Below, one piece after another: positions 1 to 64,000 of a DNA stretch of 64,000 bases. The notes under the pieces are model-generated. The model saw nothing but the letters and a program-made list of their open reading frames with translations. It did not search any database and was not told the DNA's origin. This DNA is from an uncultured Acidobacteriota bacterium (GTDB taxonomy: Bacteria; Acidobacteriota; Terriglobia; Terriglobales; Acidobacteriaceae). The stretch covers positions 4,847-68,846 of the forward strand of contig CAVREP010000016.1 in NCBI GenBank assembly GCA_963720155.1, read 5' to 3'. Both the position numbers and the translations under genes were made by a program. How positions within the stretch are numbered: position 1 is the first letter of the stretch; each line of letters starts with the position of its first letter.

Positions 1-138
1 GTTGATTGGCTCGGCGCTCTCCCGGATGGCTTTTTGTTAATCAGGAGTTCGGCATACAAGCGGTCCCTTTTGTCGTAGCATACCGTCTGCTACGAAAATC
101 GCTTCTTGTTCGGCAACTTAGGAACAGGGAGACTCCAA

Positions 139-1365
139 ATGGAAGACCGAGTACTTGGCAGAACGGTTCCCGGGGCGCAATCTGAACGCTCCGACTTATG
201 TCGAGTCATTCGCTTTGGCTGCGTCGTGTTGTTATTGTTCCTGATGGGCGTGCTTCCAACAGTAAGCCAAGCCCAGCGGAGGAAGCCGACCGCCTTAGAA
301 CCAACTCCAGAGCCTGCCATACCCGCAGTTCTTACTGCCTTCGATAGATACGATGTCGTGGCTATGCCAGAAGCGCATGGGATGAAAGATGTAGACGACT
401 TCATCCTTTCTCTCATCCGCGATCCCACCTTCCCCAAAAAGGTAAACGACATCGAAGTCGAGTGCGGCAATTCGCTCTATCAGCCTGTTCTCGACCGTTA
501 CATCGCCGGAGAAGATGTGGCCTTCACTGAAGTCCGCAAAGTGTGGCGAAATACGACGCAGCCTATGTGCGGACACTCTGGCTTCTTCGAGCAATTTTTT
601 CCTCTTGTCCGCGCCATCAATCAGAAGCTTCCCCCAGCCAAGCGCCTCCGTGTGCTGGCTGGCGACCCTCCCATTGACTGGAACCAGGTCAAGACTCCAG
701 AGGACGGGATGAAATTTCTCGATCGCGAACCCAGCATCGTTTCCGTAATGGAAATAGAGGTCCTCTCCAAGCATCGTAAGGCTCTGATGCTTTTCGGCAC
801 ATTTCACCTAATGCATGGGGTCGATCACAGCGCCGTGTCAACCTACGAAAAAATCTATCCCCACCTCACCTTTGTTATCAGCGATCTCGGCATCTACGAT
901 ATGGACCGGCCCGCTACATCCATCAGCCCGTTCGCATCCTGGCCGAATCCGTCGCTTGCCCTAACCAAAGGTACTTGGCTGGGTGCCTTAAATTTGAGCA
1001 ACATTTTCCTGCCGCCGATCATGATCGATCGAGACTGCAAAGTGCACAACGACTTTCCTCCCGAGTTGCAAAAACCAATGGAAGCCTTCGTCGATGCTTT
1101 CCTTTACCTTGGTCCTCAGGAGTTCAAACTGAACGAGCCAATGCCTGCGGACATTGCACTGGATGTGGATTACATGACGGAATTGCAGCAGCGAGAGTCT
1201 CTGACAGGCTTTCCGAGCGAACCCGCGAAGTCGCTGAAAGACTCGAACCAGGAAATTGTGAAGGAGGCCGAAAACCCCCTATTCGGCGCGCCAAAGCCGC
1301 CCGACGCCAAAGACATCGCACAAGGCTGCCTCGACCTCAAGAAGCAGAGCAGTCCGCAACAATAG
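139..1365 (+). CDS. secreted hypothetical protein
   Basis: Long ORF 106..1365. ATG at 139 is preceded by GGGAGA. There is a hydrophobic signal-like segment VVLLLFLMGVLPTVSQAQ. MPEAHG is only a weak hint of a ChaN/Tiki/erythromycin-esterase-like fold. Confidence 0.55.
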   Translation: MEDRVLGRTVPGAQSERSDLCRVIRFGCVVLLLFLMGVLPTVSQAQRRKPTALEPTPEPAIPAVLTAFDRYDVVAMPEAHGMKDVDDFILSLIRDPTFPKKVNDIEVECGNSLYQPVLDRYIAGEDVAFTEVRKVWRNTTQPMCGHSGFFEQFFPLVRAINQKLPPAKRLRVLAGDPPIDWNQVKTPEDGMKFLDREPSIVSVMEIEVLSKHRKALMLFGTFHLMHGVDHSAVSTYEKIYPHLTFVISDLGIYDMDRPATSISPFASWPNPSLALTKGTWLGALNLSNIFLPPIMIDRDCKVHNDFPPELQKPMEAFVDAFLYLGPQEFKLNEPMPADIALDVDYMTELQQRESLTGFPSEPAKSLKDSNQEIVKEAENPLFGAPKPPDAKDIAQGCLDLKKQSSPQQ

Positions 1366-1515
1366 AGACAGGCTCGCGCGTAATCGCGGTAGCTGTTGAG
1401 ATATCGCGATTGCACTCGTTGACCGTACCCACAAATTTCTCAACGAGTGTAATCGCCTGATAGCGTCAGTCTGACATGACACCCGTCACTCCCCACTGGT
1501 TCTGCTTCAACCTGG

Positions 1516-4170
1516 TTACGGTTCTTCGAAGTTCAGAGCGTAGACGTCCTGCGTGCCGGTGTCGCGCAGAAGCAGCGGAGAGTCGTCGGGGGCCATACCG
1601 AGCCAGATGTTGAAAAAACCAGCCTGGCGGAAGTTCTTCAGATCGGCAACGCGCTCGACCTTGTGGTCAGTGAGATGGACCCGCATCACAGAGGGCTGAT
1701 CTTCTTCGTGCAGGAAGTACACGTACTCTGAATTCTTCGACCAGTTGGGGAAACCCATGGTGACGCGGGCGAGCTCCTGCCATTTCTGAGTCTGGAAGTC
1801 GTACAGCATCAGGACGCGCGAATCAGAGTTCATGGCGGCGATATAGCGTCCGTTGGGCGACCAGCGTGGAGAGTAGAGTCCGGTGGAATCAGGCAGACTC
1901 GAAAGCTGGTTCGTTTTCACGTCGAGGATACGGATGCTGCTGTTGGGATTCGCTGGTCCGTTGGCGAAAACGATTCGGGTTCCGTCGGCAGACCAATCGG
2001 CGTCGTATTTCAGTTCGGGGTCGTCGGCGATGAGTTCGCGGGGAGTTCCGCCGTCGGCGGAGACCATATACATCTTCGCGTTCTGCCCGGGCGAAAATCC
2101 GAAGAACACGATCTGCTTGCCGTCGGGAGACCAACTTGGCAGCAGCGCCGCCATAGGCGGGAAACTGAGTTCAATCCGCTGGCTGCCGTCTGGCTTACTC
2201 CTCCAGAGAGTCGCTCCGGGGAAGGTGGAGTAAGCGACCCACTGACCGTCTCTGGAAAATCTGACACTGTCGGCGGAAAGCCCGGAGAGGAATGGAGAGA
2301 ATTGTCCGGACTTCACGTCGTAGCGCGAAAGTTCGCCGTGCTGTAGCGCGCCGACGACGAAGAGCTTCTTGCCATCCTTGCTCAACAGCGGCGAGAAATA
2401 GCCTAAGGGGCCCGAGGTCAGTTGGACTGGCTGCGAAATGGTCTTTCCAAACCAGTTCCTTTTTTCCGCCCGCGACCATATGTTGAAGCCGGACTGAAAT
2501 ATGAAGTAGTTCGCGTCTGGAGTCCACCGACCGCAGCATTCCGAAGCAGTGCTGCGCCAACCGGGCAACAACGCATGCGGATTCGTGCTGTCAGCCCCAA
2601 CCTCCCAGAGAGAGCCCAAAGAGTTGAACCCTCCGCCGAGGCGGAAGCGAATCGACTTCGCATCTGGCGACCAGGCTGGATCAAATACGGCATCAGACAG
2701 CGAGACGAGTTTGCGAGATTCACTGCCATCGCTTTTCGAGAGGAAGAGATTATTGCCGGAACAGTAGACAATCATCTGACCATCCGGTGAAAAGGCAGCG
2801 GCGGGAGTGTCGATGTCGCCCAACTTCCGCGCAGAGCCGCCCAGCACAGGCACGGACCAGAGCGGACCATGGAATGCCGTCTGCCCGACCTCGTCTGCGA
2901 CTAATAGAGTTGAGCCGTCGGGAGAGACAGACAGCGGGGCCATTGTCGGAGTGGGGAGGGGAACACGTGCTACGTCTCCGCCGGTTGCGGCAACCTGCGC
3001 CATGATGGGGCCCTCGGCAGCAAATTCCATGAGATAAAGTCGCGAGCCATCTGTTCCGACCAGGAACTTGGGATTTCCGTCGTGCGTCACCGGAACATAG
3101 CCGGAAACGCTGGGCGTTGGCAGAGGACGTGACTGGAAGTAGTGGAGGACAACTGCCGCCACGACTAAGGCGGCAGCTCCAATTCCCCATATCCTCCATG
3201 CCGGGCGCTTCGGCAGGGCGGCAACGGCGTCGCTTGACGGACGATCTCCAACGTAGATCTCGGAGCGGGAGGCTGAGGTCACGCCAGAGCGGCCGGAGTC
3301 GGTGTCGCGCTTCAAGCGTTGCAGGTCGGCGCGCATCTCCGCTGCGCTCTGGTAGCGTAGGTTGCGATCTTTCTCCAGGGCTTTGTTGATGATGTCTTCC
3401 AGCTTTGGCGACAGCGAGGGATTAAACCGAATCGCGGGCGGTGGAGTCGAATCGAGGATCGCCTTGAAGATGACGCCCGAACTCTCTCCCTGAAACGGCA
3501 ACACTCCAGTCGCCATCTCATACAGCACCGCTCCAAACGAGAACAAATCGGTACGGGCATCCAACTCTCTCGCCCGCACCTGCTCCGGCGACATGTAACA
3601 CACAGTGCCCAGCGCAGCTCCGGGACTGGTCAACTGCTGTTCGTTCACCGTGCGCGTCAGGGTGTTGTCGGATGCCATCTGGCTCGAGGAACTGCCGGCG
3701 GACGCGACCTTCGCCAACCCGAAGTCGAGGATCTTGGCGTGCCCGCGCTCGGTTACAAAGATGTTGGCTGGCTTTATGTCACGATGCACGATGCCCTTGG
3801 CGTGAGCGGCGTCGAGCGCATCGGCCACTTCAGTGGCGAGGGGCAGCAGGACTTCCAGATCCAGCGGGCGCCCCCCGATGCGGTGCTTCAACGTCAGCCC
3901 GTCGAGAAACTCCATGGCGATGAACGCCATCCCGTTTTCTTCGCCAATGTCGTGAATCGTGCAGATGTTCGGATGGTTCAACGCCGAGGCGGCCTGCGCT
4001 TCGCGTTGAAAGCGGGCGAGCGCCTGGGTGTCTCGGGCAACTTCATCAGGGAGGAACTTGAGGGCGACGAACCGGTGCAGGCGGGTGTCTTCGGCCTTAT
4101 AGACAACGCCCATTCCGCCGCCGCCGAGCTTCTCGATGATGCGGTAGTGCGAGATGGTTTGGCCGATCAT
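1516..4170 (-). CDS. Ser/Thr protein kinase with C-terminal TolB/PD40-like beta-propeller
   Basis: 884-aa ORF with ATG at 4170. Kinase motifs [38 protein letters not shown]. One TM segment ([15 protein letters not shown]). The C-terminal half has repeated SPDG/WSPD blades. Confidence 0.9.
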
Positions 4171-4179
4171 ACAGGCAGC

Positions 4180-4208
4180 ATGCTATGGCGGAAGCGTCGC
4201 CAAGTCAA
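4180..4208 (-). promoter_or_regulatory. sigma70-like promoter of kinase 1, near-leaderless
   Basis: On the - strand: TTGACT (4208-4203), 17-nt spacer, TAGCAT (4185-4180), then 9 nt to the ATG at 4170. The paralog has the same layout upstream. Confidence 0.4.
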
Positions 4209-4445
4209 CGAGAGCCATGGAGTTGGCGGTATTGGCGAAAGGATGGTTGGCGTAATATCGCGTTAACACTCAGAATCCCTCAATGAGCGCTATCGCCTGG
4301 TTACAACAGTTACGCCAAGCAACGAGGCAGGACTTTGTCGCTTTGTCGAGCTAGTGCAGCTTCGCGTACTCGGCTTTGGCTTCTTTTCAGGACCGGAATA
4401 TCGCGGTCGGCGCTTTCGAGAGCGTGAGGAATACTCGGCACCTCT

Positions 4446-7160
4446 TTACGGTTTGGACTCTTGCAGGAGCACAACGTCGGAATCGGTGTGGCCGCGGATC
4501 AAACCCAGCTTGCTGCCGTCGAAAGACCAGTGAAGCTCCATGATGTGTTCCGACTTGAAGTCGGTGATCTGCTTTCCCGGCGAACCGTCGAGAGGCTGGA
4601 GCCAGAGGTTATCAGCGTCTTGGTCAGGGAAAGGATAAACGACAGCTTTGCCATCAGGGGTGAAGCGGACAGTCCACTGGACCGGGCGTTGCGGGTCCAG
4701 AAGTTTCGTATTCTGAGGAGAATCGACTGAGACCAATGCCAGCTGTTGCTTAGGATTGCTGGGAGACCCAACGGTTGAAAAAGCTGCCAGCTTGCCGTCT
4801 GGAGAAATGTCGAATCCGTATGCCGGAAGCTCGGAGATCCTTTCCGGCTTCCCTCCTTCTAAAGGCACCCTGGTTAGCTTTGCGCCATTGGCTAAATCCG
4901 AGTAGTACACCCATTTTTCATCTGGAGAACAGATCGCAAATTGGTCCATTTTGCCGTCACTCAGCTGTTTAAGGTTCCCGCCGCCAGCGTCCATCCGCCA
5001 GATGGTTACCGTTCTCACGCCGCCGTGGAGGCCAATCGAGGACACCACATAGCGGCCATTTGCGCACGCCGAAGGCTGAAACGCCAAGCCATCCTGCTGC
5101 GGCGAAGTGAGCGGCGTCATATCTCCACTGTCAGGGTGGAAGAGGTTCAGGGCATCCTGTCCGAGAATCATTTGGCCACCTGGTGTCCAGGCAAAGCTGC
5201 CCACGCGAGCCCCGGAGGTGAGATGCTTCGCTTGGGCGCCGCTCAGGTCAGATGCGGGGGCCACGAAGAGATCGAAGTGATCCTGTTTTAGAACGGTCGC
5301 CAACATGCGCCCATCGGCGGAAAGACTAAGGTCGGAATAATCGTTGACGTCGTGAGTGACACCGTGAGATTTACGGTCTTGATCGGAAATTTCTACAATT
5401 TGCTGGCGAGTGAAATTGGTTTCTCTGCCGGTATAGAGCGCCAGCAAACCGGCGCCATCGACCAACCACGCGGGGTGCGACAGACGCCCGTCTTTGGATT
5501 CGAAGATAAGGTTTTGTTTGCCGGTCATTGCATCGACCGCCACCAATCCGCTGATGGCATCTCTTGGTTGAACGATCACGCAGATAATCGTCTTGCCGTC
5601 GGGCGACCAGGCCGGGTCGTACAAGGATTGATTCATGTTACCGGTAACCAGCGTTTTCCCCTCGCCGGTTTCAAGGGAATAAACTACCAGGCGGAACTTG
5701 CCCAGTTCCGGGTTATTTTGCACGACATATGCAAGACTGCGGCCGTCGGGGGAAAAGGTGATGTTCGTGTCCACGTCGGTGATGAGCTTTTGCGGAGTGC
5801 CACCCAGGACCGGCGCACGATAGAGGTAGTGCAGTAACTTCCCCATCTCCCCGCGGACAAAGTAAAGGTAATTTCCATCGGGAGAGAAGCGTACACCTAT
5901 ATACCGCAACGGCTCGGGAGGCATGACCTGAGTGTTGCTGTTCGTAGGAACGTTCCGTAGCCACAAGCTCTGCTGCCCTTTGTCACCCACGACACTCAAG
6001 ATGTATTTGCCATCTGGAGAGATGGCTGCCCGCGTAACCTTGCCGGTCTCTGTAATCTTGTTGACGGAAAAACTCTGAAACGGAATAGGCCGGGTACGAG
6101 AAAGGAAAGCATAGATGCCATAGGCGGCAGCTGCCACCAGCAAAACGACGATTACGCTGGTGACGCCAATTCCCACTTTGTGCTGGCGTGCGGCGGCCAC
6201 CACAGCTGAACTGCTGCTCGTGTGCGCGGGCTCGGCAACTGCTGGTGCCGAGGCTCCTGATTCTGCGCTCACTGCCGGGACTTGGCGACTGGACTCGGTG
6301 TCACGCCTTAGCCGTTGCAGATCGGCCCGCATCTCCGCCGCACCCTGATACCGCAGATTGCGGTCTTTCTCCAGTGCCTTGCTAATGATCCGTTCCAGTT
6401 CAGCGGGCAAATCAGGATTCAGCCGCACCGCAGGCGTGGGAGCGGCGTCCAAAATGGCTTTAAAGATGACTGCGGAACTCTCTCCACGGAACGGCAACTG
6501 CCCTGTGGCCATCTCATAGAGGACGACTCCAAACGAGAACAGATCAGTCCGGGCGTCCAACTCTTTCGCCCGTGCCTGCTCCGGCGACATATAAGCGACG
6601 GTTCCCAGTGCACTGCCAGGACTTGTCAGATGTTCCTCGGACTCGATGGTCAGGGCGCTCATGGCAACGCTCGCCTGCGTGAGGGAAACCTTGGCCAGCC
6701 CGAAATCCAGAATCTTGGCGTGGCTGTGCTCGGTCACAAAAATGTTCGCAGGCTTTATGTCGCGATGAACAACGCCCTTGGCGTGCGCCGCATTCAGAGC
6801 ATCGGCAATTTCGGTAGCGAGCGATAGAATCAGTTCGGTTTCCAGCGGACGCCCCGCGATGCGGTGCTTCAGCGTCAGGCCATCCAGAAACTCCATGGCG
6901 ATAAAGGACTGGTCACCGTGCTTGCCGATGTCGTAAATGGTGCAGATGTTGGGGTGGTTCAAAGCGGAGGCGGCACGAGCTTCACGGCGGAAGCGTTCCA
7001 ATGCCTGCGAATCTTGGGACACGTCATCGGGCAGGAACTTGAGCGCAACGAAACGACCCAGCTCGGTGTCCTCGGCCTTGTAAACTACGCCCATACCGCC
7101 GCCGCCCAACTTCTCGACGATGCGATAGCGCGAAATGGTCTGGCCGATCACTCGCGGCAA
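4446..7160 (-). CDS. Ser/Thr protein kinase with C-terminal TolB/PD40-like beta-propeller (paralog)
   Basis: 904-aa ORF. Kinase domain is about 80 percent identical by eye to the neighbour ([16 protein letters not shown]). TM segment [21 protein letters not shown]-repeat propeller. The track start is TTG 7160; alignment with the paralog (MIGQTIS) favours GTG at 7151. Confidence 0.9.
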
Positions 7161-7189
7161 ATCTTACGTGGGTGAACCCGGCAAGTCAA
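7161..7189 (-). promoter_or_regulatory. sigma70-like promoter of kinase 2, near-leaderless
   Basis: TTGACT (7189-7184), 17-nt spacer, TAAGAT (7166-7161), 9 nt before GTG 7151. Confidence 0.4.
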
Positions 7190-7248
7190 TGAAAGCCGTA
7201 GAGTTGGGAGCATCTCAAAAGGATTGTTGGCGTAACATCCCGATTTCA

Positions 7249-7353
7249 CTCATCCTATGAAAGAGGATGTCAAGTAAAAAAGATTCTCCCCGCCCCTCTG
7301 AGAGATGCGGGCGTAGTGACTTACATCCAGCCCCACCTCATTCCTCACCTCAT
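7249..7353. repeat. left arm of a 105-bp-arm palindrome flanking the IS110-family element
   Basis: Reverse complement of 9427-9531 at roughly 90 percent identity (aligned by eye). The arm ends ..CATTCCTCACCTCAT. Confidence 0.85.
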
Positions 7354-7728
7354 TCTTAGAGGGGTTATTGGTTTGGTCGCTTTGGCTCGCCGCACGTTTC
7401 CGCGGCGATGCCAACCCCAGTTGCTTGTCCCAACTCGACGGTTTCATGAAGTCAGTGGCGCACGACGCCGTTCGGTTGCGAAGCTACGCAAGCTAAGCGT
7501 TGGCTTAATTTGCCAACCATGATCCTATGTGAGGCTCGAGGCCTACAGCTTTTTTCGGTTATCCGCGGGGGCATAGGATTGACCCGGAGACTCGGTGCTG
7601 GGCTACAGCACACAGAGTGCCTGAATGAGTGAATAGATACTCTCCCGCGAACCGGAGCATCGCAAGAACCGATTGGCTACCACCGAGGCATGAAAACCTT
7701 GGGAGATCACCTGGGTTCTATTTGATGC

Positions 7729-8800
7729 TCAAGCTGCTTGCGTCTTCAGTTGTTCGACGTCGAAACGTACCTCCTTTTTCCAAAGTGTTAACGTAATGGC
7801 CGCGATCTTGCGCGCCAGTGTCAGACGCGCCATCTCCGGCTTCATGCCCTTGGCCAGCAAAGCCGTGTAGAAATCGTGGAATGGTCCCCTGCCACAGCTG
7901 GCCCGGGTGGCTGCACTCTTGAAGATCTCTTTCATCTCATGGTTGTGATTTCGATTCAGCCCACGAACCTGCTGGGGTTTCTTGGAGCGTTGCACTTGTC
8001 CGCTCACAAAGCGGTATTGCGCACTGTCGTGGGTCTCAACGCCCAGGCCACTGTAGGTCCATAGTTGCCGCTTGCTGCGAAACCGGTGCGGGGTTTGCAT
8101 CAGCCCGATCAAGCGCGCCGCTCGAACCGGACCGATGCAAGGAATCTGACGCAGCAGTTTCGCGGCCTTGTGTTTCCGGCTCTCCGCCAAAAACTCGGGT
8201 CGCACCTCTCCCCGCAAGGCCTGCAATCCGTCCAGCTGTTGATAGAGCAGCTCCGCGCGGCGGCGCACGCCGGCTTGTGGGAGCTTGTTTAACCATTCCT
8301 CCCGAGCGCGCGCAGCATAGACCCGGGTGCCGGCACAAGGAATGCCCCAGCCGCGATACAGCGCCTTCAATCGATTCATCACGCGCGTCAAATCTTTGCT
8401 GATGGTCTGATAACTGCGCCCCAACTCGCGTAGCGTCCGCAGTCCATTTTCCCCGTGGTAGACCGGTCTCAGCATCCCGGTGCGTAACAAGTTGGCCAGC
8501 TTGCTGCGCATCCACCTTGTCGCTCTTGTTGCCCTCCTTTAATAAGGCATTGCGCCGCGGATTGCACACCACAATGTGCTGCACCTGCGGCTGCAGCAGG
8601 TCATACAGCCAGGCGGCCCAGGTGCCTTCTTCCCAGGTCACATGCAGCTCGCCCCGTAGACCGTGGAGAAACTGCAGAATGCTGCTGGCTTTGGTTTCGA
8701 TCACGGACTCCATCACCAGCTTCCCGCTCGCATTCTGGACAGCGATCACAATGGCTTCCTTGTGCACGTCCATTCCGATATATTTGACGTCATAACTCAT
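7729..8800 (-). pseudogene. IS110-family (DEDD) transposase, frameshifted
   Basis: The N-terminal part MSYDVKYIGMDVHKEAIVIAV.. (ATG 8800) and the C-terminal part ..LANLLRTGMLRPVYHGE..IPCIGPVRAARLIG.. (ORF 7729..8511) are in different frames. The join is at GATGCGCAGCAAGCTGG (about 8503-8519). A 2-nt loss in a GCGC run would explain the shift. Confidence 0.85.
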
Positions 8801-9042
8801 TTGAGTTGTCTCCTTGGGGGGAAGATCATTCGTGCTAACGCTTGTCTTTCCCCTCAAGGTCAAAATGCCATTCTCTCGCCGACTTGCCTATGTCCTTCTG
8901 CGGTTCATCTCACCGCGTACACCGCAGCAGTTACCCTGAGCGCCGCCGTAGCGGAGCGAAGCCCTGCACAGCGCAGCGCAGCGGAGGCGGCGCCTCATCA
9001 CAGTCGCGACCCTCTGAAGCGGGGCGCTCTTTCATAATGCAT
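8765..9042 (-). repeat. IS 5' end copy A (first 36 nt of tnp plus the 5' non-coding end)
   Basis: Direct repeat of 9192-9418. Carries a 51-nt GC-rich insertion relative to copy B. Confidence 0.85.
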
Positions 9043-9191
9043 CGACCATCTGCGAGATAATTCCCGACGGATTTACGCGTCCCGTCCACATCAGAAGACA
9101 TATCTGGGCGGCTTGATGTTTTTGACGCGCAAGTAGACCTCTGCTTGGCCCCGGTGGTGGGCAGTGTCCGTGAAGGCCCAGCAAAGCACTT

Positions 9192-9418
9192 CACGTCCAT
9201 TCCGATATATTTGACGTCATAACTCATTTGAGTTGCCTCCTTGGGGGAGAGTATTCGTCCTAACGCTTATCTTTCCCCTCAAGGTAAAAATGCCATTCTC
9301 CAGACGATTTGCCTATGTCCTTCTGCAGTTCTTCCCACCGCGTACACCGCAGCGGAGCGGAGGCGGCGCACATCACAGCCGCGACCCTCTGAAGCGGGGC
9401 GCTCTTTCATAATGCATT
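9192..9418 (-). repeat. IS 5' end copy B (truncated after MSYDVKYIGMDV)
   Basis: Same sequence as 8765-9042 minus 51 nt. Abuts the right palindrome arm. Confidence 0.85.
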
Positions 9419-9426
9419 GAGGGTCG

Positions 9427-9531
9427 ATGAGGTGAGGAATGAGGTGGGTCTGGATGTAAGTCACCACACCCGCATCTCTCAGAGGGGCGGGGAAAAGATT
9501 TTTTCCTTGACATCCCTTTTCATAGGATGAG
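9427..9531. repeat. right arm of the 105-bp-arm palindrome
   Basis: Reverse complement of 7249-7353. Confidence 0.85.
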
Positions 9532-9633
9532 CGTAAACGCCTGATCAGCTATGCTGTGGTCAGCACTCAATCGGTTTTTCTTCAAAAACAGAAGTTGCTT
9601 CGCTTCGTCGCGTGATGGGATACTCGCGACATT

Positions 9634-10506
9634 ATGACGCTGGAAGAGTGTCGCCGGTTTTACGCGGAGGAAATACAGTTTGCCGCCAATGTGGGGTCGC
9701 CCACGCTTATCGAGGCCTTTTCGCTGATACCTCGCGAAAAATTCTTAGGACCGGAACCTTGGGAAATTGCATCTGCCGAGATGAGAGGGCTATCGGCATT
9801 GGGTGCCATTCAGATGTCGTATACACCGGTTACTGATCCGCGCCAGTTGTACCACAACGTAGTGGTAGTGCTCGACAAAGCCGCTGACATCAACAATGGG
9901 CAGCCGAGCGCGCTTGCCCGCTGGATTGACGCATTGGATCTCAAGTCGGGCGAGCGTGCTTATCATGTAGGCTGTGGTGTCGGCTACTACACGGCGGTCA
10001 TGGCGGAAGTAGTTGGGCGCGAAGGAAGCGTGATTGCAAGTGAAGTGCGCGCCGATTTGGCGACCCGCGCCCAAGAAAACCTGCGTGGCTACCCCAACGT
10101 AACAGTGCACGCGGGAGACGGTGCAATTTTCGATCCGGGTGCGTGCGACGCCATGCTGATTAATGCAGGTGTAACGCATCCCATCGCACTTTGGCTGGAT
10201 CGCCTGCGCGACGGAGGCCGACTGGTGGTGCCGCTCACCATGGCAACGACGCCCACGCTGGGTATTGGGGTCATGACAAAGATTGCTCGCCGTGGCAGCG
10301 GATTTTCCGCCGAGATCGTCACATCGCTCGCAATCTATTCCTGCACGAGTGTGCGCGATGCGCAACGCGAACCGCTCTTAAGAACAGCCATGACGACTGG
10401 TGCGTTAATGAAGATGAAGTCGGTTCGCCGCGATGCACACGAGCGCACTGATGCGTGTGTAGTGCATGGGACCGACGTCTGTCTGAGCAGTGCGGCAATC
10501 ACCTAA
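9634..10506 (+). CDS. protein-L-isoaspartate O-methyltransferase-like SAM methyltransferase
   Basis: 290 aa. PCMT-type pattern REKFLGPEPW, SAM motif YHVGCGVGYYTAVMAE, LRDGGRLVVPL. Longer than a canonical Pcm. Confidence 0.75.
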   Translation: MTLEECRRFYAEEIQFAANVGSPTLIEAFSLIPREKFLGPEPWEIASAEMRGLSALGAIQMSYTPVTDPRQLYHNVVVVLDKAADINNGQPSALARWIDALDLKSGERAYHVGCGVGYYTAVMAEVVGREGSVIASEVRADLATRAQENLRGYPNVTVHAGDGAIFDPGACDAMLINAGVTHPIALWLDRLRDGGRLVVPLTMATTPTLGIGVMTKIARRGSGFSAEIVTSLAIYSCTSVRDAQREPLLRTAMTTGALMKMKSVRRDAHERTDACVVHGTDVCLSSAAIT

Positions 10507-10780
10507 CGCACGCGCAGCCCTCAACAATAATCCACCATAGCGATGCGACTGTCCCGATTGAGCCGCCATTGAGTGCTGGTCTATTAAGATCGCGCCATAG
10601 ATGGCAGCCCCAACAATCCCAGGTCTGGTCACGGGTAGTGATGGACCTGGGTTTAGATCGGACCCCAAAGTGCACCGGGCCCAGCAGCGGCCCACTCAGA
10701 GTGCGGATAGAAGCACGGCAACGGTGGATGACGTCGACCAGAGTTTCTAGCACTTGGTTAGTTCGGAAAATATTAAGGAC

Positions 10781-10798
10781 GGGCCGCCACGTCGGCCC
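10781..10798 (-). terminator. possible intrinsic terminator of the 853-aa gene
   Basis: GGGCCG / CGGCCC 6-bp stem. On the - strand it is followed by GTCCTTAATATTTTCC, just downstream of the stop at 10814. Confidence 0.4.
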
Positions 10799-10813
10799 TA
10801 TGTCCGCGTCGAA

Positions 10814-13375
10814 TCAAGAAGGACGATAATCGGGATCGGCGGCCGGTTCCCGCAGTCCCGCCATCTCCAGCGCCTGCAGGACAAATGCGTTCCATGCGAA
10901 CACACGGTGGTAACCGAAGAAAGGATGCCGAGCGTCCGTCGCAAGGTATTCCTGGCTGGCGGGAAAGTCGTAAGGGATGTTAAGTTCCGCCCACAACCGG
11001 TTCGTAATGGCTTGATCAGCTTTTTTCCACCCGTGCAGTTTGGCCGCGACGTACCCGCAGATCTCGATTCGCATCCAGCTTGCGCCGTTGTAGTAAATGC
11101 CATCCATATTGTGATTTGCGTAGTTGGCGCCGTGTTCTTGGCTGATCATGGGGTGCCACGAGTCGCTGAAGTATTCCCAACCTTCGCTATCCTTTCTCAA
11201 CCCAATGAAAATCGGGCGTACGGTCCCGCCTAACTCTGGGAATGGGGCATCTTTGCGGGACAGGAGCACAGGAATGCGCTCCAGATGATTGATCAGCATC
11301 TCATTTGTCAGCATTTTGTGTCTAAACAACCATAGCGAAAGGAACTCAGGAAAAATTTCAGCGAAACCTATGGCGTCGCTTATATCTCGCGTCGGACAGA
11401 CAAACTTTAGCGCTGGATTGTAGTACGATCGATACGCGTCTTCTGCCTTTGCGATGTACTCGTCCGTAATTCCGTCGCTGATCCCAGGAATTCTTAGTTC
11501 TTTGATGACCCTTAACGTTATTGCCAGCATCCCCTGGTTTTGGCAAATGTCCGAGGTTCCTTCCGGGAAACTGATGACATCAAGTTGCCCCATTACGAAC
11601 TGCGCCCAGCACACGCCGTCATGGCGTTTATCGTAGGTCTGCAAGCAGTATTCAGCGGCCTTGCGAATGTGATCCATCGGCAGTGCGGTCCCAAAGCGCA
11701 CCCGATTCCGCAGCCCCCAGATCAGCCACAACGGAGTCGAGTCGTTCGATTTGCGCTCCAAATTGGCCATGTACGGCTCGACCAACGTATTGATGGCTCC
11801 ATCCTCACCCTGATTGGCCGCCCAAACATTGAAGACGCCCTCGTTTAATTCGCGATTATGAATGCCGTTCAGCGCGAAGAAGCTATCACGCATGTACATT
11901 TCGCCAGCCGCGGAATACCAGATGCTAGGCGCGATCATGGCATGCTGATCATCTGGTGTAGCCGACCAGCACAGCATCCTCAGGTCAGCGTAAACAACCT
12001 CTTCTGTATCACCTCCGCGAAAACCTAACCCCTTCGCGAGATGCCGCTGGGCAGCTAGGCGATAACCGCGAAGCGTATTCGGAACCTCGTGGTCAACAAA
12101 GAGGAAAGAGGTCTTTTCCTGCGGGTGATCCATTTTGAGCCGATGGTACGGCTGTCTACGGGTGGGAATCCGGATGATTTGCAAGTCCCGAATTTCGATC
12201 TTCTGTGCAACACCAGAACGATGCTCTTGCACGTCTTGGTCCGATTCCGCCATGCATATGCACAGCGCACCGCCACTTCCGCGCAGCGAGGGAACGAAAA
12301 TGTCCGTACGAAGTTCCGACCAGTCGACCGGCGAGGGCGAAACACGATCGTTGTACAACGTGACGTTTTGCAGCTCATTCAATCGCTCATCAACATCCCA
12401 GAGTTGGACGGAGAAAGATTCTCCTGCGCGATACTTGAAACGCAGTGAGTAGATTTCAGAATCCCTTACAGGCAACGGGATGATTGCGCCTGCCTGGGAA
12501 TTACGGAGGTAGAGAACCGTGGTTCCACGTTGTTCATTCAGGTCCAACTCTCCTCGTTTGTGCCAACTGGAAACGCCCGGCAGTAACACGGCAAACCCAG
12601 AGTTCTGATCTTCATTGCGTACCACTTCCTCGCCGAAGGTCTGGCTGACGAAGAAACGCCGCTGGTCACGATCATCTTCTCGGCAGACATAGCAAAGATT
12701 AGCATCCGTGATTTGGTGAGGCGCTGGCTTCACAGGTTTTCCATCTCGCCGGATGATCCGGTTCCAACCATTGCGATAGCCCGAATCCGTGAGCAGCCCA
12801 ACTGTGACGTTGCCATCCGTTCGAAATCCGGCAGTAGGAAAAGGTTCATGCAATGGGCCACCTTTGCAGTTGAGCTCATTGAAGCTCCAGAAGGATGCTG
12901 GCGGATCGAACGGTTCGAGCGCATTAGTTACCTGGTAAAGCAAGCCATACATATCGGTTTGATGCAAACGAATTGTCTTTCGCACGATTTGTGGAGTCAG
13001 GACTTTGTATTCCACCTTCACACGAATGTTCGCGTTCAAATTCGGAAGCTTGCAGTTTCCTTCCAACAACAGCCCCTCTTCACTCTCCGTGTACGAAACG
13101 GCCCTCCAGTGGTCTACGCGATCTTCGATGCTGCGATCGGAATTGTGAAAAACCGCGGAAAATTCCCCTTCGCCCCGATGGCGGGCGATGGGCCGCCCAC
13201 TAAAGAGAATGATTGCCTGATAGCCGGAACGGGCATCTCCAGTTGCTTTCACACTAACGCGTCCACTGGGCGACTGCCCGGCCTCAATTCCGAATACGCC
13301 TTGCGGAAGTATGACTTCCGCCAACCCTGCGGCCGCTGAACTTGCGATGAACCGACGGCGTGAAACTCTGACCAT
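10814..13375 (-). CDS. Tat-signal protein with C-terminal (alpha/alpha)6-barrel glycoside-hydrolase-like domain (GH63/GDE_C-like)
   Basis: 853 aa. Twin-arginine leader MVRVSRRRFIASSAAAGLA. The C-terminal part has YYNGASWM and other six-hairpin-like motifs. Family assignment is tentative. Confidence 0.65.
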   Translation of the reverse strand: MVRVSRRRFIASSAAAGLAEVILPQGVFGIEAGQSPSGRVSVKATGDARSGYQAIILFSGRPIARHRGEGEFSAVFHNSDRSIEDRVDHWRAVSYTESEEGLLLEGNCKLPNLNANIRVKVEYKVLTPQIVRKTIRLHQTDMYGLLYQVTNALEPFDPPASFWSFNELNCKGGPLHEPFPTAGFRTDGNVTVGLLTDSGYRNGWNRIIRRDGKPVKPAPHQITDANLCYVCREDDRDQRRFFVSQTFGEEVVRNEDQNSGFAVLLPGVSSWHKRGELDLNEQRGTTVLYLRNSQAGAIIPLPVRDSEIYSLRFKYRAGESFSVQLWDVDERLNELQNVTLYNDRVSPSPVDWSELRTDIFVPSLRGSGGALCICMAESDQDVQEHRSGVAQKIEIRDLQIIRIPTRRQPYHRLKMDHPQEKTSFLFVDHEVPNTLRGYRLAAQRHLAKGLGFRGGDTEEVVYADLRMLCWSATPDDQHAMIAPSIWYSAAGEMYMRDSFFALNGIHNRELNEGVFNVWAANQGEDGAINTLVEPYMANLERKSNDSTPLWLIWGLRNRVRFGTALPMDHIRKAAEYCLQTYDKRHDGVCWAQFVMGQLDVISFPEGTSDICQNQGMLAITLRVIKELRIPGISDGITDEYIAKAEDAYRSYYNPALKFVCPTRDISDAIGFAEIFPEFLSLWLFRHKMLTNEMLINHLERIPVLLSRKDAPFPELGGTVRPIFIGLRKDSEGWEYFSDSWHPMISQEHGANYANHNMDGIYYNGASWMRIEICGYVAAKLHGWKKADQAITNRLWAELNIPYDFPASQEYLATDARHPFFGYHRVFAWNAFVLQALEMAGLREPAADPDYRPS

Positions 13376-13538
13376 CTCAATTAGCCTCGCAGCGACATTA
13401 TATTAGCGTCTTTAGTCCGTCACCGCTGACCTGGCGTCTCTCACGTCTCCGTCCGAGATGCAAGAACAACAACTCACGATCTGCAACTACTTGTGTCAAA
13501 GCAACCGAGCTGATCCGCGGCTGAACTTTAAGCCATGA

Positions 13539-14444
13539 TTAGCCGATCGGGGCGGGCCGTCGTTGTTCCTGATACGCCTGTTGCGCCAGAACCAAAGCTC
13601 CTGCTATTCCCGCCCGATCACCGAGTTTGGCTGGGACTATGTATTGATCCAAGTTTTCAGTCAATTCTCGGGATTGCACATACCCATTCAGCAATCGGAC
13701 GAGTTCGCTGCGGATCGGAGGAAAGATCCAATGCCCTTGCACAACTCCACCGCCAAGTACGATACGCTTGGGCGACAGCGTGCAAACCCAATTCGCAAGT
13801 CCGAGGGCGAGATAGTGTGCTTCGAGCGTCCACGCCGGATGATCCATAGGTAGTTCCGGCGCTGGCTTGCCCCATCGTGCTTGAATGGCAGGCCCGGATG
13901 CGAGCCCTTCTAGACAGTCGCCATGAAATGGGCAGCAACCCGGATAGCGGTCCCGCTGCCGATCGTGCGGGATTCGGATGTGCCCCATTTCGGGATGAAC
14001 TAAACCGTGCAGAAGTTGGCCGTTTACGATCACGCCACCACCGATTCCGGTCCCAACGGTGAGGTACACAAAATCCGAGATGTACTGCGCAGCTCCCCAG
14101 CGTGCTTCTCCCAGGGCGGCTGCGTTCACGTCGGTGTCGAACCCGATCGGTACATCAAACGCCGCGCGAACCGCACTGACGAAATTGAAGTTCTGCCAAG
14201 CGATCTTTGGAGTGGAAGTGATGTGGCCAAAAGTTGGAGATGACGGAGAAAGATCGACAGGACCGAACGAACCGATGCCGATTGCTTGCAATTTTCCATC
14301 GCTGCGCTCGCGTAAGAAATTCAGTGCATCAGCCATGGTTATCTCTGGCGATGTTGTCGGCAATTGCGTGATGGCCAGGTTGGCGGGATCAGTGCCAACC
14401 GCACATACAAACTTAGTGCCGCCTGCTTCAATGGCCCCAAACAC
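13539..14444 (-). CDS. ROK-family fructokinase/sugar kinase
   Basis: GTG start behind GGGAGG. AIEAGGTKF, DTDVNAAALGE, GTGIGGG, and the zinc motif CPFHGDCLEG. Confidence 0.85.
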   Translation of the reverse strand: MFGAIEAGGTKFVCAVGTDPANLAITQLPTTSPEITMADALNFLRERSDGKLQAIGIGSFGPVDLSPSSPTFGHITSTPKIAWQNFNFVSAVRAAFDVPIGFDTDVNAAALGEARWGAAQYISDFVYLTVGTGIGGGVIVNGQLLHGLVHPEMGHIRIPHDRQRDRYPGCCPFHGDCLEGLASGPAIQARWGKPAPELPMDHPAWTLEAHYLALGLANWVCTLSPKRIVLGGGVVQGHWIFPPIRSELVRLLNGYVQSRELTENLDQYIVPAKLGDRAGIAGALVLAQQAYQEQRRPAPIG

Positions 14445-14732
14445 GCTTTTTCCTCCCTACTGAGCCTGCGCTCTGGGTTCTCAATCGTGGGCAGTTCTTG
14501 ATAACACACTGGGACTGGCTGAGGATACAGTCCTCTACTCTTTTGGTGGTGCAGTTCTTTGTGGTGTTGATCGTATGCCCAGAAATCAAGGGTTTCACTT
14601 TGGAGGCGATCCAGAAGAGGGTGGTCGCCACTGGCTAGACGCCGGAAAACGCGCGCTTTCCCGCTGCTCTGAAGTTCTCTTATTCAATGTTGAATACTTC
14701 CTTCGCACGGAAATGGGCGTTATTATGCGGAT

Positions 14733-16757
14733 ATGTCTGGGTCGGTTTCCGTACCCCTTGGTGGAAATAAATTGCCGCGTAGCTGTCGGACCCTGTTTCA
14801 GCTTGTGACGTTTTTGGCGGCATGTTGGGGCCAACTAACTGCGCAAGGCACAGCACCGGACGTCACTCTCAGTGAGACGGTCCGGGCTCACTTCTCTGCG
14901 GCGCAAGAGGCACAGCAGCGACGTGACTATGCCGCCGCCGAGCGCGAATACCGGGCCGTGCTGGCTGAACTCCCCAACTTCGCCGAAGTCCGCATGAATC
15001 TTGGCCTGCTGTATCAGCTTCAGGACCGTACCCCGGAAGCCATGGCAGAATTCCGTCTTGCGTTGAAAGACAATCCGACACTGGCGGGCGCAAATTTCTT
15101 CCTTGGAGTTGACTACTGCAAGAGTGGCAATGGAGCAAAAGCGATCCCGTATCTGAGGGCCGCTTCGCGAGAGGAACCAAGCCGGCCAGATATCTGGTCA
15201 TGGTTGGCGACCGCGCAGGAAATCTCGGGTGATTATCAGGCCGAAGTTGCGACTCTGAAACATGCTCTCACCTTGCAATCGCATGACGTGGACATGCTTT
15301 ATCTGCTCGGCCATACCTATGAGACGCTGGGTAAGCGAGAAGTCACTAGACTTGAAAAAGCCGCTCCTGCTTCCTCGTGGTCCGAGCAATTGCTGGCCGA
15401 GAGTTATTCGTCCTCGACGGAGTGGTCTTTCTCGGTCATTCGATTCCAGAATGCACTAGCGCTAACACCAAACCGCCCCGAGCTGCATGTGAGGCTGGGC
15501 GAGGTTTTTCTGCACGCGGGCAGACTCGACCAGGCAGCGCCGGAATTCGAGCAGGAGTTGCGGATTAGTCCTAACGATTTGCGCGCAATGGTCCGCCGAG
15601 GCGAAGTGAAGCTGATCCAAGGCGACACTGATGCGGCACTCGAAGAGTGGACACGGGCGCTTACCATGGACAGACCCCGAACTGAGCGTGTTTTGGGCGT
15701 ACATGAGACTGGATTTGGGGAAGGCGCTTTCGATCAACTGCCGGACTCATTGCGCCAGCGGATTCAGTCCGTTGCCCCCCAGATTCGCGCGCGCCACGAT
15801 GCTGCTGCCAATTTGGCAGTCGCATTTCTGGCGGCGCAGAATGGCAGCTCACTTCCTGATGACACAGAAGCGGCCCGGTCCACGAATGCGACTGTCGCCC
15901 GGGACTGCATAGAACGGGACGTGGTGAAAGCGCTGGATGCGGGTCAGTACTCTAGTGTTTCAGCGTGCTTGCTACAGGTGTTGACGCCGCATTCATCGGG
16001 CGATTTTCGCATTAAGGTTGCTGAAGCACTTTTCGAACTCGGAGAATATGAGAGTGCTCTGAAGGCCTTCAGCGGGCTGTCCAATCAGGACTCTCCGCCG
16101 GCATACTATTGGCGTGCCCGCTGCTTCGAAAAATTGGCTACTCAAGCTTACCTTCGGCTTTATCAGGCAGACCCGAATTCATATCGCGTGCATGAGTTGA
16201 CGGGGGATCTAGAAGCTGCGAAGGCAAACGATGGCAAAGCAATCGAAGAGTATCGCACAGCCGTTGCTATGAAACCCTCCGTGCCAAATTTGCATTACAG
16301 TTTGGGCCATCTGCTGTGGAAAGACCTTAAGACGGATGAAGCCCGCAAGGAATTGAACGCGGAGCTGGAATTGAATCCCCGGCATACGGGAGCGCTTCAT
16401 GACCTTGGCAACACTTACTTGCTCGAGCACCAACCGGAACAGGCTCTCGCATACTTAAAGCGAGCCGTTGAGGTCGAGCCAGGAGATCCGGATATTCATC
16501 GTGATTTGGGGACCGCGTACGCCGATCTTCACGACTACGCGAAAGCAGAAGCGGAATTCAAGGCTGCAATACCTGGGGATCAGGATGGCTCGGTGCACTA
16601 CAAGTTGGCCAGGGTGTATCAAGCGGAAGGGCAAAGGGAGAGCGCGGCGCACGAGTTCGAGCTCTCTACTTCGCTGAACCGCGAATCGCACGCTAAACTC
16701 GAAAAGCAAACTGAACGGCTGAATCAAATCGAGGGCGTATCTTCGCCGCATCCGTAG
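14733..16757 (+). CDS. TPR-repeat protein
   Basis: 674 aa. Signal-like N-terminus. Many 34-residue TPR units (e.g. ALAYLKRAVEVEPGDPDIHRDLGTAY). Confidence 0.8.
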   Translation: MSGSVSVPLGGNKLPRSCRTLFQLVTFLAACWGQLTAQGTAPDVTLSETVRAHFSAAQEAQQRRDYAAAEREYRAVLAELPNFAEVRMNLGLLYQLQDRTPEAMAEFRLALKDNPTLAGANFFLGVDYCKSGNGAKAIPYLRAASREEPSRPDIWSWLATAQEISGDYQAEVATLKHALTLQSHDVDMLYLLGHTYETLGKREVTRLEKAAPASSWSEQLLAESYSSSTEWSFSVIRFQNALALTPNRPELHVRLGEVFLHAGRLDQAAPEFEQELRISPNDLRAMVRRGEVKLIQGDTDAALEEWTRALTMDRPRTERVLGVHETGFGEGAFDQLPDSLRQRIQSVAPQIRARHDAAANLAVAFLAAQNGSSLPDDTEAARSTNATVARDCIERDVVKALDAGQYSSVSACLLQVLTPHSSGDFRIKVAEALFELGEYESALKAFSGLSNQDSPPAYYWRARCFEKLATQAYLRLYQADPNSYRVHELTGDLEAAKANDGKAIEEYRTAVAMKPSVPNLHYSLGHLLWKDLKTDEARKELNAELELNPRHTGALHDLGNTYLLEHQPEQALAYLKRAVEVEPGDPDIHRDLGTAYADLHDYAKAEAEFKAAIPGDQDGSVHYKLARVYQAEGQRESAAHEFELSTSLNRESHAKLEKQTERLNQIEGVSSPHP

Positions 16758-16821
16758 GAGACTGCCGTTGGGGTGAGGGGAACTCTTACGATCTCGAATC
16801 GCGAGACGATATCGGAAGCCA

Positions 16822-18474
16822 ATGCGACACGGCCCGCAAACGCTGATCTCTAAATTCCTGCTTTCGCTCGGTCTCGCTGCGCAGGTTTTTTTTCTCGTAT
16901 CCGGCACTGGTTTTGCCAGTCAGGAAAAAGCTGATGCTTCAATCCGGGCCGACGAGAGCGATTCTCTGCAGCAGGGGCTCAAAGCGCTTCAGGATAATCG
17001 TCTCGAGGAAGCCCTCAGATATCTCACCGCTGCGGAAGGTGGCCAACCGGCGGATGCACGGATTCGAAACTTCCGTGGAATAGTGCTGGTGCGTTTGGGA
17101 CGAAACAGCGAAGCAGCGAACGAGTATCGGGAGGCCATCCGCTTAGATCCCAAGCTTGAGGATGGCTACAAGAACCTGGGATTTCTGGAGTGGACCGACC
17201 ACCATCTTGAAAGCGCCCGTGCACAGTTACAACGGGCTTTGGAACTCGCTCCAGATGATTCGTTCGCGCGCTACTACCTCGGACGAGTGCAACTCGATGC
17301 TGGCTTATACGAAAGTGCGTTTAACGAACTGGATCGTTCCGGGGTGGGGTTGCCAGAGGACCCTCAATTCCTTATCGAAGCAACAAATGGCTATCTCGCG
17401 CTTGGGCGGCAGCAGAAGGCTCGCGAGGTCATCGATCGCCTATCGACTATGCGGCTCAGCGACAGTGACGTTGCTGTTGTTGCCCGGTTTCTGCTTTCCG
17501 ATGGGGATAATGCGATTGCAATCGACCTCTTGCGCCGATTGAGCGAGCGCAAAAATCCAGTCGGGCCGCGCTGGGCTCGGTTGGATCTAGCTTTGTCTTA
17601 TCTCAAGGCAGGCAATTTCGAAAAAGCCGCCGCGGAGAACCGAATGTTAATCGAAGAGCCGCAATTTGCCGGAGCACCTGGTGAGGAAGCGGCCTCGGCG
17701 TGGTCGGTAGTTGGCATCGCAAAGGCACGTCTCGGCCAATCGGATGCTGCGGTTGACGCCTTTCGTCAGGCAACAAAGCTTGATTCCCATCGAGAAGAAC
17801 ACTGGCTGAATCTGACACGTGAGCTCATGGAGTCAAACCGCCTCGTGGAAGCAATCTCCGCCGCTCAGGAAGCCCTTAAGTCGAACCCCGAGTCCTATGC
17901 TCTCCATTTGCGTTTAGGAGCTGCGTATTTGTCAAGCGATCGTTATTCGGAATCGGAGAGCGTATTCCGTCGGTTGATTGCGGCGGGTGATCCGCTGCCG
18001 ACCAGTTACGTCGGACTGGCGCAGGTGCTTTTGCGAACCGGCCGGGCAGAAGAAGCTGTCTCCGAACTCGCAGCTGCCGGGAAAAAGTTGGGACCGCACT
18101 TTCTCATCAGTTATTTTCAAGGATTGGCGCTGGATCGGGCCGCTCGTCCGGCCGAAGCCATCTCCGCGTTTCAGGACGCCATTCGGCTCAATCCTGGCAG
18201 CTCCGAAGCTCACCTGGGTTTGGGAAAAACGGAGCTTCTGGTTGGTCATAATCATGAGGCGATCGCTGAACTTCAGAAGTGCCTCCAACTCAGCTCCGGT
18301 AACGTGCAGGCGCAACGTTTACTGAGTCAAGCATATCGCCGGGCAGGGGACACCGAGGCAGCCTCGCGATATTCGCACGAAACCGCGGAAAAAGATCCTG
18401 CCCCTCAGAACGACCTGTTGGGCGACTTCATGTTACCGGAATGGCAAAGTCCTCCCCAACGCGCGGGACAATAA
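16822..18474 (+). CDS. TPR-repeat protein
   Basis: 550 aa. Signal-like N-terminus. TPR units (e.g. EAANEYREAIRLDPKLEDGYKNLGFL). Confidence 0.8.
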   Translation: MRHGPQTLISKFLLSLGLAAQVFFLVSGTGFASQEKADASIRADESDSLQQGLKALQDNRLEEALRYLTAAEGGQPADARIRNFRGIVLVRLGRNSEAANEYREAIRLDPKLEDGYKNLGFLEWTDHHLESARAQLQRALELAPDDSFARYYLGRVQLDAGLYESAFNELDRSGVGLPEDPQFLIEATNGYLALGRQQKAREVIDRLSTMRLSDSDVAVVARFLLSDGDNAIAIDLLRRLSERKNPVGPRWARLDLALSYLKAGNFEKAAAENRMLIEEPQFAGAPGEEAASAWSVVGIAKARLGQSDAAVDAFRQATKLDSHREEHWLNLTRELMESNRLVEAISAAQEALKSNPESYALHLRLGAAYLSSDRYSESESVFRRLIAAGDPLPTSYVGLAQVLLRTGRAEEAVSELAAAGKKLGPHFLISYFQGLALDRAARPAEAISAFQDAIRLNPGSSEAHLGLGKTELLVGHNHEAIAELQKCLQLSSGNVQAQRLLSQAYRRAGDTEAASRYSHETAEKDPAPQNDLLGDFMLPEWQSPPQRAGQ

Positions 18475-18582
18475 TCGCCTCGTCCTTGAGCCGGTTTGCG
18501 ATTCAACTAGTTTCGAGCTAAGGTGAAAGCAACAGAAGCATTGGTCTGCTTTGAACAGGCGGCAACTTTCCGATAAGGGCTC

Positions 18583-20367
18583 ATGAACAGGGTTAGCCGA
18601 TTCTCTACTTCTGGGCGCCGAGTGTTGTCTGCTTTGAGTTTCGCGTTGATTTGCTCAGGTCTTGTTGCGACTGCACAGACTGTCAACAACCCCTCTCCTG
18701 CGAAGGATTCTCCACCGCTCGCCCAGTTCGAGGACATCGCCTCGAAGGCCGGCCTGACAATGACTGACATTTTCGGGGGCGTGAACACAAAAACATACAT
18801 AATCGAAACCACCGGCGCCGGCGTGGCCGTCTTTGATTACGACAATGATGGCTGGCCTGACATTTTCTTTGTGAATGGAACCACGCTTGAGCTGGCAGGC
18901 AGCGGAAAGGGCCCCAGCGGCCATTTGTATCGCAACAATCACGATGGGACGTTCACCGATGTCACCATCAAGGCTGGGCTTGCCACGGCCGTAGGGTGGG
19001 GGCAGGGCGTGTGCGTGGGCGATTACGACAACGACGGTTGGGAAGATCTCTACATCACTTACTACGGCAAGAACCGGCTTTACCACAACCGGAACGGGGT
19101 CTTTGAGGAGGTAGCGGAGAAGGCTGGGGTTGCGGGTTCCGGAAGGTCCTGGGGAACAGGCTGCGCTTTCGTTGATTACGATCGCGACGGTTATCTTGAC
19201 CTGGTGGTTGCGAACTACGTTGATTTCGATCAAGCGACGGTTGCGAAACCTGGAGAACGGTCAACTTGCGTGTGGAAAGGTGTGCCGGTGATGTGCGGAC
19301 CTCGAGGGCTGCGTGGCGCGAAGAATACTCTATATCGAAACCGCGGCGACGGCACTTTTGAGGATGTGACCGTCAAGGCCCACGTTGATCGCACCGAAGG
19401 GCATTACGGACTGGGAGTCACCACCCTCGACTTTGATGATGATGGCTGGCCAGATATCTACATCGCATGCGATAGTGCGCCCAGCATTCTCTACCGCAAC
19501 AACCACGATGGCACCTTCACTGATGTCGCGGTGTCAGCCGGTGTCGCGTTCAACGAAGACGGCCGGGAGCAGGCTGGCATGGGAATTACTGTCGCTGATT
19601 TCAACGGCGACGGCCGCTTGGATTTGTTCAAGACAAATTTTTCTGACGATACCCCAACCTTATACCGCAATGATGGGGGCGGAGTCTTTACCGACGTTAC
19701 TTATGCGGCCGGTTTAGGAGCGCACACCCAGTATCTCGGTTGGGGCACAATGTTCTTTGATTTTGACAACGATGGTTGGCCAGATCTGATCCTGGCGAAT
19801 GGGCACGTTTATCCGGAAGTCGAGCAATTTCATCTCGGCGGCGAATTCAAAGAACCGCGAATCCTCTATCACAACAACGGCAACGGGACGTTCACCGACG
19901 TATCCGGAAGCGCTGGCCCCGGTATCACCGCCGTCTCTTCTGCCCGTGGCTTGGCGGTGGGCGATCTATGGAATGATGGCCGGCTTTCCGTGGTGATCAA
20001 TAACATGAACGATCAGCCGAGCTTGTTGGTGAATTCGGTTCGATCTCCCAACCACTGGATCGGTTTCAAAACCCTGGGGACACGTTCTAACCGCGACGGT
20101 ATCGGAGCAAAGATCACGGTCACCGTCGACAAGCGAAAAATGGTCGATGAAGTGCGGAGCGGTTCAAGTTACGCTTCACAGAGCGATATTCGGGTGCACT
20201 TTGGTCTTGGCTCTGCAACCAAGGTAGACTCCGTTGAGGTCCGCTGGCCCAGCGGGCTGGTTGAGCGCTATGACGATCTTCCCCTAGATACGATTGACAC
20301 TCTGAAGGAAGGTTCCGGTACCGCAACCAAGCCTGAGAATGGGAAGTCCTTGACGACCGGCCATTAA
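18583..20367 (+). CDS. CRTAC1-family protein (FG-GAP/VCBS repeats plus ASPIC/UnbV domain)
   Basis: Repeated DxDxDG loops (DYDNDGWPD, DYDRDGYLD, DFDDDGWPD, DFNGDGRLD). C-terminal NRDGIGAKITV..GSSYASQSD..VHFGLG..VEVRWPSG. Confidence 0.85.
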   Translation: MNRVSRFSTSGRRVLSALSFALICSGLVATAQTVNNPSPAKDSPPLAQFEDIASKAGLTMTDIFGGVNTKTYIIETTGAGVAVFDYDNDGWPDIFFVNGTTLELAGSGKGPSGHLYRNNHDGTFTDVTIKAGLATAVGWGQGVCVGDYDNDGWEDLYITYYGKNRLYHNRNGVFEEVAEKAGVAGSGRSWGTGCAFVDYDRDGYLDLVVANYVDFDQATVAKPGERSTCVWKGVPVMCGPRGLRGAKNTLYRNRGDGTFEDVTVKAHVDRTEGHYGLGVTTLDFDDDGWPDIYIACDSAPSILYRNNHDGTFTDVAVSAGVAFNEDGREQAGMGITVADFNGDGRLDLFKTNFSDDTPTLYRNDGGGVFTDVTYAAGLGAHTQYLGWGTMFFDFDNDGWPDLILANGHVYPEVEQFHLGGEFKEPRILYHNNGNGTFTDVSGSAGPGITAVSSARGLAVGDLWNDGRLSVVINNMNDQPSLLVNSVRSPNHWIGFKTLGTRSNRDGIGAKITVTVDKRKMVDEVRSGSSYASQSDIRVHFGLGSATKVDSVEVRWPSGLVERYDDLPLDTIDTLKEGSGTATKPENGKSLTTGH

Positions 20368-22109
20368 TGGCGCTCTTCTTTGGTACTCGGTAGCGAAGGT
20401 TCATCAATTTGAAGAATCTGATCGGCGCGCACGTTCTGGATGGTCTGACGGATACCGCTCGGCCACTGAATCTCAATCGACTTCGCGTTGGCGTCCTGCC
20501 CTAAGCCGAAATGAAGGCGCTTATCACTGGAGGACAAATAGCTACCTGCAGTCGTCACAGTCGCGAACTGCGTGCCGTGTTCGCTGACCAGCGTGACTCC
20601 TGCTCCGATCGCGTCGCGATTGCTCTTGTGGCCCACTAGACTGAGAATCAGCCAGTGATTCGATGTTCTCGTGTCATTGTGCAGCACGTGAATCGGGCCA
20701 TTGTTAGTCGTGACGACTACGTCTACTCTTCCATCGTTATCTATGTCACCGGTCGCCAAACCGCGACCGACCCAAGGCTGCTGAAACACGGCCCCCGCTT
20801 CCTGTGAAACATCCACGAAGTTCCTGCCCGCGTTTCTCGCCAGGAGCATAGGTTCGCGGTAGTGGAGGTTGGGAAATGTTAGCTCAATGTTGTCCAGATC
20901 GTGCCCCTGCGCAATGATCAGGCCTCTCCGACCGTCATTGTCATAATCAAGAAATCGCACCCCCCAACCGGAGTGCCTGAAGCTCATCGGACCGAGGCCT
21001 GAGGGATAGCTATCGTAGCTAAACGTGCCGTCGCCGTCGTTACGGAATAACGCATACATTTGATCTGCCAGGTCAGTGACGACCAAATCCGGAAGTCCGT
21101 CATTGTTATAGTCCGTGAATTCGACTCCCATTCCGGCAAAAGAGCGGCCTTCTCCATCAACTGCTACGCCCGATCGCAGTCCAACCTCCTCAAAAGTTCC
21201 GTTACCAGAGTTGTGATACAAAAACTCTGGCATCGAATCGTTGGCAAAGAAAAGATCGATATGCCCATCTCGGTCGTAATCTGCGAGTGCGATCCCCAAT
21301 CCCTTGCCTTCTTTTGAGAGCCCGAGTTTCTGCGACACTTCCGTAAAATGCCCGTTACCGTCGTTGTGGTAGACAAGGGGACTGATGGGACGAAATGAAT
21401 CCGGGGGGCAGTAAGCTCGAAATCCTTCTTTGCGTTCGCCGCACCACAAATCGAAAAAATCCCACTGCATGTATCGGAGCACGACCAGATCCAGCAGGCC
21501 GTCATTGTCCAGATCAACCCAGGCAGCGCTCGTCGACCACCCGCCGCCTGCCACTCCCGCTTGTGCGGTAACATCGGTGAATGTGCCGTCACCGTTGTTG
21601 TGGTACAGTTTGTTGCCTCCATAGCTGGTTACATACAAGTCTTCATAGCCATCATTGTCGTAATCGCCAACGGCGACCCCAAATCCATAGCCCACACCTT
21701 GTAGGCCCGCCTTCTCTGTTACATCTTCGAAAGTGCCATCAGGCTTCTGGTGAAAAAGTCGGTTCCAATACTCCGGTCCTGTCTTCTGCGGGATGGTGCC
21801 CTTCGGCGTAGGGTCGGTTAATGGCGCTCCGTTGATCGCAAAAATATCCAGTCGTCCATCGTTGTCATAATCAAACAGAGCCACTCCGGAACCCATGGTT
21901 TCAATCAGGTATTTTTTTGAAGTGTGCGAGGCGACATGCTGAAAATGTACGCCCAGGGCTGACGTCACATCGGAGAACCTAGGCTGGACCGCGGGAGCGG
22001 CGTTTGAGCTTTGGCATAAAACGGCTCGCGCAGGAAAAAGGACCAGCGATAGCAAGAGCAAACGAGCGCGGGAAATCGTGCCAGAAGACCGGATGAGCCT
22101 GTTCATCAA
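20364..22109 (-). CDS. CRTAC1-family protein (paralog, convergent)
   Basis: DYDNDGRLD, DYDNDGYED, DLDNDGLLD, DYDRDGHID, DYNNDGLPD. NRDAIGAGVTL..SSSDKRLHFGLG..IEIQWPSG. Its stop overlaps the stop of the + strand paralog (TTAA). Confidence 0.85.
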   Translation of the reverse strand: MMNRLIRSSGTISRARLLLLSLVLFPARAVLCQSSNAAPAVQPRFSDVTSALGVHFQHVASHTSKKYLIETMGSGVALFDYDNDGRLDIFAINGAPLTDPTPKGTIPQKTGPEYWNRLFHQKPDGTFEDVTEKAGLQGVGYGFGVAVGDYDNDGYEDLYVTSYGGNKLYHNNGDGTFTDVTAQAGVAGGGWSTSAAWVDLDNDGLLDLVVLRYMQWDFFDLWCGERKEGFRAYCPPDSFRPISPLVYHNDGNGHFTEVSQKLGLSKEGKGLGIALADYDRDGHIDLFFANDSMPEFLYHNSGNGTFEEVGLRSGVAVDGEGRSFAGMGVEFTDYNNDGLPDLVVTDLADQMYALFRNDGDGTFSYDSYPSGLGPMSFRHSGWGVRFLDYDNDGRRGLIIAQGHDLDNIELTFPNLHYREPMLLARNAGRNFVDVSQEAGAVFQQPWVGRGLATGDIDNDGRVDVVVTTNNGPIHVLHNDTRTSNHWLILSLVGHKSNRDAIGAGVTLVSEHGTQFATVTTAGSYLSSSDKRLHFGLGQDANAKSIEIQWPSGIRQTIQNVRADQILQIDEPSLPSTKEERH

Positions 22110-22335
22110 GCGACCTATTTCGACTCCGGGGTGGTGCCCCCACGTGAGTCATGAGCCTTATCGGCAGCCGATTTCACAGAGAGGATCACTGAGAAACGCG
22201 AGTGTAATAGAGAATGAGCCATCAATACTCAACGCACGGCTTTCACTCTGCTTACGGTTTCAGAAAACAGCGACAGTCTACTACGGAATTGAACACGTCC
22301 CGGCTTGGGCCGGTTGGGGGAAGCCTGAGCGAAGT

Positions 22336-23637
22336 TCACTGAATACGCCGGACCGCAACCAGAGTAGTGGAATTGGGTGCGCCAGAGACTGTCCGCGACC
22401 GAATGAGGGCCTCAAACCAAATGTTCCCTGCAATGCTGTCTGAGACGGGAATCCCGAGGGATCGCTGAAGCTGATGCCTGTTCTCCGCCTCAAGCAGGAA
22501 CCGCCCGGCGGCCTCCGTCCCCTCCTGCTGAAGTCCTTGCAATATCAGGACACTGCCGTCGCGAGTCATGTTAGGAACAAGGACGATGGTCGCGTAATCA
22601 TCTCCCTCAGTGCCCGTCCATTGCAAACCTTCGTATTGCGCCAGTTCGCCGGGACGTGGATTTGCATTTACGAATGCTTTTGCGCTTTTGCCGACTGCCT
22701 CCTCGCTCTCGCGAAAGTTCAGTTTGTCCTGGAATAGCAAGACCCACGGGTTGGAGGCTGGACTTCCGATGAAAACATAGTTCTCGTGATCCAAATCGCG
22801 TATTCTGAGGTCCTTCGCGGAACGTACGGAGGCATGGTTCTGGAGGGGCCCCGCTACCTTCACCAGCGAAACCGCATCCGCGACGTCCGCAAATGAGGTA
22901 AGCGTGGAATTGGAAATGTAATCCTCAAAGCGAGAGCCAGCCTCGCCGAACTTAAGCGTTGCCGACTTTTGGCGAAGGTCTCGGTTCAGGTATTGTTCGA
23001 GCGAGCCCCGTTGCCCTGTCAAGATGCGCCACATGCCATAGTTTCCGTCAGCAACAACAATAACGGTTTGGTGTCGTGTGTCGAAAATCTGGGAAAAGGG
23101 CCACACAGGACTGGCTGTCGCAACGCTGGCAGGACGATCAAAGTGGTTGAATAAAACCGTAGCAGCGAAAAGAATGGCCAGCACGCCGCACAAGGCCCAC
23201 GGCACGATTGCAGGACGAAACCGAGTTGCGACTAGCTCAATCTGCGCCGGAACCGCGCTGGGCAATTGCGCTTTGGCGGGCCGAAATATAGGAGTGTAGG
23301 CGCCCTTAGGGATCTCGACAACAAGGGCTTCCTCCCGGCCGACCCCGTCGAAATATTCATGGAGCTTCAGGCGTAGCTGCCGGGCGTGAACGCGAACCGA
23401 GCTGTCTTCGAGTGGGCTATACCCCGTCGCTTTGTGAAAGACAGCTTCACCGATATGCTGCTCCGTCAATTCATGAGCGGAGCCGCGAATTGTCTGCTCG
23501 GTGATGTACAGGAGCAGGTCGCGCAATCGGCCACTTTTGTGAAAAGGCGGACTGGATACTATTCGCTGGACCAACTGCCACCGATCATCGGTGACCGGAT
23601 CATCGATTATCGCAGGGTGCCGGGACGGGGTACTCAT
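22336..23637 (-). CDS. membrane-anchored winged-helix (CadC/OmpR-type) transcriptional regulator
   Basis: N-terminal pattern RLRDLLLYITEQ, VRVHARQLRLKLHEYF, EIPKGAYTPIF. One TM segment IVPWALCGVLAILFAATVLF. About 260 aa of external domain. Confidence 0.7.
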   Translation of the reverse strand: MSTPSRHPAIIDDPVTDDRWQLVQRIVSSPPFHKSGRLRDLLLYITEQTIRGSAHELTEQHIGEAVFHKATGYSPLEDSSVRVHARQLRLKLHEYFDGVGREEALVVEIPKGAYTPIFRPAKAQLPSAVPAQIELVATRFRPAIVPWALCGVLAILFAATVLFNHFDRPASVATASPVWPFSQIFDTRHQTVIVVADGNYGMWRILTGQRGSLEQYLNRDLRQKSATLKFGEAGSRFEDYISNSTLTSFADVADAVSLVKVAGPLQNHASVRSAKDLRIRDLDHENYVFIGSPASNPWVLLFQDKLNFRESEEAVGKSAKAFVNANPRPGELAQYEGLQWTGTEGDDYATIVLVPNMTRDGSVLILQGLQQEGTEAAGRFLLEAENRHQLQRSLGIPVSDSIAGNIWFEALIRSRTVSGAPNSTTLVAVRRIQ

Positions 23638-23961
23638 GATGAGGAAGCGACGTGGCTACCACCAGCAAACAAGTGCACGCATGGTACCACACCAAACCGA
23701 AAAATCAACGCTTGTCAGGTTGGTCTGCAGCTACGATCTTCGAAAGCCTTTCCCGCCGGGTAACTTGCCGGAAGACCGACCTCTTGGCTAATCGCGAAAA
23801 CCATGTGACTCACTATGAATTCACAAGCTACTTCCTTTCCCTCCGGGTCGGATAATTGTTTCATATTACGATCACGAATGTGGGGCTTCGCTCTGTCGAG
23901 CGTATGAATTTCCGTAGACCGTTATGAAAGAGCAGAGAAACCTGCTAACTAGGAGGCCGCA

Positions 23962-26900
23962 GTGAGAGACCGGTTGCGTCTGCTTTCTTTGTGCGGGTTG
24001 TTCATCGCCATTTCAGTCTCAACGAGCTTGGGTCAAACCACGAACGGAAGCATACAAGGATCCGTGCTCGACCCGAGCGGTGCGGCCGTTTCGGGTGCGA
24101 CCGTCACCGCGAGAAATATGGATACCGGGCTGACGAATGTGTCGAAGACGACGGATGCTGGCGTTTATGCACTGCCAAACCTTCCGCCTGGCCGGTATTC
24201 GGTGACGGTGGAAGCGAACGGGATGAAGAAATACGCCCAGGAGGGTGTCACAGTTGCGACCGCTAGCACGGTTGCTCTCGACCTTAAATTGCAGCTAGGC
24301 TCGGCGTCGGAAACGATCGAGGTCACCGCCGATGCTGGACAATTGCAAACGGAAAGCTCCGATATCGGTACCACCGTTCAAAACACCCTAGTGGATAACC
24401 TTCCGTTAGAGGTCTCCGGCACGATTCGTAACCCAACCCAATTCATTGAGTTGGTCCCGGGCTTCGTCGGACAAGTCGGCAACAACCCCGCAGACAACGC
24501 CAGCGACGATTTCAAACTCAACGGGGGTCAGGAGGGGGGAACTGACGTTTTGGTTGACGGCGTTTCGATATCCCTGGTTTCTCCTAATGTTCAGTGGAAT
24601 AAGGGAGTATCTCCGGAGGGAGTACAGGAGTTCAAGACTCTTCAGAGCAATTTCGCCCCCGAATTCGGTTCATCGGGTGACGGCATTGTCAACCTTTCCA
24701 TGAAATCGGGTACGAACAGCTTTCACGCTTCGGCTTACGATTATTTTCGTAACCGCGCGCTGGATGCGGATGCCTGGACCCTGAACACGCAGAACGCCTA
24801 TAACTCGGAGCAAGGGAAACCGCTTGATCCGAAGCCTCCAGACACGCAAAACGATTTTGGGTTTACGGTTGGTGGCCCCGTCTATCTGCCCCATATCTAC
24901 GATGGTCGAAGCAAGACTTTTTTCTTTTTCGACTACGAGGGATTTCGGTTTCACACCGGCAGTTCTTCGACGGAGACATGGATCCCCGAGTCTTTCAGGA
25001 GCGGCAACTTTTCCGCATTGCTTCCCGGAGTTCAGCTTTATGATCCGACCACGCACAATCCGATACCCGGCAACATTCTGAGCAACGATCCCAATTACAA
25101 GGAAAGCGCGGTGATGGCCAAAGTGATGGCATCACTGCCTGCGACTAGCGGCAGTTTGACGAACAACGTATTTGACACGTCCATAGCCAGGACGACGGCA
25201 AACTTGTGGGACCTTAAGATCGACCAGACGATTTCTGACAAGCAGCGGTTCTCGTTTGGTTTTGACTATGACAATACACAAGCGGGAACCTTTTCAGTTT
25301 TGGAGCCCTACATTAATCAACAAGTACCGCAATCCACCCGTTATACACGGTTCAGCCACAACTACATATTCAGTCCAACCGTGGTGAATGAGTTCGTGGT
25401 GGGATTCAGCCGTCGTTTTCGAAGTGAAATATCCAATAGCTTGGGTCAGAATTGGCCGCAGAAGTTAGGGGTGACGGGGGTATCGGATCTGACGTATCCC
25501 TGTTTTGAGTTTGCCGGTACAAACTATCAAAACAACCTGAACAACTGCGGCGACTCCCAGTTTGCCGACAACGTATATCAGGTAAACGACTCAGTGAGCG
25601 TTGTTCGGGGAAAACACAACCTGAAATTCGGCGGGGGGTTCCATGCCGGGCAGTTCAACACACGCCGGTTCACGCAAGCTTCGGGCGATTTTAACTTTAG
25701 TGGCGCTGTGACCAGCAGTACAGGCACCCCGGCGGGTGCGGGCGGATACGCCGTGGCCAGCGCATTATTTGGGCTTGTGGATGATACAGGCACATTGAAT
25801 TACGGGCACGTTAACGGCCCACGCTACAAAGATTCCTACCTCTTCGGCCAGGATACCTACAAAGTCAGGCCAAGTCTGACCTTGACTTATGGCCTGCGTT
25901 ACGAGGTGGACTTGCCCGCCCGGGAGTCGCAGGATCGTTTTTCCGAGGTGGATCCCACTCTGCCGAACCCAGGCGCGGGAGGTATTCTGGGCGCCTATAC
26001 CTATTTTGGGAGCGGTCCGGGCCGCAACGGCAGGCACCGGCTTCAGGATACTTACTACAAAGCCTTCGGACCGCGATTGGGTTTTGCCTACAGCATCAAT
26101 GACAAGACCGTCCTTAGGGGCGGATATGGCATATATTACGAACCTCTCAAGGAAGGCTCCTACGCCGATCAAGACGGTCTTGGATTTTTCAACATTGAGA
26201 ATCTGAGCTTCGGTACCGGGACGCCGTTTCAGATCGATAACGGATTCCCTCACATCCAACCCTCGTCGGGTCCATTCACACCTGACGGGCAAAACGGAAA
26301 TAGTGGGGTAATTCTGATTCCGAGTAACAGCGGGCGGCCCGCCGATATTCAATCCTGGAACCTCGATGTGCAGCGGCAGATCGCGAAGAACCTGGAGGCA
26401 AGTATCGCATATGTGGGTTCCAAGGGAACTCATCTCCCGGCGCTGAACATTATTCCCAATCAGGTAAACCCGACGTACCTGTCGCTGGGCAGCGAGCTGA
26501 CGATGAACGTTAGCTGCCTGACGGCAACCCCCACGACCTGCCCGAATTCGGTCGCCGCAGGGGTAAAGGTTCCTTACGCGAGCTTCACAGGCAACATCAA
26601 CCAGGCGCTGCGACCGTTCCCGCAATACGGCGATTTCAATCAGGAAGACGACTCCTTCACACCAGACCGCACCGGCAACTCAACCTTCCATTCCATGCAG
26701 GCCCAAGTGAACAAACGATTCGCGGAAGGATTGAGTTTTCTTGTCTCGTATACCGTTTCGAAAAACATTACCGACGCGGATTCCCAAGGCCCAGGTGTTC
26801 AGGGCTTCATTGGGGCCAACGCATGGATTGGACAGAACTCATACGACCGCAGAGCGGAAAAGTCGGTAAGCTCGCTCGACACACCGCAAAGACTGGTCGC

Positions 26901-27519
26901 AAGTTTCTTTTATGAGCTTCCAATGGGGCGCGGCAAGCGACTATTGAACTCAGGGGGGTTGGCAGACCGCATTGTGGGAGGTTGGTCCGTGTCGGGGATA
27001 TTAACTTATCAGTCTGGGCTGCCGACCGAGGTTTACTCCCCTTGCGGAGGTACGGCTGGGGCCGTCCTTTTCGCCGGATGTGAATTCACGGGCAGTGCGC
27101 GTGTGAATGTTATTCCCGACGTCAAACAGACAAATGGCAGGGACCTGAATCCGTTGACCACACCTTTCTTCAATGCGAACGCCTTTGCCGCGCCTGCTCC
27201 CTTCACTTTCGGCGATGAGCCCAGAACTCTGGCCAGCGCTCGCACCTTCGGTGGCCGCGATGAGGACATCACGATAGGCAAGAAAACCAAGATAGGAGAT
27301 CGTGGGGTGATCGATTTCCGGGCAGAGTTTTTTGATATCTTCAATCGCCACATCTATCAGCAACCCGGCGGGCCCGGAGGATTTGCCACACAACTGGGAA
27401 CGCAGTTTGCGCCCGCCGGCTCTCCCGGTTGTCAACAGGCGTTTGCCTGCGGGTTCGGCGCAATCACGAGCTCCTCAGGGCCACGAGCCATTCAGTTGGG
27501 GCTCAAAATTGAATATTGA
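23962..27519 (+). CDS. TonB-dependent receptor with CarboxypepD_reg-like N-terminal domain
   Basis: GTG start behind AGGAGG. Signal peptide. GSIQGSVLDPSGAAVSGATVTARN..GRYSVTVEANGMKKY. 1185 aa. Ends ..QLGLKIEY with a terminal aromatic residue. Confidence 0.9.
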   Translation: MRDRLRLLSLCGLFIAISVSTSLGQTTNGSIQGSVLDPSGAAVSGATVTARNMDTGLTNVSKTTDAGVYALPNLPPGRYSVTVEANGMKKYAQEGVTVATASTVALDLKLQLGSASETIEVTADAGQLQTESSDIGTTVQNTLVDNLPLEVSGTIRNPTQFIELVPGFVGQVGNNPADNASDDFKLNGGQEGGTDVLVDGVSISLVSPNVQWNKGVSPEGVQEFKTLQSNFAPEFGSSGDGIVNLSMKSGTNSFHASAYDYFRNRALDADAWTLNTQNAYNSEQGKPLDPKPPDTQNDFGFTVGGPVYLPHIYDGRSKTFFFFDYEGFRFHTGSSSTETWIPESFRSGNFSALLPGVQLYDPTTHNPIPGNILSNDPNYKESAVMAKVMASLPATSGSLTNNVFDTSIARTTANLWDLKIDQTISDKQRFSFGFDYDNTQAGTFSVLEPYINQQVPQSTRYTRFSHNYIFSPTVVNEFVVGFSRRFRSEISNSLGQNWPQKLGVTGVSDLTYPCFEFAGTNYQNNLNNCGDSQFADNVYQVNDSVSVVRGKHNLKFGGGFHAGQFNTRRFTQASGDFNFSGAVTSSTGTPAGAGGYAVASALFGLVDDTGTLNYGHVNGPRYKDSYLFGQDTYKVRPSLTLTYGLRYEVDLPARESQDRFSEVDPTLPNPGAGGILGAYTYFGSGPGRNGRHRLQDTYYKAFGPRLGFAYSINDKTVLRGGYGIYYEPLKEGSYADQDGLGFFNIENLSFGTGTPFQIDNGFPHIQPSSGPFTPDGQNGNSGVILIPSNSGRPADIQSWNLDVQRQIAKNLEASIAYVGSKGTHLPALNIIPNQVNPTYLSLGSELTMNVSCLTATPTTCPNSVAAGVKVPYASFTGNINQALRPFPQYGDFNQEDDSFTPDRTGNSTFHSMQAQVNKRFAEGLSFLVSYTVSKNITDADSQGPGVQGFIGANAWIGQNSYDRRAEKSVSSLDTPQRLVASFFYELPMGRGKRLLNSGGLADRIVGGWSVSGILTYQSGLPTEVYSPCGGTAGAVLFAGCEFTGSARVNVIPDVKQTNGRDLNPLTTPFFNANAFAAPAPFTFGDEPRTLASARTFGGRDEDITIGKKTKIGDRGVIDFRAEFFDIFNRHIYQQPGGPGGFATQLGTQFAPAGSPGCQQAFACGFGAITSSSGPRAIQLGLKIEY

Positions 27520-27584
27520 CGTGAGCCCTGCTGGTGAGCGGTTTCGCTGGCGGGGCTCCGTCGGCTTCGGCCGATAATAGCCAC

Positions 27585-29873
27585 ATGAGTCCTATCCATC
27601 GCCGTGGCTTTATGAAGACTTGTCTGGCTGGCGTCGCTTCCGCCTCGCTTCTCATGCGAAGTACTAGGGAGTTCCACGTACTTGCCGCAGAAGAGAGCCC
27701 GCATGCGGGATTCGCGACTCTCGAACACGGGGACCAGCAGTTGCGTGTGTCAGAGCAGGGCGTGCCTTTTTGCTTCCAGAACTTTCTACACGTGGCGGAT
27801 GAATGGAAACCGGCTACGCTGCCAGGGATCCCGCTCGTTACTGGCCCCTCGTTTCCGTTGGTGGCTTCACAAGTCTCGGCCAGCACCAGCAGGATTGTCG
27901 CCGAAGGTTCAGCAACCGCAGAGGACCTCGGAAGACAATCGGTCTCGTACGACTGGAAGGCCGAAATCTCAGCTCTCAAGCCGGAAGCCGATCTTGCGTG
28001 GCTGCGGTTCAGGGTGACACTGAGCCTGGCGCGCCCAATCCGGCTGCAGCAGGGGACGCAGATTGAGCCTCAGATCATCGTCTGGCTGAATTCGAACTCC
28101 ACGCTGATGGAAGGCCAGTCAGGAAGCTGGAGACGCGTGCTGCTTCAACAACCCACCCGAAATTCTCTCGGAACCTGGGGAAACGATTTGCCCGCAGTCT
28201 ATTTGCTCGACCAAAATGCCGGCGTCGAAACTATGATGTTTTTCGATGTTGGCGAGATGAGCTGGATGTCGATCGAGAATGTGCCACGCTTTCTGGTGTA
28301 TCGCTGCTCCAGCGTTTCGCGAATTGAGAGGGACGGTACAGAGCGTCTTGGAATCGGCCTAATCGCCGATCAGGCAACTGGAAATGTGCTGCCTGCGGGC
28401 GAGGTTCGGTTCACTTACTGGCTCCTGCAGCGTCCCTTAACGGAGTTGCTCACCGAGCAAGAGGCAGTCTCGCGGTGGATGCGTGCATTGCTTCCGCTCT
28501 TCGAAGAGAAATTGGTTTGGCCTCGCTGCGCGGGTGCCTGGAAAGATTTTGCTGCTGGCACTGTCGCGAACCTGCAACAGAAGTCAGAAACCCAGATCGA
28601 GGCTGCAGGACACACCGGGCTGCGCGCCTATGTAAAGGAAACATCGAAATTGTGGGAGCAACCCAAAGAAAATTTCGAACTCATGACGGTGGCCGATGTC
28701 CTATGGCCCTCCTTCCTCTATCTCCGGCTGCATCCATCACCAGCTTTTGAGCTCGAATGCAAGCAGTTCATCGATGACTTGCCCGGCTTTTACCATAACG
28801 ACACGCACAGCATCAGCAATGACTACATGCGCCATGCCGACGAGCGGGCGGACTCGTGGTATCCATTCGAAAACAGTCTGATTAAGTACCCGATGATCGC
28901 CAGCCTGGCCGGCTCGGAAGAGACAAGAAAATACTTTCTCGACGCTTTCGCAACTGCCGAGAAAATCGCTCACCAGTACGACTATCTGTTCCCGATTTAT
29001 TACGAGGTTGCGACCCTGCGCGCGCAGGGTGCAGGCACAAACTACGCTATCGGTGGGCTCTATGCCTGGGCAGCACTGATAGCGAACCGCCTGACTGGAG
29101 AAACGAAATACCGCGACCTGGCGCAGCGAGCGATCCAGGTGCTGTGCACGGTGCCGTCGGATCGGCTTTTCCACGAGCCTCAGGAACTCGCCTACGGAGC
29201 GCTCGCAGCGGCTGAACTCGGGATGCACCTGCAAGCGGAATACCTCCTCTTCGAACAACTACGAATGTTCTACTGGTATTCCGACTCGAGCCAAAAGAAC
29301 CACGATATTCGCGGCATGGTGCAGGCAGCAGCCTCCATTCTTTATCCCGCATTCAAGGAAAACGTCGAGGCAATCCTACCCTGGACGGGGGTGATGAAAC
29401 GAGGACTTGTCTTTGAGGCCCTCTTGCGCTTCATGGATCAGCAGCGACGAAACAACTTCTACTTCTTCGAGAAATGCTCGGAAGACCGCGGGAACGTTTC
29501 AATGGGATTTATCCCGTTCGAGAATCTCGGAACACTGGAACTCGGCGGACAAACCGGAAACGTGGGTAAGGAAATCTATGGCGCCGGTGAGTGCATTTGG
29601 ATGTATCTCATGTTTGAGGCCCTGGGTCAGGTGAGTGACCGCGAACTGATGCTCGTCAATCTCGACTTGCTGGATATCTTCCATGCTAATGAATTCCCCG
29701 CACGTCGGCTTAACTTCATTCTTTATAATCCGACGTTACAAGAGCGGCACACAACAGTCAGCATCCCGCCGGCAAACGGCGGAAACGTGCGAATCACTCA
29801 GAACGGGACCGTTGTGTCAAACAATTTAAACGTGCCCCCACGAGCGATCTTCCGATTGGTCGTGGAGTTTTGA
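27585..29873 (+). CDS. Tat-signal protein of unknown family (candidate glycan-active enzyme)
   Basis: ORF 27534..29873. ATG 27585 gives the leader MSPIHRRGFMKTCLAGVASASLLM. No catalytic motif recognised. Sits between the receptor and GH130. Confidence 0.7.
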   Translation: MSPIHRRGFMKTCLAGVASASLLMRSTREFHVLAAEESPHAGFATLEHGDQQLRVSEQGVPFCFQNFLHVADEWKPATLPGIPLVTGPSFPLVASQVSASTSRIVAEGSATAEDLGRQSVSYDWKAEISALKPEADLAWLRFRVTLSLARPIRLQQGTQIEPQIIVWLNSNSTLMEGQSGSWRRVLLQQPTRNSLGTWGNDLPAVYLLDQNAGVETMMFFDVGEMSWMSIENVPRFLVYRCSSVSRIERDGTERLGIGLIADQATGNVLPAGEVRFTYWLLQRPLTELLTEQEAVSRWMRALLPLFEEKLVWPRCAGAWKDFAAGTVANLQQKSETQIEAAGHTGLRAYVKETSKLWEQPKENFELMTVADVLWPSFLYLRLHPSPAFELECKQFIDDLPGFYHNDTHSISNDYMRHADERADSWYPFENSLIKYPMIASLAGSEETRKYFLDAFATAEKIAHQYDYLFPIYYEVATLRAQGAGTNYAIGGLYAWAALIANRLTGETKYRDLAQRAIQVLCTVPSDRLFHEPQELAYGALAAAELGMHLQAEYLLFEQLRMFYWYSDSSQKNHDIRGMVQAAASILYPAFKENVEAILPWTGVMKRGLVFEALLRFMDQQRRNNFYFFEKCSEDRGNVSMGFIPFENLGTLELGGQTGNVGKEIYGAGECIWMYLMFEALGQVSDRELMLVNLDLLDIFHANEFPARRLNFILYNPTLQERHTTVSIPPANGGNVRITQNGTVVSNNLNVPPRAIFRLVVEF

Positions 29874-29942
29874 GGAGCGACTCGTCGTGAGTCCCCGAAA
29901 TGGGGAACTTTGTTACCGCCAATGCAGAAGGGACTGATATTC

Positions 29943-30965
29943 ATGCAGAGGATTCTTTCGCCCGCCCGCATCGCTTTCTTCGGTGCGATTGCCATGATCG
30001 CCACCGCCACGGCCACACATGTCAGAACGCCTTTCGGAACGTGGGAACGGGTTTCAGATCAACCAATCATCACTCCACAAGGTAACGGGTTCGAATCAGC
30101 GGGCACATTCAACCCCGCGGTCGTGAAATACGATGGCAAGTTTGTGATGCTCTATCGTGCTCAGGATAGCCACGGCAAATCATCTCTGGGTTACGCCACG
30201 AGTGATGACGGCGTCCACTTTGTGCGGCAATCAAATCCCGTCATGGTTGGCGAGGCGCCCTATGAGATGGGTGGCGGCGTTGAAGATCCCCGATTGTTGA
30301 AAATCGGTAACACCTTCTATTTGACTTATACGGGCTATAACAATGAAGGCGGCCAAGGCATCCATGCGAGCGGGCCAAGCCATGGCGATGCGCAGCTTTG
30401 CCTGGCAACTTCTGTCGACCTGATCCACTGGAAGCGCCAGGGCATCATCATGCCGGCTTACAGGGGCAAATGGAACGTCGGGTGGACGAAGTCAGGAGCA
30501 ATCGTTCCCGAAAAGCTCAATGGCAAATACTGGATGTATTACCTCGCCGATGCTGCGAACCAGACGACCCAGATGTCCATTGCCTACTCGACAGACCTTG
30601 TCCATTGGACGGATGCGCTCGATCATCCGGTCCTCGCCAGCCGACCGAAAATGTTCGATTCTCAAGTCGTCGAACCTGGTCCGGCGCCGCTCGTTACCGG
30701 TAAAGGGATTTTCCTAATCTACAACGGAGCGGATGATAAGAATGTCTATCGGACTGGATGGGCGCTATTTGATAAGAGTGATCCGACTAAAGTTCTGGCG
30801 CGGGCTCAAGAGCCAATCTTTGAGCCGGTGCACGCCTGGGAAAAGAACGGCCAGGTTCCCAACGTAGTGTTCGTCGAGGGGCTCGTGCGCGACGGCAACC
30901 GCTGGCTCTTTTATTATGGCGGTGCGGACAAGTACGTGGGCGTAGCCTCTGCAGCGGTCCGTTGA
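29943..30965 (+). CDS. GH130-family beta-mannoside hydrolase/phosphorylase, predicted exported
   Basis: FNPAVVKYDGKFVMLYRAQD, GVEDPRLLKIGNTFYLTYTGYN, KSGAIVPEKLNGKYWMYY, GWALFD, RWLFYYGGADKYVG. Signal peptide MQRILSPARIAFFGAIAMIATATA from ATG 29943. Confidence 0.8.
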   Translation: MQRILSPARIAFFGAIAMIATATATHVRTPFGTWERVSDQPIITPQGNGFESAGTFNPAVVKYDGKFVMLYRAQDSHGKSSLGYATSDDGVHFVRQSNPVMVGEAPYEMGGGVEDPRLLKIGNTFYLTYTGYNNEGGQGIHASGPSHGDAQLCLATSVDLIHWKRQGIIMPAYRGKWNVGWTKSGAIVPEKLNGKYWMYYLADAANQTTQMSIAYSTDLVHWTDALDHPVLASRPKMFDSQVVEPGPAPLVTGKGIFLIYNGADDKNVYRTGWALFDKSDPTKVLARAQEPIFEPVHAWEKNGQVPNVVFVEGLVRDGNRWLFYYGGADKYVGVASAAVR

Positions 30966-31015
30966 CTCACAATACTGATTCGCATCAGGCTTTCCAAACG
31001 AGGACAATCAACGCC

Positions 31016-32368
31016 GTGAACAAACGAGCCTTTCTAAAGCTTCTTTCGATCCTGATGACAATTCCGGTTGTATCTCCGGTGCTCGCCTGGGCCCTCGGCG
31101 AGAAGCTGAAGAACTGGGCGGGAAATTTCGAGTACAGCACGGAGCGACTGTACTCGGCAAACTCGTTGCAACAAGTCAGGGATTTTGTTGGAAAGCAATC
31201 AAAACTAAAGGTTCTTGGCACACGTCACTGTTTCAACAGGATAGCCGACAGCACTGATTACTTTCTGTCCCTCAAAGCAATGGACGAAGTGGTCACGCTC
31301 GATCCCAATGCACGCACTGTGACGATCGAGACCGGCATGACCTACGGACAATTGTGCCCCTATCTAGACGGCAAGGGATTCGCGCTGCATAACCTGGCTT
31401 CCCTTCCTCACATCTCGGTCGCAGGCGCCTGCAGCACGGCAACTCATGGATCCGGCGACGGGAACGGTAATCTGGCCACAGCGGTCTCCGCGCTTGAATT
31501 TGTCACGGCATCAGGTGAGGTGGTGAACGTGTCCCGCGCACAGGATGCCGGGAGCTTTCAAGGAGCAGTGGTTGCGCTTGGAGCGTTGGGGGTGATTGCC
31601 AGACTGACGCTGGATATTCAACCCCGTTACGTGATGCAGCAGTACGTCTACGAAAATTTGCCTCTTAGCGAACTGAAAGAACACTTTGACGCCATCATGT
31701 CGAGTGCCTACAGCGTGAGCCTCTTCACCGACTGGCAAAAACAGCGTCTCAATGAAGTCTGGCTAAAGAGCCGTATCGAAGAGGGTAAAACGTTCGAAGC
31801 ACCAAAGGATTTCTTCGGAGCAAAGCCGGCGACCAGGAATCTTCACCCGATCGCCGAGCTTTCAGCGGAGAACTGCACTCCGCAAATGGGTGTCCCGGGC
31901 CCATGGTATGAGCGGCTTCCGCACTTCCGGATGGGATTTACGCCGAGTGCGGGTAGAGAACTGCAGGCGGAATACTTCGTGCCACGGCAGCATGCAGTCG
32001 AAGCGATTCTGGCGGTAGAGCGATTGCGCGACCAGGTCGGGCCGCATTTGATGATCTCGGAAATCCGAAGCATCGCTGCCGACAATTTTTGGATGAGCCC
32101 CTGCTACAAAGCGCCGCGGGTCACTATTCACTTTACTTTGAAGCCCGATTGGCCGGCAGTTCAAAACCTGCTGCCGATCATCGAAAGGGAACTGGCCCCG
32201 TTTGATGCCTGTCCACACTGGGGGAAACTGTTCACCGTTAGTCCCGCTACACTTCGTGCCAAGTACGAAAAACTGTCGGCCTTTGTCGAACTGTGCAACC
32301 GATTCGATCCTAAAGGAAAATTTCGCAACGAATTTCTCAGCCGAAATATCTTTGCGCCAGCGTCCTGA
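31016..32368 (+). CDS. FAD-linked oxidase, D-arabinono-1,4-lactone/alditol oxidase family
   Basis: NWAGNFEY, VLGTRHCFN, ISVAGACSTATHGSG, C-terminal CPHWGK. GTG 31016 gives the signal-like MNKRAFLKLLSILMTIPVVSPVLAWA (the track ORF starts at TTG 30962). Confidence 0.8.
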   Translation: MNKRAFLKLLSILMTIPVVSPVLAWALGEKLKNWAGNFEYSTERLYSANSLQQVRDFVGKQSKLKVLGTRHCFNRIADSTDYFLSLKAMDEVVTLDPNARTVTIETGMTYGQLCPYLDGKGFALHNLASLPHISVAGACSTATHGSGDGNGNLATAVSALEFVTASGEVVNVSRAQDAGSFQGAVVALGALGVIARLTLDIQPRYVMQQYVYENLPLSELKEHFDAIMSSAYSVSLFTDWQKQRLNEVWLKSRIEEGKTFEAPKDFFGAKPATRNLHPIAELSAENCTPQMGVPGPWYERLPHFRMGFTPSAGRELQAEYFVPRQHAVEAILAVERLRDQVGPHLMISEIRSIAADNFWMSPCYKAPRVTIHFTLKPDWPAVQNLLPIIERELAPFDACPHWGKLFTVSPATLRAKYEKLSAFVELCNRFDPKGKFRNEFLSRNIFAPAS

Positions 32369-32383
32369 TTAGACAATGACAAT

Positions 32384-32911
32384 ATGAATACACGCATCTT
32401 CTTGTGGTCGCTCATTGTGGTCGCTCACAGCGGCACTGGCGGGTTTTCTCTTTGGTTTCGATACCGTCGTTAATCTCCGGCGCGGAGAAGACCATTCAAT
32501 CACTCTGGGGCCTCAGTCCGGGCTTGCACGGGTTTGCCATCGCGTCGGCACTCTACGGAACAGTCGTTGGTTCGCTGTTTGGTGGCTGGCCGGCAGATCG
32601 TTTCGGAGCGGAAATTTACGCTTTTGTGGATCGGCCTGCTTGACATCATCGGCGCACTAGGCTCGGCCTTGGCCCAGAATGTGGTTATTTTCACCGTGGC
32701 ACGCTCTATTGGCGGACTCGGAATTGGCATTTCCACCGTAGTTGCGCCAATGCACATTGCGGAGATAGCACCGCCAAAGATGCGAGGGCGACTGGGTGGA
32801 ATGTTCCTGTTCAACATCGTTCTTGGTATTTTGATCGCTTTCGTCTCCAATCAACGGGCACTCGTTGGTGCGAATTCCCAAGAAACAGTCCATCTTAAGT
32901 CCGTCCCTTAA
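32384..32911 (+). pseudogene. MFS sugar-porter pseudogene (three frameshifts, 3' truncated)
   Basis: Pieces in three frames: MNTRIFLWSL / GFLFGFDTVV / ISGAEKTIQSLWGLSPGLHGFAIASALYGTVVGSLFGGWPADRFG / RKFTLLWIGLLD..VARSIGGLGIGISTVVAPMHIAEIAPPKMRGRLG. A perfect 13-nt tandem duplication TTGTGGTCGCTCA lies at 32402-32427. The sequence ends after about TM5. Confidence 0.8.
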
Positions 32912-33400
32912 GGCGAACAGCATACCTTAGTGTGACTGAAAGTGGTCACCCTTCACGCTCTTGGCAGCGGGGTCGAAATTGACGCGCGATGACTACTTGC
33001 TTGGGGCGCAGTCAGCCTCAAAAAATCTCTCCGCTGACTGTGCTCGAAAAAAGCAAATAATCGAGATTCTCAAAGATTCTTGCTTGAGCTTTTCTGGACT
33101 ACTTCCGACACTTGGCAGGGAAATGAAATTACCATCTTTGCGATCGTTTCCCAGTTGTCGCAGGCAATCGCGATTACTTCCCACATGTCGGCTTATCAGT
33201 AGAAATTCAGTGATTCTCTATGCCGCAGCAAATCCATCAAAGCTTTGAAGTTAGGAAGTCAGCCACAACTTTGATAGATGGAGTTCTCCTGCATAATCCC
33301 GTGAGTTGGGGGCTAGCATGTCTGGTTCGGCCCCATACTGTGCTCCGTACGCTCGTGGTGGCGCGCGGCGCGGGTATAATCGCCGCGAGAGGAATCGGGA

Positions 33401-34639
33401 GTGAAGATTCGACGGCTAAAGACCGCGGTCGTGGAGGGAAATTTCGATTGGACAATCGTTCGCATCGAGACCGATCACGGCATTCGCGGTCTCGGCGAAT
33501 GTTTCTTTGCTCCGGGCCTCACCTCGATTTTACGTTCGCTCGAACCACTCCTGATCGGAGAGGATGCACGGGATATCCATCGCATGTTTCGTAAGCTGCA
33601 GTTGGCCACCTCCGGAGCCGGTTCGGTTGCCGGCATTATCTATAACGCGATCAGTGGTGTTGAAGCCGCGCTTTGGGATGTTCTCGGACAATCGCTCGGG
33701 GTTCCCATTTACCGCCTGCTGGGCGGAAAGTTTCGTGATCGAGTGCGCATTTATGCCGATTGTCATAGCGGCGAGGCCCTCGAAAGCTTGGACGAGATCC
33801 TGCGCTCCCGTGCGGCATCGTGGCAACCGAAGAGTCCCGCCCACGCGGTGAGAGATTATTTTGGCGAGGCTAGCGACGAAACTGCCTCTTCGCCCCAGGA
33901 CTATCGCCGGCAGGCGCTAAAGAGAAAAGCAGAAGGCTACACGGCTCTAAAGTTTGATTTGGATGTGCCAGGTACGCATGGCGTTGATCTCCACAATCGT
34001 GCGCTAAGCAACCGTGCGATCGACTACATGGTGGCGTCGATCGGTGCGGTTTATGAGGCCGTGGGTGCGGACACCGATATCGCGATCGATTGTCATTGGC
34101 GCTACAACGCCGGCGATGTCGTGAAAGTGGCCCGCGAACTCGAACCCTTCCGCTTATTGTGGCTGGAAGATCCGGTTCCACCCAACAATACTGCGGCGCT
34201 GAAAGAAGTGAGTTCGAAAGTGCGGGTGCCGATCGCAACCGGAGAAAATTTGTTTCTCTTCGACGGCTTCCAAGACATCATTGCGTCTCACGCCTTGAGC
34301 ATTGTTACTCCCGATCTACAGAAAGTGGGTGGTTTAGCCGTCGCTCAAACCATTGCGCAATTTGCTGACGCGCATACCATGCCCATAGCGCCGCATAACA
34401 TCAGTAGTCCGGTTGGCACGCTGGCGGCGGCCCACTTTTGCGCCGCCATCCCAAACTTTCTTGCGCTTGAATTTCACGCCTCGGACGTTCCCTTCTGGAA
34501 TGATCTTGTGGAAGGATTGCCCAAGCCGATGATCCAGAATGGCTACATTTGCGTGCCGGAGAAACCTGGGCTCGGAATTACCCTGAATGAAGATCTCGCG
34601 CGGAAGTATGCACGCAAAGGCGAACCGTTTTTCGCATGA
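33401..34639 (+). CDS. enolase-superfamily acid-sugar dehydratase (ManD/GalD-like)
   Basis: GTG start. MKIRRLKTAVV..WTIVRIETDHGIRGLGE. Ligand-like DCHW, LWLEDP, IATGEN. Confidence 0.8.
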   Translation: MKIRRLKTAVVEGNFDWTIVRIETDHGIRGLGECFFAPGLTSILRSLEPLLIGEDARDIHRMFRKLQLATSGAGSVAGIIYNAISGVEAALWDVLGQSLGVPIYRLLGGKFRDRVRIYADCHSGEALESLDEILRSRAASWQPKSPAHAVRDYFGEASDETASSPQDYRRQALKRKAEGYTALKFDLDVPGTHGVDLHNRALSNRAIDYMVASIGAVYEAVGADTDIAIDCHWRYNAGDVVKVARELEPFRLLWLEDPVPPNNTAALKEVSSKVRVPIATGENLFLFDGFQDIIASHALSIVTPDLQKVGGLAVAQTIAQFADAHTMPIAPHNISSPVGTLAAAHFCAAIPNFLALEFHASDVPFWNDLVEGLPKPMIQNGYICVPEKPGLGITLNEDLARKYARKGEPFFA

Positions 34640-34746
34640 GCACCTGAGCGCGTCGCCGAGTTTTATGGTATGGCAATGTTAATTCGCAAAATAGAAATTC
34701 TCACTGAAGTTCGTACTGAAGTTCCCGATAACGAGGCGCGCATCCG

Positions 34747-35448
34747 ATGAGCGCGATAAAATTGTGGAAGTCCGACGACGAACTTTTCGCGATCGTCCGG
34801 CGAGAACTGTTTACTTGCGTGGTGGGCGACGTGATGGACAAACTGAGACTCCAGCACCAGTTTCTCCCGCCGCAGATTCAACCTCTTCGTCAGGATATGG
34901 TGGTAGTCGGGCGCGCCATGCCCGTGCTCGCGGTGGATGTGTTCGCCGAAAAGATTGGCGGCAGCGCCAACCCGCTTATGGAGAAGCCTTTTGGCTTGAT
35001 GCTGGAAGCGCTCGACGACCTCCACCCCAACGAAGTTTACGTCAACACGGGCTCTTCGCCGCGGAACGCGCTGTGGGGAGAAATGATGAGCACGCGCGCC
35101 CGCCAGTTAGGCAGTCCGGGTGCGGTGCTAAACGGATATGTGAGAGATACCAAGGCTATCCTGGCGATGAATTTTCCGACCTTCGGTTTCGGTTCCTATG
35201 GACAAGATTCCGCTCCGCGTTACAAGGTAGTCGACTTTCGCATCCCGGTTGAAATTGGAATGGTGCGTGTGCGGCCAGGCGATATTCTGTTCGGTGACAT
35301 AGACGGAGTATTGTTGGTTCCTGCTGAAGCTGAAGGCGAGGTATTCGCAGGAGCGCTCGAAAAAGCGCGCGGCGAGAAGCTGGTCAAAAAAGCAATCGAA
35401 GAAGGAATCAGCGCTGTCAAGGCATTCGAGAAGTACGGAATCATGTAA
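34747..35448 (+). CDS. RraA-family protein (HMG/CHA-aldolase-like)
   Basis: GEMMSTRARQLGSPGAVLNGYVRDT and DIDGVLLVP motifs. 233 aa. Confidence 0.8.
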   Translation: MSAIKLWKSDDELFAIVRRELFTCVVGDVMDKLRLQHQFLPPQIQPLRQDMVVVGRAMPVLAVDVFAEKIGGSANPLMEKPFGLMLEALDDLHPNEVYVNTGSSPRNALWGEMMSTRARQLGSPGAVLNGYVRDTKAILAMNFPTFGFGSYGQDSAPRYKVVDFRIPVEIGMVRVRPGDILFGDIDGVLLVPAEAEGEVFAGALEKARGEKLVKKAIEEGISAVKAFEKYGIM

Positions 35449-35453
35449 ACGAA

Positions 35454-36641
35454 ATGGGCCTCTCTCTGACTCGTACTCCGTCAGCCCGCGCGCAACAGGT
35501 TCGCAGCTTTCTCCGATCAAAGAATTTGTTGGCCTGGATTGCCTGGCGTCCTGATGAACTGCTTCTGTTGTCGGGATACTTTCCATTCTGGGGCGCCTCG
35601 CTGCTAATCCATTTCGCGGACGCGGAACCTGTGCTCCTCGTGCCGCAGATTGAACCGAGAGATCACATTCCTGCTGGTGTGCGCGTTCAGGAATATCCCT
35701 GGAGCGATTTGAAGTGCGCGGATCCGTATTCCGTTCTGGTGTCGGCGGTAAACGAGGTACTGGGGAAAGCTGGCATCAGGGCGGGACAGGTTGGCATGAA
35801 TCCTGGCGGGGCCCGAACTTCTCTGCCAATTCAAGCCGCCGAGCAAATTCCGATCCCTGAGAATTTCGCGGCACAGCTTTCCCGGGTCGCTGCGGAACCG
35901 GACGCCCAACCCTCAGAACGATTGCTGGCTCTTTATTTGAGAAAAACTCAGGAAGAGGTCGCCGCCATCCAGCTGGCAAACCGGGTAGCAAGTATTGGAT
36001 TGCGGGCCTTTGCTGAGAATCTAAAGCCGGAGGTCACAGAGGCCGAAGTCGCGGCAACCGTGGAATCCGCAATTTATCGGCAGATCGGCCACGATGGAAT
36101 CTTTTATTCCCGGGGATGGGCCATGGTGCAATCCGGTCCTTGCAGCGCAGATGCCGGGCGATTCAATCGCTCGACAGGACAGCGGTTAAAAAACGGCGAC
36201 ATGGTTCTGATCGAACTGGCAACCTGCGCGAACGGTTATTGGAGCGACCTTACCCGCACCGCTCCGGTCGGTTCGCCCAAGGCAGAACTTGAATCGATAC
36301 TTACTGTCGTGAGAGAGGCGCAACGTGCTGCCGTCGACGCCATACGGCCCGGTGTTTCCGCAGGCGACATTGACGCTGTAGCCAGGGATAAAATCGCAGC
36401 CGAAGGACTCTCTAATTTCTGCCCTTACCCCACCGGCCAGCATGTAGGATTCCGCTACCATGACCCGGGATTTCCGATCTCTCCTGGAGTAACTGCAAAG
36501 CTCGAGCCCGGCATGGTTATAACCATCGAACCGGGAGTGTATGTGACAGAACGCGGCGGCGGGGCTCGCATTGAGGATAACGTCTTGGTGACCGAATCGG
36601 GCCACGAAGTGCTTTCCATGCTTGAAGGGGCGGGCGACTGA
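35454..36641 (+). CDS. M24-family (Xaa-Pro peptidase/creatinase-fold) protein
   Basis: GDMVLIELATCANGYWSDLTRT, HVGFRYHD, ITIEPGVY, ARIEDNVLVT. Confidence 0.8.
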   Translation: MGLSLTRTPSARAQQVRSFLRSKNLLAWIAWRPDELLLLSGYFPFWGASLLIHFADAEPVLLVPQIEPRDHIPAGVRVQEYPWSDLKCADPYSVLVSAVNEVLGKAGIRAGQVGMNPGGARTSLPIQAAEQIPIPENFAAQLSRVAAEPDAQPSERLLALYLRKTQEEVAAIQLANRVASIGLRAFAENLKPEVTEAEVAATVESAIYRQIGHDGIFYSRGWAMVQSGPCSADAGRFNRSTGQRLKNGDMVLIELATCANGYWSDLTRTAPVGSPKAELESILTVVREAQRAAVDAIRPGVSAGDIDAVARDKIAAEGLSNFCPYPTGQHVGFRYHDPGFPISPGVTAKLEPGMVITIEPGVYVTERGGGARIEDNVLVTESGHEVLSMLEGAGD

Positions 36642-37414
36642 TGATCAGCATTGATCTTTCCGGCAAGACAATCTTGATCACGGGCGCCATGGGTGCAATT
36701 GCCGAGCACATGGTGCGGCGGTTGGCTGAAAGCGGTGCGACCCTCGTCCTCACAGATATCAAGCCCCAGCAGCAAGCTCAGACAACACTGAATGACTGGA
36801 CAATTCCGCCGTCGTCATATGTTTACATTCCGGCCGATATTACGGATTCGAGCCAGGTGGATGCCGTGGTGCACGCAGCCTTCGAAAGGTTTCCCGGTCT
36901 GGATACGGTTATTGGCCATGCCGGCGGCTGCGGATTGCATCCCTTCGCGACGACCTCGGAAGCCGATTATGAGCGAATCTTCCGCTTCAATTATTTTGCC
37001 CAGACTTACCTGGCGCGTTCCGTGCTGGCACGCTGGACTCAAAGCAAGATCGCTGGCCACCTGATCTTTACGTCCTCTTATGTGGCACGAATGCCGCATA
37101 CTCTGATTCCGTCGTATTCTTCGGCGAAAGCGGCGCTGGAGAATTTCGCCCGGAGCCTCGCCCTGGAATATGCGTTAACCAGCATTCGTGTGAACGTGGT
37201 TTCGCCGGGGAACGTTGCTGCCGGGAGTTCGTTGAGAGTTTTCGATGAGGATCCGGCCTATCGGGAATTTGTGCTGCGCGTTTCGCTGGGGAGACGAAAT
37301 AGCCCGGAGTCCATCGCAGACACTTTTGTCTTTCTGTGTTCGCCGCTGGCCGCCGAGATTAATGGGCAAATTCTCAGCCCCGACTACGGAGCAGGCATCG
37401 GGAATCGCCTATGA
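36641..37414 (+). CDS. SDR-family oxidoreductase
   Basis: ITGAMGAIAEHM glycine motif, YSSAKAAL (YxxxK). 257 aa. Start overlaps the previous stop. Confidence 0.85.
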   Translation: MISIDLSGKTILITGAMGAIAEHMVRRLAESGATLVLTDIKPQQQAQTTLNDWTIPPSSYVYIPADITDSSQVDAVVHAAFERFPGLDTVIGHAGGCGLHPFATTSEADYERIFRFNYFAQTYLARSVLARWTQSKIAGHLIFTSSYVARMPHTLIPSYSSAKAALENFARSLALEYALTSIRVNVVSPGNVAAGSSLRVFDEDPAYREFVLRVSLGRRNSPESIADTFVFLCSPLAAEINGQILSPDYGAGIGNRL

Positions 37415-38526
37415 AGATAGGGCTGGGTCTCTACCGTCACATGCTGATGCGCGAGTATTACGACTTTGCGCGGCAGGCAGGTTGTACTCACGTCGTGGTC
37501 CATCTGGTCGACTACTTCAATCAGGGCCCTTCCAATCCGCGTGACAATCAGCCGACTGGCTCGAAGTACGAAGCATGGGGAGTGGCTGGCGATCCCGATC
37601 AGCTTTGGACAGTCAAAGAATTGAAGACGCTTCGCCGGGAGATTGAAGAGACTGGACTGGTTCTCGCCGCGATCGAGAATCTTGATCCCGCCCATTGGCA
37701 CGACATTCTTCTCGACGGTCCAAAACGCCCGCAACAAATCGAAAAGGTGAAGACAATAATCCGCCGTCTTGGAGAAGCCCGCATTCCGGTGCTCGGGTAC
37801 AACTTCAGCCTGGCCGGTGTATGTGGACGCGTGACTGCCCCGCTGGGACGTGGCCACGCGATCACGCTGGGGATGGACGGGCCGGCCGAGGACGTTCCAA
37901 TTCCGAATGGAATGATCTGGAATATGGTCTATGACCGCAACGCGCCTCCAGGTATGTTGCCGTCGATCTCGCACGAAGAACTCTGGCAGCGGCTGCAAAG
38001 ATTTCTGGAGGACGTCATTCCCGTCGCCGAGCAATCAGGAGTGCGGCTGGCCGCGCACCCTGACGATCCGCCGATGCCGACCATGCGGCAGCAGCCGCGA
38101 CTGGTTTATCAGCCGCCCATGTATCAGAGATTGATCGATCTCGCTCCCAGCCGCAGCAATGCACTCGAGCTATGTGTAGGAACGCTCGCCGAAATGACCG
38201 AAGGCAATATCTACGAAGCGGTGGATCGATATAGCCGCCAAGGCAAGATTGCTTATATCCATTTCCGGAACGTAGCAGGGAAAGTGCCGCATTATCACGA
38301 GACTTTTATCGACGAAGGCGATGTGGATATGATTCGCATTCTCTCAATTCTTCATGGCAACGGATTTGACGGCGTCCTCATTCCCGATCACACGCCGCAG
38401 ATGTCGTGTTCTGCGCCCTGGCACGCGGGCATGGCGCACACTCTTGGTTTCATGCTGGCGGCGAAGGCCATGATCGATTCGCAGCCGCCGCGCGTTGCGG
38501 ACCTTGTATCGGACGGAGGCAAATAG
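37411..38526 (+). CDS. uxuA: mannonate dehydratase (UxuA-type TIM barrel)
   Basis: HPDDPPMP, IAYIHFRNV, FIDEGDVDM, LIPDHTPQM segments. ATGA overlap with the SDR stop. Confidence 0.75.
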   Translation: MKIGLGLYRHMLMREYYDFARQAGCTHVVVHLVDYFNQGPSNPRDNQPTGSKYEAWGVAGDPDQLWTVKELKTLRREIEETGLVLAAIENLDPAHWHDILLDGPKRPQQIEKVKTIIRRLGEARIPVLGYNFSLAGVCGRVTAPLGRGHAITLGMDGPAEDVPIPNGMIWNMVYDRNAPPGMLPSISHEELWQRLQRFLEDVIPVAEQSGVRLAAHPDDPPMPTMRQQPRLVYQPPMYQRLIDLAPSRSNALELCVGTLAEMTEGNIYEAVDRYSRQGKIAYIHFRNVAGKVPHYHETFIDEGDVDMIRILSILHGNGFDGVLIPDHTPQMSCSAPWHAGMAHTLGFMLAAKAMIDSQPPRVADLVSDGGK

Positions 38527-39907
38527 TCTGGAAAGCTCTTCTGCTCAGGCGTATTCCCGTGGGCCGCTGGCCATCGCAGCCACTGTTTCTACTTTGGGCG
38601 GCCTGTTGTTTGGCTACGACAACATCGTAATCAGCGGCGCGATTGGATATTTGAGTCGGTTATTTCATTTGGACGCGGCAGGCATCGGCTGGGCTGCGGG
38701 TTGCGCACTCATCGGATGCATTGCCGGTTGCGCAGCTGCGGGCACCGTTGCCGACTATCTCGGCAAGAAGAAAGGCCTGGCACTTTGCGCCGTGTGTTTC
38801 GCATTGTCTTCCGCGGGAATGATGTTTGCTTCGAATCTTCATCAGTTTGTTTTCTGGCGATTGATTGGAGGAATTGGCATCGGGGCAGCGTCCGTAATTT
38901 CGCCGAATTACATCGCGGAGATTGCTCCCACGCCGGTTCGCGGCCGCTGTGTGACTCTCTATCAACTTGGCATCGTGGTTGGAATTCTTGCCGCGGTCTT
39001 CGTCAACATGCTGATTCAGCGCATGGGCGACGAAGCCTGGAATATCTCTGCGGGCTGGCGCTGGATGTTTCTAGCCGGAGTCGTGCCGGCAATTCTGTTT
39101 GGACTCATGATCCTGCCGGCCGTCGAAAGTCCGCGCTGGTTGATGAAAGTGGGCCAGAATAATCAGGCTCTCCGCGTGCTTGCCCAAATCAACGGCCCCG
39201 AGGCGGCCACGCGGGAAGCCGCTGAAATCCAAAACTCTTTGGCCATCGAAGAGGGTCACATCTCGGAACTGTTCACCACCTTCCGCCGTCCGCTGCTGCT
39301 TGGCATCATGTTGGCTGGGCTGCAACAGATCAGCGGCATCACACCCCTATTTTCTTTCCTGCCCGAGATCTTTCGTTCTGCCGGTACGGCGACCAGCGAT
39401 GCATTTTTTCAATCCGTGCTGGTGAGCCTGATCAATCTTCTGTTCACGCTTTTCGCTCTATGGCTCGTAGATCGTGCCGGGCGCAAAACGTTAATCCTCG
39501 CCGGCACCGCTTTGCAGTTTGTCTCTTTTGCGTTGGTGGGCTGGTTCTATCACATTCACGCCAGCGGGGTCGCGGTACTGATTTTTGTGATGAGCTTCGT
39601 CGCCGGCCATGCGTTTGGCAATGGCGTCGCGTGCTGGGTTATCATCTCGGAGATTTATCCGACCAAGGTTCGCGGGCGAGGCATGTCCATCGCCACCACC
39701 GCGCTGTGGTTGGTCGGCTACTTGGGGAACCAGTTATTTCCGATCATGCAAAAGCATCTGGGATCGGATGGCACTTTTTGGTACTTCAGTGTCGGAGCTC
39801 TGTTAACGATCATCCTCGTCGGCTGGTTGGTTCCAGAGACCAAGGGCCGATCCCTCGAAGAGATCACCAGGTTCTGGACGGAGGAGAAATCCGTCGCAAT
39901 GGCATAA
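38495..39907 (+). CDS. MFS sugar porter
   Basis: LGGLLFGYDNIVISGA, RLIGGIGIGAASVISPNYIAEIAPTPVRGR, PESPRWL, PETKGRSLEEI. No ATG or GTG near the 5' end, so the start (TTG 38495 or 38504) is uncertain. Confidence 0.85.
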   Translation: MRTLYRTEANSLESSSAQAYSRGPLAIAATVSTLGGLLFGYDNIVISGAIGYLSRLFHLDAAGIGWAAGCALIGCIAGCAAAGTVADYLGKKKGLALCAVCFALSSAGMMFASNLHQFVFWRLIGGIGIGAASVISPNYIAEIAPTPVRGRCVTLYQLGIVVGILAAVFVNMLIQRMGDEAWNISAGWRWMFLAGVVPAILFGLMILPAVESPRWLMKVGQNNQALRVLAQINGPEAATREAAEIQNSLAIEEGHISELFTTFRRPLLLGIMLAGLQQISGITPLFSFLPEIFRSAGTATSDAFFQSVLVSLINLLFTLFALWLVDRAGRKTLILAGTALQFVSFALVGWFYHIHASGVAVLIFVMSFVAGHAFGNGVACWVIISEIYPTKVRGRGMSIATTALWLVGYLGNQLFPIMQKHLGSDGTFWYFSVGALLTIILVGWLVPETKGRSLEEITRFWTEEKSVAMA

Positions 39908-39982
39908 ATATCTGAGGCAACTGTCAAAGACATAATGACAAAAGAGGATCGAACAGAAAAACAAGAGACGCGCAAAGAAGTT

Positions 39983-41548
39983 ATGCCTCTCGCTCGTTTT
40001 TGCTTATGTCTGCTTCTTCTCTGTGCGTCTGCTGTTCCCCAAGACGCGCCGAACTCGGGATTTCGATCCTTGAATCTAGATGCCGGCAAAGTGATCGGAG
40101 AAATCCGATCGTTTCAGGGACTGAACGGTCCACCAAGCCCTGTAATGGCGGGACTTCCAACTCTCGTTCAACAATACAGGGATCTTCGCATCAATCAGGT
40201 TCGAACCCACGACGCCATGGGTCCGTCGGAAATCGACTCCAAGTTCGTCCTTGGCAATGGAGAACTCGCTTGGCTCATTCCCGACAATGCTCAGCGCGCC
40301 GGAGTTGTGAAGGCGGGGAATGCTGCCATTATTTTCCCTGATTGGAGCGCTGATCCTGAAAAGTCTGCAAGCTACAATTTTGCTCCCACCGATAAGATGA
40401 TCGCTGCCATTCGTGCCAGCGGTGCAGAAGTCTATTACCGCATCGGCCGCAGTTGGGGCGCCAACGTCAATCCGCCGGATGATTTCGACAAGTTTTCAAA
40501 GGTGGTGAAGCATATTGCTATGCATTACAACCTCGGTTGGGCCAATGGCTTCCACGATGGCATTCGCTACTGGGAATTTTGGAATGAGCCCGATGGCCTG
40601 TTTTGGTCCGGCACCCCGCAGCAGTTTTACTCTCTGTATGAGAAAACCGCGCTCGCCCTGAAATCTGTCGATCCCACGTTGAAGGTTGGCGGCGACGGCA
40701 AAGCTTTCCCGTCCGACGATAGCGGCTATCGTGAAGGATTTCTCGATTATTGCGCTTCGCATCACGTGCCTCTCGATTTTTATTCATGGCACACGTATGC
40801 CAACGGATCCGCGGATCCTTACGACGCAGTTCGGCTCGCTAAAGAAATTCGCGGCATTCTTGACACGCATGGGTTTCTTCGCGCAGAGAGCATTCTCTCA
40901 GAGTGGGATTTGAGCGCGGACTTTACTGATGCCGAAAAGGCCGAACTTCAAGGCGTACACAACGCTGCCTACATTGGCGCGGTGCTCAGCTATCTTCAGG
41001 ACACCCCGATTGACCACGCCCACTTTTATCGTGGAGACGCGGCATGGATGGGACTCTTTGATCTCCACGGGAAATATTTCAAGACCGCATACGCGTTCAA
41101 AGCGATGGGCGAAATGCTGGACACCCCACAACGGCTGGCAGTCGAAGGCACGGATACTTTCGGCTTCGCTGCCCTTGCCGGGCGCACTGTCGACGGTAAC
41201 ACAGTCCAGATTCTGATCAGCAACTACGCGATTCCCCCGAATTACAAGCCCGATCTCATGCCGATGCCTCCGGAATTGCAAAAAGCCGCACCGCCAATGC
41301 CGGACATGTCCAAAGTGAAGTTCCTGCCGGTGCGCACTGACATTGTTTATCGCGATAATCGCGGCTACAACCTGACCGTCCGCAACTTACCCTGGGGAAG
41401 CGCTGTGTTCAGCGTCAAGCGTTACCGGATCAGCAAGACCCAGAACCTCGAGTTGGTGGGGGAGAAACCCGCCAAGGGCGATAGTTTGAACTTGTCCAAT
41501 GCGCTGGCTCCCGATGCCTTGGAACTTATAGTTCTTAGGCACCAGTAG
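39983..41548 (+). CDS. secreted glycoside hydrolase, clan GH-A (GH39/GH5-like)
   Basis: Signal peptide MPLARFCLCLLLLCASAVPQ from ATG 39983. YWEFWNEPD motif. Family assignment is tentative. Confidence 0.6.
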   Translation: MPLARFCLCLLLLCASAVPQDAPNSGFRSLNLDAGKVIGEIRSFQGLNGPPSPVMAGLPTLVQQYRDLRINQVRTHDAMGPSEIDSKFVLGNGELAWLIPDNAQRAGVVKAGNAAIIFPDWSADPEKSASYNFAPTDKMIAAIRASGAEVYYRIGRSWGANVNPPDDFDKFSKVVKHIAMHYNLGWANGFHDGIRYWEFWNEPDGLFWSGTPQQFYSLYEKTALALKSVDPTLKVGGDGKAFPSDDSGYREGFLDYCASHHVPLDFYSWHTYANGSADPYDAVRLAKEIRGILDTHGFLRAESILSEWDLSADFTDAEKAELQGVHNAAYIGAVLSYLQDTPIDHAHFYRGDAAWMGLFDLHGKYFKTAYAFKAMGEMLDTPQRLAVEGTDTFGFAALAGRTVDGNTVQILISNYAIPPNYKPDLMPMPPELQKAAPPMPDMSKVKFLPVRTDIVYRDNRGYNLTVRNLPWGSAVFSVKRYRISKTQNLELVGEKPAKGDSLNLSNALAPDALELIVLRHQ

Positions 41549-41612
41549 TCGGCTCCTGTGCAAGAGCTACGTTGAGTCCTCATGTAAGGGAAATTGCGCG
41601 CAAAAGCCCGAT

Positions 41613-41660
41613 TTGACCGGAGGGTCTTTTCGAGGTATAATTAAACTAGTTTAAACTAGT
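41613..41660 (+). promoter_or_regulatory. consensus sigma70 promoter plus tandem operator-like repeats of the phd-vapC module
   Basis: TTGACC (41613-41618), 17-nt spacer, TATAAT (41636-41641). Then TTAAACTAGT twice (41641-41660), each containing the palindrome ACTAGT. GGAGGG lies before ATG 41676. Confidence 0.65.
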
Positions 41661-41675
41661 CTTATTGGAGGGAAC

Positions 41676-41921
41676 ATGGACTCTGTAGGGGCCTTTGAGG
41701 CCAAGACGCATTTGTCTGACCTGCTGGACCGGGTAGGACAAGGTGAAAAAATCACGATCACCAGGCACGGGGTTCCTGCAGCAATGCTGGTTCCTGTCGA
41801 AGAAACGGGGTCCAAACTGACACACCGGGAAGTCGTGGAGGGAATGCGGGCGCTGCGCAAGCGGATTAAGCCCGATTCCATGAGTGTCCGCGAGATGGTT
41901 AATGAAGGACGGCGATTTTGA
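41676..41921 (+). CDS. Phd/YefM-family antitoxin
   Basis: 81 aa. AFEAKTHLSDLLDRVGQGEKITITRHGVPAAMLVP. Confidence 0.85.
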   Translation: MDSVGAFEAKTHLSDLLDRVGQGEKITITRHGVPAAMLVPVEETGSKLTHREVVEGMRALRKRIKPDSMSVREMVNEGRRF

Positions 41922-42334
41922 CCGGGATAGTGGTTGATGCCTCTGTAGCGCTCGCCTGGTGTTTCTCTGACGAGGCGAGCGAATACGCAGACGGTGTGCT
42001 TGTGGCGCTGGAAGGCCGGACGGTGATCGTTCCATCCATATGGGCGCTGGAAGTTACAAATGCGGTGTTGGTGGCCGAGCGCCGCAAGCGTGTGAAGCAG
42101 CCGGATGTGCGGCGCTTTGTGGAATTGCTGGGAGGCCTGACAATTATCGAGCATGCACAAACGGTCGCAGACACCGTGAACAATGTTCTTCCACTGGCGC
42201 GGGAATACAATCTTTCGGCATACGACGCGGCATATCTTGATGTGGCAGTGCGACAAGGAGCGCCGATGGCCACCCTTGACAGTGGATTAGAGAAAGCCGG
42301 GCGCTCGGCTGGCATCAAGATTTTCAAGGCTTGA
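41918..42334 (+). CDS. vapC: PIN-domain toxin VapC
   Basis: 138 aa. IVVDASVALAW, WALEVTNAV, YDAAYLDVA acidic PIN residues. Overlaps the antitoxin stop. Confidence 0.85.
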   Translation: MTGIVVDASVALAWCFSDEASEYADGVLVALEGRTVIVPSIWALEVTNAVLVAERRKRVKQPDVRRFVELLGGLTIIEHAQTVADTVNNVLPLAREYNLSAYDAAYLDVAVRQGAPMATLDSGLEKAGRSAGIKIFKA

Positions 42335-42507
42335 TTTGTCTTCTAAGGTCACCAGCATATCGACATCTCCAAAACCAGTAGCAAGAGGATCGTGACGCTT
42401 GGCTACCCCTTGGTTCCGGCTACTTTGCCGTTGTCTAAAACCCACGTTTTAGAGACGGTCGATCCAAGGGAAATTTTCCTTACGTGGAAATGGCAGTGTT
42501 GTGGATG

Positions 42508-42753
42508 TTACAACGTTCGCAAACATCGCAGATCCACAATGTTGAGCTCGATGCTGCGTGGAATCTTCCCTTCCCTCTTGAACTTTTGGAAACCGGGCTT
42601 GCTCATCAGCACAATCGAGTCATACCCTTTTCGTAACGCTGCGCGACGTAGTTTTGCGTCGAGCGCGAATCGTTCCCTAACGGTTATCTCTTGATGGGAC
42701 TCGACACGGCCGATGAGCTTGGCAATGAAATCAAACGGATAGTAATGAGGCAC
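42508..42753 (-). CDS. hypothetical protein
   Basis: 81-aa ORF with a GTG start. No motif recognised. Low-GC surroundings. Confidence 0.3.
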   Translation of the reverse strand: MPHYYPFDFIAKLIGRVESHQEITVRERFALDAKLRRAALRKGYDSIVLMSKPGFQKFKREGKIPRSIELNIVDLRCLRTL

Positions 42754-42959
42754 GCGATGAAAAAAGAACCTTAAAAATTACTTGACGGAAACCGCATTAA
42801 AGAAGAGGGGCCAGTGCCCCCTTGTGGATCCCCCGCAGGGGAGGAAATTGCGGGCGCCTTTGCGGATGATGCGACGGGTTTTGATGGGAAAAGAAAAGTA
42901 ATTTGGGGGGCGGCGGGAGCCTCAGCTACGCGAAGCTGAAAGCGATCGTGAGACTCCTC

Positions 42960-43247
42960 TCAGAGCGACTTGCCCTTGAAGGTGTTCTTGACGGGCTGCG
43001 GCCGGGGCTCGCGCGACAACTCGATTTTGTGTTTCTGCAGGATCGGCTTCAGAAGCGCGCCGAACTTTTGCGCGTGCTGCTCGGATTCCCACACCTCGAA
43101 CACCTTGAAGTCGGCGCCCGCGCCAGAGGCCACGTGATACGTCATGCCCTCGGGCGGCCAGATTCCCTGATCCTTCATATCCTTCATGACACTGTCGTAC
43201 TGTAAATCGGCGCCTGCCTTGGGCTCGAAAAGCAGCGTGATCGCCAT
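42960..43247 (-). CDS. small hypothetical protein (possible dimeric alpha/beta-barrel fold)
   Basis: ATG 43247 is preceded by AAGGGGAG. 95 aa: MAITLLFEPKAG..FKVFEVWESEQHAQKF. Confidence 0.5.
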   Translation of the reverse strand: MAITLLFEPKAGADLQYDSVMKDMKDQGIWPPEGMTYHVASGAGADFKVFEVWESEQHAQKFGALLKPILQKHKIELSREPRPQPVKNTFKGKSL

Positions 43248-43390
43248 GTTTTCTCCCCTTGTGCTCACCCGGAATTTCCGTTTTGACTTCCCAGCCGGGC
43301 CGCAATGTACATTTAAGGGAATCAGAATACCATTTCTATGTGTATCCAGGGGGATTTGTAAAGGGTGGGAGGCTCCCCTCCCCGTCCATC

Positions 43391-43568
43391 CCGCCCCGTC
43401 TCGGTTTGCGAGACAAACCTTTATAGAAGCGCGTCTTCACGCGCGGGCGGGACACTCTTTTAAACAGCGCGCGTACACCCGTCCCGCTTTTGCGGGACAA
43501 GTCTCTGTAAAATACGCGCCTGCGCGCGTGGGGGGCCGGGGGACGAAGTGGAGCCCGAGACGGGACGG
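43391..43568. repeat. intergenic block of three related hairpin-bearing units closed by a 14-bp long-range helix
   Basis: Units contain GTCTCG-GTTTG-CGAGAC, GTCCCGC-TTTT-GCGGGAC and GCGCG..CGCGC palindromes. CCGCCCCGTCTCGG (43391-43404) is complementary to CCGAGACGGGACGG (43555-43568) with one mismatch. Confidence 0.4.
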
Positions 43569-43570
43569 TC

Positions 43571-43846
43571 CTATCGGAATACGAGGTTTGGCGCGGGAAA
43601 ATGAATGTTCAGCTTGTAGCAAATGAAGAGAACCAGGATCGCGCCCAGTGTTGAAAAAATGAGGCCGGCGGGATGATATCGTTCGTTTGCCGGGCGCGAA
43701 AACATGTGGGCAACGCCGCCGCCGATGATCGATCCGATGATGCCGAGCACGATCGTCCAGAAGATCGTCATATGCACGTGCATCACCGATTTCGCGATAA
43801 CCCCCGAGATCAGCCCAATAAAAATATACCAGATTAAGTGAAACAT
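43571..43846 (-). CDS. GlsB/YeaQ/YmgE-family small membrane protein
   Basis: ATG 43846 behind GGAGGG. MFHLIWYIFIGLISGVIAK..IVLGIIGSIIGGG. The longer track ORF (to 44014) has no support upstream. Confidence 0.8.
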   Translation of the reverse strand: MFHLIWYIFIGLISGVIAKSVMHVHMTIFWTIVLGIIGSIIGGGVAHMFSRPANERYHPAGLIFSTLGAILVLFICYKLNIHFPAPNLVFR

Positions 43847-44349
43847 ACTCTTCCCTCCAGCGTTTGCCTTCAGAACGTCGTCGAGTATAACCCAGGGTTT
43901 GGCAATTAAGCAGCCTTTCCCATGGCATTGATCGGCTTTCCAAATTTTTATTGAACGTTTAGCTGCCGGATGTCGGCAGCAAAACTCGCCAGCCTCATCG
44001 GCGCAGAATTTCAATTTCGCTCAGCTTTTACAGCATAGCCATAACCGCATCAAGATAATCTGAGAAAGATGCATGCAGGTCGTGGAAGCGATATTGAACG
44101 GGGTGTCGGGCATAGATCTTGTGAGTTCTTCCAATGACATTTCCCCGGAACTGCTGCAGGGCGGTAGCCGCCCTGCCCAATTTCCTCCACTACGCCGTTT
44201 CTCCGTTTGGCGTGTTTGTCACTGAATTGCCACCCGCAATCCTTTCGCCGACCATTCTCGCGCGTGAGCAAAACTTATCAGCAAAAACTCATCATCTTTC
44301 AGCATGATTGATTAGATCGAATCTCACACGTTTTGGGCTTGGAGGAACT

Positions 44350-44421
44350 ATGTTAGGTTACGGCTTGCTGGGAACACTTGTTGTAATAGCGCTGGTTGTT
44401 TTGATCGTCCGCGGTCTGTGA
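44350..44421 (+). CDS. 23-aa hydrophobic peptide (not in the ORF track)
   Basis: GGAGGA lies 5 nt before the ATG. Sequence MLGYGLLGTLVVIALVVLIVRGL followed by a stop. Confidence 0.4.
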   Translation: MLGYGLLGTLVVIALVVLIVRGL

Positions 44422-44549
44422 ACCCAAAGCTCTGGGCGCGTACAGCAACCGCGTCCAGCGGTACTCCCCTACTTCACACTGCCGTCGTCCCGGAAGACTC
44501 CGGTCAATAGACCACCCGAAGAACGGGCCCAAGCCCTCTCGTCTCAGAT

Positions 44550-44720
44550 TTATTTCAACGAACTAGGTTTCTGTTGGCATTCGTGCGCGTCGAACTGAGC
44601 CTTAACTTCCCGCGCAGCTTGTTCGTAGCCTTTCGATGACGATTTGAAGGACGCGGAGCACGCCTCGCAAACACAAAACATGGGATTCTCGTTGACGACC
44701 CTCAGTTTGCGCTCCGGCAT
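44550..44720 (-). CDS. small Cys-containing hypothetical protein
   Basis: ATG 44720 behind GGGAGGGGAG. MPERKLRVVNENPMFCVCEACSASF.. Confidence 0.45.
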   Translation of the reverse strand: MPERKLRVVNENPMFCVCEACSASFKSSSKGYEQAAREVKAQFDAHECQQKPSSLK

Positions 44721-44753
44721 ATGACGCTCCCCTCCCTCCCCCATTTTCCAAAG

Positions 44754-44960
44754 CTAACGCTGCCGCAGTCGGCGAATCCTGGGAGAGAAATTAACCTCCA
44801 GACACTTCGAGCAAGGGCACCTGAACGCCGTATCGTTCGAAAAGACAATGTGGCCGCAGCTTTCGCAAATCAGCTGCCCGTTGGGGAGAACTTTCATCGC
44901 CCTGAATCCCTTGCCCAAAACACAATAGGGACAGCAGGTTTCCTTCGGTGTCCTCTTCAC
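44754..44960 (-). CDS. small zinc-ribbon-like protein
   Basis: 68 aa with CCPYC..CESCGH..CPCSKC cysteine pairs. GTG start behind GAGG. Confidence 0.5.
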   Translation of the reverse strand: MKRTPKETCCPYCVLGKGFRAMKVLPNGQLICESCGHIVFSNDTAFRCPCSKCLEVNFSPRIRRLRQR

Positions 44961-45028
44961 CTCAAACCTCAGATTCGCTAGCGAGGGTACGACTCGTGCG
45001 CCGGCGACGGCAATACAGTGAATTGAGT

Positions 45029-45056
45029 AATTATGCGTTGTACATAGATATGCGGA
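45029..45056. repeat. RIT1 inverted repeat, left
   Basis: AATTATGCGTTGTACATAGATATGCGGA. The reverse complement of 53510-53537 matches with 3 mismatches. Confidence 0.8.
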
Positions 45057-45182
45057 CTCTTATCAACACAGGCGTTGTATCTTTAGGCTCTGCCTGTTCG
45101 GCAAGGCACGAGGGTTTCCGATTTACTCTGCATAACGTAGCCTTTCTCGGGCCACCAAGCGTGGGGCAGAGAGAGGACCTAC

Positions 45183-46415
45183 ATGGACATTTCTAAAGTT
45201 GTCGTACGGTCGCACCGTATGAGGGCAGGCAGCGTGGCTCGGCATCTTATAATAAGGGCTTTGCCACCCAGCTTGCGGAAGTCGGTTACACATCCTTAAC
45301 GATCAACGATTTCCTGATCTCGGCCATCCATTTCGGCGCGTGGCTGGAGGTCAGCGGCCAGTCTTTAGACGAGGTTGGCAAGCTGACCGTTTTTGCATTT
45401 GGAGCGCATCGCTGCAAGTGTCCTGGGGGCCGCAGCCTGAAACGTGTTTCGCGACGTTTCACGGCACGTGTTCAGCGCTTCGTTGACTACCTGCAGCAAC
45501 AGGGAGCTATCAGCCCACTCACGAATTCAACAAGTGAGACTTCTGCGCCACTGAGCACGTTCCGCAACTGGCTTTTGAGTCATCGGGGATTGGCTATCTG
45601 TACGGTGAATCGTCACGAACGCCTTATCACGCAAATGCTACCCGCCCTTGGGGCGGACGCGGCCAACTATAACGCAGCTTCTGTAAGGAAGGTCATCCTA
45701 GACCGGATCCGTGGCTGTCGGCCCGATGGTGGTTTCTCTTCGTGTTTATTTGCGGTTTCTGGCGACCAGTGGTGCATGCCAGGCCGGTCTCGACCATGCA
45801 CTTCCGCCCGTGGCAGAGTGGAGACTCTCGTCATTACCGCGTTACCTCGATGCCGCGCAGGCAACTCGTCTCATTGACTCCTGTGGGAAGAACGGACCGC
45901 AAGGACTGCGGGACCGCGCCATCGTGCTATTGCTGATTCGGCTTGGACTACGAGCAGGAGACATTGCCGGTATGCGTCCAGGCGATATCAGCTGGCAGGA
46001 TGCAACTTTGCTGGTACGAGGCAAGGGACGCAGGGACGTCCGTCTACCTTTGCCACAGGACGCAGGGGACGCAGTTCTGGAGTACATGGAACGGGCACGA
46101 CCTCAGGTTGCTATTGACCGTGTGTTTCTGTGCGTAAACGCCCCATTCCGCCCGCTGGGATTTGGTTCTAACGTCTCGTGCATCGTTCGCGCTGCACTGC
46201 AACGGGCCGGGATCAAAAATCCCCCAACCTTTGGTGCGAACCTCCTCCGCCACACGGCAGCAACAACGATGCTTCGTGCGGGCTCGACTCTGTATGAGAT
46301 AGGTACGGTCCTCCGGCATAAGTCTCCCAACACGACAGCGCATTATGCCAAGGTGGACGTTGCGACACTTCAGCAAATCGCACAACCCTGGCCGAATGGG
46401 GAGGGAACATGTTGA
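45183..46415 (+). pseudogene. ritA: tyrosine recombinase RitA, two frameshifts
   Basis: MDISKVVVRS (ATG 45183), then a shift near 45210 to ..GFATQLAEVGYTSLTINDFL..RKVILDRIRGC, then a shift near 45715-45735 to MVVSLRVYLRFL..LLRHTAATTMLRAGSTLYEIGTVLRHKSPNTTAHYAKV. Colinear with the intact 412-aa RitA2. Confidence 0.8.
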
Positions 46416-47323
46416 GCGACGCTGTCACTCGCCACATCGAACTGCATCGCAGCATGGGATTCAAGTTCAGAGACGAGGCGTATATGCTCCGAGGTTTTGC
46501 CGCTTTCGCAGAAAGTCGGTCTGAACTTTTCGTTCGCACGGAAACAGTTCTGGAGTGGGCGGCCAGTGCGCCTTCGGTCAGTCGACGCCATGATCGCCTG
46601 CGCACCATCCGTCGTTTTGCATATGCCTTGATGACGGAAGACGACCGTCATCAGGTGCCACCGGACGATGCTTTTGGCCGCGCACAGAAGCGGCATCGAA
46701 AATGCCATATTTTTGTTCAGGACGAAATCAACCGCCTTCTGCGAGCCGCCGCACAACTGAAACCGAAGGGATCGATACGGCCAGCTACGTACGTCGCCTT
46801 GCTTTCGCTCATCGCGGCCACCGGACTCCGCGTTTCTGAAGCCTTAAAACTACAGGTGTCCGATATCACTGAAGACGGGTTGCTCATCCGTAAAACAAAA
46901 TTCCAAAAGAGCCGTTTGGTTCCTCTGCATGCGAGTGCGCATCAGGGATTGCGGCAGTATCTCGTCGCACGCGGGAGAATCAGGATAACCACACCGAATG
47001 TCTTCGTTTCCCAGCGCGGCGCTGCACTCCCGTACGATACGGTCAGCAAGACTTTCCTCAACTTGGCGCGATCAGAAGGCCTGCGCGAAGGTCCGGGGCA
47101 TGGCGGTTGTCATATTCACGATATTCGCCATACATTCGCCGTCAGGTCGCTCGAACAGTGTTCGAGCGACCGCAGAGCTGTCGCGCAACATATGGCCGCG
47201 CTGAGCACCTATCTAGGTCACGCTCATGTCTCCGATACGTATTGGTATCTGCAGGTCACGCCGAAGCTTCTGGGCGACATAGCACTGGCCGCTGAGATTC
47301 TACACAGGGGAGGTGAGCAATGA
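46409..47323 (+). CDS. ritB: tyrosine recombinase RitB
   Basis: 304 aa. LRVSEAL, HDIRHTFA, LGHAHVSDTYWYL. Overlaps the ritA1 stop, and its own stop overlaps the ritC1 ATG (ATGA). Confidence 0.85.
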   Translation: MLSDAVTRHIELHRSMGFKFRDEAYMLRGFAAFAESRSELFVRTETVLEWAASAPSVSRRHDRLRTIRRFAYALMTEDDRHQVPPDDAFGRAQKRHRKCHIFVQDEINRLLRAAAQLKPKGSIRPATYVALLSLIAATGLRVSEALKLQVSDITEDGLLIRKTKFQKSRLVPLHASAHQGLRQYLVARGRIRITTPNVFVSQRGAALPYDTVSKTFLNLARSEGLREGPGHGGCHIHDIRHTFAVRSLEQCSSDRRAVAQHMAALSTYLGHAHVSDTYWYLQVTPKLLGDIALAAEILHRGGEQ

Positions 47324-48099
47324 ATCCCCTCGGTCCGCACCTGACAGTATTCCTGCGCGAATACCTTCCAAGACAACGTGAAATGAGCGCACAAACGTCC
47401 GACACGTATGCGTATGCCTTCCAACTGCTGGTGTGTTTCGCTGCCAAGCGCCTGAAGACGACTCCTTCTAAGCTCTCCATCGAGCAACTCGATGCGACAC
47501 TCGTGTTGGCTTTCCTCGAAAGCCTCGAAAAAGAGCGGGGAAACTGCGCCAAAACACGCAACTCACGACTAGCCGCTGTCAAAACGTTCTTCCGTTTCCT
47601 GGAATACCGGTTACCGTCCTGCCTTGATCAGGCCCGACGAGTTCGCGCTATCCCGGTGAAGAAAACCGACGAGGTCATCGTCGGTTTTCTCAATCGCGAG
47701 GAGATCCAGGCTTTGTTGGATGCTCCTGATCCAAAATCCCGATACGGGTTGCGGGACCGCGCCATGCTTTATCTTGCCTATGCTTGCGGACTGCGTGTCT
47801 CGGAACTCGTCTGTCTACACATGGATGATTTAGCCTTCCATCCTCAACCGACGATTCATGTGATGGGAAAGGGCCGACGCGAGCGGGTGCTGCCGCTGTG
47901 GAAAGAGACAGCCATAGCGCTTCGGGATTGGGTTAAGGTGCGAGGCGAGACAAAAAGTGGAGCTATATTCCTGAACGCTGGTCACGAGGCTATGACCCGG
48001 TCGGGATTCGAATACATTCTGGCCAAGCACGTTCAGACTGCCAGCGTCAGGCAACCTTCGTTGACCAGAAAGCGAGTATCACCTCACATCATGCGACAC
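47320..48099 (+). pseudogene. ritC: tyrosine recombinase RitC, 5' part (interrupted by RIT2)
   Basis: Sensible up to ..VMGKGRRERVLPLWKET..KRVSPHIMRH (codon CAC 48097-48099). The following 45 codons are RIT2 end sequence. Confidence 0.85.
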
Positions 48100-48122
48100 T
48101 ATCTACCCTTCCTGACTATGTC
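48100..48122. repeat. RIT2 inverted repeat (ritC-proximal end)
   Basis: TATCTACCCTTCCTGACTATGTC, the exact reverse complement of 53176-53198. Confidence 0.9.
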
Positions 48123-48223
48123 GAGTGATATGGAGTGGTCTGGCGATCGTTCAATAATTGCAGACCCCAACGCAAATCGAGTCGATCAATCACCCGACAT
48201 AGTTTTCCCCGTTTTTCTCTGCT

Positions 48224-48644
48224 CTACAAACTATTGAGGAAGCCAAGCAGTTGGTCTCCCGGTTGGTAGCGCCCCGGTCTGCCGTGCGACGGTGATGTTT
48301 TGGCAAGGGCCCGCTCCTTCATTGCGAGTGTGGCTTCGAGATAAATCTGCGTGGTCTCCACCGACTCATGTCCGAGCCACAATGCAATAACGGAACGATC
48401 CACGCCCGCTGGTAGAAGGTCCATCGCCATCGTGTGCCTCAGGCGATGAACGGTGACCCGCTTTTCCTTCAACGACGGGCAGACTTTGGATGCTGTCGTG
48501 CGATGCTTGGTCAGCAGGTACTGCACACCGTGGACACTGAGACGTTCACCCTGAGCGCTGGGAAAGAGCAAGTCGTCGCCACCACGTTGCGGTTGTCGAA
48601 GCCAGGCTTTCAATACAGCGAGTGTGGATTGGGCAAGAGGTGTG
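48224..48644 (-). pseudogene. ritC: RitC2, 3' part
   Basis: ..CTPLAQSTLAVLKAWLRQ..KRVTVHRLRHTMAMDLLPAGVDRSVIALWLGHESVETTQIYL.. Continuous with 50318-50895 once 48645-50317 is removed. Confidence 0.85.
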
Positions 48645-49382
48645 GTGCAGCGATGCTAGCTGCCATTCTAGCGGGTGCAAGACCCGCCCGTGGAACTTGC
48701 CCAGTTGCCACGGTAGCAATATCCGGCGGTGAAACGGGAGACCAATTCACCGGAAGCCCGGAAGTAAAAGCCCCCGTTGGCCGAGCAGAGATGCTTGGTC
48801 GGATCCGCCAGGGGGGCAAACAACTCGACAGGTCGTAACGCAAGTGAACCGTAGTTAAGCTCCGAAATAGCCCCCCACGGGAAGCGGATTGTGGGAAATG
48901 ATGGAAGTGCCGAGTCGCTCACGCTATGACGAAGGCCAACGTCGACGGCGAAGGAACTGGGTACATGCAACCGTCGAACTTCCTGGAGTCGCAGAGGACG
49001 ACATGTTGAGACAGAATGGTCAGCGAAAGCACGGAACCACTCCCGGGTCGCCTAGGCGCACCCGCACAGCGAAGGCATCGCATATAAACCGCCCTGCGGC
49101 GAAACTGCGTTGTGCCCGAGAGTGGGACGGATGTGGCCGAATAAGTGTTGATGGACTGGGACAACATAACCCAGACCGGAGCGAGGGCCACTGGGGTAGA
49201 AGAGGGAACTCTTCGCATGGTGGTGTGTCGTTAGCCCCTCCTTCCCGACTCTGAGCGGGAGTTCAAGGAGTAGGCCCGATGCACGAAGGACAGAGGCAAA
49301 GCAAGCGAACCGCTGAGCATGCCGGGTGCAGGCTTAACCAGCGGGACGTGCGCGAAGGCGCTGTCTGACAGGCCAGCCTTTC

Positions 49383-49414
49383 AGCCGTACTGGGGTAAAC
49401 CCACTGTACGGAAT
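49383..49414 (+). ncRNA. group II intron domain V (outer copy)
   Basis: AGCCGUAC-UGGG-GUAAA-CCCA-CU-GUACGG. AGC triad at the 5' base and a 2-nt 3' bulge. Confidence 0.75.
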
Positions 49415-49440
49415 GATAGGGGGGACGGTGGAAACGTCGG

Positions 49441-50277
49441 GTGCAGCGATGCTAGTTGGCGTTCTAGCTGGTGAGAGTCCAGCCAGGGGAACTTGCCCAG
49501 TTGCCCCTGTAGTGATATCCGGCGGCGGAGCGGGTGACCAATCCGACCGGAAGCCCGGAAGTAAACGTCCACGTCGGCTGGGTGAAAACCTAGTCAGCTC
49601 CGACAGGTGGGCTAGCAAATCAGCAGGTTGTAGCGAAAGTGAACTGTAGGTAAACCTCGAAAACCACCGCCCCACGAGAATCGGAGGGTGGGGAGCCTCG
49701 GAAGTGCCGAGACGTCCGACGTAGTCGAAGGCCAGTGTTGTCGGTGAAGGAACTGGGTGCATGCAGCCGACAAACTTCCCGTGGTCGCAGGGGACGACAT
49801 GTTGATAGAGGACAGCCAACGAAAGCACGGAACCACTCGTGGGGCGCCTAGGCGCACCCGCACAGCGAAGGCATCGCCTATAAACCGCAAGCCGGCGAAA
49901 TGGCGGTGTACCCACGAGTGGGACGCATGAGGCCGATTAAGTGAGGATGGTCCGGGACAACATAACCCGGACCGGAGCGAGGGCCTCTGGGGTAGAGGAG
50001 ATTACTCCTCGCATGGCGGTGCATCTTTTAGCCATCCTTCCCGACACAGTGCGGGAGTTAAGGAGCATGGCCCGGATGCGCGAAGGACGGATGCAAAGCA
50101 GGCGTTGCGCTGGGTATGCCGGGTGCAGGCTTAACCAGTGGAGCGAGTGCCAAGGCGCTGTCTGATAGGCCAGCCTTCCAGCCGGACTGGGGAAAACCCG
50201 CTGTCCGGAATGATAGGGAGGACGATGGAAACATCGGCATCATTCGAAGCCCGATTAGCGCCATCGTCCTACCCGAC
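49441..50277 (+). mobile_element. ORF-less group II intron (inner, 837 nt) inserted in domain VI of the outer intron
   Basis: 5' GUGCAGCG. EBS1 CCGACGU and EBS2 CCACCG are perfectly complementary to the upstream flank. Domain V at 50180. Domain VI 50216-50228/50261-50274 with bulged A 50271. 3' ..ACCCGAC. Confidence 0.85.
50180..50211 (+). ncRNA. group II intron domain V (inner copy)
   Basis: AGCCGGAC-UGGG-GAAAA-CCCG-CU-GUCCGG. Compensatory change relative to the outer copy. Confidence 0.75.
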
Positions 50278-50317
50278 CATCATTCGAAGCCCGCTACGCG
50301 CCACTGTCCTACCCGAC

Positions 50318-50895
50318 CAGCGTTCTTTGCGGCCCTTGCCGATCACGCGCAGGTGAGCCCCAGTCCCAACGATGAGGTCCGCGCGTTTGAGACCGGTCAT
50401 TTCCGATAAGCGTAGGCCCGTCTGTACCGCCACGAGCAGAAAGGCGTGATCGCGCCGACCAGACCAGGTGAACTGATCCGGAGCGGCCAGCAAGGCATCG
50501 ACTTCGGGGCGAGTGAGGAACTGGACCAGGGTACGGGTGAAACGCTTGCTGGGGATGGCGAGCACACGCTGGATCTGTGCGGAATGGGCAGGCGACTCGA
50601 AAGCCGCGTATCGAAAGAAGGAGTGAATCGCTGTCAGGCGCAGATTACGACTGCGAATACTTACGCCTCGGTGCTTTTCCAGTTCATCCAAAAAAGCCAC
50701 GATCAGGGGGGCATCAATCTCCTCGAAGGTCAGGCGTGATGGCGGTTTGCGAAGCCGCTGCTGAACGAACTTCAGGAACTGTCGGAAGCAGTCGCGATAG
50801 GAACTGATGGTGTGTGGGCTCGCCTGACGCTGCTGCATCAAGCGCTGGGTAAAGAAACGCTGCAATAGGGGAGCCAAGCTGATGGGAGTGATCAT
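50318..50895 (-). pseudogene. ritC: RitC2, 5' part
   Basis: MITPISLAPLLQRFFTQRLMQQR..LRVIGKGRKER. ATG 50895 overlaps the ritB2 stop (ATGA). The frame runs into intron sequence after 50318. Confidence 0.85.
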
Positions 50896-51836
50896 GTCCG
50901 GTCCTCCCAGCGATGCTCGAGCCGGCGCATGGCTTCCCGCATCAACTCCGGAGAGCCGCTTAAATACCACTGCGTGTCCGCGACATGGACATGACCGAGG
51001 TAGGCGCACAAGATCGGCAGGAGGCGCTCTGGATCTTGGTTAGCCCGATACCACGTTACCAGCGTGTTGGTTGCGAATCGGTGTCTCATGTCATGCAGAC
51101 GTGGCCCGTGATGGTCGGATATGCCGCGCAGACCGATCTGCCGGGACAAGGCATAGAACGTTCTATGAATCTCTCCGCCATCCAAACGATTGCCCCAGTT
51201 GGAAACGAACCGGTAGGAGGAGACCTCTCGTCCCGCCCAATGACGTTGCCGTCGTGCGAGGTAGTCGGCAAGTACTTTGCAAGTCGATGCGTGCAAAGGC
51301 ACGAGTCGAGACTTGCCAAACTTGCCGCTGCGGATGGTCAACACCGCCGCCTTAAGATCCACGTCATGAAGCTCGAGACTGCGCGCTTCACCAAGGCGTA
51401 GGCCAGAGACACTCAGGAGTCCAAACAGACAATAGTAAGTCCAAGGTCGCAGTTTGCCGAGTTCACAACGACAGGGCATGTCGAGAGTAGCGCGCAGTAA
51501 ACGCCGAATTTCATCGTCCGAGTACAGGTAGGGCCGCGCTCGCCTCGGTCGAAATGGCAACAAGCCTTGGTGGGGAATCTGCGTTCGCGGATCGGTCGCA
51601 CTACGATGGCGGGCAAATCCACGAACGAAACTCAGCCGTTGCGCCCAGTGCGCGGGTTGGACGTTTATCGGTTGTTGAGCCCAAGCGAGCGCCAAGGCTG
51701 TGGTGATGTAGGAAGTGCGGTGGCGCTCCATGAAGGTGACGAAATCGAGCAATCCCTTGCCTGCATGCTGCAGCTTGAACCCCAAGCTACGGCGCAGACT
51801 CAGGTATTCTTGAACGGCCTGTCGAAGCGTGTTCAT
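50892..51836 (-). CDS. ritB: tyrosine recombinase RitB2
   Basis: MNTLRQAVQEYL from ATG 51836 (ATGA overlap with the ritA2 stop). LRLGEA, HDMRHRFA, LGHVHVADTQWYL. Confidence 0.85.
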   Translation of the reverse strand: MNTLRQAVQEYLSLRRSLGFKLQHAGKGLLDFVTFMERHRTSYITTALALAWAQQPINVQPAHWAQRLSFVRGFARHRSATDPRTQIPHQGLLPFRPRRARPYLYSDDEIRRLLRATLDMPCRCELGKLRPWTYYCLFGLLSVSGLRLGEARSLELHDVDLKAAVLTIRSGKFGKSRLVPLHASTCKVLADYLARRQRHWAGREVSSYRFVSNWGNRLDGGEIHRTFYALSRQIGLRGISDHHGPRLHDMRHRFATNTLVTWYRANQDPERLLPILCAYLGHVHVADTQWYLSGSPELMREAMRRLEHRWEDRT

Positions 51837-53071
51837 CGCACACCTCCCGGCCACGGCAAAGCCAGCGTACGCAATGCCTTGATGTCAACCTTGGTGTAGA
51901 TCTTGGTGGTCTGTGGATGGCGATGGCCGAGCAACTCGCCAATCTCGCTCAGCGAAGCACCTTGGCGCAACATCTCGGTGGCCAATCCATGGCGAAACTG
52001 GTGAGCCCCTGAGGTTGTAGCCTGGATGCCGGCACGCTGGAGCGCGTGCCGAACGATAGAGGCAACGCCACTCACCCCGCGAAAAGCGCAAATCGGGGCT
52101 CTGGCTCGTAAGAATACGCGGCGGCGGGTGCTATGGGGTCGTCCTCGCCGCAGGTAGGCAGCGATGGCTTTCCCGACCTCTGTGGGCAAGGGCAGTCGGT
52201 TGCGCGGACCACTCTTGCCGCGCACATTTACTTGTCCCAGGTTCCAGTCAATGTCACCGAGTTCGAGAGATACCACTTCCCCTGCCCGCAATCCCAATCG
52301 CGCTAGCATGAGCAAGATGGCATAGTCTCGCCGCCCAACTGCAGCGCGACGATCGATACTGGCCAGGAGTTGGCGTACGTGGTCCGCGGAAATCGCTCGG
52401 GGGATCGATGTCATCGACCAGTTGGCAACGATAGGAACGGCGGGGGCCAGATCAAGCGTGACCTCCCCGAGATATCGCGCGTACTGCAGGAAGGAGCGCA
52501 ATGCGGTGGTCATGAGCTTCGCCGTCTTCCTGTGCAGTCGTGGCGCTTGGCGCGGCACGAACCTTACAACATCGCTTGCACGCAGACGCGAGAGCGTGAC
52601 TCGTGCGGAACCGAAACTGTCTTTGAGAAAACTGCGAATGAACGGAACGTAGTTGACGATTGTCGGGCGGGCCAGTGCGCGTACTTCCAGTAAATATTTC
52701 CCGAATGCTTGGGCACAATGCTCAGCCGGAGTCGGTTGGCATGCCAATTTCTTTTCGCGGGGGATCACGCCCTCGCCGCGCAAAAAGCCGATGAGATGCT
52801 TGAGGGCAGCGGCGTCCCCCCGGCCAAGTCGTACGTGTCGAGCGCGATATCGCAGATACCGTGCCGGATGATCGGAGCAGAGGCTGCGCAGTCCAACCCC
52901 GTTCTGCTGAAGCCATCGGCTAAAACATGCAGCGAGCAAAACCTGTCGATGAATCGATGCCAAACTGTATCCCTGCTTACTCACCGATTCTGCAAACGAG
53001 CCGATTTGTGCTGCGAGCGGCCCTTCCGGCGCTCGCGATAGAACCACTTGGTTGTTGATGATGCACTTCAT
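51833..53071 (-). CDS. ritA: tyrosine recombinase RitA2
   Basis: 412 aa. LRAGEV, FRHGLATEML, LGHRHPQTTKIYTKV. Confidence 0.85.
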   Translation of the reverse strand: MKCIINNQVVLSRAPEGPLAAQIGSFAESVSKQGYSLASIHRQVLLAACFSRWLQQNGVGLRSLCSDHPARYLRYRARHVRLGRGDAAALKHLIGFLRGEGVIPREKKLACQPTPAEHCAQAFGKYLLEVRALARPTIVNYVPFIRSFLKDSFGSARVTLSRLRASDVVRFVPRQAPRLHRKTAKLMTTALRSFLQYARYLGEVTLDLAPAVPIVANWSMTSIPRAISADHVRQLLASIDRRAAVGRRDYAILLMLARLGLRAGEVVSLELGDIDWNLGQVNVRGKSGPRNRLPLPTEVGKAIAAYLRRGRPHSTRRRVFLRARAPICAFRGVSGVASIVRHALQRAGIQATTSGAHQFRHGLATEMLRQGASLSEIGELLGHRHPQTTKIYTKVDIKALRTLALPWPGGVR

Positions 53072-53175
53072 GGTGGACTCCTTCCCCGACTCTGCGGGCT
53101 AGTACAAGGAGCTCAGAATATGTCTATACCGCCTCAAGTAGAAGCCCTGGAAATCGGGCCCTCGCAGATTTACAA

Positions 53176-53198
53176 GACATAGTCAGGAAGGGTAGATA
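53176..53198. repeat. RIT2 inverted repeat (ritA-proximal end)
   Basis: GACATAGTCAGGAAGGGTAGATA. Confidence 0.9.
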
Positions 53199-53232
53199 GT
53201 GGCGCCTATGTCTCTGGGTACATAGCAGGCAC

Positions 53233-53445
53233 TCATGCGCGATGCACACTTTGCAGGCAACTGGAGATATTCGGAAGGTTGCTCTCTGGCTTGGGCACGC
53301 CAGTCTTCAAAGCACGGAGGTCTATCTCCGAGCCGATCCCGCCGAAAAGCTGGAGACCATAGCGTCATTGGTTCCCCCTGCTTTACGACGCGGTCACTTT
53401 CGGCCCCCGGATAAGCTACTCGCCATGCTTCGGCCGGAAAAGTGA
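53233..53445 (+). pseudogene. ritC: RitC1, displaced 3' part
   Basis: In phase with 47320-48099. SCAMHTLQATGDIRKVALWLGHASLQSTEVYLRADP.. completes the HxxR..GH..Y region. 780 + 213 nt = 331 codons. Confidence 0.8.
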
Positions 53446-53509
53446 ATATCGTTATGCGCCGTCCAAGGTATAGAGAGCGGCTGATTTTACAGGCTTCCTT
53501 CTGAGTCAC

Positions 53510-53537
53510 TCCGCATATCTATGGACGGCGCATAATT
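53510..53537. repeat. RIT1 inverted repeat, right
   Basis: TCCGCATATCTATGGACGGCGCATAATT. Confidence 0.8.
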
Positions 53538-54220
53538 GCGCTTTTGCGCTGCACCGCAAAGCGCAAGGGGTTCGAGGGGCTGTACGGTCTGGTCCGGGAT
53601 CGACGATCAGCACAGGCAGGAAATCCAGAACTACGCCATCACGGGGACGACGCTGACGGCGTTCGCGCCGCAGCGCACGCAAAGGATTTCTCTAGCGGAC
53701 CTTGATATTTCAGCGACGACCAAGGCCAACGACGACCCGGAGTGGACTTCCGTGTGCCGGGTGGCGAAGGGCAGTAAATTCGTGTTTCCACGGCACGTAT
53801 CCCTTCGATCAGTCTCCCTACAACCGATCACCGGCACAATTAGCGGAACACCGCCACTTCTCCGGTGAGCGCAATGGCGATAACGGGATGGTCCACCGCC
53901 TGGCGGCCCCCACTGCTACCTAATAATCCCTTCCCCAGAAGGCTGGCACCCTCTCGGCCCTTTCTTCATTTGTATCGTAAGATCGTGCAATCCGGCTGCA
54001 TCCAGATGGCAATTGATCCCTTGTTTTCCGCCGCCGCTCACGACCGCCAGATTACGACCCAGTTTTCACGACGCATCTCGATCTAGAAAGACCTTCATGA
54101 ATAATGCAGGAATGTGAGCATCACGCCGCTATTTGAGACCTAGAAAGGTCGGGAGATTCGCACGCCATCCCTCCGGCAGCGTGTGCAATCTGCCAAGAGC
54201 GGGTCTTTCGCGGGTGGCGG

Positions 54221-55573
54221 TCAAGCGTCTCCTCTTAGGGCCGCGGGGACTTGCATAGGGACAAGAAAGTTGCTGGCGAGAAGATAGGCGAACAGGTGTC
54301 CGAGAGGCGGCGCCCGACGCAGCTGGCTGGCAGAAACCCATCCATTCGTCTCACTCCATTCCCAACCCGTAGTGGAAACACTCTTCAGCCCTTCCCGCAG
54401 ATCCGCGGCGGTCATCGGATAAACGTAGATCCGAACATTCTGGGCGAAGAGACGTGCGAGGGCCTCCAGAAGTCTGCCTTCGAGATTGCCGTAAACGTCT
54501 TCAAACGCTCGAATGACCAGGGAAAGACCTGCGACGAAGCGCACAGGCGCCTGCGTATGGCGGTTTACGAGAGCTGTCATGTGGTAGAGCTCGGGTTTAC
54601 GAAAAAGCAGCACGTCGCCGCCAGCGTCGAGAAGAGAATTAATGCGACGAAGCAAGTCGGGAATCTCCGGGGCTGGTTCGTTCGACGCGAACGGAGCGAC
54701 TGTCAGGCAAAAAAAGCCAGCGGGCGCCGACTTTGTTTCGCCAAGCTCCTTCCGAAGCTCCTGAACGGCCGAAGCCAACAATCGCAGGTGAACTTGCGAG
54801 TGCGCTGGGTCCGTGTGGCCAAAATATCCCGGTGCAAGCACGACGGCTTTCTTGTAGAGAACCTCGGTCGGGGGAACCGTGGAGCCCTTGGCGGGGAAAA
54901 GTACCGCCTCTGCGAGTCCCGCACGAACCAAGTGGACTCGCAGGGCACGGCGATCCCAACTCTCGAATGCTGGCCCGCGAAGATCCACGTAGTCGATCTC
55001 GATTCGCTCCGCGACGACGTCTTGTGCCAGGCCTTCCAGAAATGATTCCTTGAGTTGCACTTCATAGAACGCGGCATAGATGAGGTTGACGCCCAGAATA
55101 CCGATGGCTTGCTGCTGGAGGACATTGGAAGGATCGCGCATATTGATGTGCAGCAGGATGTCGTTGGGAGGACCGCCGGGCTGCAACTGAAACCGGAGAC
55201 CGATCCAGCCATGTGAGTCGTTGGTTCCGGCGAAGTTACGGGCGGAGACGGTATCAACAAAGCAGAAGAAGCGAGTTTGTGGCCCACGGGTTTTGCTTAA
55301 TTGCGTGAGAAGCTGGGCCCATTCGTTGTCCAGCATCGCCTCGAGTCGCTGTTTGGATACGTAGCGCGATCCGGAGCCGTAGAGATCATCGCTGACTTCC
55401 TTGTCGTAAGCGGAAATGGTTTTGGCCACAGTGCCGGAGGCCCCTCCCACTAGGAGGAACCAGCGCGCGACTTCCTGTCCGGCGCCGATTTCGGCGAAAG
55501 AACCGAAGGTGGATGTATCGAGATTCAGGGTGAGCGCTTTGTGGTGAGTGTCGAGTTTTTCAGTAGAAGGCAT
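54221..55573 (-). CDS. conserved-looking hypothetical protein, family not recognised
   Basis: 450-aa ORF with coherent codon usage. N-terminal FGSFAEIGAGQEVARWFLLVGGASGTVAKTISAYDKEVSDDLYG. No TM segment or signal peptide. Confidence 0.7.
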   Translation of the reverse strand: MPSTEKLDTHHKALTLNLDTSTFGSFAEIGAGQEVARWFLLVGGASGTVAKTISAYDKEVSDDLYGSGSRYVSKQRLEAMLDNEWAQLLTQLSKTRGPQTRFFCFVDTVSARNFAGTNDSHGWIGLRFQLQPGGPPNDILLHINMRDPSNVLQQQAIGILGVNLIYAAFYEVQLKESFLEGLAQDVVAERIEIDYVDLRGPAFESWDRRALRVHLVRAGLAEAVLFPAKGSTVPPTEVLYKKAVVLAPGYFGHTDPAHSQVHLRLLASAVQELRKELGETKSAPAGFFCLTVAPFASNEPAPEIPDLLRRINSLLDAGGDVLLFRKPELYHMTALVNRHTQAPVRFVAGLSLVIRAFEDVYGNLEGRLLEALARLFAQNVRIYVYPMTAADLREGLKSVSTTGWEWSETNGWVSASQLRRAPPLGHLFAYLLASNFLVPMQVPAALRGDA

Positions 55574-55958
55574 AGTCAGGCTCCAGTCGGGCGAACTTCT
55601 AAGAGGCGCGAAGCGTCCGGACGAGCTAGCGAAACTCGGCGCGCGAGGGCGATTCTACCCGAGATTTCGTTTTTGATTTCGAAAATGGTAAAGATTCTAC
55701 AACCGTTTTGCCCTCCTGCACGTTGATTGAACCATTTCCTTCTGGGCCGCCGCAAAGGGTCAGCCTCCAGCAAGATCCAGAGCCGGCCAGAAGTCCCGTT
55801 GTGGGAAGTTGGAAGCTCCACTTGGAGCTGCTGCCAATTGAGGGCGGATGACGGCTAACCGGTAGTAATCCGCCTGGACGACAGCTGGTTTTACAAACGG
55901 CTGCATGGGGATCATTGGCGAAATCAGGTGTTGCGCTGCCTGAGAATTTGCTGGTGAA

Positions 55959-56177
55959 ATGGCGAAGTCACGCCGGCTGCGGATTCAATGTGTCAACCAT
56001 GTGTTTCCTCTGACACTTACGGTCGACCAGGGGAAAGTTGCCGGGCCAAATGGTGCAGCTGCCAAGCTTGGAATTCCACGGTCGACGCTTGATTTGAAAA
56101 TCAAGCAGCTCAGTATAAAGAAAACGGCGTCCGGTAAAGTTCGCAGGCAACTCCCAGAATTGGAACAAAGCCCATGA
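55959..56177 (+). CDS. small protein with Fis/NtrC-type HTH_8 motif (may be a gene remnant)
   Basis: GPNGAAAKLGIPRSTLDLKIKQLSIKK. Its stop overlaps the ATG of the next ORF (ATGA). Confidence 0.35.
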   Translation: MAKSRRLRIQCVNHVFPLTLTVDQGKVAGPNGAAAKLGIPRSTLDLKIKQLSIKKTASGKVRRQLPELEQSP

Positions 56178-56404
56178 CAACGCTCCAGGAATTCAGATGT
56201 GAAGTCTGTGGACTCGTTACCACCAACCCCATCCACTGGTTCGTGATTCGATCTGGAGATTCCGATCTCACCGTCTACCGGTGGAACTCTGAAACAGCCA
56301 ACGCGCCGGGAGCCCGGCATTATTGCGGTGAGGCTCATGCCGAGGTGTACATCAGCCGCTGGTTTGACTCGGTGTGCGCGCCGCCGAAGCCAAGCTTTAC
56401 CTAG
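56174..56404 (+). CDS. small CxxC hypothetical protein
   Basis: 76 aa: MTTLQEFRCEVCGLVTTNPIHWF..HYCGEAHAEVY. Confidence 0.45.
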   Translation: MTTLQEFRCEVCGLVTTNPIHWFVIRSGDSDLTVYRWNSETANAPGARHYCGEAHAEVYISRWFDSVCAPPKPSFT

Positions 56405-56548
56405 CGCCTTGACGGTGCGTCATTACTGGAATGCGGGATTGGCTTTCGGTATGAGCACCGGGTTAGCGGCTTGTGGCCGGCACTCTTTGGAATGCGTAAA
56501 TCGCCTGCAACGAACCCATGGCCTTGTGGGGTCTATGGCAGCGCGGGA

Positions 56549-58198
56549 TTATGGTTTCAGAAGTGACTCCCCGTAACCAACAGGAATGGCGAAGTTCGAG
56601 CCGCCGAACTCACGCACCATGGCAAAATTAATTCCGATAACTTTGCCCTCATCGTTGAAAAGCGGGCCACCCGAGCCGCCCGAGGTGGTTTGGGCGTCAT
56701 AGACGATCTTGTCAGGCAGTACGTCGCCAATGTGCCCCTGAGTGGTGATGGGTCTGATCAGGTGACGACGGGCCAGTTCCTCCATCACCTGCTTTGAGTC
56801 ACCTTTGGACGCGGTGGCGATGGACTGGAGAGTCTCGGTGCCCGCTCGAGCCAGAATTGCGTCCAGAGCAGTGGGATATCCAAGCAGCACGACGGGACCG
56901 CCGCTGACTGCCGAACGGCGGCCATCGGCAAGGGCTATCTGTTTGATTCCGAGTTGTGAAATATCTGCTTTTAGGACTGCAACGTCAGCGGTAGTGGAAA
57001 TCCTTTCGGTATTGATGGCAATGCCGTGCGAGACGCCCGGGAAATACGCAGTCATCTCCACGGTCACTGGCTCAAGCCCTTGATCGAGCATTTCCTTCAA
57101 ATCATCGTTCTGCCACCACGGTTCGGCCACGTGATGATTGGTGAGGATTTGTCCAGTAGTGGAGGCAAGAAATCCCGTACCAAAAGCATCCAAGTGTACT
57201 TCCGGTCCGCTCCCAGTGAGGCTCAAGAGCGGGTTGTCATGTTCGTCAGTCTTCGGGGCGCCACTGCTGGTCATCTCAGCGTAGTGCAATCTCAATCCCG
57301 TGGTGTGCTCTCGGAAGGCGAGCACAATGTGGATAAGGCAGACGCTGGGCTCGTAAGATTGGATGATCGTCTGCGCCACCTTTCCCTCACTCTCGAGCTT
57401 TTGAAGACGGGTTTCTACTGCCGTTAACTGATTTTGCAAAGCAGACGTGTTCTCGTCTTTGCTGGCCGCAATCTGCGACCGCAGGTCTTCGCTCCTTTTC
57501 TGAAGTTGCACTTTTTGTGGATCGCTCGCCAGGGATGGACTGTGTTCGCCACCCTCAAGACCCCGGCGCGAGCTCTCCATCAACCGTTGTTCGGTTAGCA
57601 TGCCGGTTTGCAATCGAGTGATCGCAGCGTAGACCCGGGTATTCTGTTGTTGGTTGTGGCGATATAAGAGGAAGAAGACCAGCGCAGCGGCCACAAGCAC
57701 GGCAATTGCTGTCCGCCCGCCCACCCGGAGCGTCCGCCGTTCCTCGTTGACCGCGGTCACCACCTGCTGGGTAGCGTTTCGATTCTCCTCGGCAAGGCGC
57801 AACCGGTCGCGAAATTCGTCCGCAACGGATTTATCCCGCAGTTGGGAACGCAACCGCGATAACAATTCGTGGGAGTCGAAGGGCAGTGACAGTACATCGT
57901 CGGCACCAAGATCAAGGCCCCGAGTACGCTCGGCGGATCCTCCCGGCGAGAGCATCACAACGCGAATATGGTGAGTCTGCTCGGAACCCTTGATTTCGGA
58001 GAGAAGGTCACAGCAATCGAGCTGGGGCGGATCCGCACCCAGGACCACTACGTCGGGATCGAAGGCGTCGACCGCTTTCATTCCTTGCTGGTAGTCGCTC
58101 GAGACTACATATCCCGCATCGCGGAGTACGGCGACGATTTGCTCCCGGAGAGCATCATCGGATTCCACCACTAGCAATTTCCCAGCTCTGGAGTTCAT
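56549..58198 (-). CDS. atypical receiver domain - coiled coil/TM - trypsin-like (S1) serine protease fusion
   Basis: ATG 58198 (MNSRAGKLLVVESDD). REC-like N-terminus with SLPF in place of the usual KPF. TM segment TAIAVLVAAALVFFLLY. Protease triad context LTNHHV, DVAVLK, GGSGGPLF. No PDZ seen. Confidence 0.8.
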   Translation of the reverse strand: MNSRAGKLLVVESDDALREQIVAVLRDAGYVVSSDYQQGMKAVDAFDPDVVVLGADPPQLDCCDLLSEIKGSEQTHHIRVVMLSPGGSAERTRGLDLGADDVLSLPFDSHELLSRLRSQLRDKSVADEFRDRLRLAEENRNATQQVVTAVNEERRTLRVGGRTAIAVLVAAALVFFLLYRHNQQQNTRVYAAITRLQTGMLTEQRLMESSRRGLEGGEHSPSLASDPQKVQLQKRSEDLRSQIAASKDENTSALQNQLTAVETRLQKLESEGKVAQTIIQSYEPSVCLIHIVLAFREHTTGLRLHYAEMTSSGAPKTDEHDNPLLSLTGSGPEVHLDAFGTGFLASTTGQILTNHHVAEPWWQNDDLKEMLDQGLEPVTVEMTAYFPGVSHGIAINTERISTTADVAVLKADISQLGIKQIALADGRRSAVSGGPVVLLGYPTALDAILARAGTETLQSIATASKGDSKQVMEELARRHLIRPITTQGHIGDVLPDKIVYDAQTTSGGSGGPLFNDEGKVIGINFAMVREFGGSNFAIPVGYGESLLKP

Positions 58199-58478
58199 AG
58201 CATCCGTTTCATAGGATGGTGCTAGACCGTCGGGGGATTCAGTTCGCCTAGATATTAAATACTCTTGCCGCTGACGAAGCGATGGTGAATGCCGCACACC
58301 AACTCCAGAAAAGGGGTGAGCGCGTGCAGCGTAACCTATTTCCGTCAACAGAATCTGACGGTCATGCCGACGAGTGCGGTCAACGACCATGTCTCGATTT
58401 CGCCCAAGCGCATTCGACAGGGGGGATCCAGCCCAGTAAAATTTAAGTCTTACCGGACGAACGACAATCCTACAAACA

Positions 58479-58833
58479 TTACGTGCAATGCAAGTCCATC
58501 CCGGGGTTGATGCGGCCCAGGTTGGCGTTGGAACGTGATGATATTCGTAGCCAGTTACTTACAGAAAACTTTGTGGTGTTAGGAATCAAGAAGTGATCTT
58601 GATAGTTGGTCACGGACCAGAACGCTCCAGCGGGGGCACTTGACCTTTGGCAAAGGTGATCGCGTATTTCTTCCCGCCATCCAGAAGCTTTCCTTTGCTG
58701 TCCTGAACCAGAAGCGGGTAGTAGCCATCTTGAGGTAAGTTCGTTCCGAAGCCGACAAATGTGATGCCCGCCCTAAGTTTGTAGTCCGTACCGTAGTTTC
58801 CCAGATTGGAGTTTGGAATTACCCACCTATTCT
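58479..58833 (-). pseudogene. DUF1214-like gene remnant (5' truncated, frameshifted)
   Basis: ..YGTDYKLRAGITFVGFGTNLPQDGYYP..YAITFAKGQVPP. After a frameshift, ..GAFWSVTNYQDHFLIPN.. The N-terminal part is replaced by the transposase remnant. Confidence 0.5.
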
Positions 58834-59772
58834 TCAACCCGCCTTGGCCAAAGCCAGGTGCGTCCGTGAACGGTGATAGTACACGAAATACTCTTTCATC
58901 AGCTTGCGCAGACGTCGTTGGTTCAGCACCACGACATGGTCCAGACACTCGCGCCGAATCGACCCAATTCGCCGCTTGGCAAATGCGTTCTGCCAAGGAC
59001 TTCGTGGTGCCGTGATGACCTCTTTCATTCCCCGGCCCCGGATTCGACGCCGAAACTCGCTGCCGTAGCTGCCGTCACGGTCGCGAATCAGATAGCGTGG
59101 AGCATCCTGTTCGCTGAAAGCCTCAACCATCTGCTGACCTAACCATTCGTCAGTGGGATGCCCCGTGACTCCAAAGTGAAGCACCCTTCTACGGCGATGT
59201 TCCAGAACAAGGAACACGAACAGCACCCGCAGTCTGACCGTCGGCACGGTGAAGAAATTGGCCGCAACGATCTCCCCGATGTGGTTCTGTAAGAAAGTCT
59301 CCCCAGGTCTGTGACGGTGGTCGTTTGAAGGTGTGCAGAATGCGGGAGACGGTTCGTTCCGAAACCTCGATTGCGAGTTTTAGTAACTCGCCGGGGATGC
59401 GTGGCGCACGCCACAAGGGATTCGCGCCAGCTATGGTCTGAATCGGCTCGCGGATCTGCTTGCTTACTGGCGGACGGCCAATCGTTTTCCCCGGCTCGCA
59501 CGACAAATGCCCCCAATAGCGGCGAAAACGCTGTCTCTGCCCACGCACGACAGTGTCCGGATGGACGATGATTAGTGCTCGTCGCCAGTTCTTCCAGAAC
59601 TTTGCAAGCACGATCCAGAACACTCGGTCGGAGCGATTTAAGCGTGGATACTTGCGATGACGTTTGAAGACTGCCCATTGTGGCGGAGCGCGATGTTCTC
59701 CAGAACGAGCGCTTGTTGGCCACGCGCGAAGAGCCAAACCAAGCGAACCAAACGCAGAAGGAACTCTGGCAT
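58834..59772 (-). pseudogene. DDE (rve/integrase-core) transposase remnant, at least two frameshifts, C-terminally truncated
   Basis: Pieces in three frames: MPEFLLRLVRLVWLF..LENIALRH / WAVFKRHRKYPRLNRSDRVFWIVL..IIVHPDTVVRGQRQRFRRYW..APRIPGELLKLAIEVSERTV..PPSQTW / ETFLQNHIGEIVAANFFTVPTVRLRVLFVFLVLEHRRRRVLHFGVTGHPT..RDRDGSYG..SPWQNAFAKRRIGSIRRECLDH..YHRSRTHL. Confidence 0.8.
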
Positions 59773-59850
59773 ATCAGTCGATTGTTCCCGGTAACTTATT
59801 GAGAAGTCAACCCTATTCCGACGAGCTAGTTTTGGCGAAGGACAGGTGCG

Positions 59851-60051
59851 CTGCTCATCGGCGATACCGAAACCGTCGCACAGAGGATCCTGTATGTGAA
59901 TGAAGTCATCGGCGGTCTTGCCCGTATTACTTTCCAGATGGGTGTCTCGGCGCTGCCGCACGAGAAGATGTTAAGGTCGATCGAGCTTCTCGGTACCCGC
60001 GTCGCTCCCATCGTCCGTAAAGAGCTCACTGCTGTCACTTCGCGTTCCTGA
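59851..60051 (+). pseudogene. C-terminal fragment of an LLM-class (luciferase-like) flavin oxidoreductase
   Basis: No start codon. LLIGDTETVAQRILYVNEVIGGLARITFQMGVSALPHEKMLRSIELLGTRVAPIVRKEL followed by a stop. The upstream part is lost next to the transposase remnant. Confidence 0.55.
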
Positions 60052-60135
60052 TCGAGAACTCCAGTCCATTTAGAAGAGTGGGGACCTCGTCAGCAGCTCC
60101 AGATTCTTCGGAGGACGTGTATCTACGCCGTAGGG

Positions 60136-60324
60136 TTAGAAACATCCAGGCCAAGAGGCAGCTATAGGGTCGCCTTCATCGCGTTTCCGAATCTTCCCAG
60201 TTTTACCCGCTACGGTTGGCTTGTCCTTGGGAAATTCGATCACTTTACCGCGCCGCTCGCGGGGTACCGACTTCACCTTTGTCGGAAAGAGATCTCGAGC
60301 GTAAAATTCGATCACTTTCGCCAT
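60136..60324 (-). CDS. small hypothetical protein
   Basis: 62 aa with a repeated KVIEF motif (MAKVIEFY, GKVIEFP). Confidence 0.35.
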   Translation of the reverse strand: MAKVIEFYARDLFPTKVKSVPRERRGKVIEFPKDKPTVAGKTGKIRKRDEGDPIAASWPGCF

Positions 60325-60337
60325 AACATCATCCCAT

Positions 60338-60787
60338 TTACTGGCACATCACTGAGTTACTTGAAATCTGCTGCTTTATTTGATGCTGTGCGAGACCGTA
60401 CGGTCTCACACAGTGTGAGTCCACCGCGGCGTACGCGGTTGTTGTCATGGCTTTCTCCATCGGAATTGGGCAGCAACGTCCTCTCCTGTTAACGGGCCTA
60501 CACTTGTGCGAAGCGCCATCCACAAACAATTCCGTTCCAGTGACGTAGCTGCTGTCGTCCGACGCGAGAAAGACCACGGCCTTGGCGATCTCATCGGGTG
60601 TCCCGAACCTGCCGAGTGGAACCATAGTGGAAATCATCTTCTTGCGCTGCGCGCCGGTTTCTGAAGAAGCCAGCAGATCACTGAAACCACGTCGGATTGA
60701 CACCCATCCGAACGCTCCTGCTCCCGCGATGCCTGCAGTGGTGATCGATAGAGTGGTGATCGATAGAAGGAGAGTGCGTCTTCTCAT
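60338..60787 (-). pseudogene. SDR C-terminal remnant fused to unrelated N-terminus
   Basis: ..[36 protein letters not shown].. without any Rossmann N-terminus. A 15-nt tandem duplication GTGGTGATCGATAGA lies at 60737-60766. Confidence 0.5.
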
Positions 60788-60790
60788 GGG

Positions 60791-62203
60791 TTATCTTTCC
60801 TGCGGGCTTGTGCCCGTTTGGAAGGGGATGTTCACCTCACGCACTGGTTGGTCGATTCCGCCTGGCTGCGAAGGAGCTTCGAGACCGTCCGTGAGCAAGT
60901 AGGACTGCAGAGAAACTGAGCTCGTTGCGAAGGTTTCCAGCGCAGTAGTGTAGGAGACTTCTAGCTGCATCAGGGTTCTCTGGGCGATGAGAACCTGCGG
61001 ATAAGCTGCGGCCATCTGCTGGTATTTCTTGGCATATAGCTCGTATGCCTTTTGCGCCCTCGGTATCATCTGGTTCTTGTAGCGGTCGACCGCGGTTTGC
61101 GAGAAAGCGTAGTTCTGGACGACGCTCGCCGCCCGTTCCCGCAAAACGAGCTTCACCCGCTCCACTTCGCGCTTCGCCCTCTCTACATCAGCCCTAGCGG
61201 TGGCGACGTTTCCCTGGTTGCGGTTAAAGATTGGAATTTTCACCCCTACATCGGCAAAGCCCTGTAATCCGACTGATCTCCCGTTAGAATCAGACAACAA
61301 CTCGCCATTCTGTTGTATGCCGCCGCGGATTTGCAGGTCGGGAATCGGTTCCCGCTTTGCGCGAGCTAAGGTTGCTTCCGCTCGTTTGACACCGAGTTCG
61401 GCGATCCTTACGGCTGGACTCTCGTGGACGATTTTCTCCACCAGTTCATCGGCGTTGACTGGCAGGGTGTCCTCCAGTTTTCCTTCGAGCCTCATCAAAG
61501 GAAGCCGCGGGTTCCCCACGACGGCAGATAGTGCTTTCCAGACCCGTTGCTGATTCTGTTCGGCCATGGTGACCGCGAGTTCTGCCTGCTGCGCTTCCAC
61601 TTCCGATTCGAGCACGTCGGGAGCGTCCGCTTGGCCGACATTCGCGAGCTGATGGGAGGTCTGGACAGCTTCGTCGGCGAGCTTGCTGAGATTTTGCCGC
61701 AACTCCAACGTTTCCTGGGCAGCCAGCGCTTGGAGGTACGACATTCGCACGTTTGTGACCACGCGCACCTTTTGTTCCTCAGCCTCTCTTTCTGCCTGGT
61801 TGAGTTCTTGGTCGAAAATCTTTCGATTCAGGCCCAGCTTTCCACCGAGCACGATTTCTTGCTGGACGAAAAAGCCTTGCTCACCCCCGTGAAACGACCC
61901 GCCCCGGATCTGCTCGCCCTGGTAGCCGACGGTTGGGTTTGGATAGAGTCCCGACTGCTTCTTTCTGCCTTCGGCGGCTTGGATATTGGCGGCGGATTGC
62001 GCAAACGTAGGGTTGTTTTGTAAGGCCATCTGTTGCAGCTCTTCGAGTGTCAGCGTCTGCTCGGAGACCGGAGTTTGCGCTCGGCCTGGCACGGCAAACA
62101 GGAACAAAAAACAAGAAAAGCAGAGTACAAATCGGGTTACATAACGAAGCGGCGCTGCTGCTTCGACACGTAGTTCCATAACTGGTGTGGTCAGGCTATT
62201 CAT
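60791..62203 (-). CDS. TolC-family outer-membrane efflux protein
   Basis: 470 aa. Signal-like N-terminus. Two-repeat coiled OEP pattern. Start overlaps the oxidase stop. Confidence 0.8.
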   Translation of the reverse strand: MNSLTTPVMELRVEAAAPLRYVTRFVLCFSCFLFLFAVPGRAQTPVSEQTLTLEELQQMALQNNPTFAQSAANIQAAEGRKKQSGLYPNPTVGYQGEQIRGGSFHGGEQGFFVQQEIVLGGKLGLNRKIFDQELNQAEREAEEQKVRVVTNVRMSYLQALAAQETLELRQNLSKLADEAVQTSHQLANVGQADAPDVLESEVEAQQAELAVTMAEQNQQRVWKALSAVVGNPRLPLMRLEGKLEDTLPVNADELVEKIVHESPAVRIAELGVKRAEATLARAKREPIPDLQIRGGIQQNGELLSDSNGRSVGLQGFADVGVKIPIFNRNQGNVATARADVERAKREVERVKLVLRERAASVVQNYAFSQTAVDRYKNQMIPRAQKAYELYAKKYQQMAAAYPQVLIAQRTLMQLEVSYTTALETFATSSVSLQSYLLTDGLEAPSQPGGIDQPVREVNIPFQTGTSPQER

Positions 62204-63680
62204 GTTTGTGCTCCATCCCCGGCATGTCCATGTTCATTGGCTTATTGCCTTGCCGCTTCCTCCGAAGCTCCATGATTTGGTCGTATTTGTCTTGAGGCAG
62301 CACGCGTACGAACGTCATCATTCCCGCCACGAAGCCGCTCCAGCCGGGGCGTAGACCAAAGTTTTCGGGTTTGTCTACCATCTGATCCATCGCCATCATG
62401 GGACCTTCCATGAAGGCATCCTGCGGAAATCCGGGCACGGAATTAGCATCCTTGCTGACTTCGGGCTTGCCCATTTGCATTCCCTCGTGCTGCGTGCCGG
62501 GCATGTCTTGATGCTCCATCGGATTCTTGGTTTTGAGCGGAGAGTTTGACAGCGGCTGTTCGAAGGTGGAACCGACGCCCATTCCACGACCCAGGCTTGA
62601 GCCATTTTCCTCAGATGTGGCGTTTCCTTGCCGCAGCATCCCCATGCCGCGTTCCATGTCGAGACCCGCGGGAATTCCATTCCTCCGTGTCATGGGGCCG
62701 ACATTGGATGACATCTGATTCATCATGTGGTGAGGGAGATGGCAGTGCAGCATCCAATCACCGGGATTGTTTGCGACAAATTCGATGTCGCGGGATTGCG
62801 CCACCCCCACGAGCACCGTGTTCCCTGGGCCCCATGTGGACTCGGGCTGTCGTCCTCCTTCCGTGCCAGTGACCACAAACTGATGGCCATGAAGGTGGAT
62901 CGGGTGGTGGTCCATGCCGAGGTTGACCAGGCGAATGCGGACACGCTCACCGTGCCGCACGATCAAAGGAGTCGTCGCAGGACCAGCTTTGCCATTGAGT
63001 GTGAGCCAGTTGAACTCCATGTTCATGGAGTTGGGGACGGCTATGTTAGGCAGGATGGCGTACTCCTGCAGAATGATTGCAAAGTCTTTATCCGCGCGCG
63101 GCCTGTATGGCTCTCTGGGATGCATGATGAACGCGCCGATCATGCCCATCATTTCTTGCATCGCCATGTGCGAGTGGTAAAAGTAGGTTCCTTCCTGGTG
63201 GAGCGTGAATTCATAGACAAATCGCCCTCCTGGGGGGATCGGGTTTTGGCTACTCCCCGGCGATCCATCCATCTCGACTGGGACCTCAAATCCATGCCAG
63301 TGCATCGATGTCGCTTCGGGGAGGTGGTTGTCGACGATGATGCGAACGTGATCGCCCTCGTTCACTTGAATCGTCGGACCCGGAGCGCTGCCGTTGTATC
63401 CCCAGAGGTCAATCACACGTCCAGGAACAATCTCCTGTTTAACCGGCTCGGCGATCAGGTGGAACTCTTTCGCGCCCCCTTCCAAGCGCCACGGAAGTTG
63501 CGGAACGTCGGGCGTTTCGACAGAAACGACTTCACCACTGCTGCGCTCGGTTGCGTGGCTCAGCTGTTTCATGTCCATGCCTGTTCTGCTTTCGTTCGAG
63601 GTTGCGAACAAGCGAGGCGCAGCGGCCAGACCCGCGCCCAGACCGAGCGTATTTCTAAGGAAATCACGTCTGTTCTTCAT
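62196..63680 (-). CDS. Tat-exported multicopper oxidase (copper-resistance type)
   Basis: Leader MKNRRDFLRNTLGLGAGLAAA. Copper-site motifs HWHG, HSH, HPIHLHGH, HCHLPHHM. Met/His-rich C-terminal segment. Confidence 0.9.
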   Translation of the reverse strand: MKNRRDFLRNTLGLGAGLAAAPRLFATSNESRTGMDMKQLSHATERSSGEVVSVETPDVPQLPWRLEGGAKEFHLIAEPVKQEIVPGRVIDLWGYNGSAPGPTIQVNEGDHVRIIVDNHLPEATSMHWHGFEVPVEMDGSPGSSQNPIPPGGRFVYEFTLHQEGTYFYHSHMAMQEMMGMIGAFIMHPREPYRPRADKDFAIILQEYAILPNIAVPNSMNMEFNWLTLNGKAGPATTPLIVRHGERVRIRLVNLGMDHHPIHLHGHQFVVTGTEGGRQPESTWGPGNTVLVGVAQSRDIEFVANNPGDWMLHCHLPHHMMNQMSSNVGPMTRRNGIPAGLDMERGMGMLRQGNATSEENGSSLGRGMGVGSTFEQPLSNSPLKTKNPMEHQDMPGTQHEGMQMGKPEVSKDANSVPGFPQDAFMEGPMMAMDQMVDKPENFGLRPGWSGFVAGMMTFVRVLPQDKYDQIMELRRKRQGNKPMNMDMPGMEHKHE

Positions 63681-64000
63681 GGTTCTTCCTCTTCAAGAAT
63701 TGGGCGGACCCTAAGTGTCCTGAAAAACTTCGGCGGACATTGGATCGAAACGAGATGCTCGGCCCAGCAATCGACACTGAGTCGCTGCTGTTGCGACCAT
63801 TGCTAGAAGGAGAGGGGAAGACTCAGATTCGGAGAATGCTGTAAGAGGCGGTGCAGGCCGAGGGAAATGAGGGTGGGCCGCTGTCCAAACTCCATGCGCT
63901 TTCGAGATGGGGAGCCAAAAACTTAGGGGTTGCGTTCAGTCCTACGGCACCCGTCTGGACTGCTGTCACCTGCGAAACGAACCTTCCTAGAACGTTGAGG

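Follow-up and report, generated by a model that had tools for sequence, protein, structure and literature searches.

A nest of two recombinase-in-trio elements and two group II introns within a probable relic IS66 gene of an uncultured Acidobacteriota bacterium

The window, a 64,000-nt stretch of contig CAVREP010000016.1 from an uncultured Acidobacteriota bacterium, contains a nest of mobile elements (Table 1). From the outside in, a recombinase-in-trio (RIT) element, RIT1, contains a second one, RIT2, which contains a group II intron (the outer intron), which in turn contains another (the inner intron). The initial annotation had proposed these four levels at the same coordinates, and the nest is confirmed as real and its coordinates as accurate, the proposal having survived the restoration of the reading frames, the grouping of the recombinases into RitA, RitB and RitC, and a check against a second contig. 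Stepwise in silico deletion of 49441-50277, then of 48645-50317 and then of 48100-53232 leaves one intron, a ritC2 gene of 332 aa and a ritC1 gene of 330 aa, the ritC1 frame, which is broken at 48099 and resumes at 53233, becoming continuous. A fifth layer is added to these four, as the whole composite lies within what is probably a relic IS66 tnpB gene. Public assemblies hold a natural uninterrupted or empty version for every layer. Separately, metagenome contigs crossing repeats can be chimeric, and the contig L006 looks like one.

Table 1. Features of the nest, in window coordinates.
Feature	Position	Strand	Basis or remark
RIT1 composite, whole insertion versus the empty IS66 tnpB site	45029..53564	+	L001 departs from the window exactly at 45029; right end from L201 and L202
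RIT1 left terminal inverted repeat	45029..45056	+	conserved in L202-L213
ritA1 pseudogene	45184..46415	+	5-nt insertion 45248-45252, 14-nt deletion after 45723
ritB1, intact, 304 aa	46409..47323	+	PF00589, pHG1 match
ritC1 5' part, ends ..SPHIMRH	47320..48099	+	deletion and re-translation
RIT2 insertion, 3460-nt RIT2 plus 1673-nt twintron	48100..53232	-	12 uninterrupted natural RIT1 copies
RIT2 inverted repeat, ritC2 end, TATCTACCCTTCCTGACTATGTC	48100..48122	.	exact copies in 67 genome stretches
ritC2 3' part	48224..48644	-	deletion and re-translation
Outer group II intron, 5' 796 nt (D1 to apex of D6)	48645..49440	+	RF02003, 78.3 bits; EBS1 CACGCT 48920-48925; D5 49382-49415
Inner group II intron, complete, 837 nt, ORF-less	49441..50277	+	RF02003, 70.1 bits; EBS1 CCGACG 49716-49721; D5 50179-50212
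Outer intron, last 40 nt (D6 3' strand, branch A, 3' end ..GAC)	50278..50317	+	alignment with inner copy
ritC2 5' part, ends ..VIGKGRKER	50318..50895	-	deletion and re-translation
ritB2, intact, 314 aa	50892..51836	-	80% identical to pHG1 RitB
ritA2, intact, 412 aa	51833..53071	-	68% identical to pHG1 RitA
RIT2 inverted repeat, ritA2 end	53176..53198	.	pairs with ritC2-end repeat
RIT2 34-bp lox-like palindrome GTGGCGC-CTATGTC-TCTGGGT-ACATAG-CAGGCAC	53199..53232	.	same architecture in relatives
ritC1 3' part, SCAMHTLQ.. to stop codon	53233..53445	+	deletion and re-translation
RIT1 right terminal inverted repeat	53510..53537	+	pairs with left repeat
RIT1 27-bp palindrome GCGCTTTTGCGCTGCACCGCAAAGCGC, element-borne	53538..53564	.	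in L001 and L202, not in empty site L201
IS66 tnpB relic 3' part, KGFEGLYGLVRD.. then frameshifted	53565..53870	+	joined to L001 left flank gives ..GVTGIR/KGFEGL

In each trio the tyrosine recombinase genes follow one another on a single strand as ritA, ritB and ritC, an order confirmed by the best matches to the pHG1 trios. Each of the six ORFs has a match to PF00589 (Phage_integrase), and the sequences, once restored, contain the RH..Y motifs. A Rit-specific model is absent from NCBIfam, and subfamilies were assigned by identity comparison with both trios of plasmid pHG1: each ORF falls A-with-A (38-68%), B-with-B (34-80%) or C-with-C (35-86%), and identity across subfamilies is 30% or less save for one short local match. 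The A, B and C proteins of RIT1 and RIT2 are 44, 36 and 40% identical to each other. The gene overlaps in both trios are short and fall in the 4-8 bp range of RITs; the ATGA coupling described for all of them holds for B1/C1, A2/B2 and B2/C2, whereas ritA1 and ritB1 share ATGTTGA (7 nt) or TTGA. Each element ends in inverted repeats (28 nt in RIT1, 30 nt in RIT2) next to a palindrome, in agreement with the published ends of RITs, where the repeats measure about 28-34 bp (PMC3414803). Published work (PMC8138268) gives RitA an additional core-binding domain at its N terminus and RitC an additional helix at its C terminus; in RitA2 a SAM-like domain is recognised only at residues 121-198, leaving about 120 N-terminal residues outside it. 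Neither element retains the three intact recombinases of an autonomous RIT, ritA1 having two frameshifts, ritC1 being split by RIT2 and ritC2 by the twintron.

The terminal repeats of RIT1 (28 nt, 25/28 complementary) lie where they had been annotated, but the right boundary moves from 53537 to 53564 because the 27-bp palindrome belongs to the element. The two ritA1 indels were mapped against the intact 412/413-aa RitA of L202 and L203, and the remnant uses three reading frames. The joined RitC1 is 100% identical to an uninterrupted natural protein (P0121), and in the 12 natural RIT1 copies without RIT2, position 48099 is joined straight to 53233, the site reading ..ATGCGACAC/TCATGCG (here and below a slash marks the insertion point). 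RIT2 is bounded by the 23-nt perfect inverted repeats that had been noted, which extend to 30 nt at 97% identity (48093-48122 / 53176-53205), and the 34 nt that had been left unexplained beside them are its palindrome, an architecture found at 47/103 inverted-repeat ends of its relatives. Uninterrupted natural RitC2 homologues have 332 aa and 95% identity, and the identical 23-bp RIT2 end is spread over at least five phyla.

The joined tnpB sequence matches PF05717 (TnpB_IS66) with E=0.002 and 18 bits against a cutoff of 26.6, and tnpC was not found after the tnpB relic in the window. In L202 the same RIT1 site lies within a complete IS66, whose TnpB and DDE transposase are recognised by Pfam, and the empty allele L201 is an IS66 tnpB without RIT1 that reads ..GVTDMRAGFEGL... 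RIT1 copies occur at ..DMR/ of IS66 tnpB in L001, L202 and L204-type loci; these could descend from one old insertion that spread with IS66, not from repeated targeting. The left junction that the composite has in the window results from a secondary rearrangement: compared with L214 it marks a breakpoint at which only 3 nt are shared, and it does not fit the stack model.

Both introns match RF02003 (gathering score 49) over the full model length, corresponding to the D1-D4 core, on the + strand. The initial annotation correctly placed a 1673-nt group II insert in ritC2, in agreement with the Rfam hits, and a second 837-nt copy inside it; this copy and the outer intron, once its parts are joined (836 nt), can be aligned over their full lengths and are about 80% identical. 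The orientation changes the meaning of the insert: the introns are antisense to ritC2 and therefore unspliceable from ritC2 mRNA, so that ritC2 is a destroyed gene, not a spliceable one, and the introns would be spliced only from + strand read-through RNA. D5 is a 34-nt helix with a 2-nt bulge, preceded by CAGC, with the G of the AGC triad outside any standard pair and a 5-nt loop; RF00029 (D5/D6) gives no match to the introns at E<=1. D6 reads ..GUCC-UA-CCC-GAC, with a bulged branch A at the 7-8 nt from the 3' end that is usual for group II introns, and 4 compensatory pairs. Over D5 and D6 together 22/22 pairs are formed, 6 of them compensatory, a level reached by 0/500 shuffles. Both copies, like the family generally, begin GUGCA(GCG), the standard 5' end GUGYG being absent.

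Among 53 complete family members with intact D6, 51, both window copies among them, have an EBS1 at a fixed loop position that forms 6/6 pairs with the adjoining 5' exon, against 64 of 997 shuffled pairings. The pairing partner of the inner EBS1, CCGACG, is the CGUCGG within the outer D6. The inner copy divides the outer D6 helix into a 5' strand at 49419-49431 and a 3' strand at 50301-50317, and since that helix is required, splicing would be sequential. The introns belong to a large family of ORF-less group II introns of about 830 nt. Neither copy has an ORF and no reverse transcriptase gene lies within the window, whereas one family member (L154) encodes a 491-aa protein that by its sequence resembles a group II reverse transcriptase. 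A second twintron was not found among 120 loci of this intron family.

Insertions of RIT2 relatives gave 50 distinct flanks, and 43 of these stop exactly at HxxRH/, the element directly following the Arg-His codons of a different tyrosine recombinase gene, in many cases a ritC. In 14 complete RIT2-type elements, taking out the two inverted repeats with all between them and the palindrome restores HxxRH/(S/T/C)xAxHLL, and the HxxRH/ junction is also present on pHG1. The target consensus of the lineage is CAY-N3-NTN-MGN-CAC/, in which the bases recognised by RIT2 are inseparable from codon conservation because HxxRH is also under protein-coding constraint. The heptamer adjoining the 3' part of the target is the element-borne CAGGCAC, and the target retains its own GCGACAC. 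A 2023 review table lists the target specificity of RITs as not tested, and RIT transposition has never been observed in the laboratory (PMC10214605); the target rule of RIT2 and RIT1 appears not to be described in the accessible literature.

The closest known systems are the RITs of Cupriavidus metallidurans CH34 and C. necator pHG1 (Van Houdt 2009/2012; Ricker 2013), which share the ritA-ritB-ritC order on one strand, ATGA-type overlaps, protein sizes of about 410, 310 and 330 aa, RH..Y motifs, and 28-30 bp terminal inverted repeats beside a palindrome. To one pHG1 trio RIT2 shows 68/80/86% identity, and a RIT of CH34 also disrupts an IS66 gene (PMC2864759). The accessible published descriptions give no target site, and they describe the pHG1 RIT genes as a 'maze' or 'complex combinations' (PMC2864759, PMC3414803), whereas the window can be resolved into RITs of two lineages, one inserted precisely in the other. 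On pHG1 a RIT2-type element lies directly after ..SITPHTLRH of the ritC of another RIT, beside IS66, as in the window. Therefore, the nest is not unprecedented, and the initial statement that no RIT-in-RIT arrangement is known was too strong. The pHG1 arrangement differs in having no introns and in having inverted ritC 5' parts on both sides of the inserted element, suggesting a later inversion.

Tn554, SE (integrative elements that circularize with a strand bias) and GInt are multi-recombinase tyrosine transposons with a defined target, which carry 6-7 nt of donor flank to the far side of the new insertion (PMC10214605). The element-borne heptamer next to the 3' part of the target makes RIT2 resemble them, but RITs have other recombinase subfamilies, symmetrical inverted repeats and a palindrome, and no fourth accessory protein. 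To our knowledge, a circular form of RITs has never been observed. The 34-bp site of RIT2, with inverted arms of 13-14 bp and an asymmetric centre of 6-8 bp, resembles those of Cre/loxP and FLP/FRT in appearance only, as the crossover would lie at the outer heptamers instead of the central spacer and three recombinases are present instead of one. Group II twintrons or nested introns are known from Euglena chloroplasts, Thermosynechococcus and Methanosarcina; in these, one intron lies within a catalytic domain of the other, the inner one is removed first, and ORF-less copies need a reverse transcriptase in trans. The window twintron is likewise a group II intron in a catalytic domain of another, but its members are both ORF-less siblings, the insertion is in domain VI, and the pair is antisense within a recombinase gene of a mobile element. 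Homing to conserved stretches of other mobile elements is known from the 'res hunters' Tn5053/Tn402 and from IS1111/IS110 elements, which use attC or REP sites. RIT2 shares this safe-haven strategy of insertion into a conserved sequence of another parasite, but its target encodes the catalytic Arg-His of tyrosine recombinases, the enzyme family of the invader itself.

These comparisons of sequences make it probable, at roughly 85%, that the region arose by one targeted insertion after another, giving a stack of mobile elements none of which is now autonomous. The layout and boundaries, the empty alleles, the target rule and the base pairings are shown by the sequences; we infer the following order. 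An IS66 copy would have decayed to a relic, and RIT1 would have entered its tnpB gene between the ..DMR and KGF.. codons, the position that intact RIT1 relatives occupy in complete IS66 copies. RIT2, of a different and widespread lineage and closely related to a pHG1 trio, would then have entered ritC1 after the Arg-His codons of HxxRH, the normal target of that lineage. Its joined ends would form an att-like site of inverted repeat, 7-nt Arg-His-like heptamer, short palindrome, heptamer and inverted repeat, with strand exchange probably within the heptamer; one heptamer would come along from the site occupied before, as happens with Tn554 and SE elements, so that one end keeps the 34-bp palindrome. 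Next, the bottom strand of ritC2 may have received an ORF-less group II intron by retrotransposition, at a site like those it usually targets (IBS1 GGUGUG / EBS1 CACGCU), presumably with a reverse transcriptase supplied in trans, and a sibling diverged by about 20% may have entered domain VI of the first (IBS1 CGUCGG / EBS1 CCGACG) to form the twintron. The two frameshifts of ritA1 may have been gained after nesting or may have been present already.

A variant in which the nest was built elsewhere, and the whole non-autonomous 8.5-kb composite then entered the tnpB relic, trans-mobilised by an intact RIT1 such as that of L202, is possible but somewhat short of even odds. The right flank in the window is 99.78% identical to a strain with the empty site, yet two frameshifts are already present in the composite along with its three nested insertions; between the window and L001 the identity of the composite is 99.988%, whereas the sole comparable flank, L001 against the empty-site L201, differs by about 2%; and an intact RIT1 (96% identity) is in the same sample as L001. 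However, the two contigs share no overlapping flank for direct comparison, the pattern would look no different after homologous recombination over the IS66 flanks or a precise excision in the 'empty' strain, and trans-mobilisation of a RIT has never been shown.

It is very unlikely that unrelated elements simply piled up in a nest without mechanistic meaning. Mobile elements do commonly accumulate in one another, the three host genes are all dead or relic, and the ritC2 site of the outer intron is seen only here, but the off-target look is limited to this one choice. The relatives of RIT2 strike the same codon pair in several phyla, those of RIT1 share the same tnpB codon, and both introns obey the EBS1-IBS1 pairing; the stacking is not chance because a RIT2-type element appears to home to the DNA for the catalytic motif of other recombinase genes. 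An assembly artefact, in which separate RIT1, RIT2 and intron loci were collapsed or mis-joined, is highly improbable. The elements are repeated in their metagenomes, the left junction in the window is anomalous, and L001 stops 3 nt beyond the RIT1 palindrome, as is typical of repeat edges, but this second assembled contig bears the entire nest with 1 mismatch in 8539 nt, and all eight internal junctions are present in both contigs. Every junction is moreover biologically precise (in-frame restoration, EBS1 pairing, inverted repeat plus palindrome), so that mis-joining by an assembler cannot account for them, and the intron copies, being only about 80% identical, are too far apart for a collapse. 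That the second intron copy is a tandem duplication of the first is scarcely credible, since the copies, although adjacent and sharing a 40-nt direct repeat (50238-50277 / 50278-50317), differ by about 20% and in their EBS1 loops (CACGCU and CCGACG), each complementary to its own upstream flank, and since nothing is missing from the inner copy between GUGCA and ..GAC and taking it out gives back the outer intron at full length, its D6 helix intact.

The balance of the sequence comparisons tips slightly towards RITs being site-specific homing elements, the RIT2 lineage inserting after the HxxRH Arg-His codons of other tyrosine recombinase genes, with strand exchange in a 7-nt heptamer by the inverted repeat and a lox-like palindrome left behind, and the RIT1 lineage inserting at DMR/KGF of IS66 tnpB. 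The RIT2 lineage would hence be a hyperparasite of its own enzyme family, with RIT-in-RIT nests as its signature. The nest shows mobile elements knocking each other out through the targeting of those codons that are most conserved in a rival recombinase, and it documents an abundant family of ORF-less group II introns in soil bacteria, including a rare sibling-in-sibling twintron. Together with its relatives it gives precise boundaries for the elements, empty sites as they occur in nature, a consensus for the target and a candidate att site, which suffice for the design of a direct integration/excision assay.

The segment presented in the initial annotation as four levels of nested mobile DNA contains all four and a fifth, since the composite sits in a relic tnpB gene of IS66, and a natural version without the insert exists for every layer. 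The whole nest recurs in an ENA contig, L001, with one mismatch in 8539 nt, and this contig parts from the window exactly at 45029. Its left flank ends in ..GVTGIR, the window resumes with KGFEGLYGLVRD after 53564, and the Pfam model TnpB_IS66 spans this join weakly (E=0.002, below cutoff). In the empty-site locus L201, the right flank of the window (99.78% identity) is joined straight to the left flank of L001 (97.9%), giving the unbroken ..GVTDMRAGFEGLYGLV.., and in L202 an intact RIT1 lies at the same tnpB codon of a complete IS66 with recognised TnpB and DDE transposase. One level further in, 48099 runs straight into 53233 in 12 RIT1 copies without RIT2 (95-98% identity), and RitC1 of one of them is 100% identical to the unbroken 330-aa protein obtained by in-silico removal of RIT2. 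Removal of the twintron likewise restores an unbroken RitC2 of 332 aa, and RitC2 homologues of 332 aa with 95% identity occur without interruption. Domain VI, which holds the inner intron, is intact in 53 complete intron copies (the window's own two included).

Features of the nested composite and its right flank in the window
Feature	Position	Strand	Description
RIT1 (ritA1-ritB1-ritC1)	45029-53564	+	outer recombinase-in-trio element
RIT1 terminal inverted repeats	45029-45056 / 53510-53537		28 nt, 25/28 complementary
RIT1 palindrome	53538-53564		27 bp
ritA1 insertion	45248-45252	+	5 nt
ritA1 deletion	after 45723	+	14 nt
RIT2 (ritA2-ritB2-ritC2)	48100-53232	-	inner trio, inserted in ritC1
RIT2 terminal inverted repeats	48093-48122 / 53176-53205		30 nt, 97%, 23 nt perfect
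RIT2 equivalent of RIT1 palindrome	53199-53232		34 nt
Subterminal repeat copy, RIT2	48189-48203		inverted
Subterminal repeat copy, RIT1	53452-53465		inverted
Twintron	48645-50317	+	in ritC2
Outer intron	48645-49440 + 50278-50317	+	836 nt
Inner intron	49441-50277	+	837 nt
Right flank	54221-64000		metal-related genes

The terminal inverted repeats proposed for both elements are borne out, those of RIT2 at a greater full extent. RIT1 does not end at 53537 as had been proposed, because the palindrome that follows belongs to it; L001 and L202 have this palindrome, the empty site lacks it, and its RIT2 equivalent accounts for 34 nt left unexplained in the first reading. In each RIT, part of the terminal repeat also recurs in inverted form about 60 nt inward from the ritC-proximal end, and these subterminal copies may be accessory recombinase-binding sites. 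Each of the six ORFs matches the Phage_integrase family and groups with its own subfamily of the two RIT trios of the Cupriavidus necator plasmid pHG1, the archetype of a RIT-rich plasmid (38-68% for RitA, 34-80% for RitB and 35-86% for RitC); cross-subfamily full-length matches to these trios do not exceed 30%. NCBIfam has no Rit-specific models and gave only generic Xer-type matches below cutoffs. The suggested ATGA coupling holds for three gene overlaps, one other being ATGTTGA. Compared with the intact RitA of L202 and L203 (412/413 aa), ritA1 is a pseudogene with an insertion and a deletion that are common to L001 and are not homopolymer errors.

Both intervening sequences match Rfam RF02003 on the + strand (78.3 and 70.1 bits; gathering score 49), in agreement with their annotation as group II introns. 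Therefore they lie antisense to ritC2 and cannot be spliced out of its mRNA, and so ritC2 is inactivated. RF00029 (group II D5/D6) gave no match to the introns at E<=1, and D5 and D6 were instead identified through covariation of three sequences, the two window copies and a Bradyrhizobium fragment: 22 of 22 pairs are formed, six with compensatory changes, a level reached by none of 500 shuffles. The outer intron aligns end to end with the inner one at about 80% identity, as expected of the second copy noted initially. In 51 of 53 copies, a loop whose position is fixed forms six of six pairs with the final six nucleotides of that copy's 5' exon, compared with 64 of 997 shuffled pairings. In the outer copy this EBS1 is CACGCU, facing GGUGUG in the antisense strand of ritC2; since its nearest relatives use ..GCGUG sites, its insertion there looks off-target. 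EBS1 of the inner copy, CCGACG, faces CGUCGG in the apical part of domain VI of the outer copy. Since each copy thus has its own EBS1 pairing, tandem duplication is ruled out and all four intron boundaries are fixed. Intron positions 52-61, with 10-bp complementarity to the outer 5' exon, were rejected as EBS2 because the loop is invariant between the copies and the inner exon has no complement.

A metagenome scan revealed at least 120 loci of this intron family, and no further nested or tandem pairs were found among the 120 loci searched. Some 50 complete copies lack an ORF and measure 780-840 nt, one of 2756 nt encodes a 491-aa protein, a putative reverse transcriptase, and two contain IS110. 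When plasmids were searched by BLAST with the intron, the sole match was a truncated copy from Bradyrhizobium, interrupted by an IS110. IS110-family transposase genes lie inside related ORF-less introns from two unrelated sources, a soil metagenome (L177, 118-1365) and a Bradyrhizobium plasmid (L080, 2132-3222), which suggests a recurrent IS110 target within the family. The ORF-less introns (L081-L200) themselves show recurrent sublineage-specific targets, for example between ..GTACGGATCTG and TGCGGGGGGCGATCAG and between ..GGCCGGACCA and TCCCATTAGCGG.

RIT ends have been called unconvincing (PMC3414803) and RIT target specificity has been given as untested (PMC10214605). Exact copies of the 23-nt RIT2 end are present in 67 genome stretches, whose sources include Acidobacteriota, Myxococcota and Alpha-, Beta- and Gammaproteobacteria. 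Among 103 RIT2-family ends drawn from genome stretches, metagenome and pHG1 loci, 47 are preceded by the palindrome RTGNNNN-CTATGTC-N6-7-GACATAG-NNNNCAC and 56 by flanking DNA, representing 50 distinct flanks, 43 of which translate to ..HxxRH ending exactly at the element. When the inverted repeats with all between them and the palindrome (about 3460 nt) are taken out of 14 complete elements, HxxRH followed directly by (S/T/C)xAxHLL is restored. About 10 distinct host genes are RitC-like, the rest being RitA-like, RitB-like or other tyrosine recombinases. In all 43 HxxRH flanks the last His codon is CAC, whereas the first is CAC in 23 and CAT in 20, which hints at either DNA-level recognition or junction bases that come from the element. 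A trio on pHG1 with 68/80/86% identity to RIT2 lies directly after ..SITPHTLRH of the ritC of another RIT, adjoining IS66. Therefore RIT-in-RIT, initially thought undescribed, is recurrent and older in public data than this window, and it looks like a signature of target preference. Two other arrangements were seen: a RitC2-like gene (93% identity) directly after Tn7/Tn5053-like tniA-tniB-tniQ, in place of ritA and ritB (L003, 2056-6999), and two RIT2-family elements that abut, so that one inverted repeat is flanked by that of another element (L042, around 2059).

A 7-nt Arg-His-like heptamer adjoins each inverted repeat, and the palindrome contributes a further heptamer and two copies of GACATAG, one inverted and one direct. 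The empty alleles show that the window heptamer beside the target's 5' part (GCGACAC) belongs to the target itself; that beside the 3' part (CAGGCAC) was brought by the element. This carry-in resembles the handling of the 6-nt coupling sequence by Tn554 and SE elements (PMC10214605). The heptamer origins and this parallel suggest a circular or paired-end form with an IR-heptamer-palindrome-heptamer-IR joint, in which strand exchange would take place inside the heptamer at two symmetry-related crossover points. Two such points would account for the position of the palindrome, which varies among copies between the ritA end and the ritC end. A fixed palindrome orientation relative to the element was dropped, the window copy being inverted relative to the L004 type.

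The RIT1 copies of L001, L202, L203 and the L204 group lie directly after ..DMR of IS66 tnpB. For more distant RITs the site is in IS66 tnpC, between ..GR and KNYLF in L007/L009 and after ..ISNNA on pHG1, and a RIT interrupting an IS66 gene has been reported in the CH34 genome paper (PMC2864759). Since a single old insertion that spread along with IS66 could account for the tnpB cases, RIT1 targeting is less secure than RIT2 targeting. In several RITs (L203-L213 right flanks; pHG1 locus L079, 6871-10286), inverted copies of the target's 5' part (IS66 tnpB or, on pHG1, ritC) stand on either side of the element in place of 5' part, palindrome and 3' part; the cause may be an inversion involving two inverted copies, or recombination at the two crossover points.

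The composite may have moved as one unit with proteins supplied in trans, since its copies in the two contigs hardly differ and the site is empty in a closely related strain; however, recombination across the IS66 flanks, or precise excision, would look alike, and we give the unit move about one chance in three. The left junction of the window is non-canonical: chromosomal DNA of a sugar-utilisation cluster meets the tip of the RIT1 inverted repeat with AAT alone shared, and canonical RIT1 junctions end in ..CGC. L214 is 99.89% identical to window 29935-45031 and then continues with unrelated genes, entering a protein kinase gene (window 44948-45031; L214 15080-15110). We read the junction as a secondary rearrangement, such as a deletion ending at the element tip, a mis-join being less likely; the anomaly has no effect on the nest itself. 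A diverged tnpB start in the left flank was rejected because L214 shows ordinary chromosomal sequence continuing elsewhere. The right flank, also in L201, encodes a multicopper oxidase, an outer-membrane efflux protein, a ZIP transporter, a metal-sensing repressor and an rve_3 integrase fragment, and so the composite lies between the sugar-utilisation cluster and a metal-resistance region.

The intact genes left are ritB1 alone in RIT1 and ritA2 and ritB2 in RIT2, both introns lack a reverse transcriptase, and no element of the nest is autonomous. Its parts belong to known kinds, namely RIT elements, group II introns (twintrons among them) and IS66. Apparently new are the five layers resolved here, each with a natural empty allele, and the sibling ORF-less twintron antisense in a RIT. 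An earlier description of the target rule, for instance in the main RIT survey (Ricker et al. 2013), is possible; in the literature covered, what appears to be new above all is the rule that this RIT lineage targets HxxRH, together with its att-like ends.

Follow-up and report, generated by a model that had tools for sequence, protein, structure and literature searches.

A lineage of recombinase-in-trio elements appears to target the Arg-His codon boundary in genes for other tyrosine recombinases

The window, a stretch of 64,000 nt from an uncultured Acidobacteriota bacterium, contains the recombinase-in-trio (RIT) element RIT2, which interrupts the gene ritC1 (Table 1). RIT2 is a member of one widespread lineage of such elements. 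Its genes ritA2, ritB2 and ritC2 are adjacent on the same strand with ATGA-type overlaps, as read from their coordinates (the ritC2 start ATG at 50895 overlaps the ritB2 stop), and all three match PF00589. RitA of RIT elements typically exceeds its two partners in length (~410 aa) and has an additional core-binding region at its N-terminus; RitA2 has 412 aa, of which ~120 lie N-terminal to a SAM-like domain (residues 121-198). NCBIfam holds no RIT-specific model, and the RIT2 proteins gave only sub-threshold Xer-type matches there; at the DNA level, RIT2 and the trios of pHG1 and EbN1 plasmid 2 are 72-75% identical along 2.3-2.4 kb. Known RITs, like RIT2, are ~3.4-3.5 kb long and consist of three neighboring tyrosine recombinase genes that overlap, framed by terminal repeats of ~28-34 bp; they reportedly include ritABC of Cupriavidus metallidurans CH34 and the elements of C. 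necator pHG1 and Aromatoleum aromaticum EbN1 plasmid 2, in accounts said to go back to Van Houdt in 2009 and Ricker in 2013. The RIT2 inverted repeat is perfect over 26 nt (CAC...GTG) and 97% identical over 30 nt (48093-48122 / 53176-53205), which places it within the RIT size range, and a metagenome contig from a RIT2 relative starts exactly at 48097 and ends exactly at 53201. Two group II introns split ritC2 and make up 1673 of the 5133 inserted bases. They were the sole matches in an Rfam scan across the region (48669-48843 and 49465-49638), which returned nothing at the junctions, and contigs from four soil runs skip 48645-50317. Because these antisense introns split ritC2, this copy of RIT2 is probably unable to move by itself.

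Table 1. Coordinates of RIT2, its junctions and the interrupted ritC1 gene in the window
Feature	Position	Strand	Basis
ritC1 5' part, 260 codons, ends ...S-P-H-I-M-R-H	47320..48099	+	ORF
N junction core CGA CAC (Arg-His codons)	48094..48099	+	sequence
RIT2 terminal inverted repeat, ritC2 end, CACTATCTACCCTTCCTGACTATGTC	48097..48122		repeat search
ritC2 3' fragment, box II and catalytic Tyr region	48224..48613	-	ORF; PF00589 profile positions 80-168
Two copies of a group II intron (no ORF, ~796 nt per copy), antisense to ritC2	48645..50317	+	Rfam RF02003, direct repeats
ritC2 5' fragment	50318..50895	-	ORF, PF00589
ritB2, intact	50892..51854	-	ORF, PF00589
ritA2, 412 aa, intact	51833..53071	-	ORF, PF00589
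RIT2 terminal inverted repeat, ritA2 end, ...GGGTAGATAGTG	53176..53201		repeat search
Element-borne junction module GCGCC TATGT CTCTGGGT ACATA GCAGG, 28 nt	53202..53229		homologues at relatives' ends
ritC1 His codon CAC (53230-53232) and 3' part SCAMHTLQ...LGH...Y...stop	53230..53445	+	ORF, homologue matches

RIT2 splits ritC1 directly after ...H-I-M-R-H. The left junction reads CACATCATGCGACAC|TATCTACCC (48099|48100) and the right junction GGGTAGATA|34 nt|TCATGCGCG (53198|53199-53232|53233), with ritC1 resuming at 53233; the placement of RIT2 in the HxxRH box codons thus agreed in its coordinates with the original prediction. The PF00589 match of the ritC1 5' part spans only profile positions 2-134 of 172, indicating that the gene was cut in box II. 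Intact RitC1 homologues supported the join of the two parts: at 14 of the 16 loci that have one, the match to residue 260 ran directly into the match to the beginning of the 3' part; of the other two, one showed a two-residue offset and one had no adjacent 3' match. Moreover, a soil-metagenome contig (run X10) carries an uninterrupted ritC1 in which 48096 is joined to 53230 and exactly 5133 nt are absent, including the extra bases beside the repeat. This empty site has neither a footprint nor a target duplication: only CAC(T) is common to both junctions, the 4 nt CACT being assignable to either side. The fixed-length direct duplication that is the hallmark of DDE cut-and-paste transposition was not found, and the two junctions differ in kind.

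The inverted repeat extends 3 nt further on each side than had been drawn, which assigns the leading GTG of the 34 nt to the repeat, and the CAC of the left junction core doubles as the last triplet of the repeat. As the window shows the predicted order of repeat, module and His codon, the best reading of the 34 nt is the repeat-end GTG, a 28-nt module and the target His codon CAC. The module consists of two inverted arms flanking an 8-nt spacer. Its outer arm, followed by the His codon, reads CAT AGC AGG CAC. This resembles an HxxRH box, shares the reading frame of ritC1 and has an equivalent at 45 related ends, so that the likeness to the target is no accident of this one copy. An ACATAG core had been noted before, and A[CG]ATAG indeed recurs in the terminal repeats and in the 34 nt.

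Since no second RIT2 copy was found in the window's own genome, the comparison was drawn from other genomes. A RIT2 DNA search of 61 relatives (genus and order) returned one copy only, which is internally deleted (G021). The survey set, retrieved solely by RitA2 similarity, comprised 78 loci with 119 readable ends and spanned several phyla according to the record titles; many of these loci come from MAGs, in which repeats may be misassembled (e.g. L070). Ends were classed as N-type when they adjoin a 5' fragment of a tyrosine-recombinase gene whose last codons specify HxxRH, and as P-type when a homologous palindrome is followed by the post-RH part of such a gene. This gave 65 N-type, 45 P-type and 9 other ends, with the N-type pattern expected by chance at ~0.3% of positions. 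PF00589 matched every one of the 50 N-side flanks that are 60 aa or longer, and H, R and H were invariant at the N-flank ends; on the P side, 38 of 44 flanks encode an open ...GH...Y C-terminus. The target genes of relatives include an IS91-associated integrase (Paraburkholderia) and RitA-, RitB-, RitC- and Xer-like genes. At <85% nucleotide identity there were 56 distinct N and 34 distinct P flanks, degenerate at third codon positions, which indicates many independent insertion events. Complete copies were N+P in 33 cases, P+P in one and N+N in nine, the last including copies with long identical inverted flanks (L070, >3 kb at 100%; L033) that may be real structures or assembly foldbacks. The palindrome lies without exception on the 3' side of the target gene, adjoining the ritA end 23 times and the ritC end 22 times. 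Judged from these flanking sequences, the family appears to insert almost exclusively where the catalytic Arg codon meets the His codon in genes for other tyrosine recombinases. The flanks of RIT1, the outer element in the window, encode no HxxRH, so the targeting rule is specific to the RIT2 lineage.

We next considered where the exchange might take place. The predicted common core at the junctions was borne out as CGN^CAC across the RIT2 family. The His codon is CAC at all 65 N junctions, whereas at P junctions it is CAC in 29 cases and CAT in 16 (N vs P, p = 9e-8), and this variation shows that the His triplet at P junctions derives from the target. Element site and target share the short overlap CGN CA, with NCGN exchanged in part, and in the best reading the exchange would fall within the ~6 bp NCGNCA, upstream of the last base of the His codon. 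The module arms are always Arg-codon-like and agree with the present target about one time in four: NCGN was identical between target and the two module arms in 7 and 8 of 31 comparisons, against 2.4 expected from shuffled pairs, and the L034/L038 pattern was crossed. The excess over chance hints at a possible carry-over of donor bases. It had also been proposed that RITs integrate into sites resembling their own ends. That likeness comprises CGNCAC and a loose CAT upstream, with nothing convincing beyond; the target logo reflects just the first two positions of each codon, and the remaining consensus is dictated by the protein motif.

The joint expected of a mobile unit, repeat-palindrome-repeat, was present in three metagenome contigs of relatives, with no host DNA between the repeats. 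One of them (L105; 3457 nt, 12-nt terminal redundancy) comprises one 3417-nt RIT and a 28-nt module in circularly permuted order, and could be a collapsed tandem array instead of a free circle. Neither a circle joint nor excision of the window's own RIT2 was seen in metagenome contigs, which cannot prove absence.

Taken together, these results lead us to propose, with a probability of roughly 0.7, that in the RIT2 lineage a closed form bearing the module between the repeats recombines conservatively into box II codons. The mobile unit would comprise the 3.4-kb core between the CAC...GTG inverted repeats plus the 28-bp module. In the closed form, either a circle or a tandem unit, the module would lie between the two repeats, and the whole joint would be a long palindrome with two opposed copies of one crossover site, A(C/G)ATAG-NCGN^CAC-TATCTACCC. 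The module would then act as a two-headed attachment site, either copy of which could recombine conservatively with target DNA of the form CAY NNN NTN CGN^CAY (A/T)SN NNN GCN, encoding tyrosine-recombinase box II. The first product junction would lead from the 5' part of the gene (...HxxR) into the CAC of the repeat, and the second from the repeat through the module to the gene's own His codon and 3' part. The role of the closed form as intermediate, the exact cleavage points and the places where RitA, RitB and RitC would each act are what we infer. It counts against the model that target and element site have only CGNCAC in common, which leaves the discrimination of box II from random CGNCAC unexplained. 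On balance, and with somewhat less assurance, we favor the broader view of the RIT2 lineage as a 'recombinase-gene hunter', in which the trio would recognize the Arg-His box DNA of its own superfamily and integrate from the closed form via the two-headed 28-bp module.

The original prediction had suggested that the 34 nt may stem from the entry of RIT2 into ritC1, through duplication of the crossover region there and its later divergence. The likeness on which this rested is real but modest: the outer arm ACATAGCAGGCAC imitates the ritC1 box ACATCATGCGACAC and is in frame with it. However, uninterrupted ritC1 lacks the 34 nt, and homologous palindromes stand at unrelated recombinase genes of relatives, the outcome named in advance as marking them as element sequence. 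Modules occur in unrelated recombinase genes at 45 related ends, and their arms and spacers are particular to the lineage and do not track the local target; they are also found between two repeats without host DNA, and L061 and L062, near-identical copies within a single genome, share one module although their targets differ. A local duplicate can hardly be entertained on this evidence. We give just as little credit to the idea that there is no target preference and that the pattern reflects a few old nested insertions or survival only in dispensable recombinase genes. Some loci are indeed composite duplicates (L020 = L021), and L068 and L079 have target sequence in common, but the 56 N and 34 P flanks counted above are distinct, lie in diverse recombinase genes of several phyla and all fall at one codon boundary, which selection for dispensability would not yield.

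A different question is whether the module is fixed at one end and inserts in a single orientation, its side being switched later by inversion of the core through the identical repeats. Where tyrosine recombinases are active, identical sites in inverted orientation usually lead to inversion, and in one genome L034 and L038 show the same outward-reading module on opposite sides; for this pair the two-headed-site model needs an extra core inversion between the repeats. Elsewhere, when both orientations occur in one genome the module is usually reverse-complemented, which core inversion alone cannot do: in Burkholderia sp. OK233 the opposite-side modules of L068 and L079 are exact reverse complements, in a Chromatiaceae MAG the module arms are swapped and complemented between L047/L049 and L048, and the spacers of L009 and L010 are flipped. 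Across all lineages, spacer orientation showed no correlation with side; the test is informative only for copies within one genome, where spacer orientation follows the side in three cases and departs from it in one. The 23:22 split would further require inversion equilibrium everywhere, and we regard the fixed-end scheme as improbable. An intermediate that is single-stranded or hairpin-ended, with the folded palindrome of module and repeats creating the recombination site, is comparably unlikely in our estimate. Folded sites of this kind are used by CTX phage (attP) and integrons (attC). The joint is a near-perfect palindrome of ~80 nt, and as DNA hairpins the 34 nt gave z = -2.3 here and -4.5 to -9.4 in three relatives. 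In Sphingobium, Nielsen et al. (2017; PMC5737581) found RIT DNA protected from exonuclease but no circular RIT junctions by read mapping, and proposed hairpin-ended forms, a result that counts against a closed circular form. Against folding stand arms that are variable and often imperfect (10/13 paired in the window), and metagenome contigs that hold a double-strand-type joint and one whole permuted unit, although strands are not separable in contigs.

Soil and plant-associated bacteria commonly harbor RIT elements, as do large plasmids, and to our knowledge the movement of these elements has never been reproduced. If the recombinase-gene-hunter view is true, a target, an attachment site and a crossover region would for the first time be defined for RIT elements, and with the box II Arg/His boundary, the 28-bp joint and the narrow crossover window defined, RIT movement would become open to simple experiments. 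Stacks of mobile DNA like that in the window would be a consequence of the targeting rule, and disabling the recombinases of other elements may shape competition among mobile elements. In practical terms, many 'truncated integrase' pseudogenes beside recombinase trios would be targets and not decayed element genes. Van Houdt (2012; PMC3414803) lists pHG1 and EbN1 plasmid 2 as RIT carriers and describes an 'overlapping palindromic sequence', variable ends and, on these two plasmids, 'complex combinations' with truncated RIT genes. Unlike in the RIT accounts covered here, the truncated genes would be targets that were severed at their Arg-His codons, the palindrome would serve the mobile unit as its joint, and the nested and truncated arrays on both plasmids would be RITs hitting each other. 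Table 1 of a 2023 review (PMC10214605) marks the target specificity, the empty site and the movement of RITs as not tested, and our full-text search of the RIT literature, Ricker 2013 lying outside it, found neither a target nor a role of the palindrome described.

Among known systems, RITs resemble the Tn554/SE-type elements, which are likewise tyrosine-recombinase transposons with site preference and no target duplication. In those elements, the joint of the intermediate contains a few bases of the donor's left flank, which reappear on the far, right-hand side once the element has inserted again; in RITs such carry-over is only suggested, as the NCGN matches exceed chance but are partial. 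RITs further differ from them in that they use three recombinases and have symmetric repeats, that their palindromic joint would be two-headed, and that they insert in either orientation. In homing into a conserved feature of other mobile elements, RITs are similar to the 'res hunters' of the Tn5053/Tn402 family and to other transposons aimed at features of mobile elements; such homing secures carriage on transmissible DNA and spares host genes. Those, however, are DDE transposons whose beacon is the resident resolvase-res complex, whereas the RIT target would be a coding sequence read as DNA and entered by conservative recombination, with each hit inactivating the recombinase of another element.

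RIT2 is a recombinase-in-trio (RIT) element, carrying the tyrosine recombinase genes ritA, ritB and ritC, and lies within the ritC gene (ritC1) of a second RIT, RIT1 (see table). It is a standard insertion, in which one repeat abuts the 5' part of the target gene (N-type end) and the other, here on the ritA side, is followed by a palindromic module and the 3' part (P-type end). The original prediction had placed RIT2 in the catalytic-box codons of ritC1, and this holds; the 5' part ends in ...H-I-M-R-H. The junction sequences it gave are exact, and the inverted repeat of RIT2 reaches 3 nt beyond the bounds it drew, to CAC and GTG. The 34 nt between the RIT2 repeat and the resumption of ritC1 (53199-53232) consist of GTG, the repeat end, a 28-nt module and CAC, the target's own His codon.

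Layout of the nested RIT elements and the interrupted ritC1 gene
Feature	Position	Strand	Remarks
RIT1, outer RIT element	repeats 45029-45056 and 53510-53537	+	
ritC1 5' part	47320-48099	+	ends ...S-P-H-I-M-R-H
ritC1 3' part	from 53233, stop at 53445	+	S-C-A-M-H-T-L-Q...LGH...Y
RIT2	between both ritC1 parts	-	
ritA2	51833-53071	-	
ritB2	50892-51854	-	
ritC2	two pieces	-	interrupted by two group II intron copies lacking ORFs (Rfam RF02003)
RIT2 repeat, outermost triplets	CAC 48097-48099; GTG 53199-53201		

The two introns in ritC2 (48645-50317) are ~796 nt each, 83% alike and antisense within the gene. RIT2 relatives without them are present in all four soil-metagenome runs examined, with exactly 1673 nt missing and 48644 joined to 50318. 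With its ritC2 interrupted by antisense introns and no second RIT2 copy found in the window's genome, the copy in the window is probably inert. Inside the ritC-proximal RIT2 end there is a subterminal inverted repeat, 48115-48129 (ACTATGTCGAGTGAT) and 48189-48203 (ATCACCCGACATAGT), which is kept in the EbN1 copy and may be an additional candidate recombinase binding site.

The first clue came from DNA relatives of RIT2 on plasmids (~70-75% identity). In Paraburkholderia sp. FT54, an IS91-associated integrase gene reads ...M-H-T-L-R-H, the element, a homologue of the 34 nt and then S-F-A-T-H-L-L. Two copies on pHG1 share this 34-nt palindrome, with perfect 15-nt arms, and RitC-like 3' parts come next; a RitB-like sequence, ...P-H-S-L-R-H, forms one of the left flanks. 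The RIT of EbN1 plasmid 2 is flanked on both sides by inverted 5' parts ending ...S-P-H-V-I-R-H. We then collected 78 loci solely on similarity to RitA2 (59-91% identity), which by their record titles come from several phyla, and located their repeat ends with a tolerant pattern, which gave 119 ends with sufficient flank. An end was called N-type if the flank, read inward, was an open tyrosine-recombinase frame leading up to H-x-x-R, the CAC of the repeat supplying the His codon, and P-type if the flank read NCGNC TATGT - 8 nt - ACATA GNCGN CAY and continued with the residues that normally follow RH. This showed 65 N-type and 45 P-type ends, with 9 of neither kind; the N-type pattern is met by chance at ~0.3% of positions. 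PF00589 matches every one of the 50 N flanks that are 60 aa or longer, with H, R and H as their only invariant columns, and an open C-terminus containing GH...Y is encoded by 38 of the 44 P flanks. Counting as distinct only flanks with <85% nucleotide identity leaves 56 N and 34 P flanks, and the target logo (CC. CAY ....T. CG. | CAY A(C/G). ... GC. A..) is degenerate at third positions; the survey therefore covers many independent insertions in diverse genes. These genes are RitA-, RitB- or RitC-like, IS91-associated or Xer-like. A ~90% identical copy in a genus relative (L004, G021:C348, 320-1543), in which an internal deletion fuses ritB to the ritA 5' end, adjoins a RitB-like flank, ...R-L-H-D-L-R-H.

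The uninterrupted target was also found. Sixteen loci have intact RitC1 homologues (36-54% identity). At 14 of them the match runs directly from residue 260 of the 5' part into the beginning of the 3' part; of the other two, one has a two-residue offset and one lacks an adjacent 3' match. Moreover, a 3556-nt contig of X10, a soil-metagenome run from a study other than that of the best-matching runs, joins 48096 to 53230 and skips exactly 5133 nt, with 7 differences from the window in the left 356 nt and 0 in the right 308 nt; the 4 bases CACT at the joint can be assigned to either side. Thus, a ritC1 allele exists uninterrupted and without the extra bases. A second contig of this run (3427 nt), from a RIT2 relative that has no introns, extends from 48097 to 53201; its limits coincide exactly with the CAC and GTG ends, at which the sequence contexts part.

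The original prediction suggested that the 34 nt may be a diverged duplicated crossover region and proposed a test for a common core at the junctions of relatives. A common core is indeed present at the junctions, but the additional bases belong to the element and are not a local duplication; they are absent from the empty ritC1 allele. The module travels with the element lineage, because arms and spacer are lineage-specific and two near-identical copies in one genome (L061 and L062) carry the identical module in different targets. It lies on the ritA side in 23 cases and on the ritC side in 22, invariably toward the target's 3' part, and is therefore not fixed to one element end. Within one genome, modules on opposite sides are exact reverse complements, including the asymmetric TATGT/AGATA (L068 versus L079), or have their arms swapped and complemented (L047/L049 versus L048); in L009 versus L010 the spacer is flipped, and L034 versus L038 is an exception.

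Such reverse-complemented modules are what a closed form of the element would predict. In this form, the module would sit between both repeats and the entire joint would be a palindrome with two opposed copies of the site A(C/G)ATAG-NCGN^CAC-TATCTACCC, either of which could pair with the target. A search of metagenome contigs for the predicted repeat-module-repeat joint found three. One (L104) covers the ritC end, module and ritA end. Another (L105; 3457 nt, 12-nt terminal redundancy) is a circular permutation of one 3417-nt element plus a 28-nt module, without host DNA. Whether it represents a free circle or a collapsed tandem, it shows that the repeating unit is core plus module. The third (L106, Ga0137418_10102841) is arranged head-to-head. 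At its positions 1-366, two repeats enclose ~300 nt from upstream of ritA; this stretch adjoins the module and a complete ritA end and may represent a miniature non-autonomous RIT derivative.

Two-ended copies were N+P in 33 cases, N+N in 9 and P+P in 1. Copies of the N+N and P+P kinds would be expected if the site between a repeat and the module had recombined with another recombinase gene or another copy, and so would the solo module of EbN1. This solo junction palindrome, on Aromatoleum aromaticum EbN1 plasmid 2 (L006, ~6791-6832), has no element, is surrounded by two inverted recombinase 3' parts and lies 1 kb from the RIT with two inverted 5' parts as flanks; both structures resemble the reciprocal outcomes of an exchange at the inner site of the module. 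One N+N-type RIT (L070, 5872-9290) lies between inverted stretches of >3 kb that are 100% identical, which may be a genuine giant palindrome or an artefactual long-read assembly foldback. RIT1 has a palindrome directly outside one repeat (53538-53564, GCGCTTTTGCG - CTGCAC - CGCAAAGCGC) and its flanks do not encode HxxRH; it may therefore have a comparable joint in another target. Its left flank (44900-45031) is 100% identical to positions 45925-46056 of contig C48 (G000:C48) up to ...GAGTAAT, and the two diverge at the RIT1 repeat start; the C48 stretch may be a paralogous site without RIT1.

RITs have been described with a 28-29-bp inverted repeat, an 'overlapping palindromic sequence' and ends that vary; 'complex combinations' with truncated RIT genes were reported from pHG1 and EbN1 plasmid 2, and no target was given (PMC3414803, 2012). 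Exonuclease-protected RIT DNA was later reported, circle junctions were not found and hairpin forms were suggested (PMC5737581, 2017). For RITs, target specificity, empty site and movement are entered as not tested in PMC10214605 (2023). As far as could be checked, neither the target rule nor the role of the palindrome appears in the literature.

The junctions also indicate where the exchange occurs. The His codon is CAC at all 65 N junctions, whereas P junctions have 29 CAC and 16 CAT (Fisher p = 9e-8). Its third base is therefore element-derived at the N junction and target-derived at the P junction, which places the exchange 5' of that base. Among 31 N+P copies, the target NCGN equals the inner module arm in 7 (p = 0.004) and the outer arm in 8 (p = 0.001), compared with 2.4 in shuffled pairs in each case; inner and outer arms are equal in 10. 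The window's copy has AGG CAC in the outer arm and CGA CAC in ritC1, so that this arm was brought in, perhaps from a previous target. On these sequence comparisons, the partial sharing of NCGN would result either from a ~6 bp overlap region (NCGNCA) with heteroduplex products or from carry-over of donor bases, the latter being a feature of Tn554 and SEs.

Follow-up and report, generated by a model that had tools for sequence, protein, structure and literature searches.

Positions 48645-50317 (plus strand) of the window, as we call the whole 64-kb stretch of DNA analysed here, are occupied by a precise 1,673-bp insertion that consists of one ORF-less group II intron nested in another. The pair belongs to a family of protein-less introns found in soil bacteria, mostly within other introns and missed by standard searches. 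The combined evidence makes it probable that the two are non-autonomous group II retroelements mobilised in trans by the reverse transcriptase (RT) of introns of a foreign type.

A nested insertion in a recombinase gene

The outer copy measures 836 nt and the inner copy 837 nt, and they are 79.3% identical, which agrees with the preliminary description of this DNA (about 836 nt each, 75-80 percent identical). Both copies begin with GTGCAGCG, at 48645 (outer) and 49441 (inner), and end with GTCCTACCCGAC, at 50317 (outer) and 50277 (inner), the shared termini to which that description had drawn attention. The 5' segment of the outer intron (48645-49440, plus strand) runs from domain I through domain V into the 5' strand of domain VI and aligns with positions 1-792 of the family HMM (726 bits), and its 3' segment (50278-50317, plus strand; HMM positions 793-832) supplies the opposite strand of domain VI, including the branch A (50311), and ends in GAC. 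Between the two segments lies the complete inner intron (49441-50277, plus strand; HMM positions 1-832, 717 bits), inserted into the distal part of domain VI of the outer one. The linear order of these pieces, taken alone, is compatible with a tandem of a 3'-truncated copy, a complete copy and a stray 40-nt duplicate. However, CCACTGTCC, a strand of the 40-nt tail, complements GGACGGTGG of the outer copy and not the stem of the inner one, EBS1 and EBS2 of the second copy fit its 5' flank perfectly, the inner-intron junction is found again in 25 metagenome contigs whose outer introns differ, and an empty site (see below) identifies the entire 1,673 bp as a single insertion. These observations refute the tandem arrangement, which we regard as having virtually no chance of being correct; the arrangement is nested.

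The intron pair lies antisense to the gene that it interrupts, a point beyond the preliminary description, as are the existence of a large, exclusively ORF-less family and the targeting of other group II introns. The host gene is the third tyrosine recombinase gene of a minus-strand trio, with the N-terminal part at 50318-50895 and the C-terminal part at 48224-48644 (both on the minus strand), and the intron pair accounts for the split recombinase gene in the annotation. In silico excision of 48645-50317 restores an intact 332-aa recombinase, the best 120 database matches to which are 326-346 aa long (mostly 332 aa) and 89-95% identical. In a metagenome contig (L121) that represents the empty site, GGATTGGGCAAGAGGTGTG runs directly into CAGCGTTC, so that the insertion is exactly 48645-50317 and is not accompanied by target duplication, as reverse splicing predicts. 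The locus encodes six Phage_integrase proteins in two trios, each with three adjacent co-oriented tyrosine recombinase genes and inverted repeats at the bounds (48093-48122/53176-53205 and 45029-45056/53510-53537), and we take the host element to be a recombinase-in-trio (RIT) element. The location in a recombinase gene of a mobile element might be read as a sign of domestication, with the introns acting as a regulatory element, for instance a ribozyme or antisense switch over the trio. Yet the best 120 matches to the restored recombinase are all uninterrupted proteins, the one site seen at the DNA level is empty, the insertion site is an imperfect version of the usual target of the subfamily, which is located in RT genes, and the family copies seen elsewhere include none in a recombinase gene. 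A domesticated role is thus very improbable.

Ribozyme features and exon recognition

The preliminary description had recognised the two copies as group II introns from RNA features, and this identification is supported by an Rfam match, by covariation in domains V and VI and by the match of the exon-binding sites to the flanks. Model RF02003 (group-II-D1D4-4; gathering score 49) matches the two copies with 78.3 and 70.1 bits, at 48669-48843 in the outer 5' segment and 49465-49638 in the inner intron (both on the plus strand), that is, in domain I at roughly intron positions 25-200; the model comprises only 138 positions of domain I and is silent on ORF content, domains V/VI and target sites. 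All relatives tested score above its gathering threshold, and a literature search found no paper that names it. The covariance-model check proposed earlier was thus positive for RF02003 and negative for RF00029, the domain V/VI model, which gave no match within 48300-50700 even at E ≤ 10. Nor does RF00029 match any ORF-less copy in 18 loci, whereas the host RT introns of two loci (L058 and L078) do match. RF00029 is a detection tool rather than a defining feature of group II introns, and its silence, which stems from a non-canonical domain V, is not evidence against group II identity, given that domains V and VI covary. It does indicate that the domain V deviations noted earlier are real and apply to the whole family.

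Domain V was delineated in the domain V/VI covariation alignment at 49382-49415 in the outer intron (AGC triad, CT bulge and GTAAA pentaloop) and at 50179-50212 in the inner one, both on the plus strand. The AGC of the hairpins begins at 49383 and 50180, as originally placed, and the 5-nt loop also stands; the length, given there as about 30 nt, becomes 34 nt if the closing C-G and A-U pairs are included. Across the alignment, the AGC triad never varies, the bulge reads C(T/C) and the loop is a pentaloop, G(A/U)AAA; AA stands opposite the triad G, the facing base being A rather than U, with an extra A. The 12 pairs of domain V, paired in 99.3% of cells, include U-A to G-C and C-G/U-A/U-G changes, and the compensatory U-A to G-C change first noticed between the two copies falls in column pair 7-27 (UA in 22 sequences, GC in 2). 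Domain VI forms a 13-pair helix, 5 pairs of which are changed on both sides, with a bulged A in at least 22 of 24 sequences; each of the two window copies has one bulged A, 7 nt from its 3' end (50311 and 50271), in agreement with the initial reading. For domains V and VI together, 97.3% of cells are paired, compared with 30-41% when the partners are slid, both-sided changes occur at 7 pairs, and the inner copy, whose domain VI spans 50216-50274 (plus strand), keeps every paired position. The 5' end GUGCA matches the GUGYG consensus at four of five positions, and the A at position 5, remarked on previously as a departure from G, is present in all full-length family copies read to the 5' end and is thus a family trait rather than decay. 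A full-length RNAalifold consensus fold resolved the ~190-nt region that precedes domain V, presumed to be domain IV, only roughly. These comparisons support the assignment of both copies to group II introns, and both would be expected to splice as lariats via the bulged A of domain VI.

EBS2 and EBS1 lie at the same offsets (+223 and +275) in both copies, where the preliminary description had reported loops complementary to each copy's own 5' flank; all four pairings hold, as does the 2-nt gap between IBS2 and IBS1. In the inner intron, EBS2 CCACCG (49664-49669) and EBS1 CCGACGT (49716-49722) pair perfectly with IBS2 CGGTGG (49426-49431) and IBS1 ACGTCGG (49434-49440) of its homing site in the outer domain VI (49426-49440; all on the plus strand). 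EBS2 of the outer intron, TAGCCC (48868-48873), pairs at five of six positions with IBS2 GGGCAA (48631-48636), and EBS1 CACGCT (48920-48925) pairs at six of six, including two G.U pairs, with IBS1 GGTGTG (48639-48644), so that the own-flank complementarity of the outer 5' exon (48631-48644, likewise on the plus strand) is imperfect; taken alone, the EBS pairing of the outer copy is weak evidence. Among 51 non-redundant copies, complementarity to the own flank averages 5.80/6 for EBS1 and 5.48/6 for EBS2, values reached in none of 1000 shuffles (shuffled-flank means, 4.17 and 4.41, respectively). Whether homologous copies elsewhere have flanks matching their own EBS loops, on which the initial reading had been made to depend, is answered by dozens that do, spanning 21 different IBS1 hexamers. 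In IIA introns, delta adjoins EBS1; in IIB-type introns, the partner of the first base of the 3' exon is EBS3, in domain I. In this family, the base 5' of EBS1 shows no covariation with the exon; of the alignment columns, one in domain I (inner position 347) shares the most mutual information with the first base of the 3' exon, with G/C in 30, A/T in 28 and exceptions in 3 of 61 copies. In that column, G48991 is the EBS3 of the outer intron, with C50318, the first 3'-exon base, as the partner, and G49787 that of the inner intron, with C50278 (both on the plus strand). Judged from the covariation of EBS1, EBS2 and EBS3 with the own flanks, exon recognition is of the IIB type. The cognate site of the outer subfamily is provided by the RT codons ..SQGL.(S/G)V/RKAA.. 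(the slash marks the junction) and reads GGGCTG...(G/A)GCGTG; the outer copy landed at an imperfect, ectopic, antisense site, disrupting the recombinase gene.

The state of the pair itself can be read in two ways. The two introns could be inert relics that are no longer transcribed, spliced or mobile and whose sole present effect is inactivation of the recombinase: being antisense, they would not be spliced from the mRNA of the host gene, a search for a promoter-like site near the pair found none, an RT profile search (E ≤ 1e-5) of every ORF of the 64-kb window, including both copies, found no RT, the target site of the outer copy is imperfect and ectopic, and the inner copy breaks the outer domain VI. 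Conversely, the outer copy deviates from the family at no more than 3 of 407 conserved columns and shares 97.7% identity with a copy from another genome (locus L010), all domain V/VI pairs of the inner copy are kept, and the upstream plus-strand recombinase trio could give read-through transcription. We consider inertness a serious possibility, albeit rather unlikely.

An ORF-less family that homes into RT-encoding introns

From loci fetched from other genomes, we collected 65 full-length relatives of 811-837 nt, none of which contains an ORF, and a search of both window copies for RT remnants detected none. The ORF-less family is present in at least about 70 assemblies from several phyla. It had no match in the phage collection, and the plasmid collection yielded only a 5'-truncated fragment, in Bradyrhizobium plasmids. 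One MAG carries eight family copies that are 99.8-100% identical and reside in host introns with differing domain V sequences, and another carries five copies at different sites; the near-identity of copies within single genomes indicates that the family is still spreading. The papers searched, among which were neither Dai & Zimmerly 2003 nor Simon et al. 2008, contain no description of the family, and an earlier description is possible.

The usual homing sites lie in group II introns that encode an RT and have another type of ribozyme, and they fall into three classes: just after domain V (3' strand and J5/6), the 5' part of the RT ORF, and domain I. Within their 8-kb block, 22 of the 65 copies are accompanied by a group II RT gene on their own strand and none by one on the opposite strand; for about two thirds of the copies, the 8-kb block examined contains no RT gene. 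About a dozen of the RT-linked copies begin 38-40 nt past the end of the RT reading frame. These copies have a canonical domain V 3' strand as their flank, and the host introns match RF02005 as well as RF00029. The host RT scores 357 bits against TIGR04416, and in comparison with solved structures IIC-type RTs come just marginally above the others, so that the host RT was not given a class. In the 64-kb window, we sought an RF02005-type (D1D4-6) intron or an RT gene and found neither. The idea that the 'ATGACC' target is the start of an opposite-strand gene was dropped, the healed site yielding only ORFs of 18-53 aa and one of 153 aa without an ATG start; the target looks like a small hairpin, GGUC-N6-GACC. 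As random ORFs are long in G+C-rich DNA, ORFs across healed junctions are no guide to a sense or antisense preference. A pairing of the conserved distal CGGCAUCAU of domain VI with the RT start region AUGAUGC was also dismissed, the sequence being present in some hosts only and the 7-mer match being near chance.

The inner copy represents a sublineage whose target is the conserved distal part of domain VI in its own relatives. Its junction is common to the window, two other loci (L090 and L114) and the 25 metagenome contigs mentioned above, among which the host domain VI stem occurs in at least six variants. The homing site in the sublineage's own domain VI is altered in all 18 copies, compared with ACGTCGG kept in 47 of the 48 other family copies read. 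In the inner intron of the window, this site reads ACATCGG.

The ORF-less introns do not appear to descend from their hosts. They belong to different Rfam families (RF02003 for the ORF-less family, RF02005 for the host introns), and the family HMM finds in the host introns of the fetched loci only matches with E ≥ 0.48, corresponding to short domain I motifs. With neither RT remnants nor significant similarity to these hosts, an origin as deletion derivatives of host RT introns was rejected; the dissimilarity implies that the RT would have to serve another ribozyme type.

Proposed mobilisation in trans and its precedents

We propose that each RNA folds into an IIB-like six-domain ribozyme, in which EBS1, EBS2 and EBS3 would read ~13 nt of the target. 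The intron would be excised as a lariat, with the bulged A of domain VI as the branch point, and re-inserted by reverse splicing followed by cDNA synthesis, with an RT/maturase supplied in trans by RT-encoding group II introns of the Rfam D1D4-6 type. The latter are the likely helpers because their conserved parts are the normal homing sites of the family, and copies at RT-intron sites, always being in the sense orientation, would be co-transcribed with the RT gene. The outer copy is a member of the RT-ORF-homing subfamily and the inner copy of the domain VI-homing sublineage. The data directly show group II identity, precise insertion, nesting, the target rules, family membership and the residence of relatives in RT introns; we infer the trans use of a foreign RT, splicing activity and the order of the two insertions. 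Several observations weigh against the scheme: the 64-kb window has neither an RT gene nor a D1D4-6-type intron, the dissimilarity to the host introns means that the RT would act on another ribozyme type, RF00029 fails to score these introns, whose A at position 5 and A opposite the triad G make catalytic competence less certain, the pair is antisense with no promoter-like site found near it, and about two thirds of the copies show no RT gene in the 8-kb block. Alternatively, the ribozymes might be independent of any group II RT, cutting DNA or reverse-splicing into it on their own, with another host activity making the DNA copy. Such autonomy would fit the ORF-less state of 65/65 full-length copies, the fact that the family was not derived from its hosts by deletion and the many copies (about two thirds) with no RT gene in the 8-kb block, and has precedents in multicopy ORF-less IIC introns reported as DNA endonucleases (the HYER RNAs) and in the IIB1 intron P.li.LSU.I2, which reverse-splices into DNA without protein in vitro (both as far as described in PMC11754743). 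It is hard to reconcile with the strong same-orientation association with RT genes and RT-intron sequences and with the complete domain VI, branch point included, that the family retains, as suits lariat-based retromobility; moreover, an RNA insertion still requires a reverse transcriptase to become DNA. We therefore hold protein-independent mobility to be decidedly unlikely and favour mobilisation in trans.

The closest precedents come from Thermosynechococcus and Methanosarcina. The genome of Thermosynechococcus elongatus contains ORF-less TeI3 introns and TeI4 twintrons, and TeI3 introns were shown by experiment to be mobilised in trans by 'driver' RTs (Mohr et al. 2010, PMC2882425). As in the present family, homing to a conserved site in RT-encoding introns, there the 5' end of the RT ORF, gives rise to twintrons, in which the inner copies are identical and the outer copies diverged (PMC2882425). 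However, TeI3 introns are deletion derivatives of co-resident RT introns, retain ORF remnants and are confined to one genome, whereas the present family lacks remnants and significant similarity to host introns, has a non-canonical domain V missed by RF00029, occurs across the phyla and assemblies counted above and has further targets in domain V/J5-6, in domain I and in its own domain VI. In Methanosarcina acetivorans, nested group II introns (Dai & Zimmerly 2003, in the summary of PMC4424553) likewise combine ORF-less and RT-encoding introns and, according to that summary, arose by repeated site-specific homing into group II introns, with nests of up to five and flanking exons that are non-protein-coding. 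By the same summary, they are archaeal, from one genome, and their described targets are in intron ORFs; the present family, in contrast, is bacterial and widespread and has several target classes, including domain V/J5-6 and its own domain VI.

HYER RNAs (Liu et al. 2024, as described in PMC11754743), which are multicopy ORF-less class IIC introns, resemble the present family in being bacterial group II ribozymes without an IEP and with multiple copies per genome. In that description they are 0.4-0.6 kb long and recognise ~7 bp, whereas the present RNAs are ~830 nt, use EBS1, EBS2 and EBS3, retain a domain VI with a branch point and are not inserted behind terminator hairpins. Assignment to class IIC or to HYER was rejected in view of the length, an EBS2 that is present and covaries, and targets that are intron or gene sequences. 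The Trichodesmium twintron (Pfreundt & Hess 2015, PMC4649490) is also a bacterial arrangement of one group II intron within another; by the title of that paper, it splices sequentially. The present pair is antisense to its host gene.

More tentatively, at odds slightly short of even, the family may be an old, independent, purely ORF-less IIB-like lineage that lives as an obligate parasite of RT introns of another type. Such a lineage, not deletion-derived, would target host parts that are hard to change (domain V/J5/6, the 5' part of the RT ORF and domain I), and a second-order parasite would enter the family's domain VI, its own copy of the target being kept mutated. The lineage would have escaped surveys, given that the standard model assigns its domain V no score; indeed, the ORF-less family is invisible to RF00029-based pipelines. 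If mobilisation in trans is true, these introns would constitute a natural bacterial analogue, among group II introns, of SINE/LINE-type dependence and a case of layered parasitism, from mobile element to intron to intron, as well as a test case for how loose the RNA specificity of an intron RT can be. A compact ribozyme of ~830 nt that reads a target of ~13 nt may, in that case, also interest builders of RNA-guided tools.

Two introns nested in a recombinase gene

The preliminary description had placed two ORF-less group II introns at 48645-50317 on the plus strand; on re-reading, it matched the sequence exactly, and all of its coordinates for the exon-binding sites (EBS) and the matching flanking exon sites (IBS) were correct. 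Each copy starts with GTGCAGCG and ends with GTCCTACCCGAC. The outer copy (836 nt) occupies 48645-49440 and resumes at 50278-50317, with the inner copy (837 nt, 79.3% identity) lying between the two segments at 49441-50277, also on the plus strand. A tandem arrangement is ruled out, because strand CCACTGTCC of the 40-nt tail pairs with GGACGGTGG of the outer copy and the stem strands of the inner copy, GGACGATGG and CCATCGTCC, match each other; the copies are nested.

The pair is antisense to a minus-strand tyrosine recombinase gene. Removal of 48645-50317 joins 50895-50318 to 48644-48224 and restores an intact 332-aa protein, of which the junction, GKGRKER↓CTPL (arrow, insertion point), is colinear with a paralogue. 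The best 120 database matches to the restored recombinase are 326-346 aa long, mostly 332, with 89-95% identity, and the few source names given among them are Terriglobales and Sulfotelmatobacter. In the metagenome contig L121, the empty site is uninterrupted (GGATTGGGCAAGAGGTGTG↓CAGCGTTC), so that the insertion was exact and without target duplication; this contig also shows a convergent, overlapping recombinase gene pair. The host gene comes third in a minus-strand trio of overlapping recombinase genes bounded by 30-nt inverted repeats (48093-48122 and 53176-53205); this trio itself interrupts the third gene of another trio, on the plus strand (inverted repeats 45029-45056 and 53510-53537), leaving a C-terminal remainder (..RHSCAMHTLQATGDIRKVALWLGH..) after 53206. 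With one trio inserted in another, followed by the outer and the inner intron, the nesting is four deep.

Ribozyme identity and exon recognition

Both window copies are group II introns. The covariance model RF02003 (group-II-D1D4-4), whose gathering score is 49, matches them with 78.3 and 70.1 bits, part of the family domain I being already modelled in Rfam. The domain V/VI model RF00029 gave no match on the pair even at E ≤ 10, and domains V and VI were therefore examined by covariation instead. Among 24 distinct family sequences, standard pairs make up 97.3% of the cells in these domains, compared with only 30-41% in a control with the 3' partners slid by 1-3 columns; seven pairs, five of them in domain VI, show changes on both sides, and a single bulged A lies 7 nt from the 3' end. 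The family domain V comprises 34 nt; its AGC is invariant, its bulge measures 2 nt and its loop is a pentaloop, G(A/U)AAA. Opposite the G of the domain V triad, where the usual base is U, the family has A plus an extra A. All copies have these deviations, and all have A at position 5 of the intron, so that both are family traits rather than decay.

A search for relatives with a loose domain V pattern, in one genome per species, yielded at least 119 stretches; those listed come from about 70 assemblies (counted by accession prefix), the majority of them soil and peat MAGs, and represent Acidobacteriota, Alphaproteobacteria, several delta-proteobacterial groups, Nitrospirota, Verrucomicrobiota and others. 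Among these stretches, a search with an HMM of the two window copies identified at least 65 full-length copies of 811-837 nt, and no ORF was found in any of the 65. As had been proposed for the window pair, the EBS1 and EBS2 loops of the homologues covary with each copy's own 5' flank (EBS1/flank examples: GGTCAT/atgacc, CAGATC/gatctg, TGGTCC/ggacca, GAGAAC/gttctc, CTACTC/gagtag). Across 51 non-redundant copies, the mean own-flank complementarity was 5.80/6 for EBS1 and 5.48/6 for EBS2, versus 4.17 and 4.41 for shuffled flanks, the observed values being reached in none of 1000 shuffles. EBS3 was located in a single column of domain I (inner position 347, corresponding to G49787 and G48991 in the window), with G facing C as the first 3'-exon base in 30 copies, A facing T in 28, and 3 exceptions. 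This covariation indicates exon recognition of the IIB type, and recognition of the IIA or IIC type was rejected. Base-pairing specificity amounts to ~13 nt.

Some outer introns on metagenome contigs (L122, L134, L141 and L144) start with TTGCAGCGA, with U for G at position 1, and their EBS1 still pairs with the flank up to that boundary. A more diverged ORF-less relative (L105, 5700-6470; L-numbers denote loci from other genomes or metagenome contigs) shares an RT ORF with an outer-type copy and lies ~60 nt upstream of that copy; domain V of this relative, GAACCGGACCTGGGAAAACCGGCCGTCCGGGATT, has AAC in place of AGC, and its end is CTATCCCAAC. It was missed by both the pattern scan and nhmmer, and the family therefore extends beyond our sample. 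At 5693-5710 of the window, GGAACTTGCCCAGTTCCG resembles a conserved intron domain I motif with 2 mismatches; the family HMM has no match there, and the resemblance is thus probably due to chance.

Target sites in RT-encoding introns and in the family itself

Many relatives reside in RT-encoding group II introns whose ribozyme type differs from theirs; these host introns match Rfam RF02005 and RF00029, and their RT scores 357 bits against TIGR04416. Residence is in the sense orientation: a same-strand RT gene lies within the 8-kb block for 22 of the 65 copies in the stretches listed, versus none (0/65) on the opposite strand. About 12 of these copies begin 38-40 nt downstream of the RT reading frame, where their 5' flank is the canonical domain V 3' strand plus 2 nt (for example, GAGCCGUAUGCGGGCAAGCCGCACGUACGGUUCUG↓), and host domain VI comes after the insertion in copies placed behind domain V. 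In a second class, the target lies in host-intron domain I (L106, L043). For the outer copy's subfamily, the cognate site lies in the 5' part of the RT ORF, ..SQGL.(S/G)V↓RKAA.., with the flank GGGCTG....GCGTG↓CGGAAAGCAG (L010, L105, L081); the window site, GGGCAAGAGGTGTG↓C, resembles this target but matches it less well, and the outer copy is interpreted as the product of an ectopic retrotransposition. Beyond short domain I motifs, the host introns had no significant similarity to the family HMM, and no RT remnants were found; derivation of the family by deletion from the hosts seen was therefore rejected.

In L041, a host-intron 5' fragment (GTGCGCCGGGAGACC...) at 3666-3826 is interrupted by a full copy starting at 3827, so that RT-encoding host introns are nested too. 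Another target class, CGGTCG-N3-ATGACC↓CAT (5' flanks of L085, L086, L089, L096, L048 and L013), is not part of any intron or gene that could be recognised and can fold as a small hairpin, GGUC-N6-GACC. Unrelated RNA genes neighbour two further loci, namely, a cobalamin riboswitch beside the intron-family fragment of a Bradyrhizobium plasmid (L001, 4579-4779) and a tmRNA gene adjoining a family copy (L068, 2296-2663).

The inner copy targets domain VI of its own family, at a conserved distal portion that reads GG(N)G(N)TGGAAACGTCGG↓CATCAT. The junction is shared by L090 and L114, and a metagenome junction scan recovered 25 further contigs, some with triple nests, in which the invaded introns are of several kinds and at several genomic sites, with at least 6 domain VI stem variants, and the inner EBS2 is CCACCG or CCATCG. 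In this domain VI-homing lineage, the own domain VI site is altered in 18 of 18 copies, whereas ACGTCGG is kept in 47 of the 48 other copies read, a contrast to be weighed against the T that the junction scan pattern fixed in the targets. The altered site is ACGGCGG in 11 of 15 metagenome copies and in L090; other versions are ACAGCG, ACGCCGG, ACGAACGG and, in the window inner copy, ACATCGG. Consistent alteration of the self-site would be expected if copies resistant to invasion by their siblings had been selected or had simply survived. The copies of the lineage are, however, related to one another, although they include at least 4 different self-site substitutions.

A domain VI-homing copy in L114 (5477-6322) and L130 has a domain VI remnant as its 3' flank, with the 5' flank in a transposase-like ORF in which GGCGATGGAAACGTCGG happens to occur; such mixed flanks could stem from recombination between two copies or from an ectopic, target-mimicking site. 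A further within-family nesting site, after family position 542 (..GGACCGGAGCG↓; L072 1-3404, L075 1217-2871, L003 7274-7989), holds arrays of up to three or four copies.

Recent spread and a possible route of mobility

One MAG contains 8 copies that are 99.8-100% identical, in host introns with differing domain V sequences, and another contains 5 copies, 97.4-100% identical, at unrelated sites; such identity shows recent mobility and spread of the family. T. elongatus and Methanosarcina already provide examples of non-autonomous group II introns that lack an ORF, of twintrons and of introns that home into other introns. Different from these systems are a lineage that appears to be exclusively ORF-less and not derived from the hosts seen, wide occurrence across several phyla, new target classes (the domain V 3' strand with J5/6, and domain VI of the family itself, the self-site being mutated), and a domain V that escapes the standard model (RF00029), so that the family would be missed by pipelines relying on that model. 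No description of the family was found in the searchable literature, in which coverage of key earlier work is incomplete.

In T. elongatus experiments, ORF-less group II introns proved capable of mobilisation in trans and of homing to the 5' end of an RT ORF (PMC2882425). The RNAs of the present family would be transcribed together with the host introns, with read-through from the plus-strand trio possibly providing plus-strand transcription of the window pair, and might then be spliced out as lariats, borrow an RT/maturase of the host type and reverse splice into new sites. Domain V, the RT ORF and domain VI would be favoured as targets because these sequences are constrained.

Follow-up and report, generated by a model that had tools for sequence, protein, structure and literature searches.

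Domain VI of an ORF-less group II intron as the insertion site of a sibling intron in an acidobacterial tyrosine recombinase gene

The window analyzed here, a 64-kb stretch (64,000 nucleotides) of DNA from an uncultured Acidobacteriota bacterium, contains a direct repeat of 40 nt in which each unit resembles the 3' half of domain VI (D6) of a group II intron. The question raised by this locus is whether the repeat is (i) a duplication inside a single intron or (ii) the product of the insertion of one intron into another, as held by the original prediction. Tandem Repeats Finder places the repeat at 50238-50319 (period 40, 2.0 copies, 88% matches, score 129), and 35 of the 40 positions are the same in its two units. 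On the sequence evidence, 48645-50317 of the plus strand holds two ORF-less group II introns that form a twintron and are predicted to be self-splicing, and the apparent tandem repeat is the 3' halves of two separate D6 hairpins. The host gene and the two introns are arranged as follows:

48224-51009, minus strand: host gene, the third tyrosine recombinase of a recombinase-in-trio set, in two parts, 51009-50318 and 48644-48224
48645-49440 + 50278-50317, plus strand: outer intron, 836 nt once rejoined
48645-49440, plus strand: 5' segment of the outer intron (D1-D5 and the 5' half of D6), 796 nt, beginning GUGCAGCGA, with full-length alignment to the inner intron
49441-50277, plus strand: complete inner intron, 837 nt, GUGCAGCGA...CCUACCCGAC

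Two matches to the Rfam model RF02003 (group-II-D1D4-4), both above the gathering score of 49, are located 796 nt apart, at 48669-48843 (outer intron, 78.3 bits) and 49465-49638 (inner intron, 70.1 bits), and thus indicate two intron copies. The outer and inner introns share approximately 80% identity, and their pairwise alignment extends from the GUGCAG 5' end to ...GGAAACGUCGG, ending exactly at 49440. In silico removal of 49441-50277, proposed with the original prediction together with a comparison of D6 lengths, yields an outer intron of 836 nt with a normal D6 of 62 nt, the same length as the inner D6, and in both the bulged A is 7 nt from the 3' end. The interruption of the outer D6 between GUCGG (49440) and CAUCAU (50278) is thus borne out both by the end of the alignment and by the restoration of D6 upon deletion. 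Uninterrupted copies in Acidobacteriota MAGs (loci L010, L014, L048, L062, L073, L074 and L092) share 95-98% identity with the rejoined outer intron.

Both recombinase halves contain the Pfam Phage_integrase and SAM-like domains, and removal of 48645-50317 restores, without target duplication, a single recombinase ORF that aligns gaplessly across the junction with the paralogue at 47320-48237. From such precise, duplication-free insertions we infer group II self-splicing or lariat formation. The twintron is antisense within the recombinase gene, and a promoter and terminator scan around it detected nothing above shuffle expectation.

The following D5 and D6 elements were delineated in the two introns:

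49383-49413, plus strand: outer domain V, AG-CCGUAC-UGGG-GUAAA-CCCA-[CU]-GUACGG-AA, from the MFE fold
49419-49440, plus strand: 5' half of the outer D6, basal strand GGGGGGACGGUGG (49419-49431) followed by AAACGUCGG; doubles as IBS2/IBS1 of the inner intron
50180-50210, plus strand: inner domain V, from the MFE fold of D5-D6 (z = -5.5)
50216-50277, plus strand: inner D6, 62 nt, with the 5' strand 50216-50228, loop AAACAUCGG, 3' unit 50238-50277 (repeat copy 1) and bulged branch A 50271
50278-50317, plus strand: 3' half of the outer D6 (repeat copy 2), CAUCAUUCGAAGCCCGCUACGCG followed by CCACUGUCCU-A(50311)-CCC-GAC, the end of the outer intron

Both helices originally described were recovered upon re-examination. 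In the inner D6, GGGAGGACGAUGG (50216-50228) pairs with CCAUCGUCCU-A-CCC (50261-50274) at 13 of 13 positions, all Watson-Crick; in the outer D6, GGGGGGACGGUGG pairs with CCACUGUCCU-A-CCC (50301-50314), about 870 nt away, also at 13 of 13 positions including two G.U pairs. In each copy, the branch A is bulged at -7 (50271 and 50311). The outer 5' strand pairs at 13/13 positions with the inner unit, too, and the chimeric D6 folds at -30 kcal/mol, so that pairing within the window alone does not assign the units to introns; the assignment follows from the nesting order, the 95-98% identity of the outer intron to full-length relatives and the single-unit D6 of the family. Conservation of the basal helix, on which the original prediction had been made to depend, is apparent across the homologues, with 98.9% of the cells paired and both sides changed in 6 of the 13 pairs; none of 500 shuffles equaled the observed covariation score or percentage paired. 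The distal helix is invariant among homologues and accordingly receives no support from covariation. The insertion point, between G49440 and C50278, lies within this predicted short helix, at the 3' edge of its 5' strand. Thus, the inner intron's placement within the distal D6 hairpin stands, but the site is at the edge of a helix strand and not strictly in an unpaired apical loop as had been claimed.

An internal slippage duplication of the D6 3' half in one intron, perhaps creating alternative 3' splice sites as in C.te.I1, would explain why the units are adjacent and similar, why both terminate in ACCCGAC and have a bulged A, and why each can pair with either 5' strand. Such a duplication appears highly improbable given that D6 consists of a single unit in all 141 uninterrupted homologous copies (47 distinct sequences), that an orphan D6 5' half is present at 49419-49440, exactly one intron length upstream, and that D5 is not repeated. 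Furthermore, outer-type relatives (L003, L010, L014, L017, L046, L048 and others) have a unit identical to copy 2 but not to copy 1, and in 13 other twintrons, identified in metagenomes (see below), each 5' strand prefers its own unit, the outer 5' strand forming more pairs with unit 2 (12-13 of 13) than with unit 1 (8-12 of 13). An assembly chimera of two dispersed intron copies deserves attention because the source is a metagenome assembly, of a community under ENA accession ERZ25039506, and the family is highly repetitive, with many contigs of one MAG ending inside family copies. This possibility is close to negligible: both junctions join non-homologous sequences (a D6 half and an intron terminus) and hence could not be created by shared k-mers, the junction is exactly where the inner EBS elements predict it, the flanking host ORF is precisely restored, and the identical architecture is found on 29 independent contigs from other projects.

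Additional D6-like sequence downstream of an intron is known in the D5/6 repeats of Clostridium tetani C.te.I1 and the 3' extension of Bacillus cereus B.c.I4, but there the extra sequence belongs to one intron, whereas the extra unit in the window comes from a second intron, of which it is the displaced 3' half and whose 5' half is 837 nt upstream (PMC3919590, PMC1865049). Both C.te.I1-like alternative 3' sites and a B.c.I4-like 3' extension were considered and rejected.

The family that includes both introns, about 820-837 nt long, has approximately 70 full-length members mapped by BLAST, 797-841 nt in length and all lacking an ORF; it is common in soil Acidobacteriota and Alphaproteobacteria and accounts for at least 119 stretches among the matches listed in a scan of species-representative genomes. 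Group II introns are expected to begin with GUGYG and end with AY, with a branch adenosine bulged 7-8 nt before the 3' end; all 59 copies compared begin with GUGCA(G), with A not G at position 5, and end with ..GAC. Typically, domain V is a hairpin of about 34 nt with an AGC triad, a 2-nt bulge and a GNRA-like loop. In the two introns, the D5 hairpin has a stem of 6+4 bp, with AGC at the 5' base and a 2-nt bulge on the 3' side, and shows covariation, with compensatory differences between outer and inner; it is atypical in that AA, and not UU, is opposite the A and G of the triad. The D5/D6 model RF00029 had no match in 47500-51500 even at E<=10, so these domains were defined by folding and covariation. 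The catalytic competence of both introns is assumed from their recent mobility. A tblastn search with group II reverse transcriptase (RT) detected none in the 64-kb window; RT-encoding introns adjoin family copies at other loci, and in L010 and L092 outer-type copies have their homing site in the region of an RT gene that codes for the N terminus. Given that standard surveys rely on an RT ORF or, for D5-D6, on RF00029, this family would be missed by them, and in the literature searched we found no description of D6-targeted homing, of the ORF-less family or of group-II-D1D4-4. Among plasmids, BLAST returned only four Bradyrhizobium records containing a 5'-truncated copy with a single-unit D6, which is uninformative on class. 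An identification of the family with HYER, a protein-free ribozyme, was discarded as it concerns a different intron.

The target recognition elements EBS1, EBS2 and EBS3 were located by covariation with the flanking exons in 59 full-length relatives representing about 10 target classes:

48631-48644, plus strand: outer 5' exon, with the IBS2-like GGGCAA (48631-48636) and IBS1 GGUGUG (48639-48644)
48868-48873, plus strand: outer EBS2, UAGCCC, in a column that covaries with IBS2 in 59 copies
48920-48925, plus strand: outer EBS1, CACGCU, in a column that covaries with IBS1 in 59 copies, about 10 target classes
48991, plus strand: outer EBS3, G, pairs with C50318 (+1)
49426-49431, plus strand: inner IBS2, CGGUGG, within the 5' half of the outer D6
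49434-49440, plus strand: inner IBS1, ACGUCGG, within the 5' half of the outer D6
49664-49669, plus strand: inner EBS2, CCACCG, 6/6 Watson-Crick pairs with CGGUGG
49716-49722, plus strand: inner EBS1, CCGACGU, 7/7 Watson-Crick pairs with ACGUCGG
49787, plus strand: inner EBS3, G, pairs with C50278 (+1)

The recognition elements of the inner intron match the outer D6 site at 6+7+1 positions. This exact EBS2/EBS1/EBS3 complementarity agrees with the proposal that the inner intron's target belonged to a sibling and points to retrohoming by reverse splicing. For the outer intron, IBS1 pairs with EBS1 CACGCU at 6 of 6 positions including G.U pairs, and IBS2 pairs partially, with a one-nucleotide shift; close relatives are inserted immediately downstream of ..GGGCUG-GCG-GGCGUG, and given the difference between this target and its own flank, the outer intron looks to be at an ectopic site. 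The IIB-like class is recognized by the EBS3-IBS3 pair, between a D1 nucleotide and position +1 of the 3' exon, as opposed to the delta-delta' pair adjoining EBS1. In the EBS3 column, intron position 347, the 42 copies with +1 C have G in 41 cases and the 16 copies with +1 T have A in 15, and the nucleotide 5' of EBS1 does not covary in the 59 copies, which favors EBS3-IBS3 over delta-delta' and makes the introns IIB-like.

Nested insertions of the same type recur in metagenomes. A 17-base pattern for the twintron junction gave 77 matches, of which 48 were attributed to chance and dropped by context, leaving 29 contigs that represent at least 15 sites (distinct outer contexts) with a D6 twintron of the window type. 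In the 13 contigs in which both halves could be read (a complete inner intron is present in 15), the insertion is between GGAAACNNCGG and CAUCAU, and the inner introns of these 13 twintrons, together with that of the window, form one clade in the NJ tree. Within this D6-homing clade, EBS1 CCGCCGU occurs with the target ACGGCGG, and EBS2 CCAUCG, CCACCG and CCAUGG with the targets CGAUGG, CGGUGG and CCAUGG, respectively. These recurrent insertions of one clade at the same site, with EBS1 and EBS2 covarying with the host D6, are what characterizes an intron-homing lineage. The best explanation of these observations is that the lineage of the inner intron has a heritable target, the conserved D6 site of sibling introns. 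The frequencies are biased in both scans given that the metagenome scan required the twintron junction and the genome scan required the J5/6 sequence AAUGAUA plus NUCGG, a pattern that could not see most D6-inserted cases and that returned no interrupted D6 5' half among the approximately 123 in the matches listed. One locus (L181) has three tandem D6 units and another (L176) a rearranged pair, and signs of decay at other loci include 5'-truncated inner copies, internal deletions and orphan units. At L009/L115, two D6 matches are 672 nt apart, at first sight suggestive of nesting of a second kind, but the locus ends before the putative 5' part of an outer intron.

Taken as a whole, retrohoming of the inner intron, as a member of a D6-homing clade, into the D6 of a sibling appears highly probable. 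The scenario would start with an ORF-less IIB-like outer intron that entered the antisense strand of the tyrosine recombinase gene, followed later by retrohoming of a related ORF-less intron into the outer D6. EBS2, EBS1 and EBS3 of the latter would have paired with the 5' strand of the outer D6 and its distal hairpin (CGGUGG-aa-ACGUCGG and, across the insertion point, C), and reverse splicing precisely between G49440 and C50278 would have split D6, so that 837 nt now separate its upstream 5' half from its 3' half. Placed directly after the D6 3' half of the inner intron itself, the outer 3' half would create the apparent repeat. Given the absence of an RT from the window, mobilization was probably by a trans-supplied reverse transcriptase. 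The inner lineage, whose D6 loop is altered to AUCGG or GGCGG (not GUCGG), might thereby be protected from self-invasion. With the branch helix split and the inner EBS2 and EBS1 competing for the 5' strand of the outer D6 while the inner intron is present, the outer intron would probably be unable to branch or splice until the inner one is excised, and sequential splicing, inner before outer, is plausible. The earlier claim that the outer helix can form only after removal of the inner intron is overstated: a distally interrupted helix can in principle form around a folded insert, as reported for 'zombie' twintrons (PMC7049729). The ligated D6 junction after removal of the inner intron is predicted to be GGAAACGUCGG^CAUCAUUCG, and the ligated exons of the outer intron ...GAGGUGUG^CAGCGUU....

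Two other readings accept the nesting. The inner intron could represent a one-off ectopic retrotransposition into a site that resembled its target by chance, without a dedicated D6 specificity. The lack of interrupted D6 5' halves among the genome-scan matches listed fits this reading, and so does the fact that no second copy at least 88% identical to the inner intron of the window was found. We nevertheless consider it improbable: the genome-scan pattern was blind to most such cases, the recognition elements match perfectly, the nearest relatives (85.5% identity, same clade) are all in the D6 site at 15 or more loci, and EBS1 and EBS2 covary with the variants of the host D6. Alternatively, the twintron could be a fossil, a scar in a disrupted mobile-element gene with no transcription or splicing of either intron. 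Zombie twintrons are on record (PMC7049729), the antisense orientation implies no selection for splicing, neither a promoter-like site near the twintron nor an RT in the window was found, and decay is evident at other loci. Against this, both copies retain intact ends, D5, the bulged A and perfect EBS/IBS pairing, the D5 and D6 differences between them are compensatory, and the 95-98% identity of the outer intron to copies in other genomes suggests recent activity; on balance, a dead twintron seems unlikely, if considerably less so than a one-off event.

Twintrons and introns that home into introns are already known, and the nesting described here is a variant at D6. In Thermosynechococcus elongatus, ORF-less TeI3/F3 introns reside in TeI4/F1 introns (Mohr et al. 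2010, PMC2882425). In that system, as probably here, an ORF-less lineage evolved toward a conserved site in a related mobile group II intron, with near-identical inner copies in diverged outer introns, an IEP acting in trans and spread via twintron formation (PMC2882425). The T. elongatus site, however, is in domain IV, between the first and the second ATG of the IEP ORF, that is, in a tolerant domain of an RT-encoding host (PMC2882425), whereas the site in the window, known here from sequence alone, is part of the distal D6 hairpin, in the branch-point domain of an ORF-less host. The nests of Methanosarcina acetivorans (Dai and Zimmerly 2003; summarized in PMC4424553) similarly reflect repeated site-specific homing into related group II introns, with no coding exons that need protection; the nested arrays are balanced by recombinational deletion, to which L181 and L176 may be compared, but the target is an intron ORF and not, as here, a ribozyme helix with both partners devoid of an ORF. 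Interruption of a functional ribozyme domain by the inner intron is shared with the Trichodesmium erythraeum twintron (Pfreundt and Hess 2015, PMC4649490) and with the Euglena chloroplast twintrons (Copertino and Hallick 1993, cited in PMC4424553), and for these, sequential splicing is accordingly expected or has been shown (PMC4649490, PMC4424553). In Trichodesmium, the inner intron is in D1, both introns encode IEPs and the host gene is protein-coding (PMC4649490); the Euglena introns are degenerate and organellar (PMC4424553), and in these two sources neither is described as a D6-dedicated lineage. In the plant mitochondrial 'zombie' twintron cox1i1149g2, a case of self-invasion, inner and outer introns are likewise paralogues (Zumkeller et al. 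2020, PMC7049729). There, the insertion is in domain IV, the inner intron has lost the bulged A and remains unspliced, and the outer intron splices regardless (PMC7049729), whereas both copies in the window look intact and the site is in D6.

The known bacterial and archaeal cases of intron homing involve the tolerant domain IV/ORF region; here, an entire lineage is aimed at the branch-point domain of protein-less siblings. Such twintrons would constitute a natural system in which the excision of one ribozyme gates the catalytic domain of another, and the two intron lineages leave a readable record of the co-evolution of EBS and target. The same analysis exposes a large ORF-less group II family of soil bacteria. 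A broader reading, which we offer tentatively and would not favor over its negation, combines D6-specific homing with host mobility gated by guest excision, an arms race and a family invisible to surveys. If it is correct, the homing target of some of the sibling hosts is in turn the IEP reading frame or D1 of an RT-encoding intron, and the split D6 with its sequestered 5' strand makes host branching, hence mobility, dependent on prior excision of the guest. The atypical D5 would then hide the family from the RT- and RF00029-based surveys that led to ORF-less bacterial group II introns being regarded as rare. Possible signs of an arms race are that the mutated D6 site of the D6-homers mismatches their own EBS1 and that a homer variant with the compensatory EBS1 CCGCCGU invades hosts with the 'resistant' GGCGG loop.

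The window holds two matches to the ribozyme model group-II-D1D4-4 (RF02003), besides which Rfam gives no further match in the whole 64 kb; a direct-repeat search returned four long repeated blocks 796-797 nt apart, and in a pairwise alignment both intron copies begin GUGCAGCGAUGC, the first being alignable up to ...GGAAACGUCGG at 49440, beyond which equivalent point the second goes on CAUCAUUCGAAG...CCUACCCGAC. Given this evidence, the nested geometry of the original prediction, an inner intron inside domain VI (D6) of a sibling outer intron with ~80% overall identity to it, is borne out, with the following features:

48669-48843, plus strand: RF02003 match, above the Rfam gathering score
49465-49638, plus strand: RF02003 match, above the Rfam gathering score
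48645-49440 plus 50278-50317, plus strand: outer intron copy, 836 nt
49441-50277, plus strand: inner intron copy, 837 nt
49664-49669, plus strand: inner EBS2, CCACCG, 6/6 pairs with 49426-49431
49716-49722, plus strand: inner EBS1, CCGACGU, 7/7 pairs with 49434-49440
49787, plus strand: inner EBS3, G, pairs with C50278

Tandem Repeats Finder (48000-52000) reports a single array at 50238-50319 (period 40, two copies, 88% matches), whose units 50238-50277 and 50278-50317 are identical at 35 of 40 positions. These units could be either a normal internal duplication of D6 or, as predicted, the 3' strands of two separate D6, and the relatives decide between these readings. A scan of one genome per species for CGGAATGATAGGGN8GGAAACNTCGG yielded at least 119 stretches, the exact patterns of this and of the metagenome scan biasing which copies are visible. 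All of the ~123 D6 5' halves among the stretches listed are directly followed by one CAUCAU...CCUACCCGAC unit; across all loci fetched, each of 141 uninterrupted D6 copies (47 distinct sequences) had a single unit, as does a 5'-truncated homologue on Bradyrhizobium plasmids (72% identity). Internal duplication was accordingly ruled out in favor of two separate strands.

Upon deletion of 49441-50277, the check proposed with the prediction, the outer 3' region folds into a D5 hairpin and a D6 of 62 nt, whose basal helix spans 13 bp and whose bulged A lies 7 nt before the 3' end; the outer and inner D6 are equal in architecture and length (fold z-scores -3.8 and -5.5, respectively), and both predicted strand pairings are correct. 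The outer 5' strand also forms 13 of 13 pairs with the inner unit, and this chimeric D6 folds at -30 kcal/mol, so that within the window pairing alone cannot assign units to introns. The discrimination is supplied by 13 other twintrons, in which the outer 5' strand pairs at 12-13 of 13 positions with the second unit vs 8-12 with the first, and the inner 5' strand shows the reverse preference. In an alignment of 34 distinct D6 sequences, to which the window and eight further twintrons contributed their reconstructed outer D6, 98.9% of the basal helix cells are paired and both sides changed in six of the 13 pairs; in none of 500 shuffles did either the covariation score or the paired percentage come up to the real value, and all slid registers drop to 33-53% paired. 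The distal helix is invariant and hence lacks covariation support. The single-unit relatives and this conserved pairing thus run counter to both observations that would have refuted the prediction. D5 of both window copies (49383-49413 and 50180-50210) and of all family copies has the canonical helix and 2-nt bulge and is atypical in that the A and G of the AGC triad lie opposite AA instead of UU; the Rfam D5-D6 model (RF00029) gave no match even at E<=10.

The exon-binding sites were mapped in 59 distinct full-length copies aligned beside their flanking exons. EBS1 and EBS2 were located by covariation with the exons across ~10 target classes (GGUCAU with AUGACC, CAGAUC with GAUCUG and CUACUC with GAGUAG for EBS1; CGACCG with CGGUCG and GACGUG with CACGUC for EBS2). 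The D1 column at intron position 347 tracks the first base of the 3' exon, being G in 41 of 42 copies with an initial C and A in 15 of 16 with an initial U, and is therefore an EBS3 of the IIB type. All three sites of the inner intron match its flanks, in agreement with the claim that its target was a sibling D6. Retrohoming by reverse splicing and reverse transcription is established for group II introns, and the exact junctions of the inner intron, free of target duplication, would be its signature. The outer insertion looks ectopic, given that its site, GGGCAA..GGUGUG/C (slash, insertion point), is an imperfect version of the GGGCUG-GCG-GGCGUG/C of close relatives.

D6 insertion is not a one-off. 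A metagenome contig scan with the 3' junction ACCCNACCATCATNCGAAG returned 77 stretches, of which 48 were discarded as chance pattern matches and 29 carry two tandem D6 3' units as in the window, in at least 15 distinct downstream contexts. Fifteen contigs contain a complete inner intron (832-837 nt) at GGAAAC(N)NCGG/GUGCAG, with both D6 halves readable in 13. These inner introns share ~95% identity mutually, 85.5% with the window's inner intron and ~80% with the outer type; in a neighbor-joining tree (identity distances, no bootstrap values) the window's inner intron groups with them in a single clade, sister to the outer-type clade, and their host introns fall on three separate family branches. 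Within the clade, EBS1 CCGACGU faces host ACGUCGG, or CCGCCGU faces ACGGCGG (L123, L145), and EBS2 CCAUCG, CCACCG or CCAUGG faces CGAUGG, CGGUGG or CCAUGG, respectively. In every member, the D6 loop (AUCGG in the window, GGCGG, AGCGG, GCCGG or GAACGG, replacing GUCGG) differs from the member's own target and has at least one internal mismatch to its own EBS1, which would limit self-invasion; the altered loops could equally reflect drift. Homers with an exact 3' junction are 5'-truncated in L125/L153, L129 and L155 (starts at intron positions 136, 411 and 514), the pattern expected of abortive reverse transcription in retromobility. L181 has three tandem units, an orphan middle one (CCACCACCUU type) lying between the inner's own and the outer unit, consistent with three-level nesting and later recombination among the nested copies, and in L176 (473-1813) a full homer abuts a second copy starting at position 327. 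Together, these truncated and rearranged copies appear to be signs of turnover.

As regards splicing, the outer branch helix is split, and the inner IBS2 lies within its 5' strand, next to which is IBS1, so that inner EBS-IBS pairing competes with outer D6 formation; excision of the inner intron before outer branching is therefore a likely requirement. The stricter original proposal, that the outer helix forms only after inner removal, is best treated as a hypothesis, given that a distally interrupted helix is still able to form when the insert is compactly folded and that some twintrons splice without inner-intron removal (PMC7049729). Twintrons that do splice sequentially occur in Euglena plastids (a ribozyme domain interrupted) and in Trichodesmium (D1 interrupted; PMC4649490).

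Introns homing into introns are already known: F3 introns home into DIV of F1 introns in T. elongatus (PMC2882425), nested arrays occupy intron ORFs in M. acetivorans (PMC4424553), and a lycophyte mitochondrial intron invaded DIV of its own family member (PMC7049729). In the open-access literature, we found no description of a D6-dedicated lineage or of the present ORF-less family. Outer-type copies in L073 (4300-4460), L010 and L092 parallel the intron-ORF homing of T. elongatus and M. acetivorans: they split an apparent IEP N-terminal coding region (...SQGLAGV/RKAAGN...) downstream of a ribozyme 5' part of the D1D4-6 type, and the RT ORF downstream of the L073 copy appears degenerate. For a further target class, ...GAAGGAGUAG/CGA..., the site falls at the 5' part of a D1D4-6 intron. 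In L189 (128-2130), a D1D4-4-type intron with an RT ORF at 576-1949 (TIGR04416, 374 bits; RF02003, 113.8 bits; RF00029, 38 bits) and the 5' end GCGCGAC, not GUGCG, occupies J5/6 of a family intron in which a D6 homer is also present, making three introns at one locus; in L169, another family intron ending ...CCGAC is directly followed by AAUUUUAGGG. These two loci suggest J5/6 as a second intra-intron target. Because family copies thus adjoin or interrupt RT-encoding introns, layered parasitism with the family mobilised in trans is suggested by analogy with T. elongatus, where such mobilisation was demonstrated experimentally (PMC2882425). No reverse transcriptase is detectable within the 64-kb window.

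The twintron interrupts the third of the tyrosine recombinase genes in a minus-strand recombinase-in-trio set; with 48645-50317 removed, a single ORF is restored, whose alignment to the paralogue at 47320-48237 crosses the junction without a gap. The introns are antisense to this gene and hence cannot be spliced from its mRNA, and the gene is inactivated; no promoter-like site was found near the twintron. Two such sets, each of three tandem tyrosine recombinase genes, converge here (45711-48237, plus; 53071-48224, minus), with a 14-bp overlap (48224-48237) between the stop-proximal ends of their third genes.

BLAST mapping yielded ~70 full-length relatives (797-841 nt), all of which start GUGCAGCGA, end ACCCGAC and lack an ORF; their hosts are Alphaproteobacteria from soil (Xanthobacteraceae, Bradyrhizobium) and Acidobacteriota MAGs. 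Seven copies from the latter (L010, L014, L048, L062, L073, L074 and L092) share 95-98% identity with the outer intron of the window, which is therefore probably of acidobacterial origin. Surveys built on an RT ORF or RF00029 would overlook this widespread family (at least 119 stretches in the scan of species-representative genomes). In the proteobacterial MAG YF1.bin4, at least 12 contigs (L004, L006, L019, L027, L029, L030, L032, L034 and L067 among them) start or stop inside the intron, their ends lying 24-55 nt away from the D6 match; repeated in high copy, the family evidently breaks up short-read assemblies. In the alphaproteobacterial target class ...CACGUCCGGAUCUG/UG..., GC-rich hairpins such as GGGGGGCGCTCAGCAATGAGCGTCCCT lie immediately 3' of the intron (3' exons of L022, L036, L038, L046, L078, L096, L100 and others), and the homing site of these introns may be in or beside a repeated palindromic element. 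Bradyrhizobium copies at the conserved site ...GUGGGAGC/CGGGGGCGGGCGACCGCC... (L002 3001-3377 and 3579-3778; L071, L084, L090, L104, L118, L119; one 5'-truncated) are followed ~200 nt downstream by a cobalamin riboswitch (RF00174; L002 match, 130 bits).
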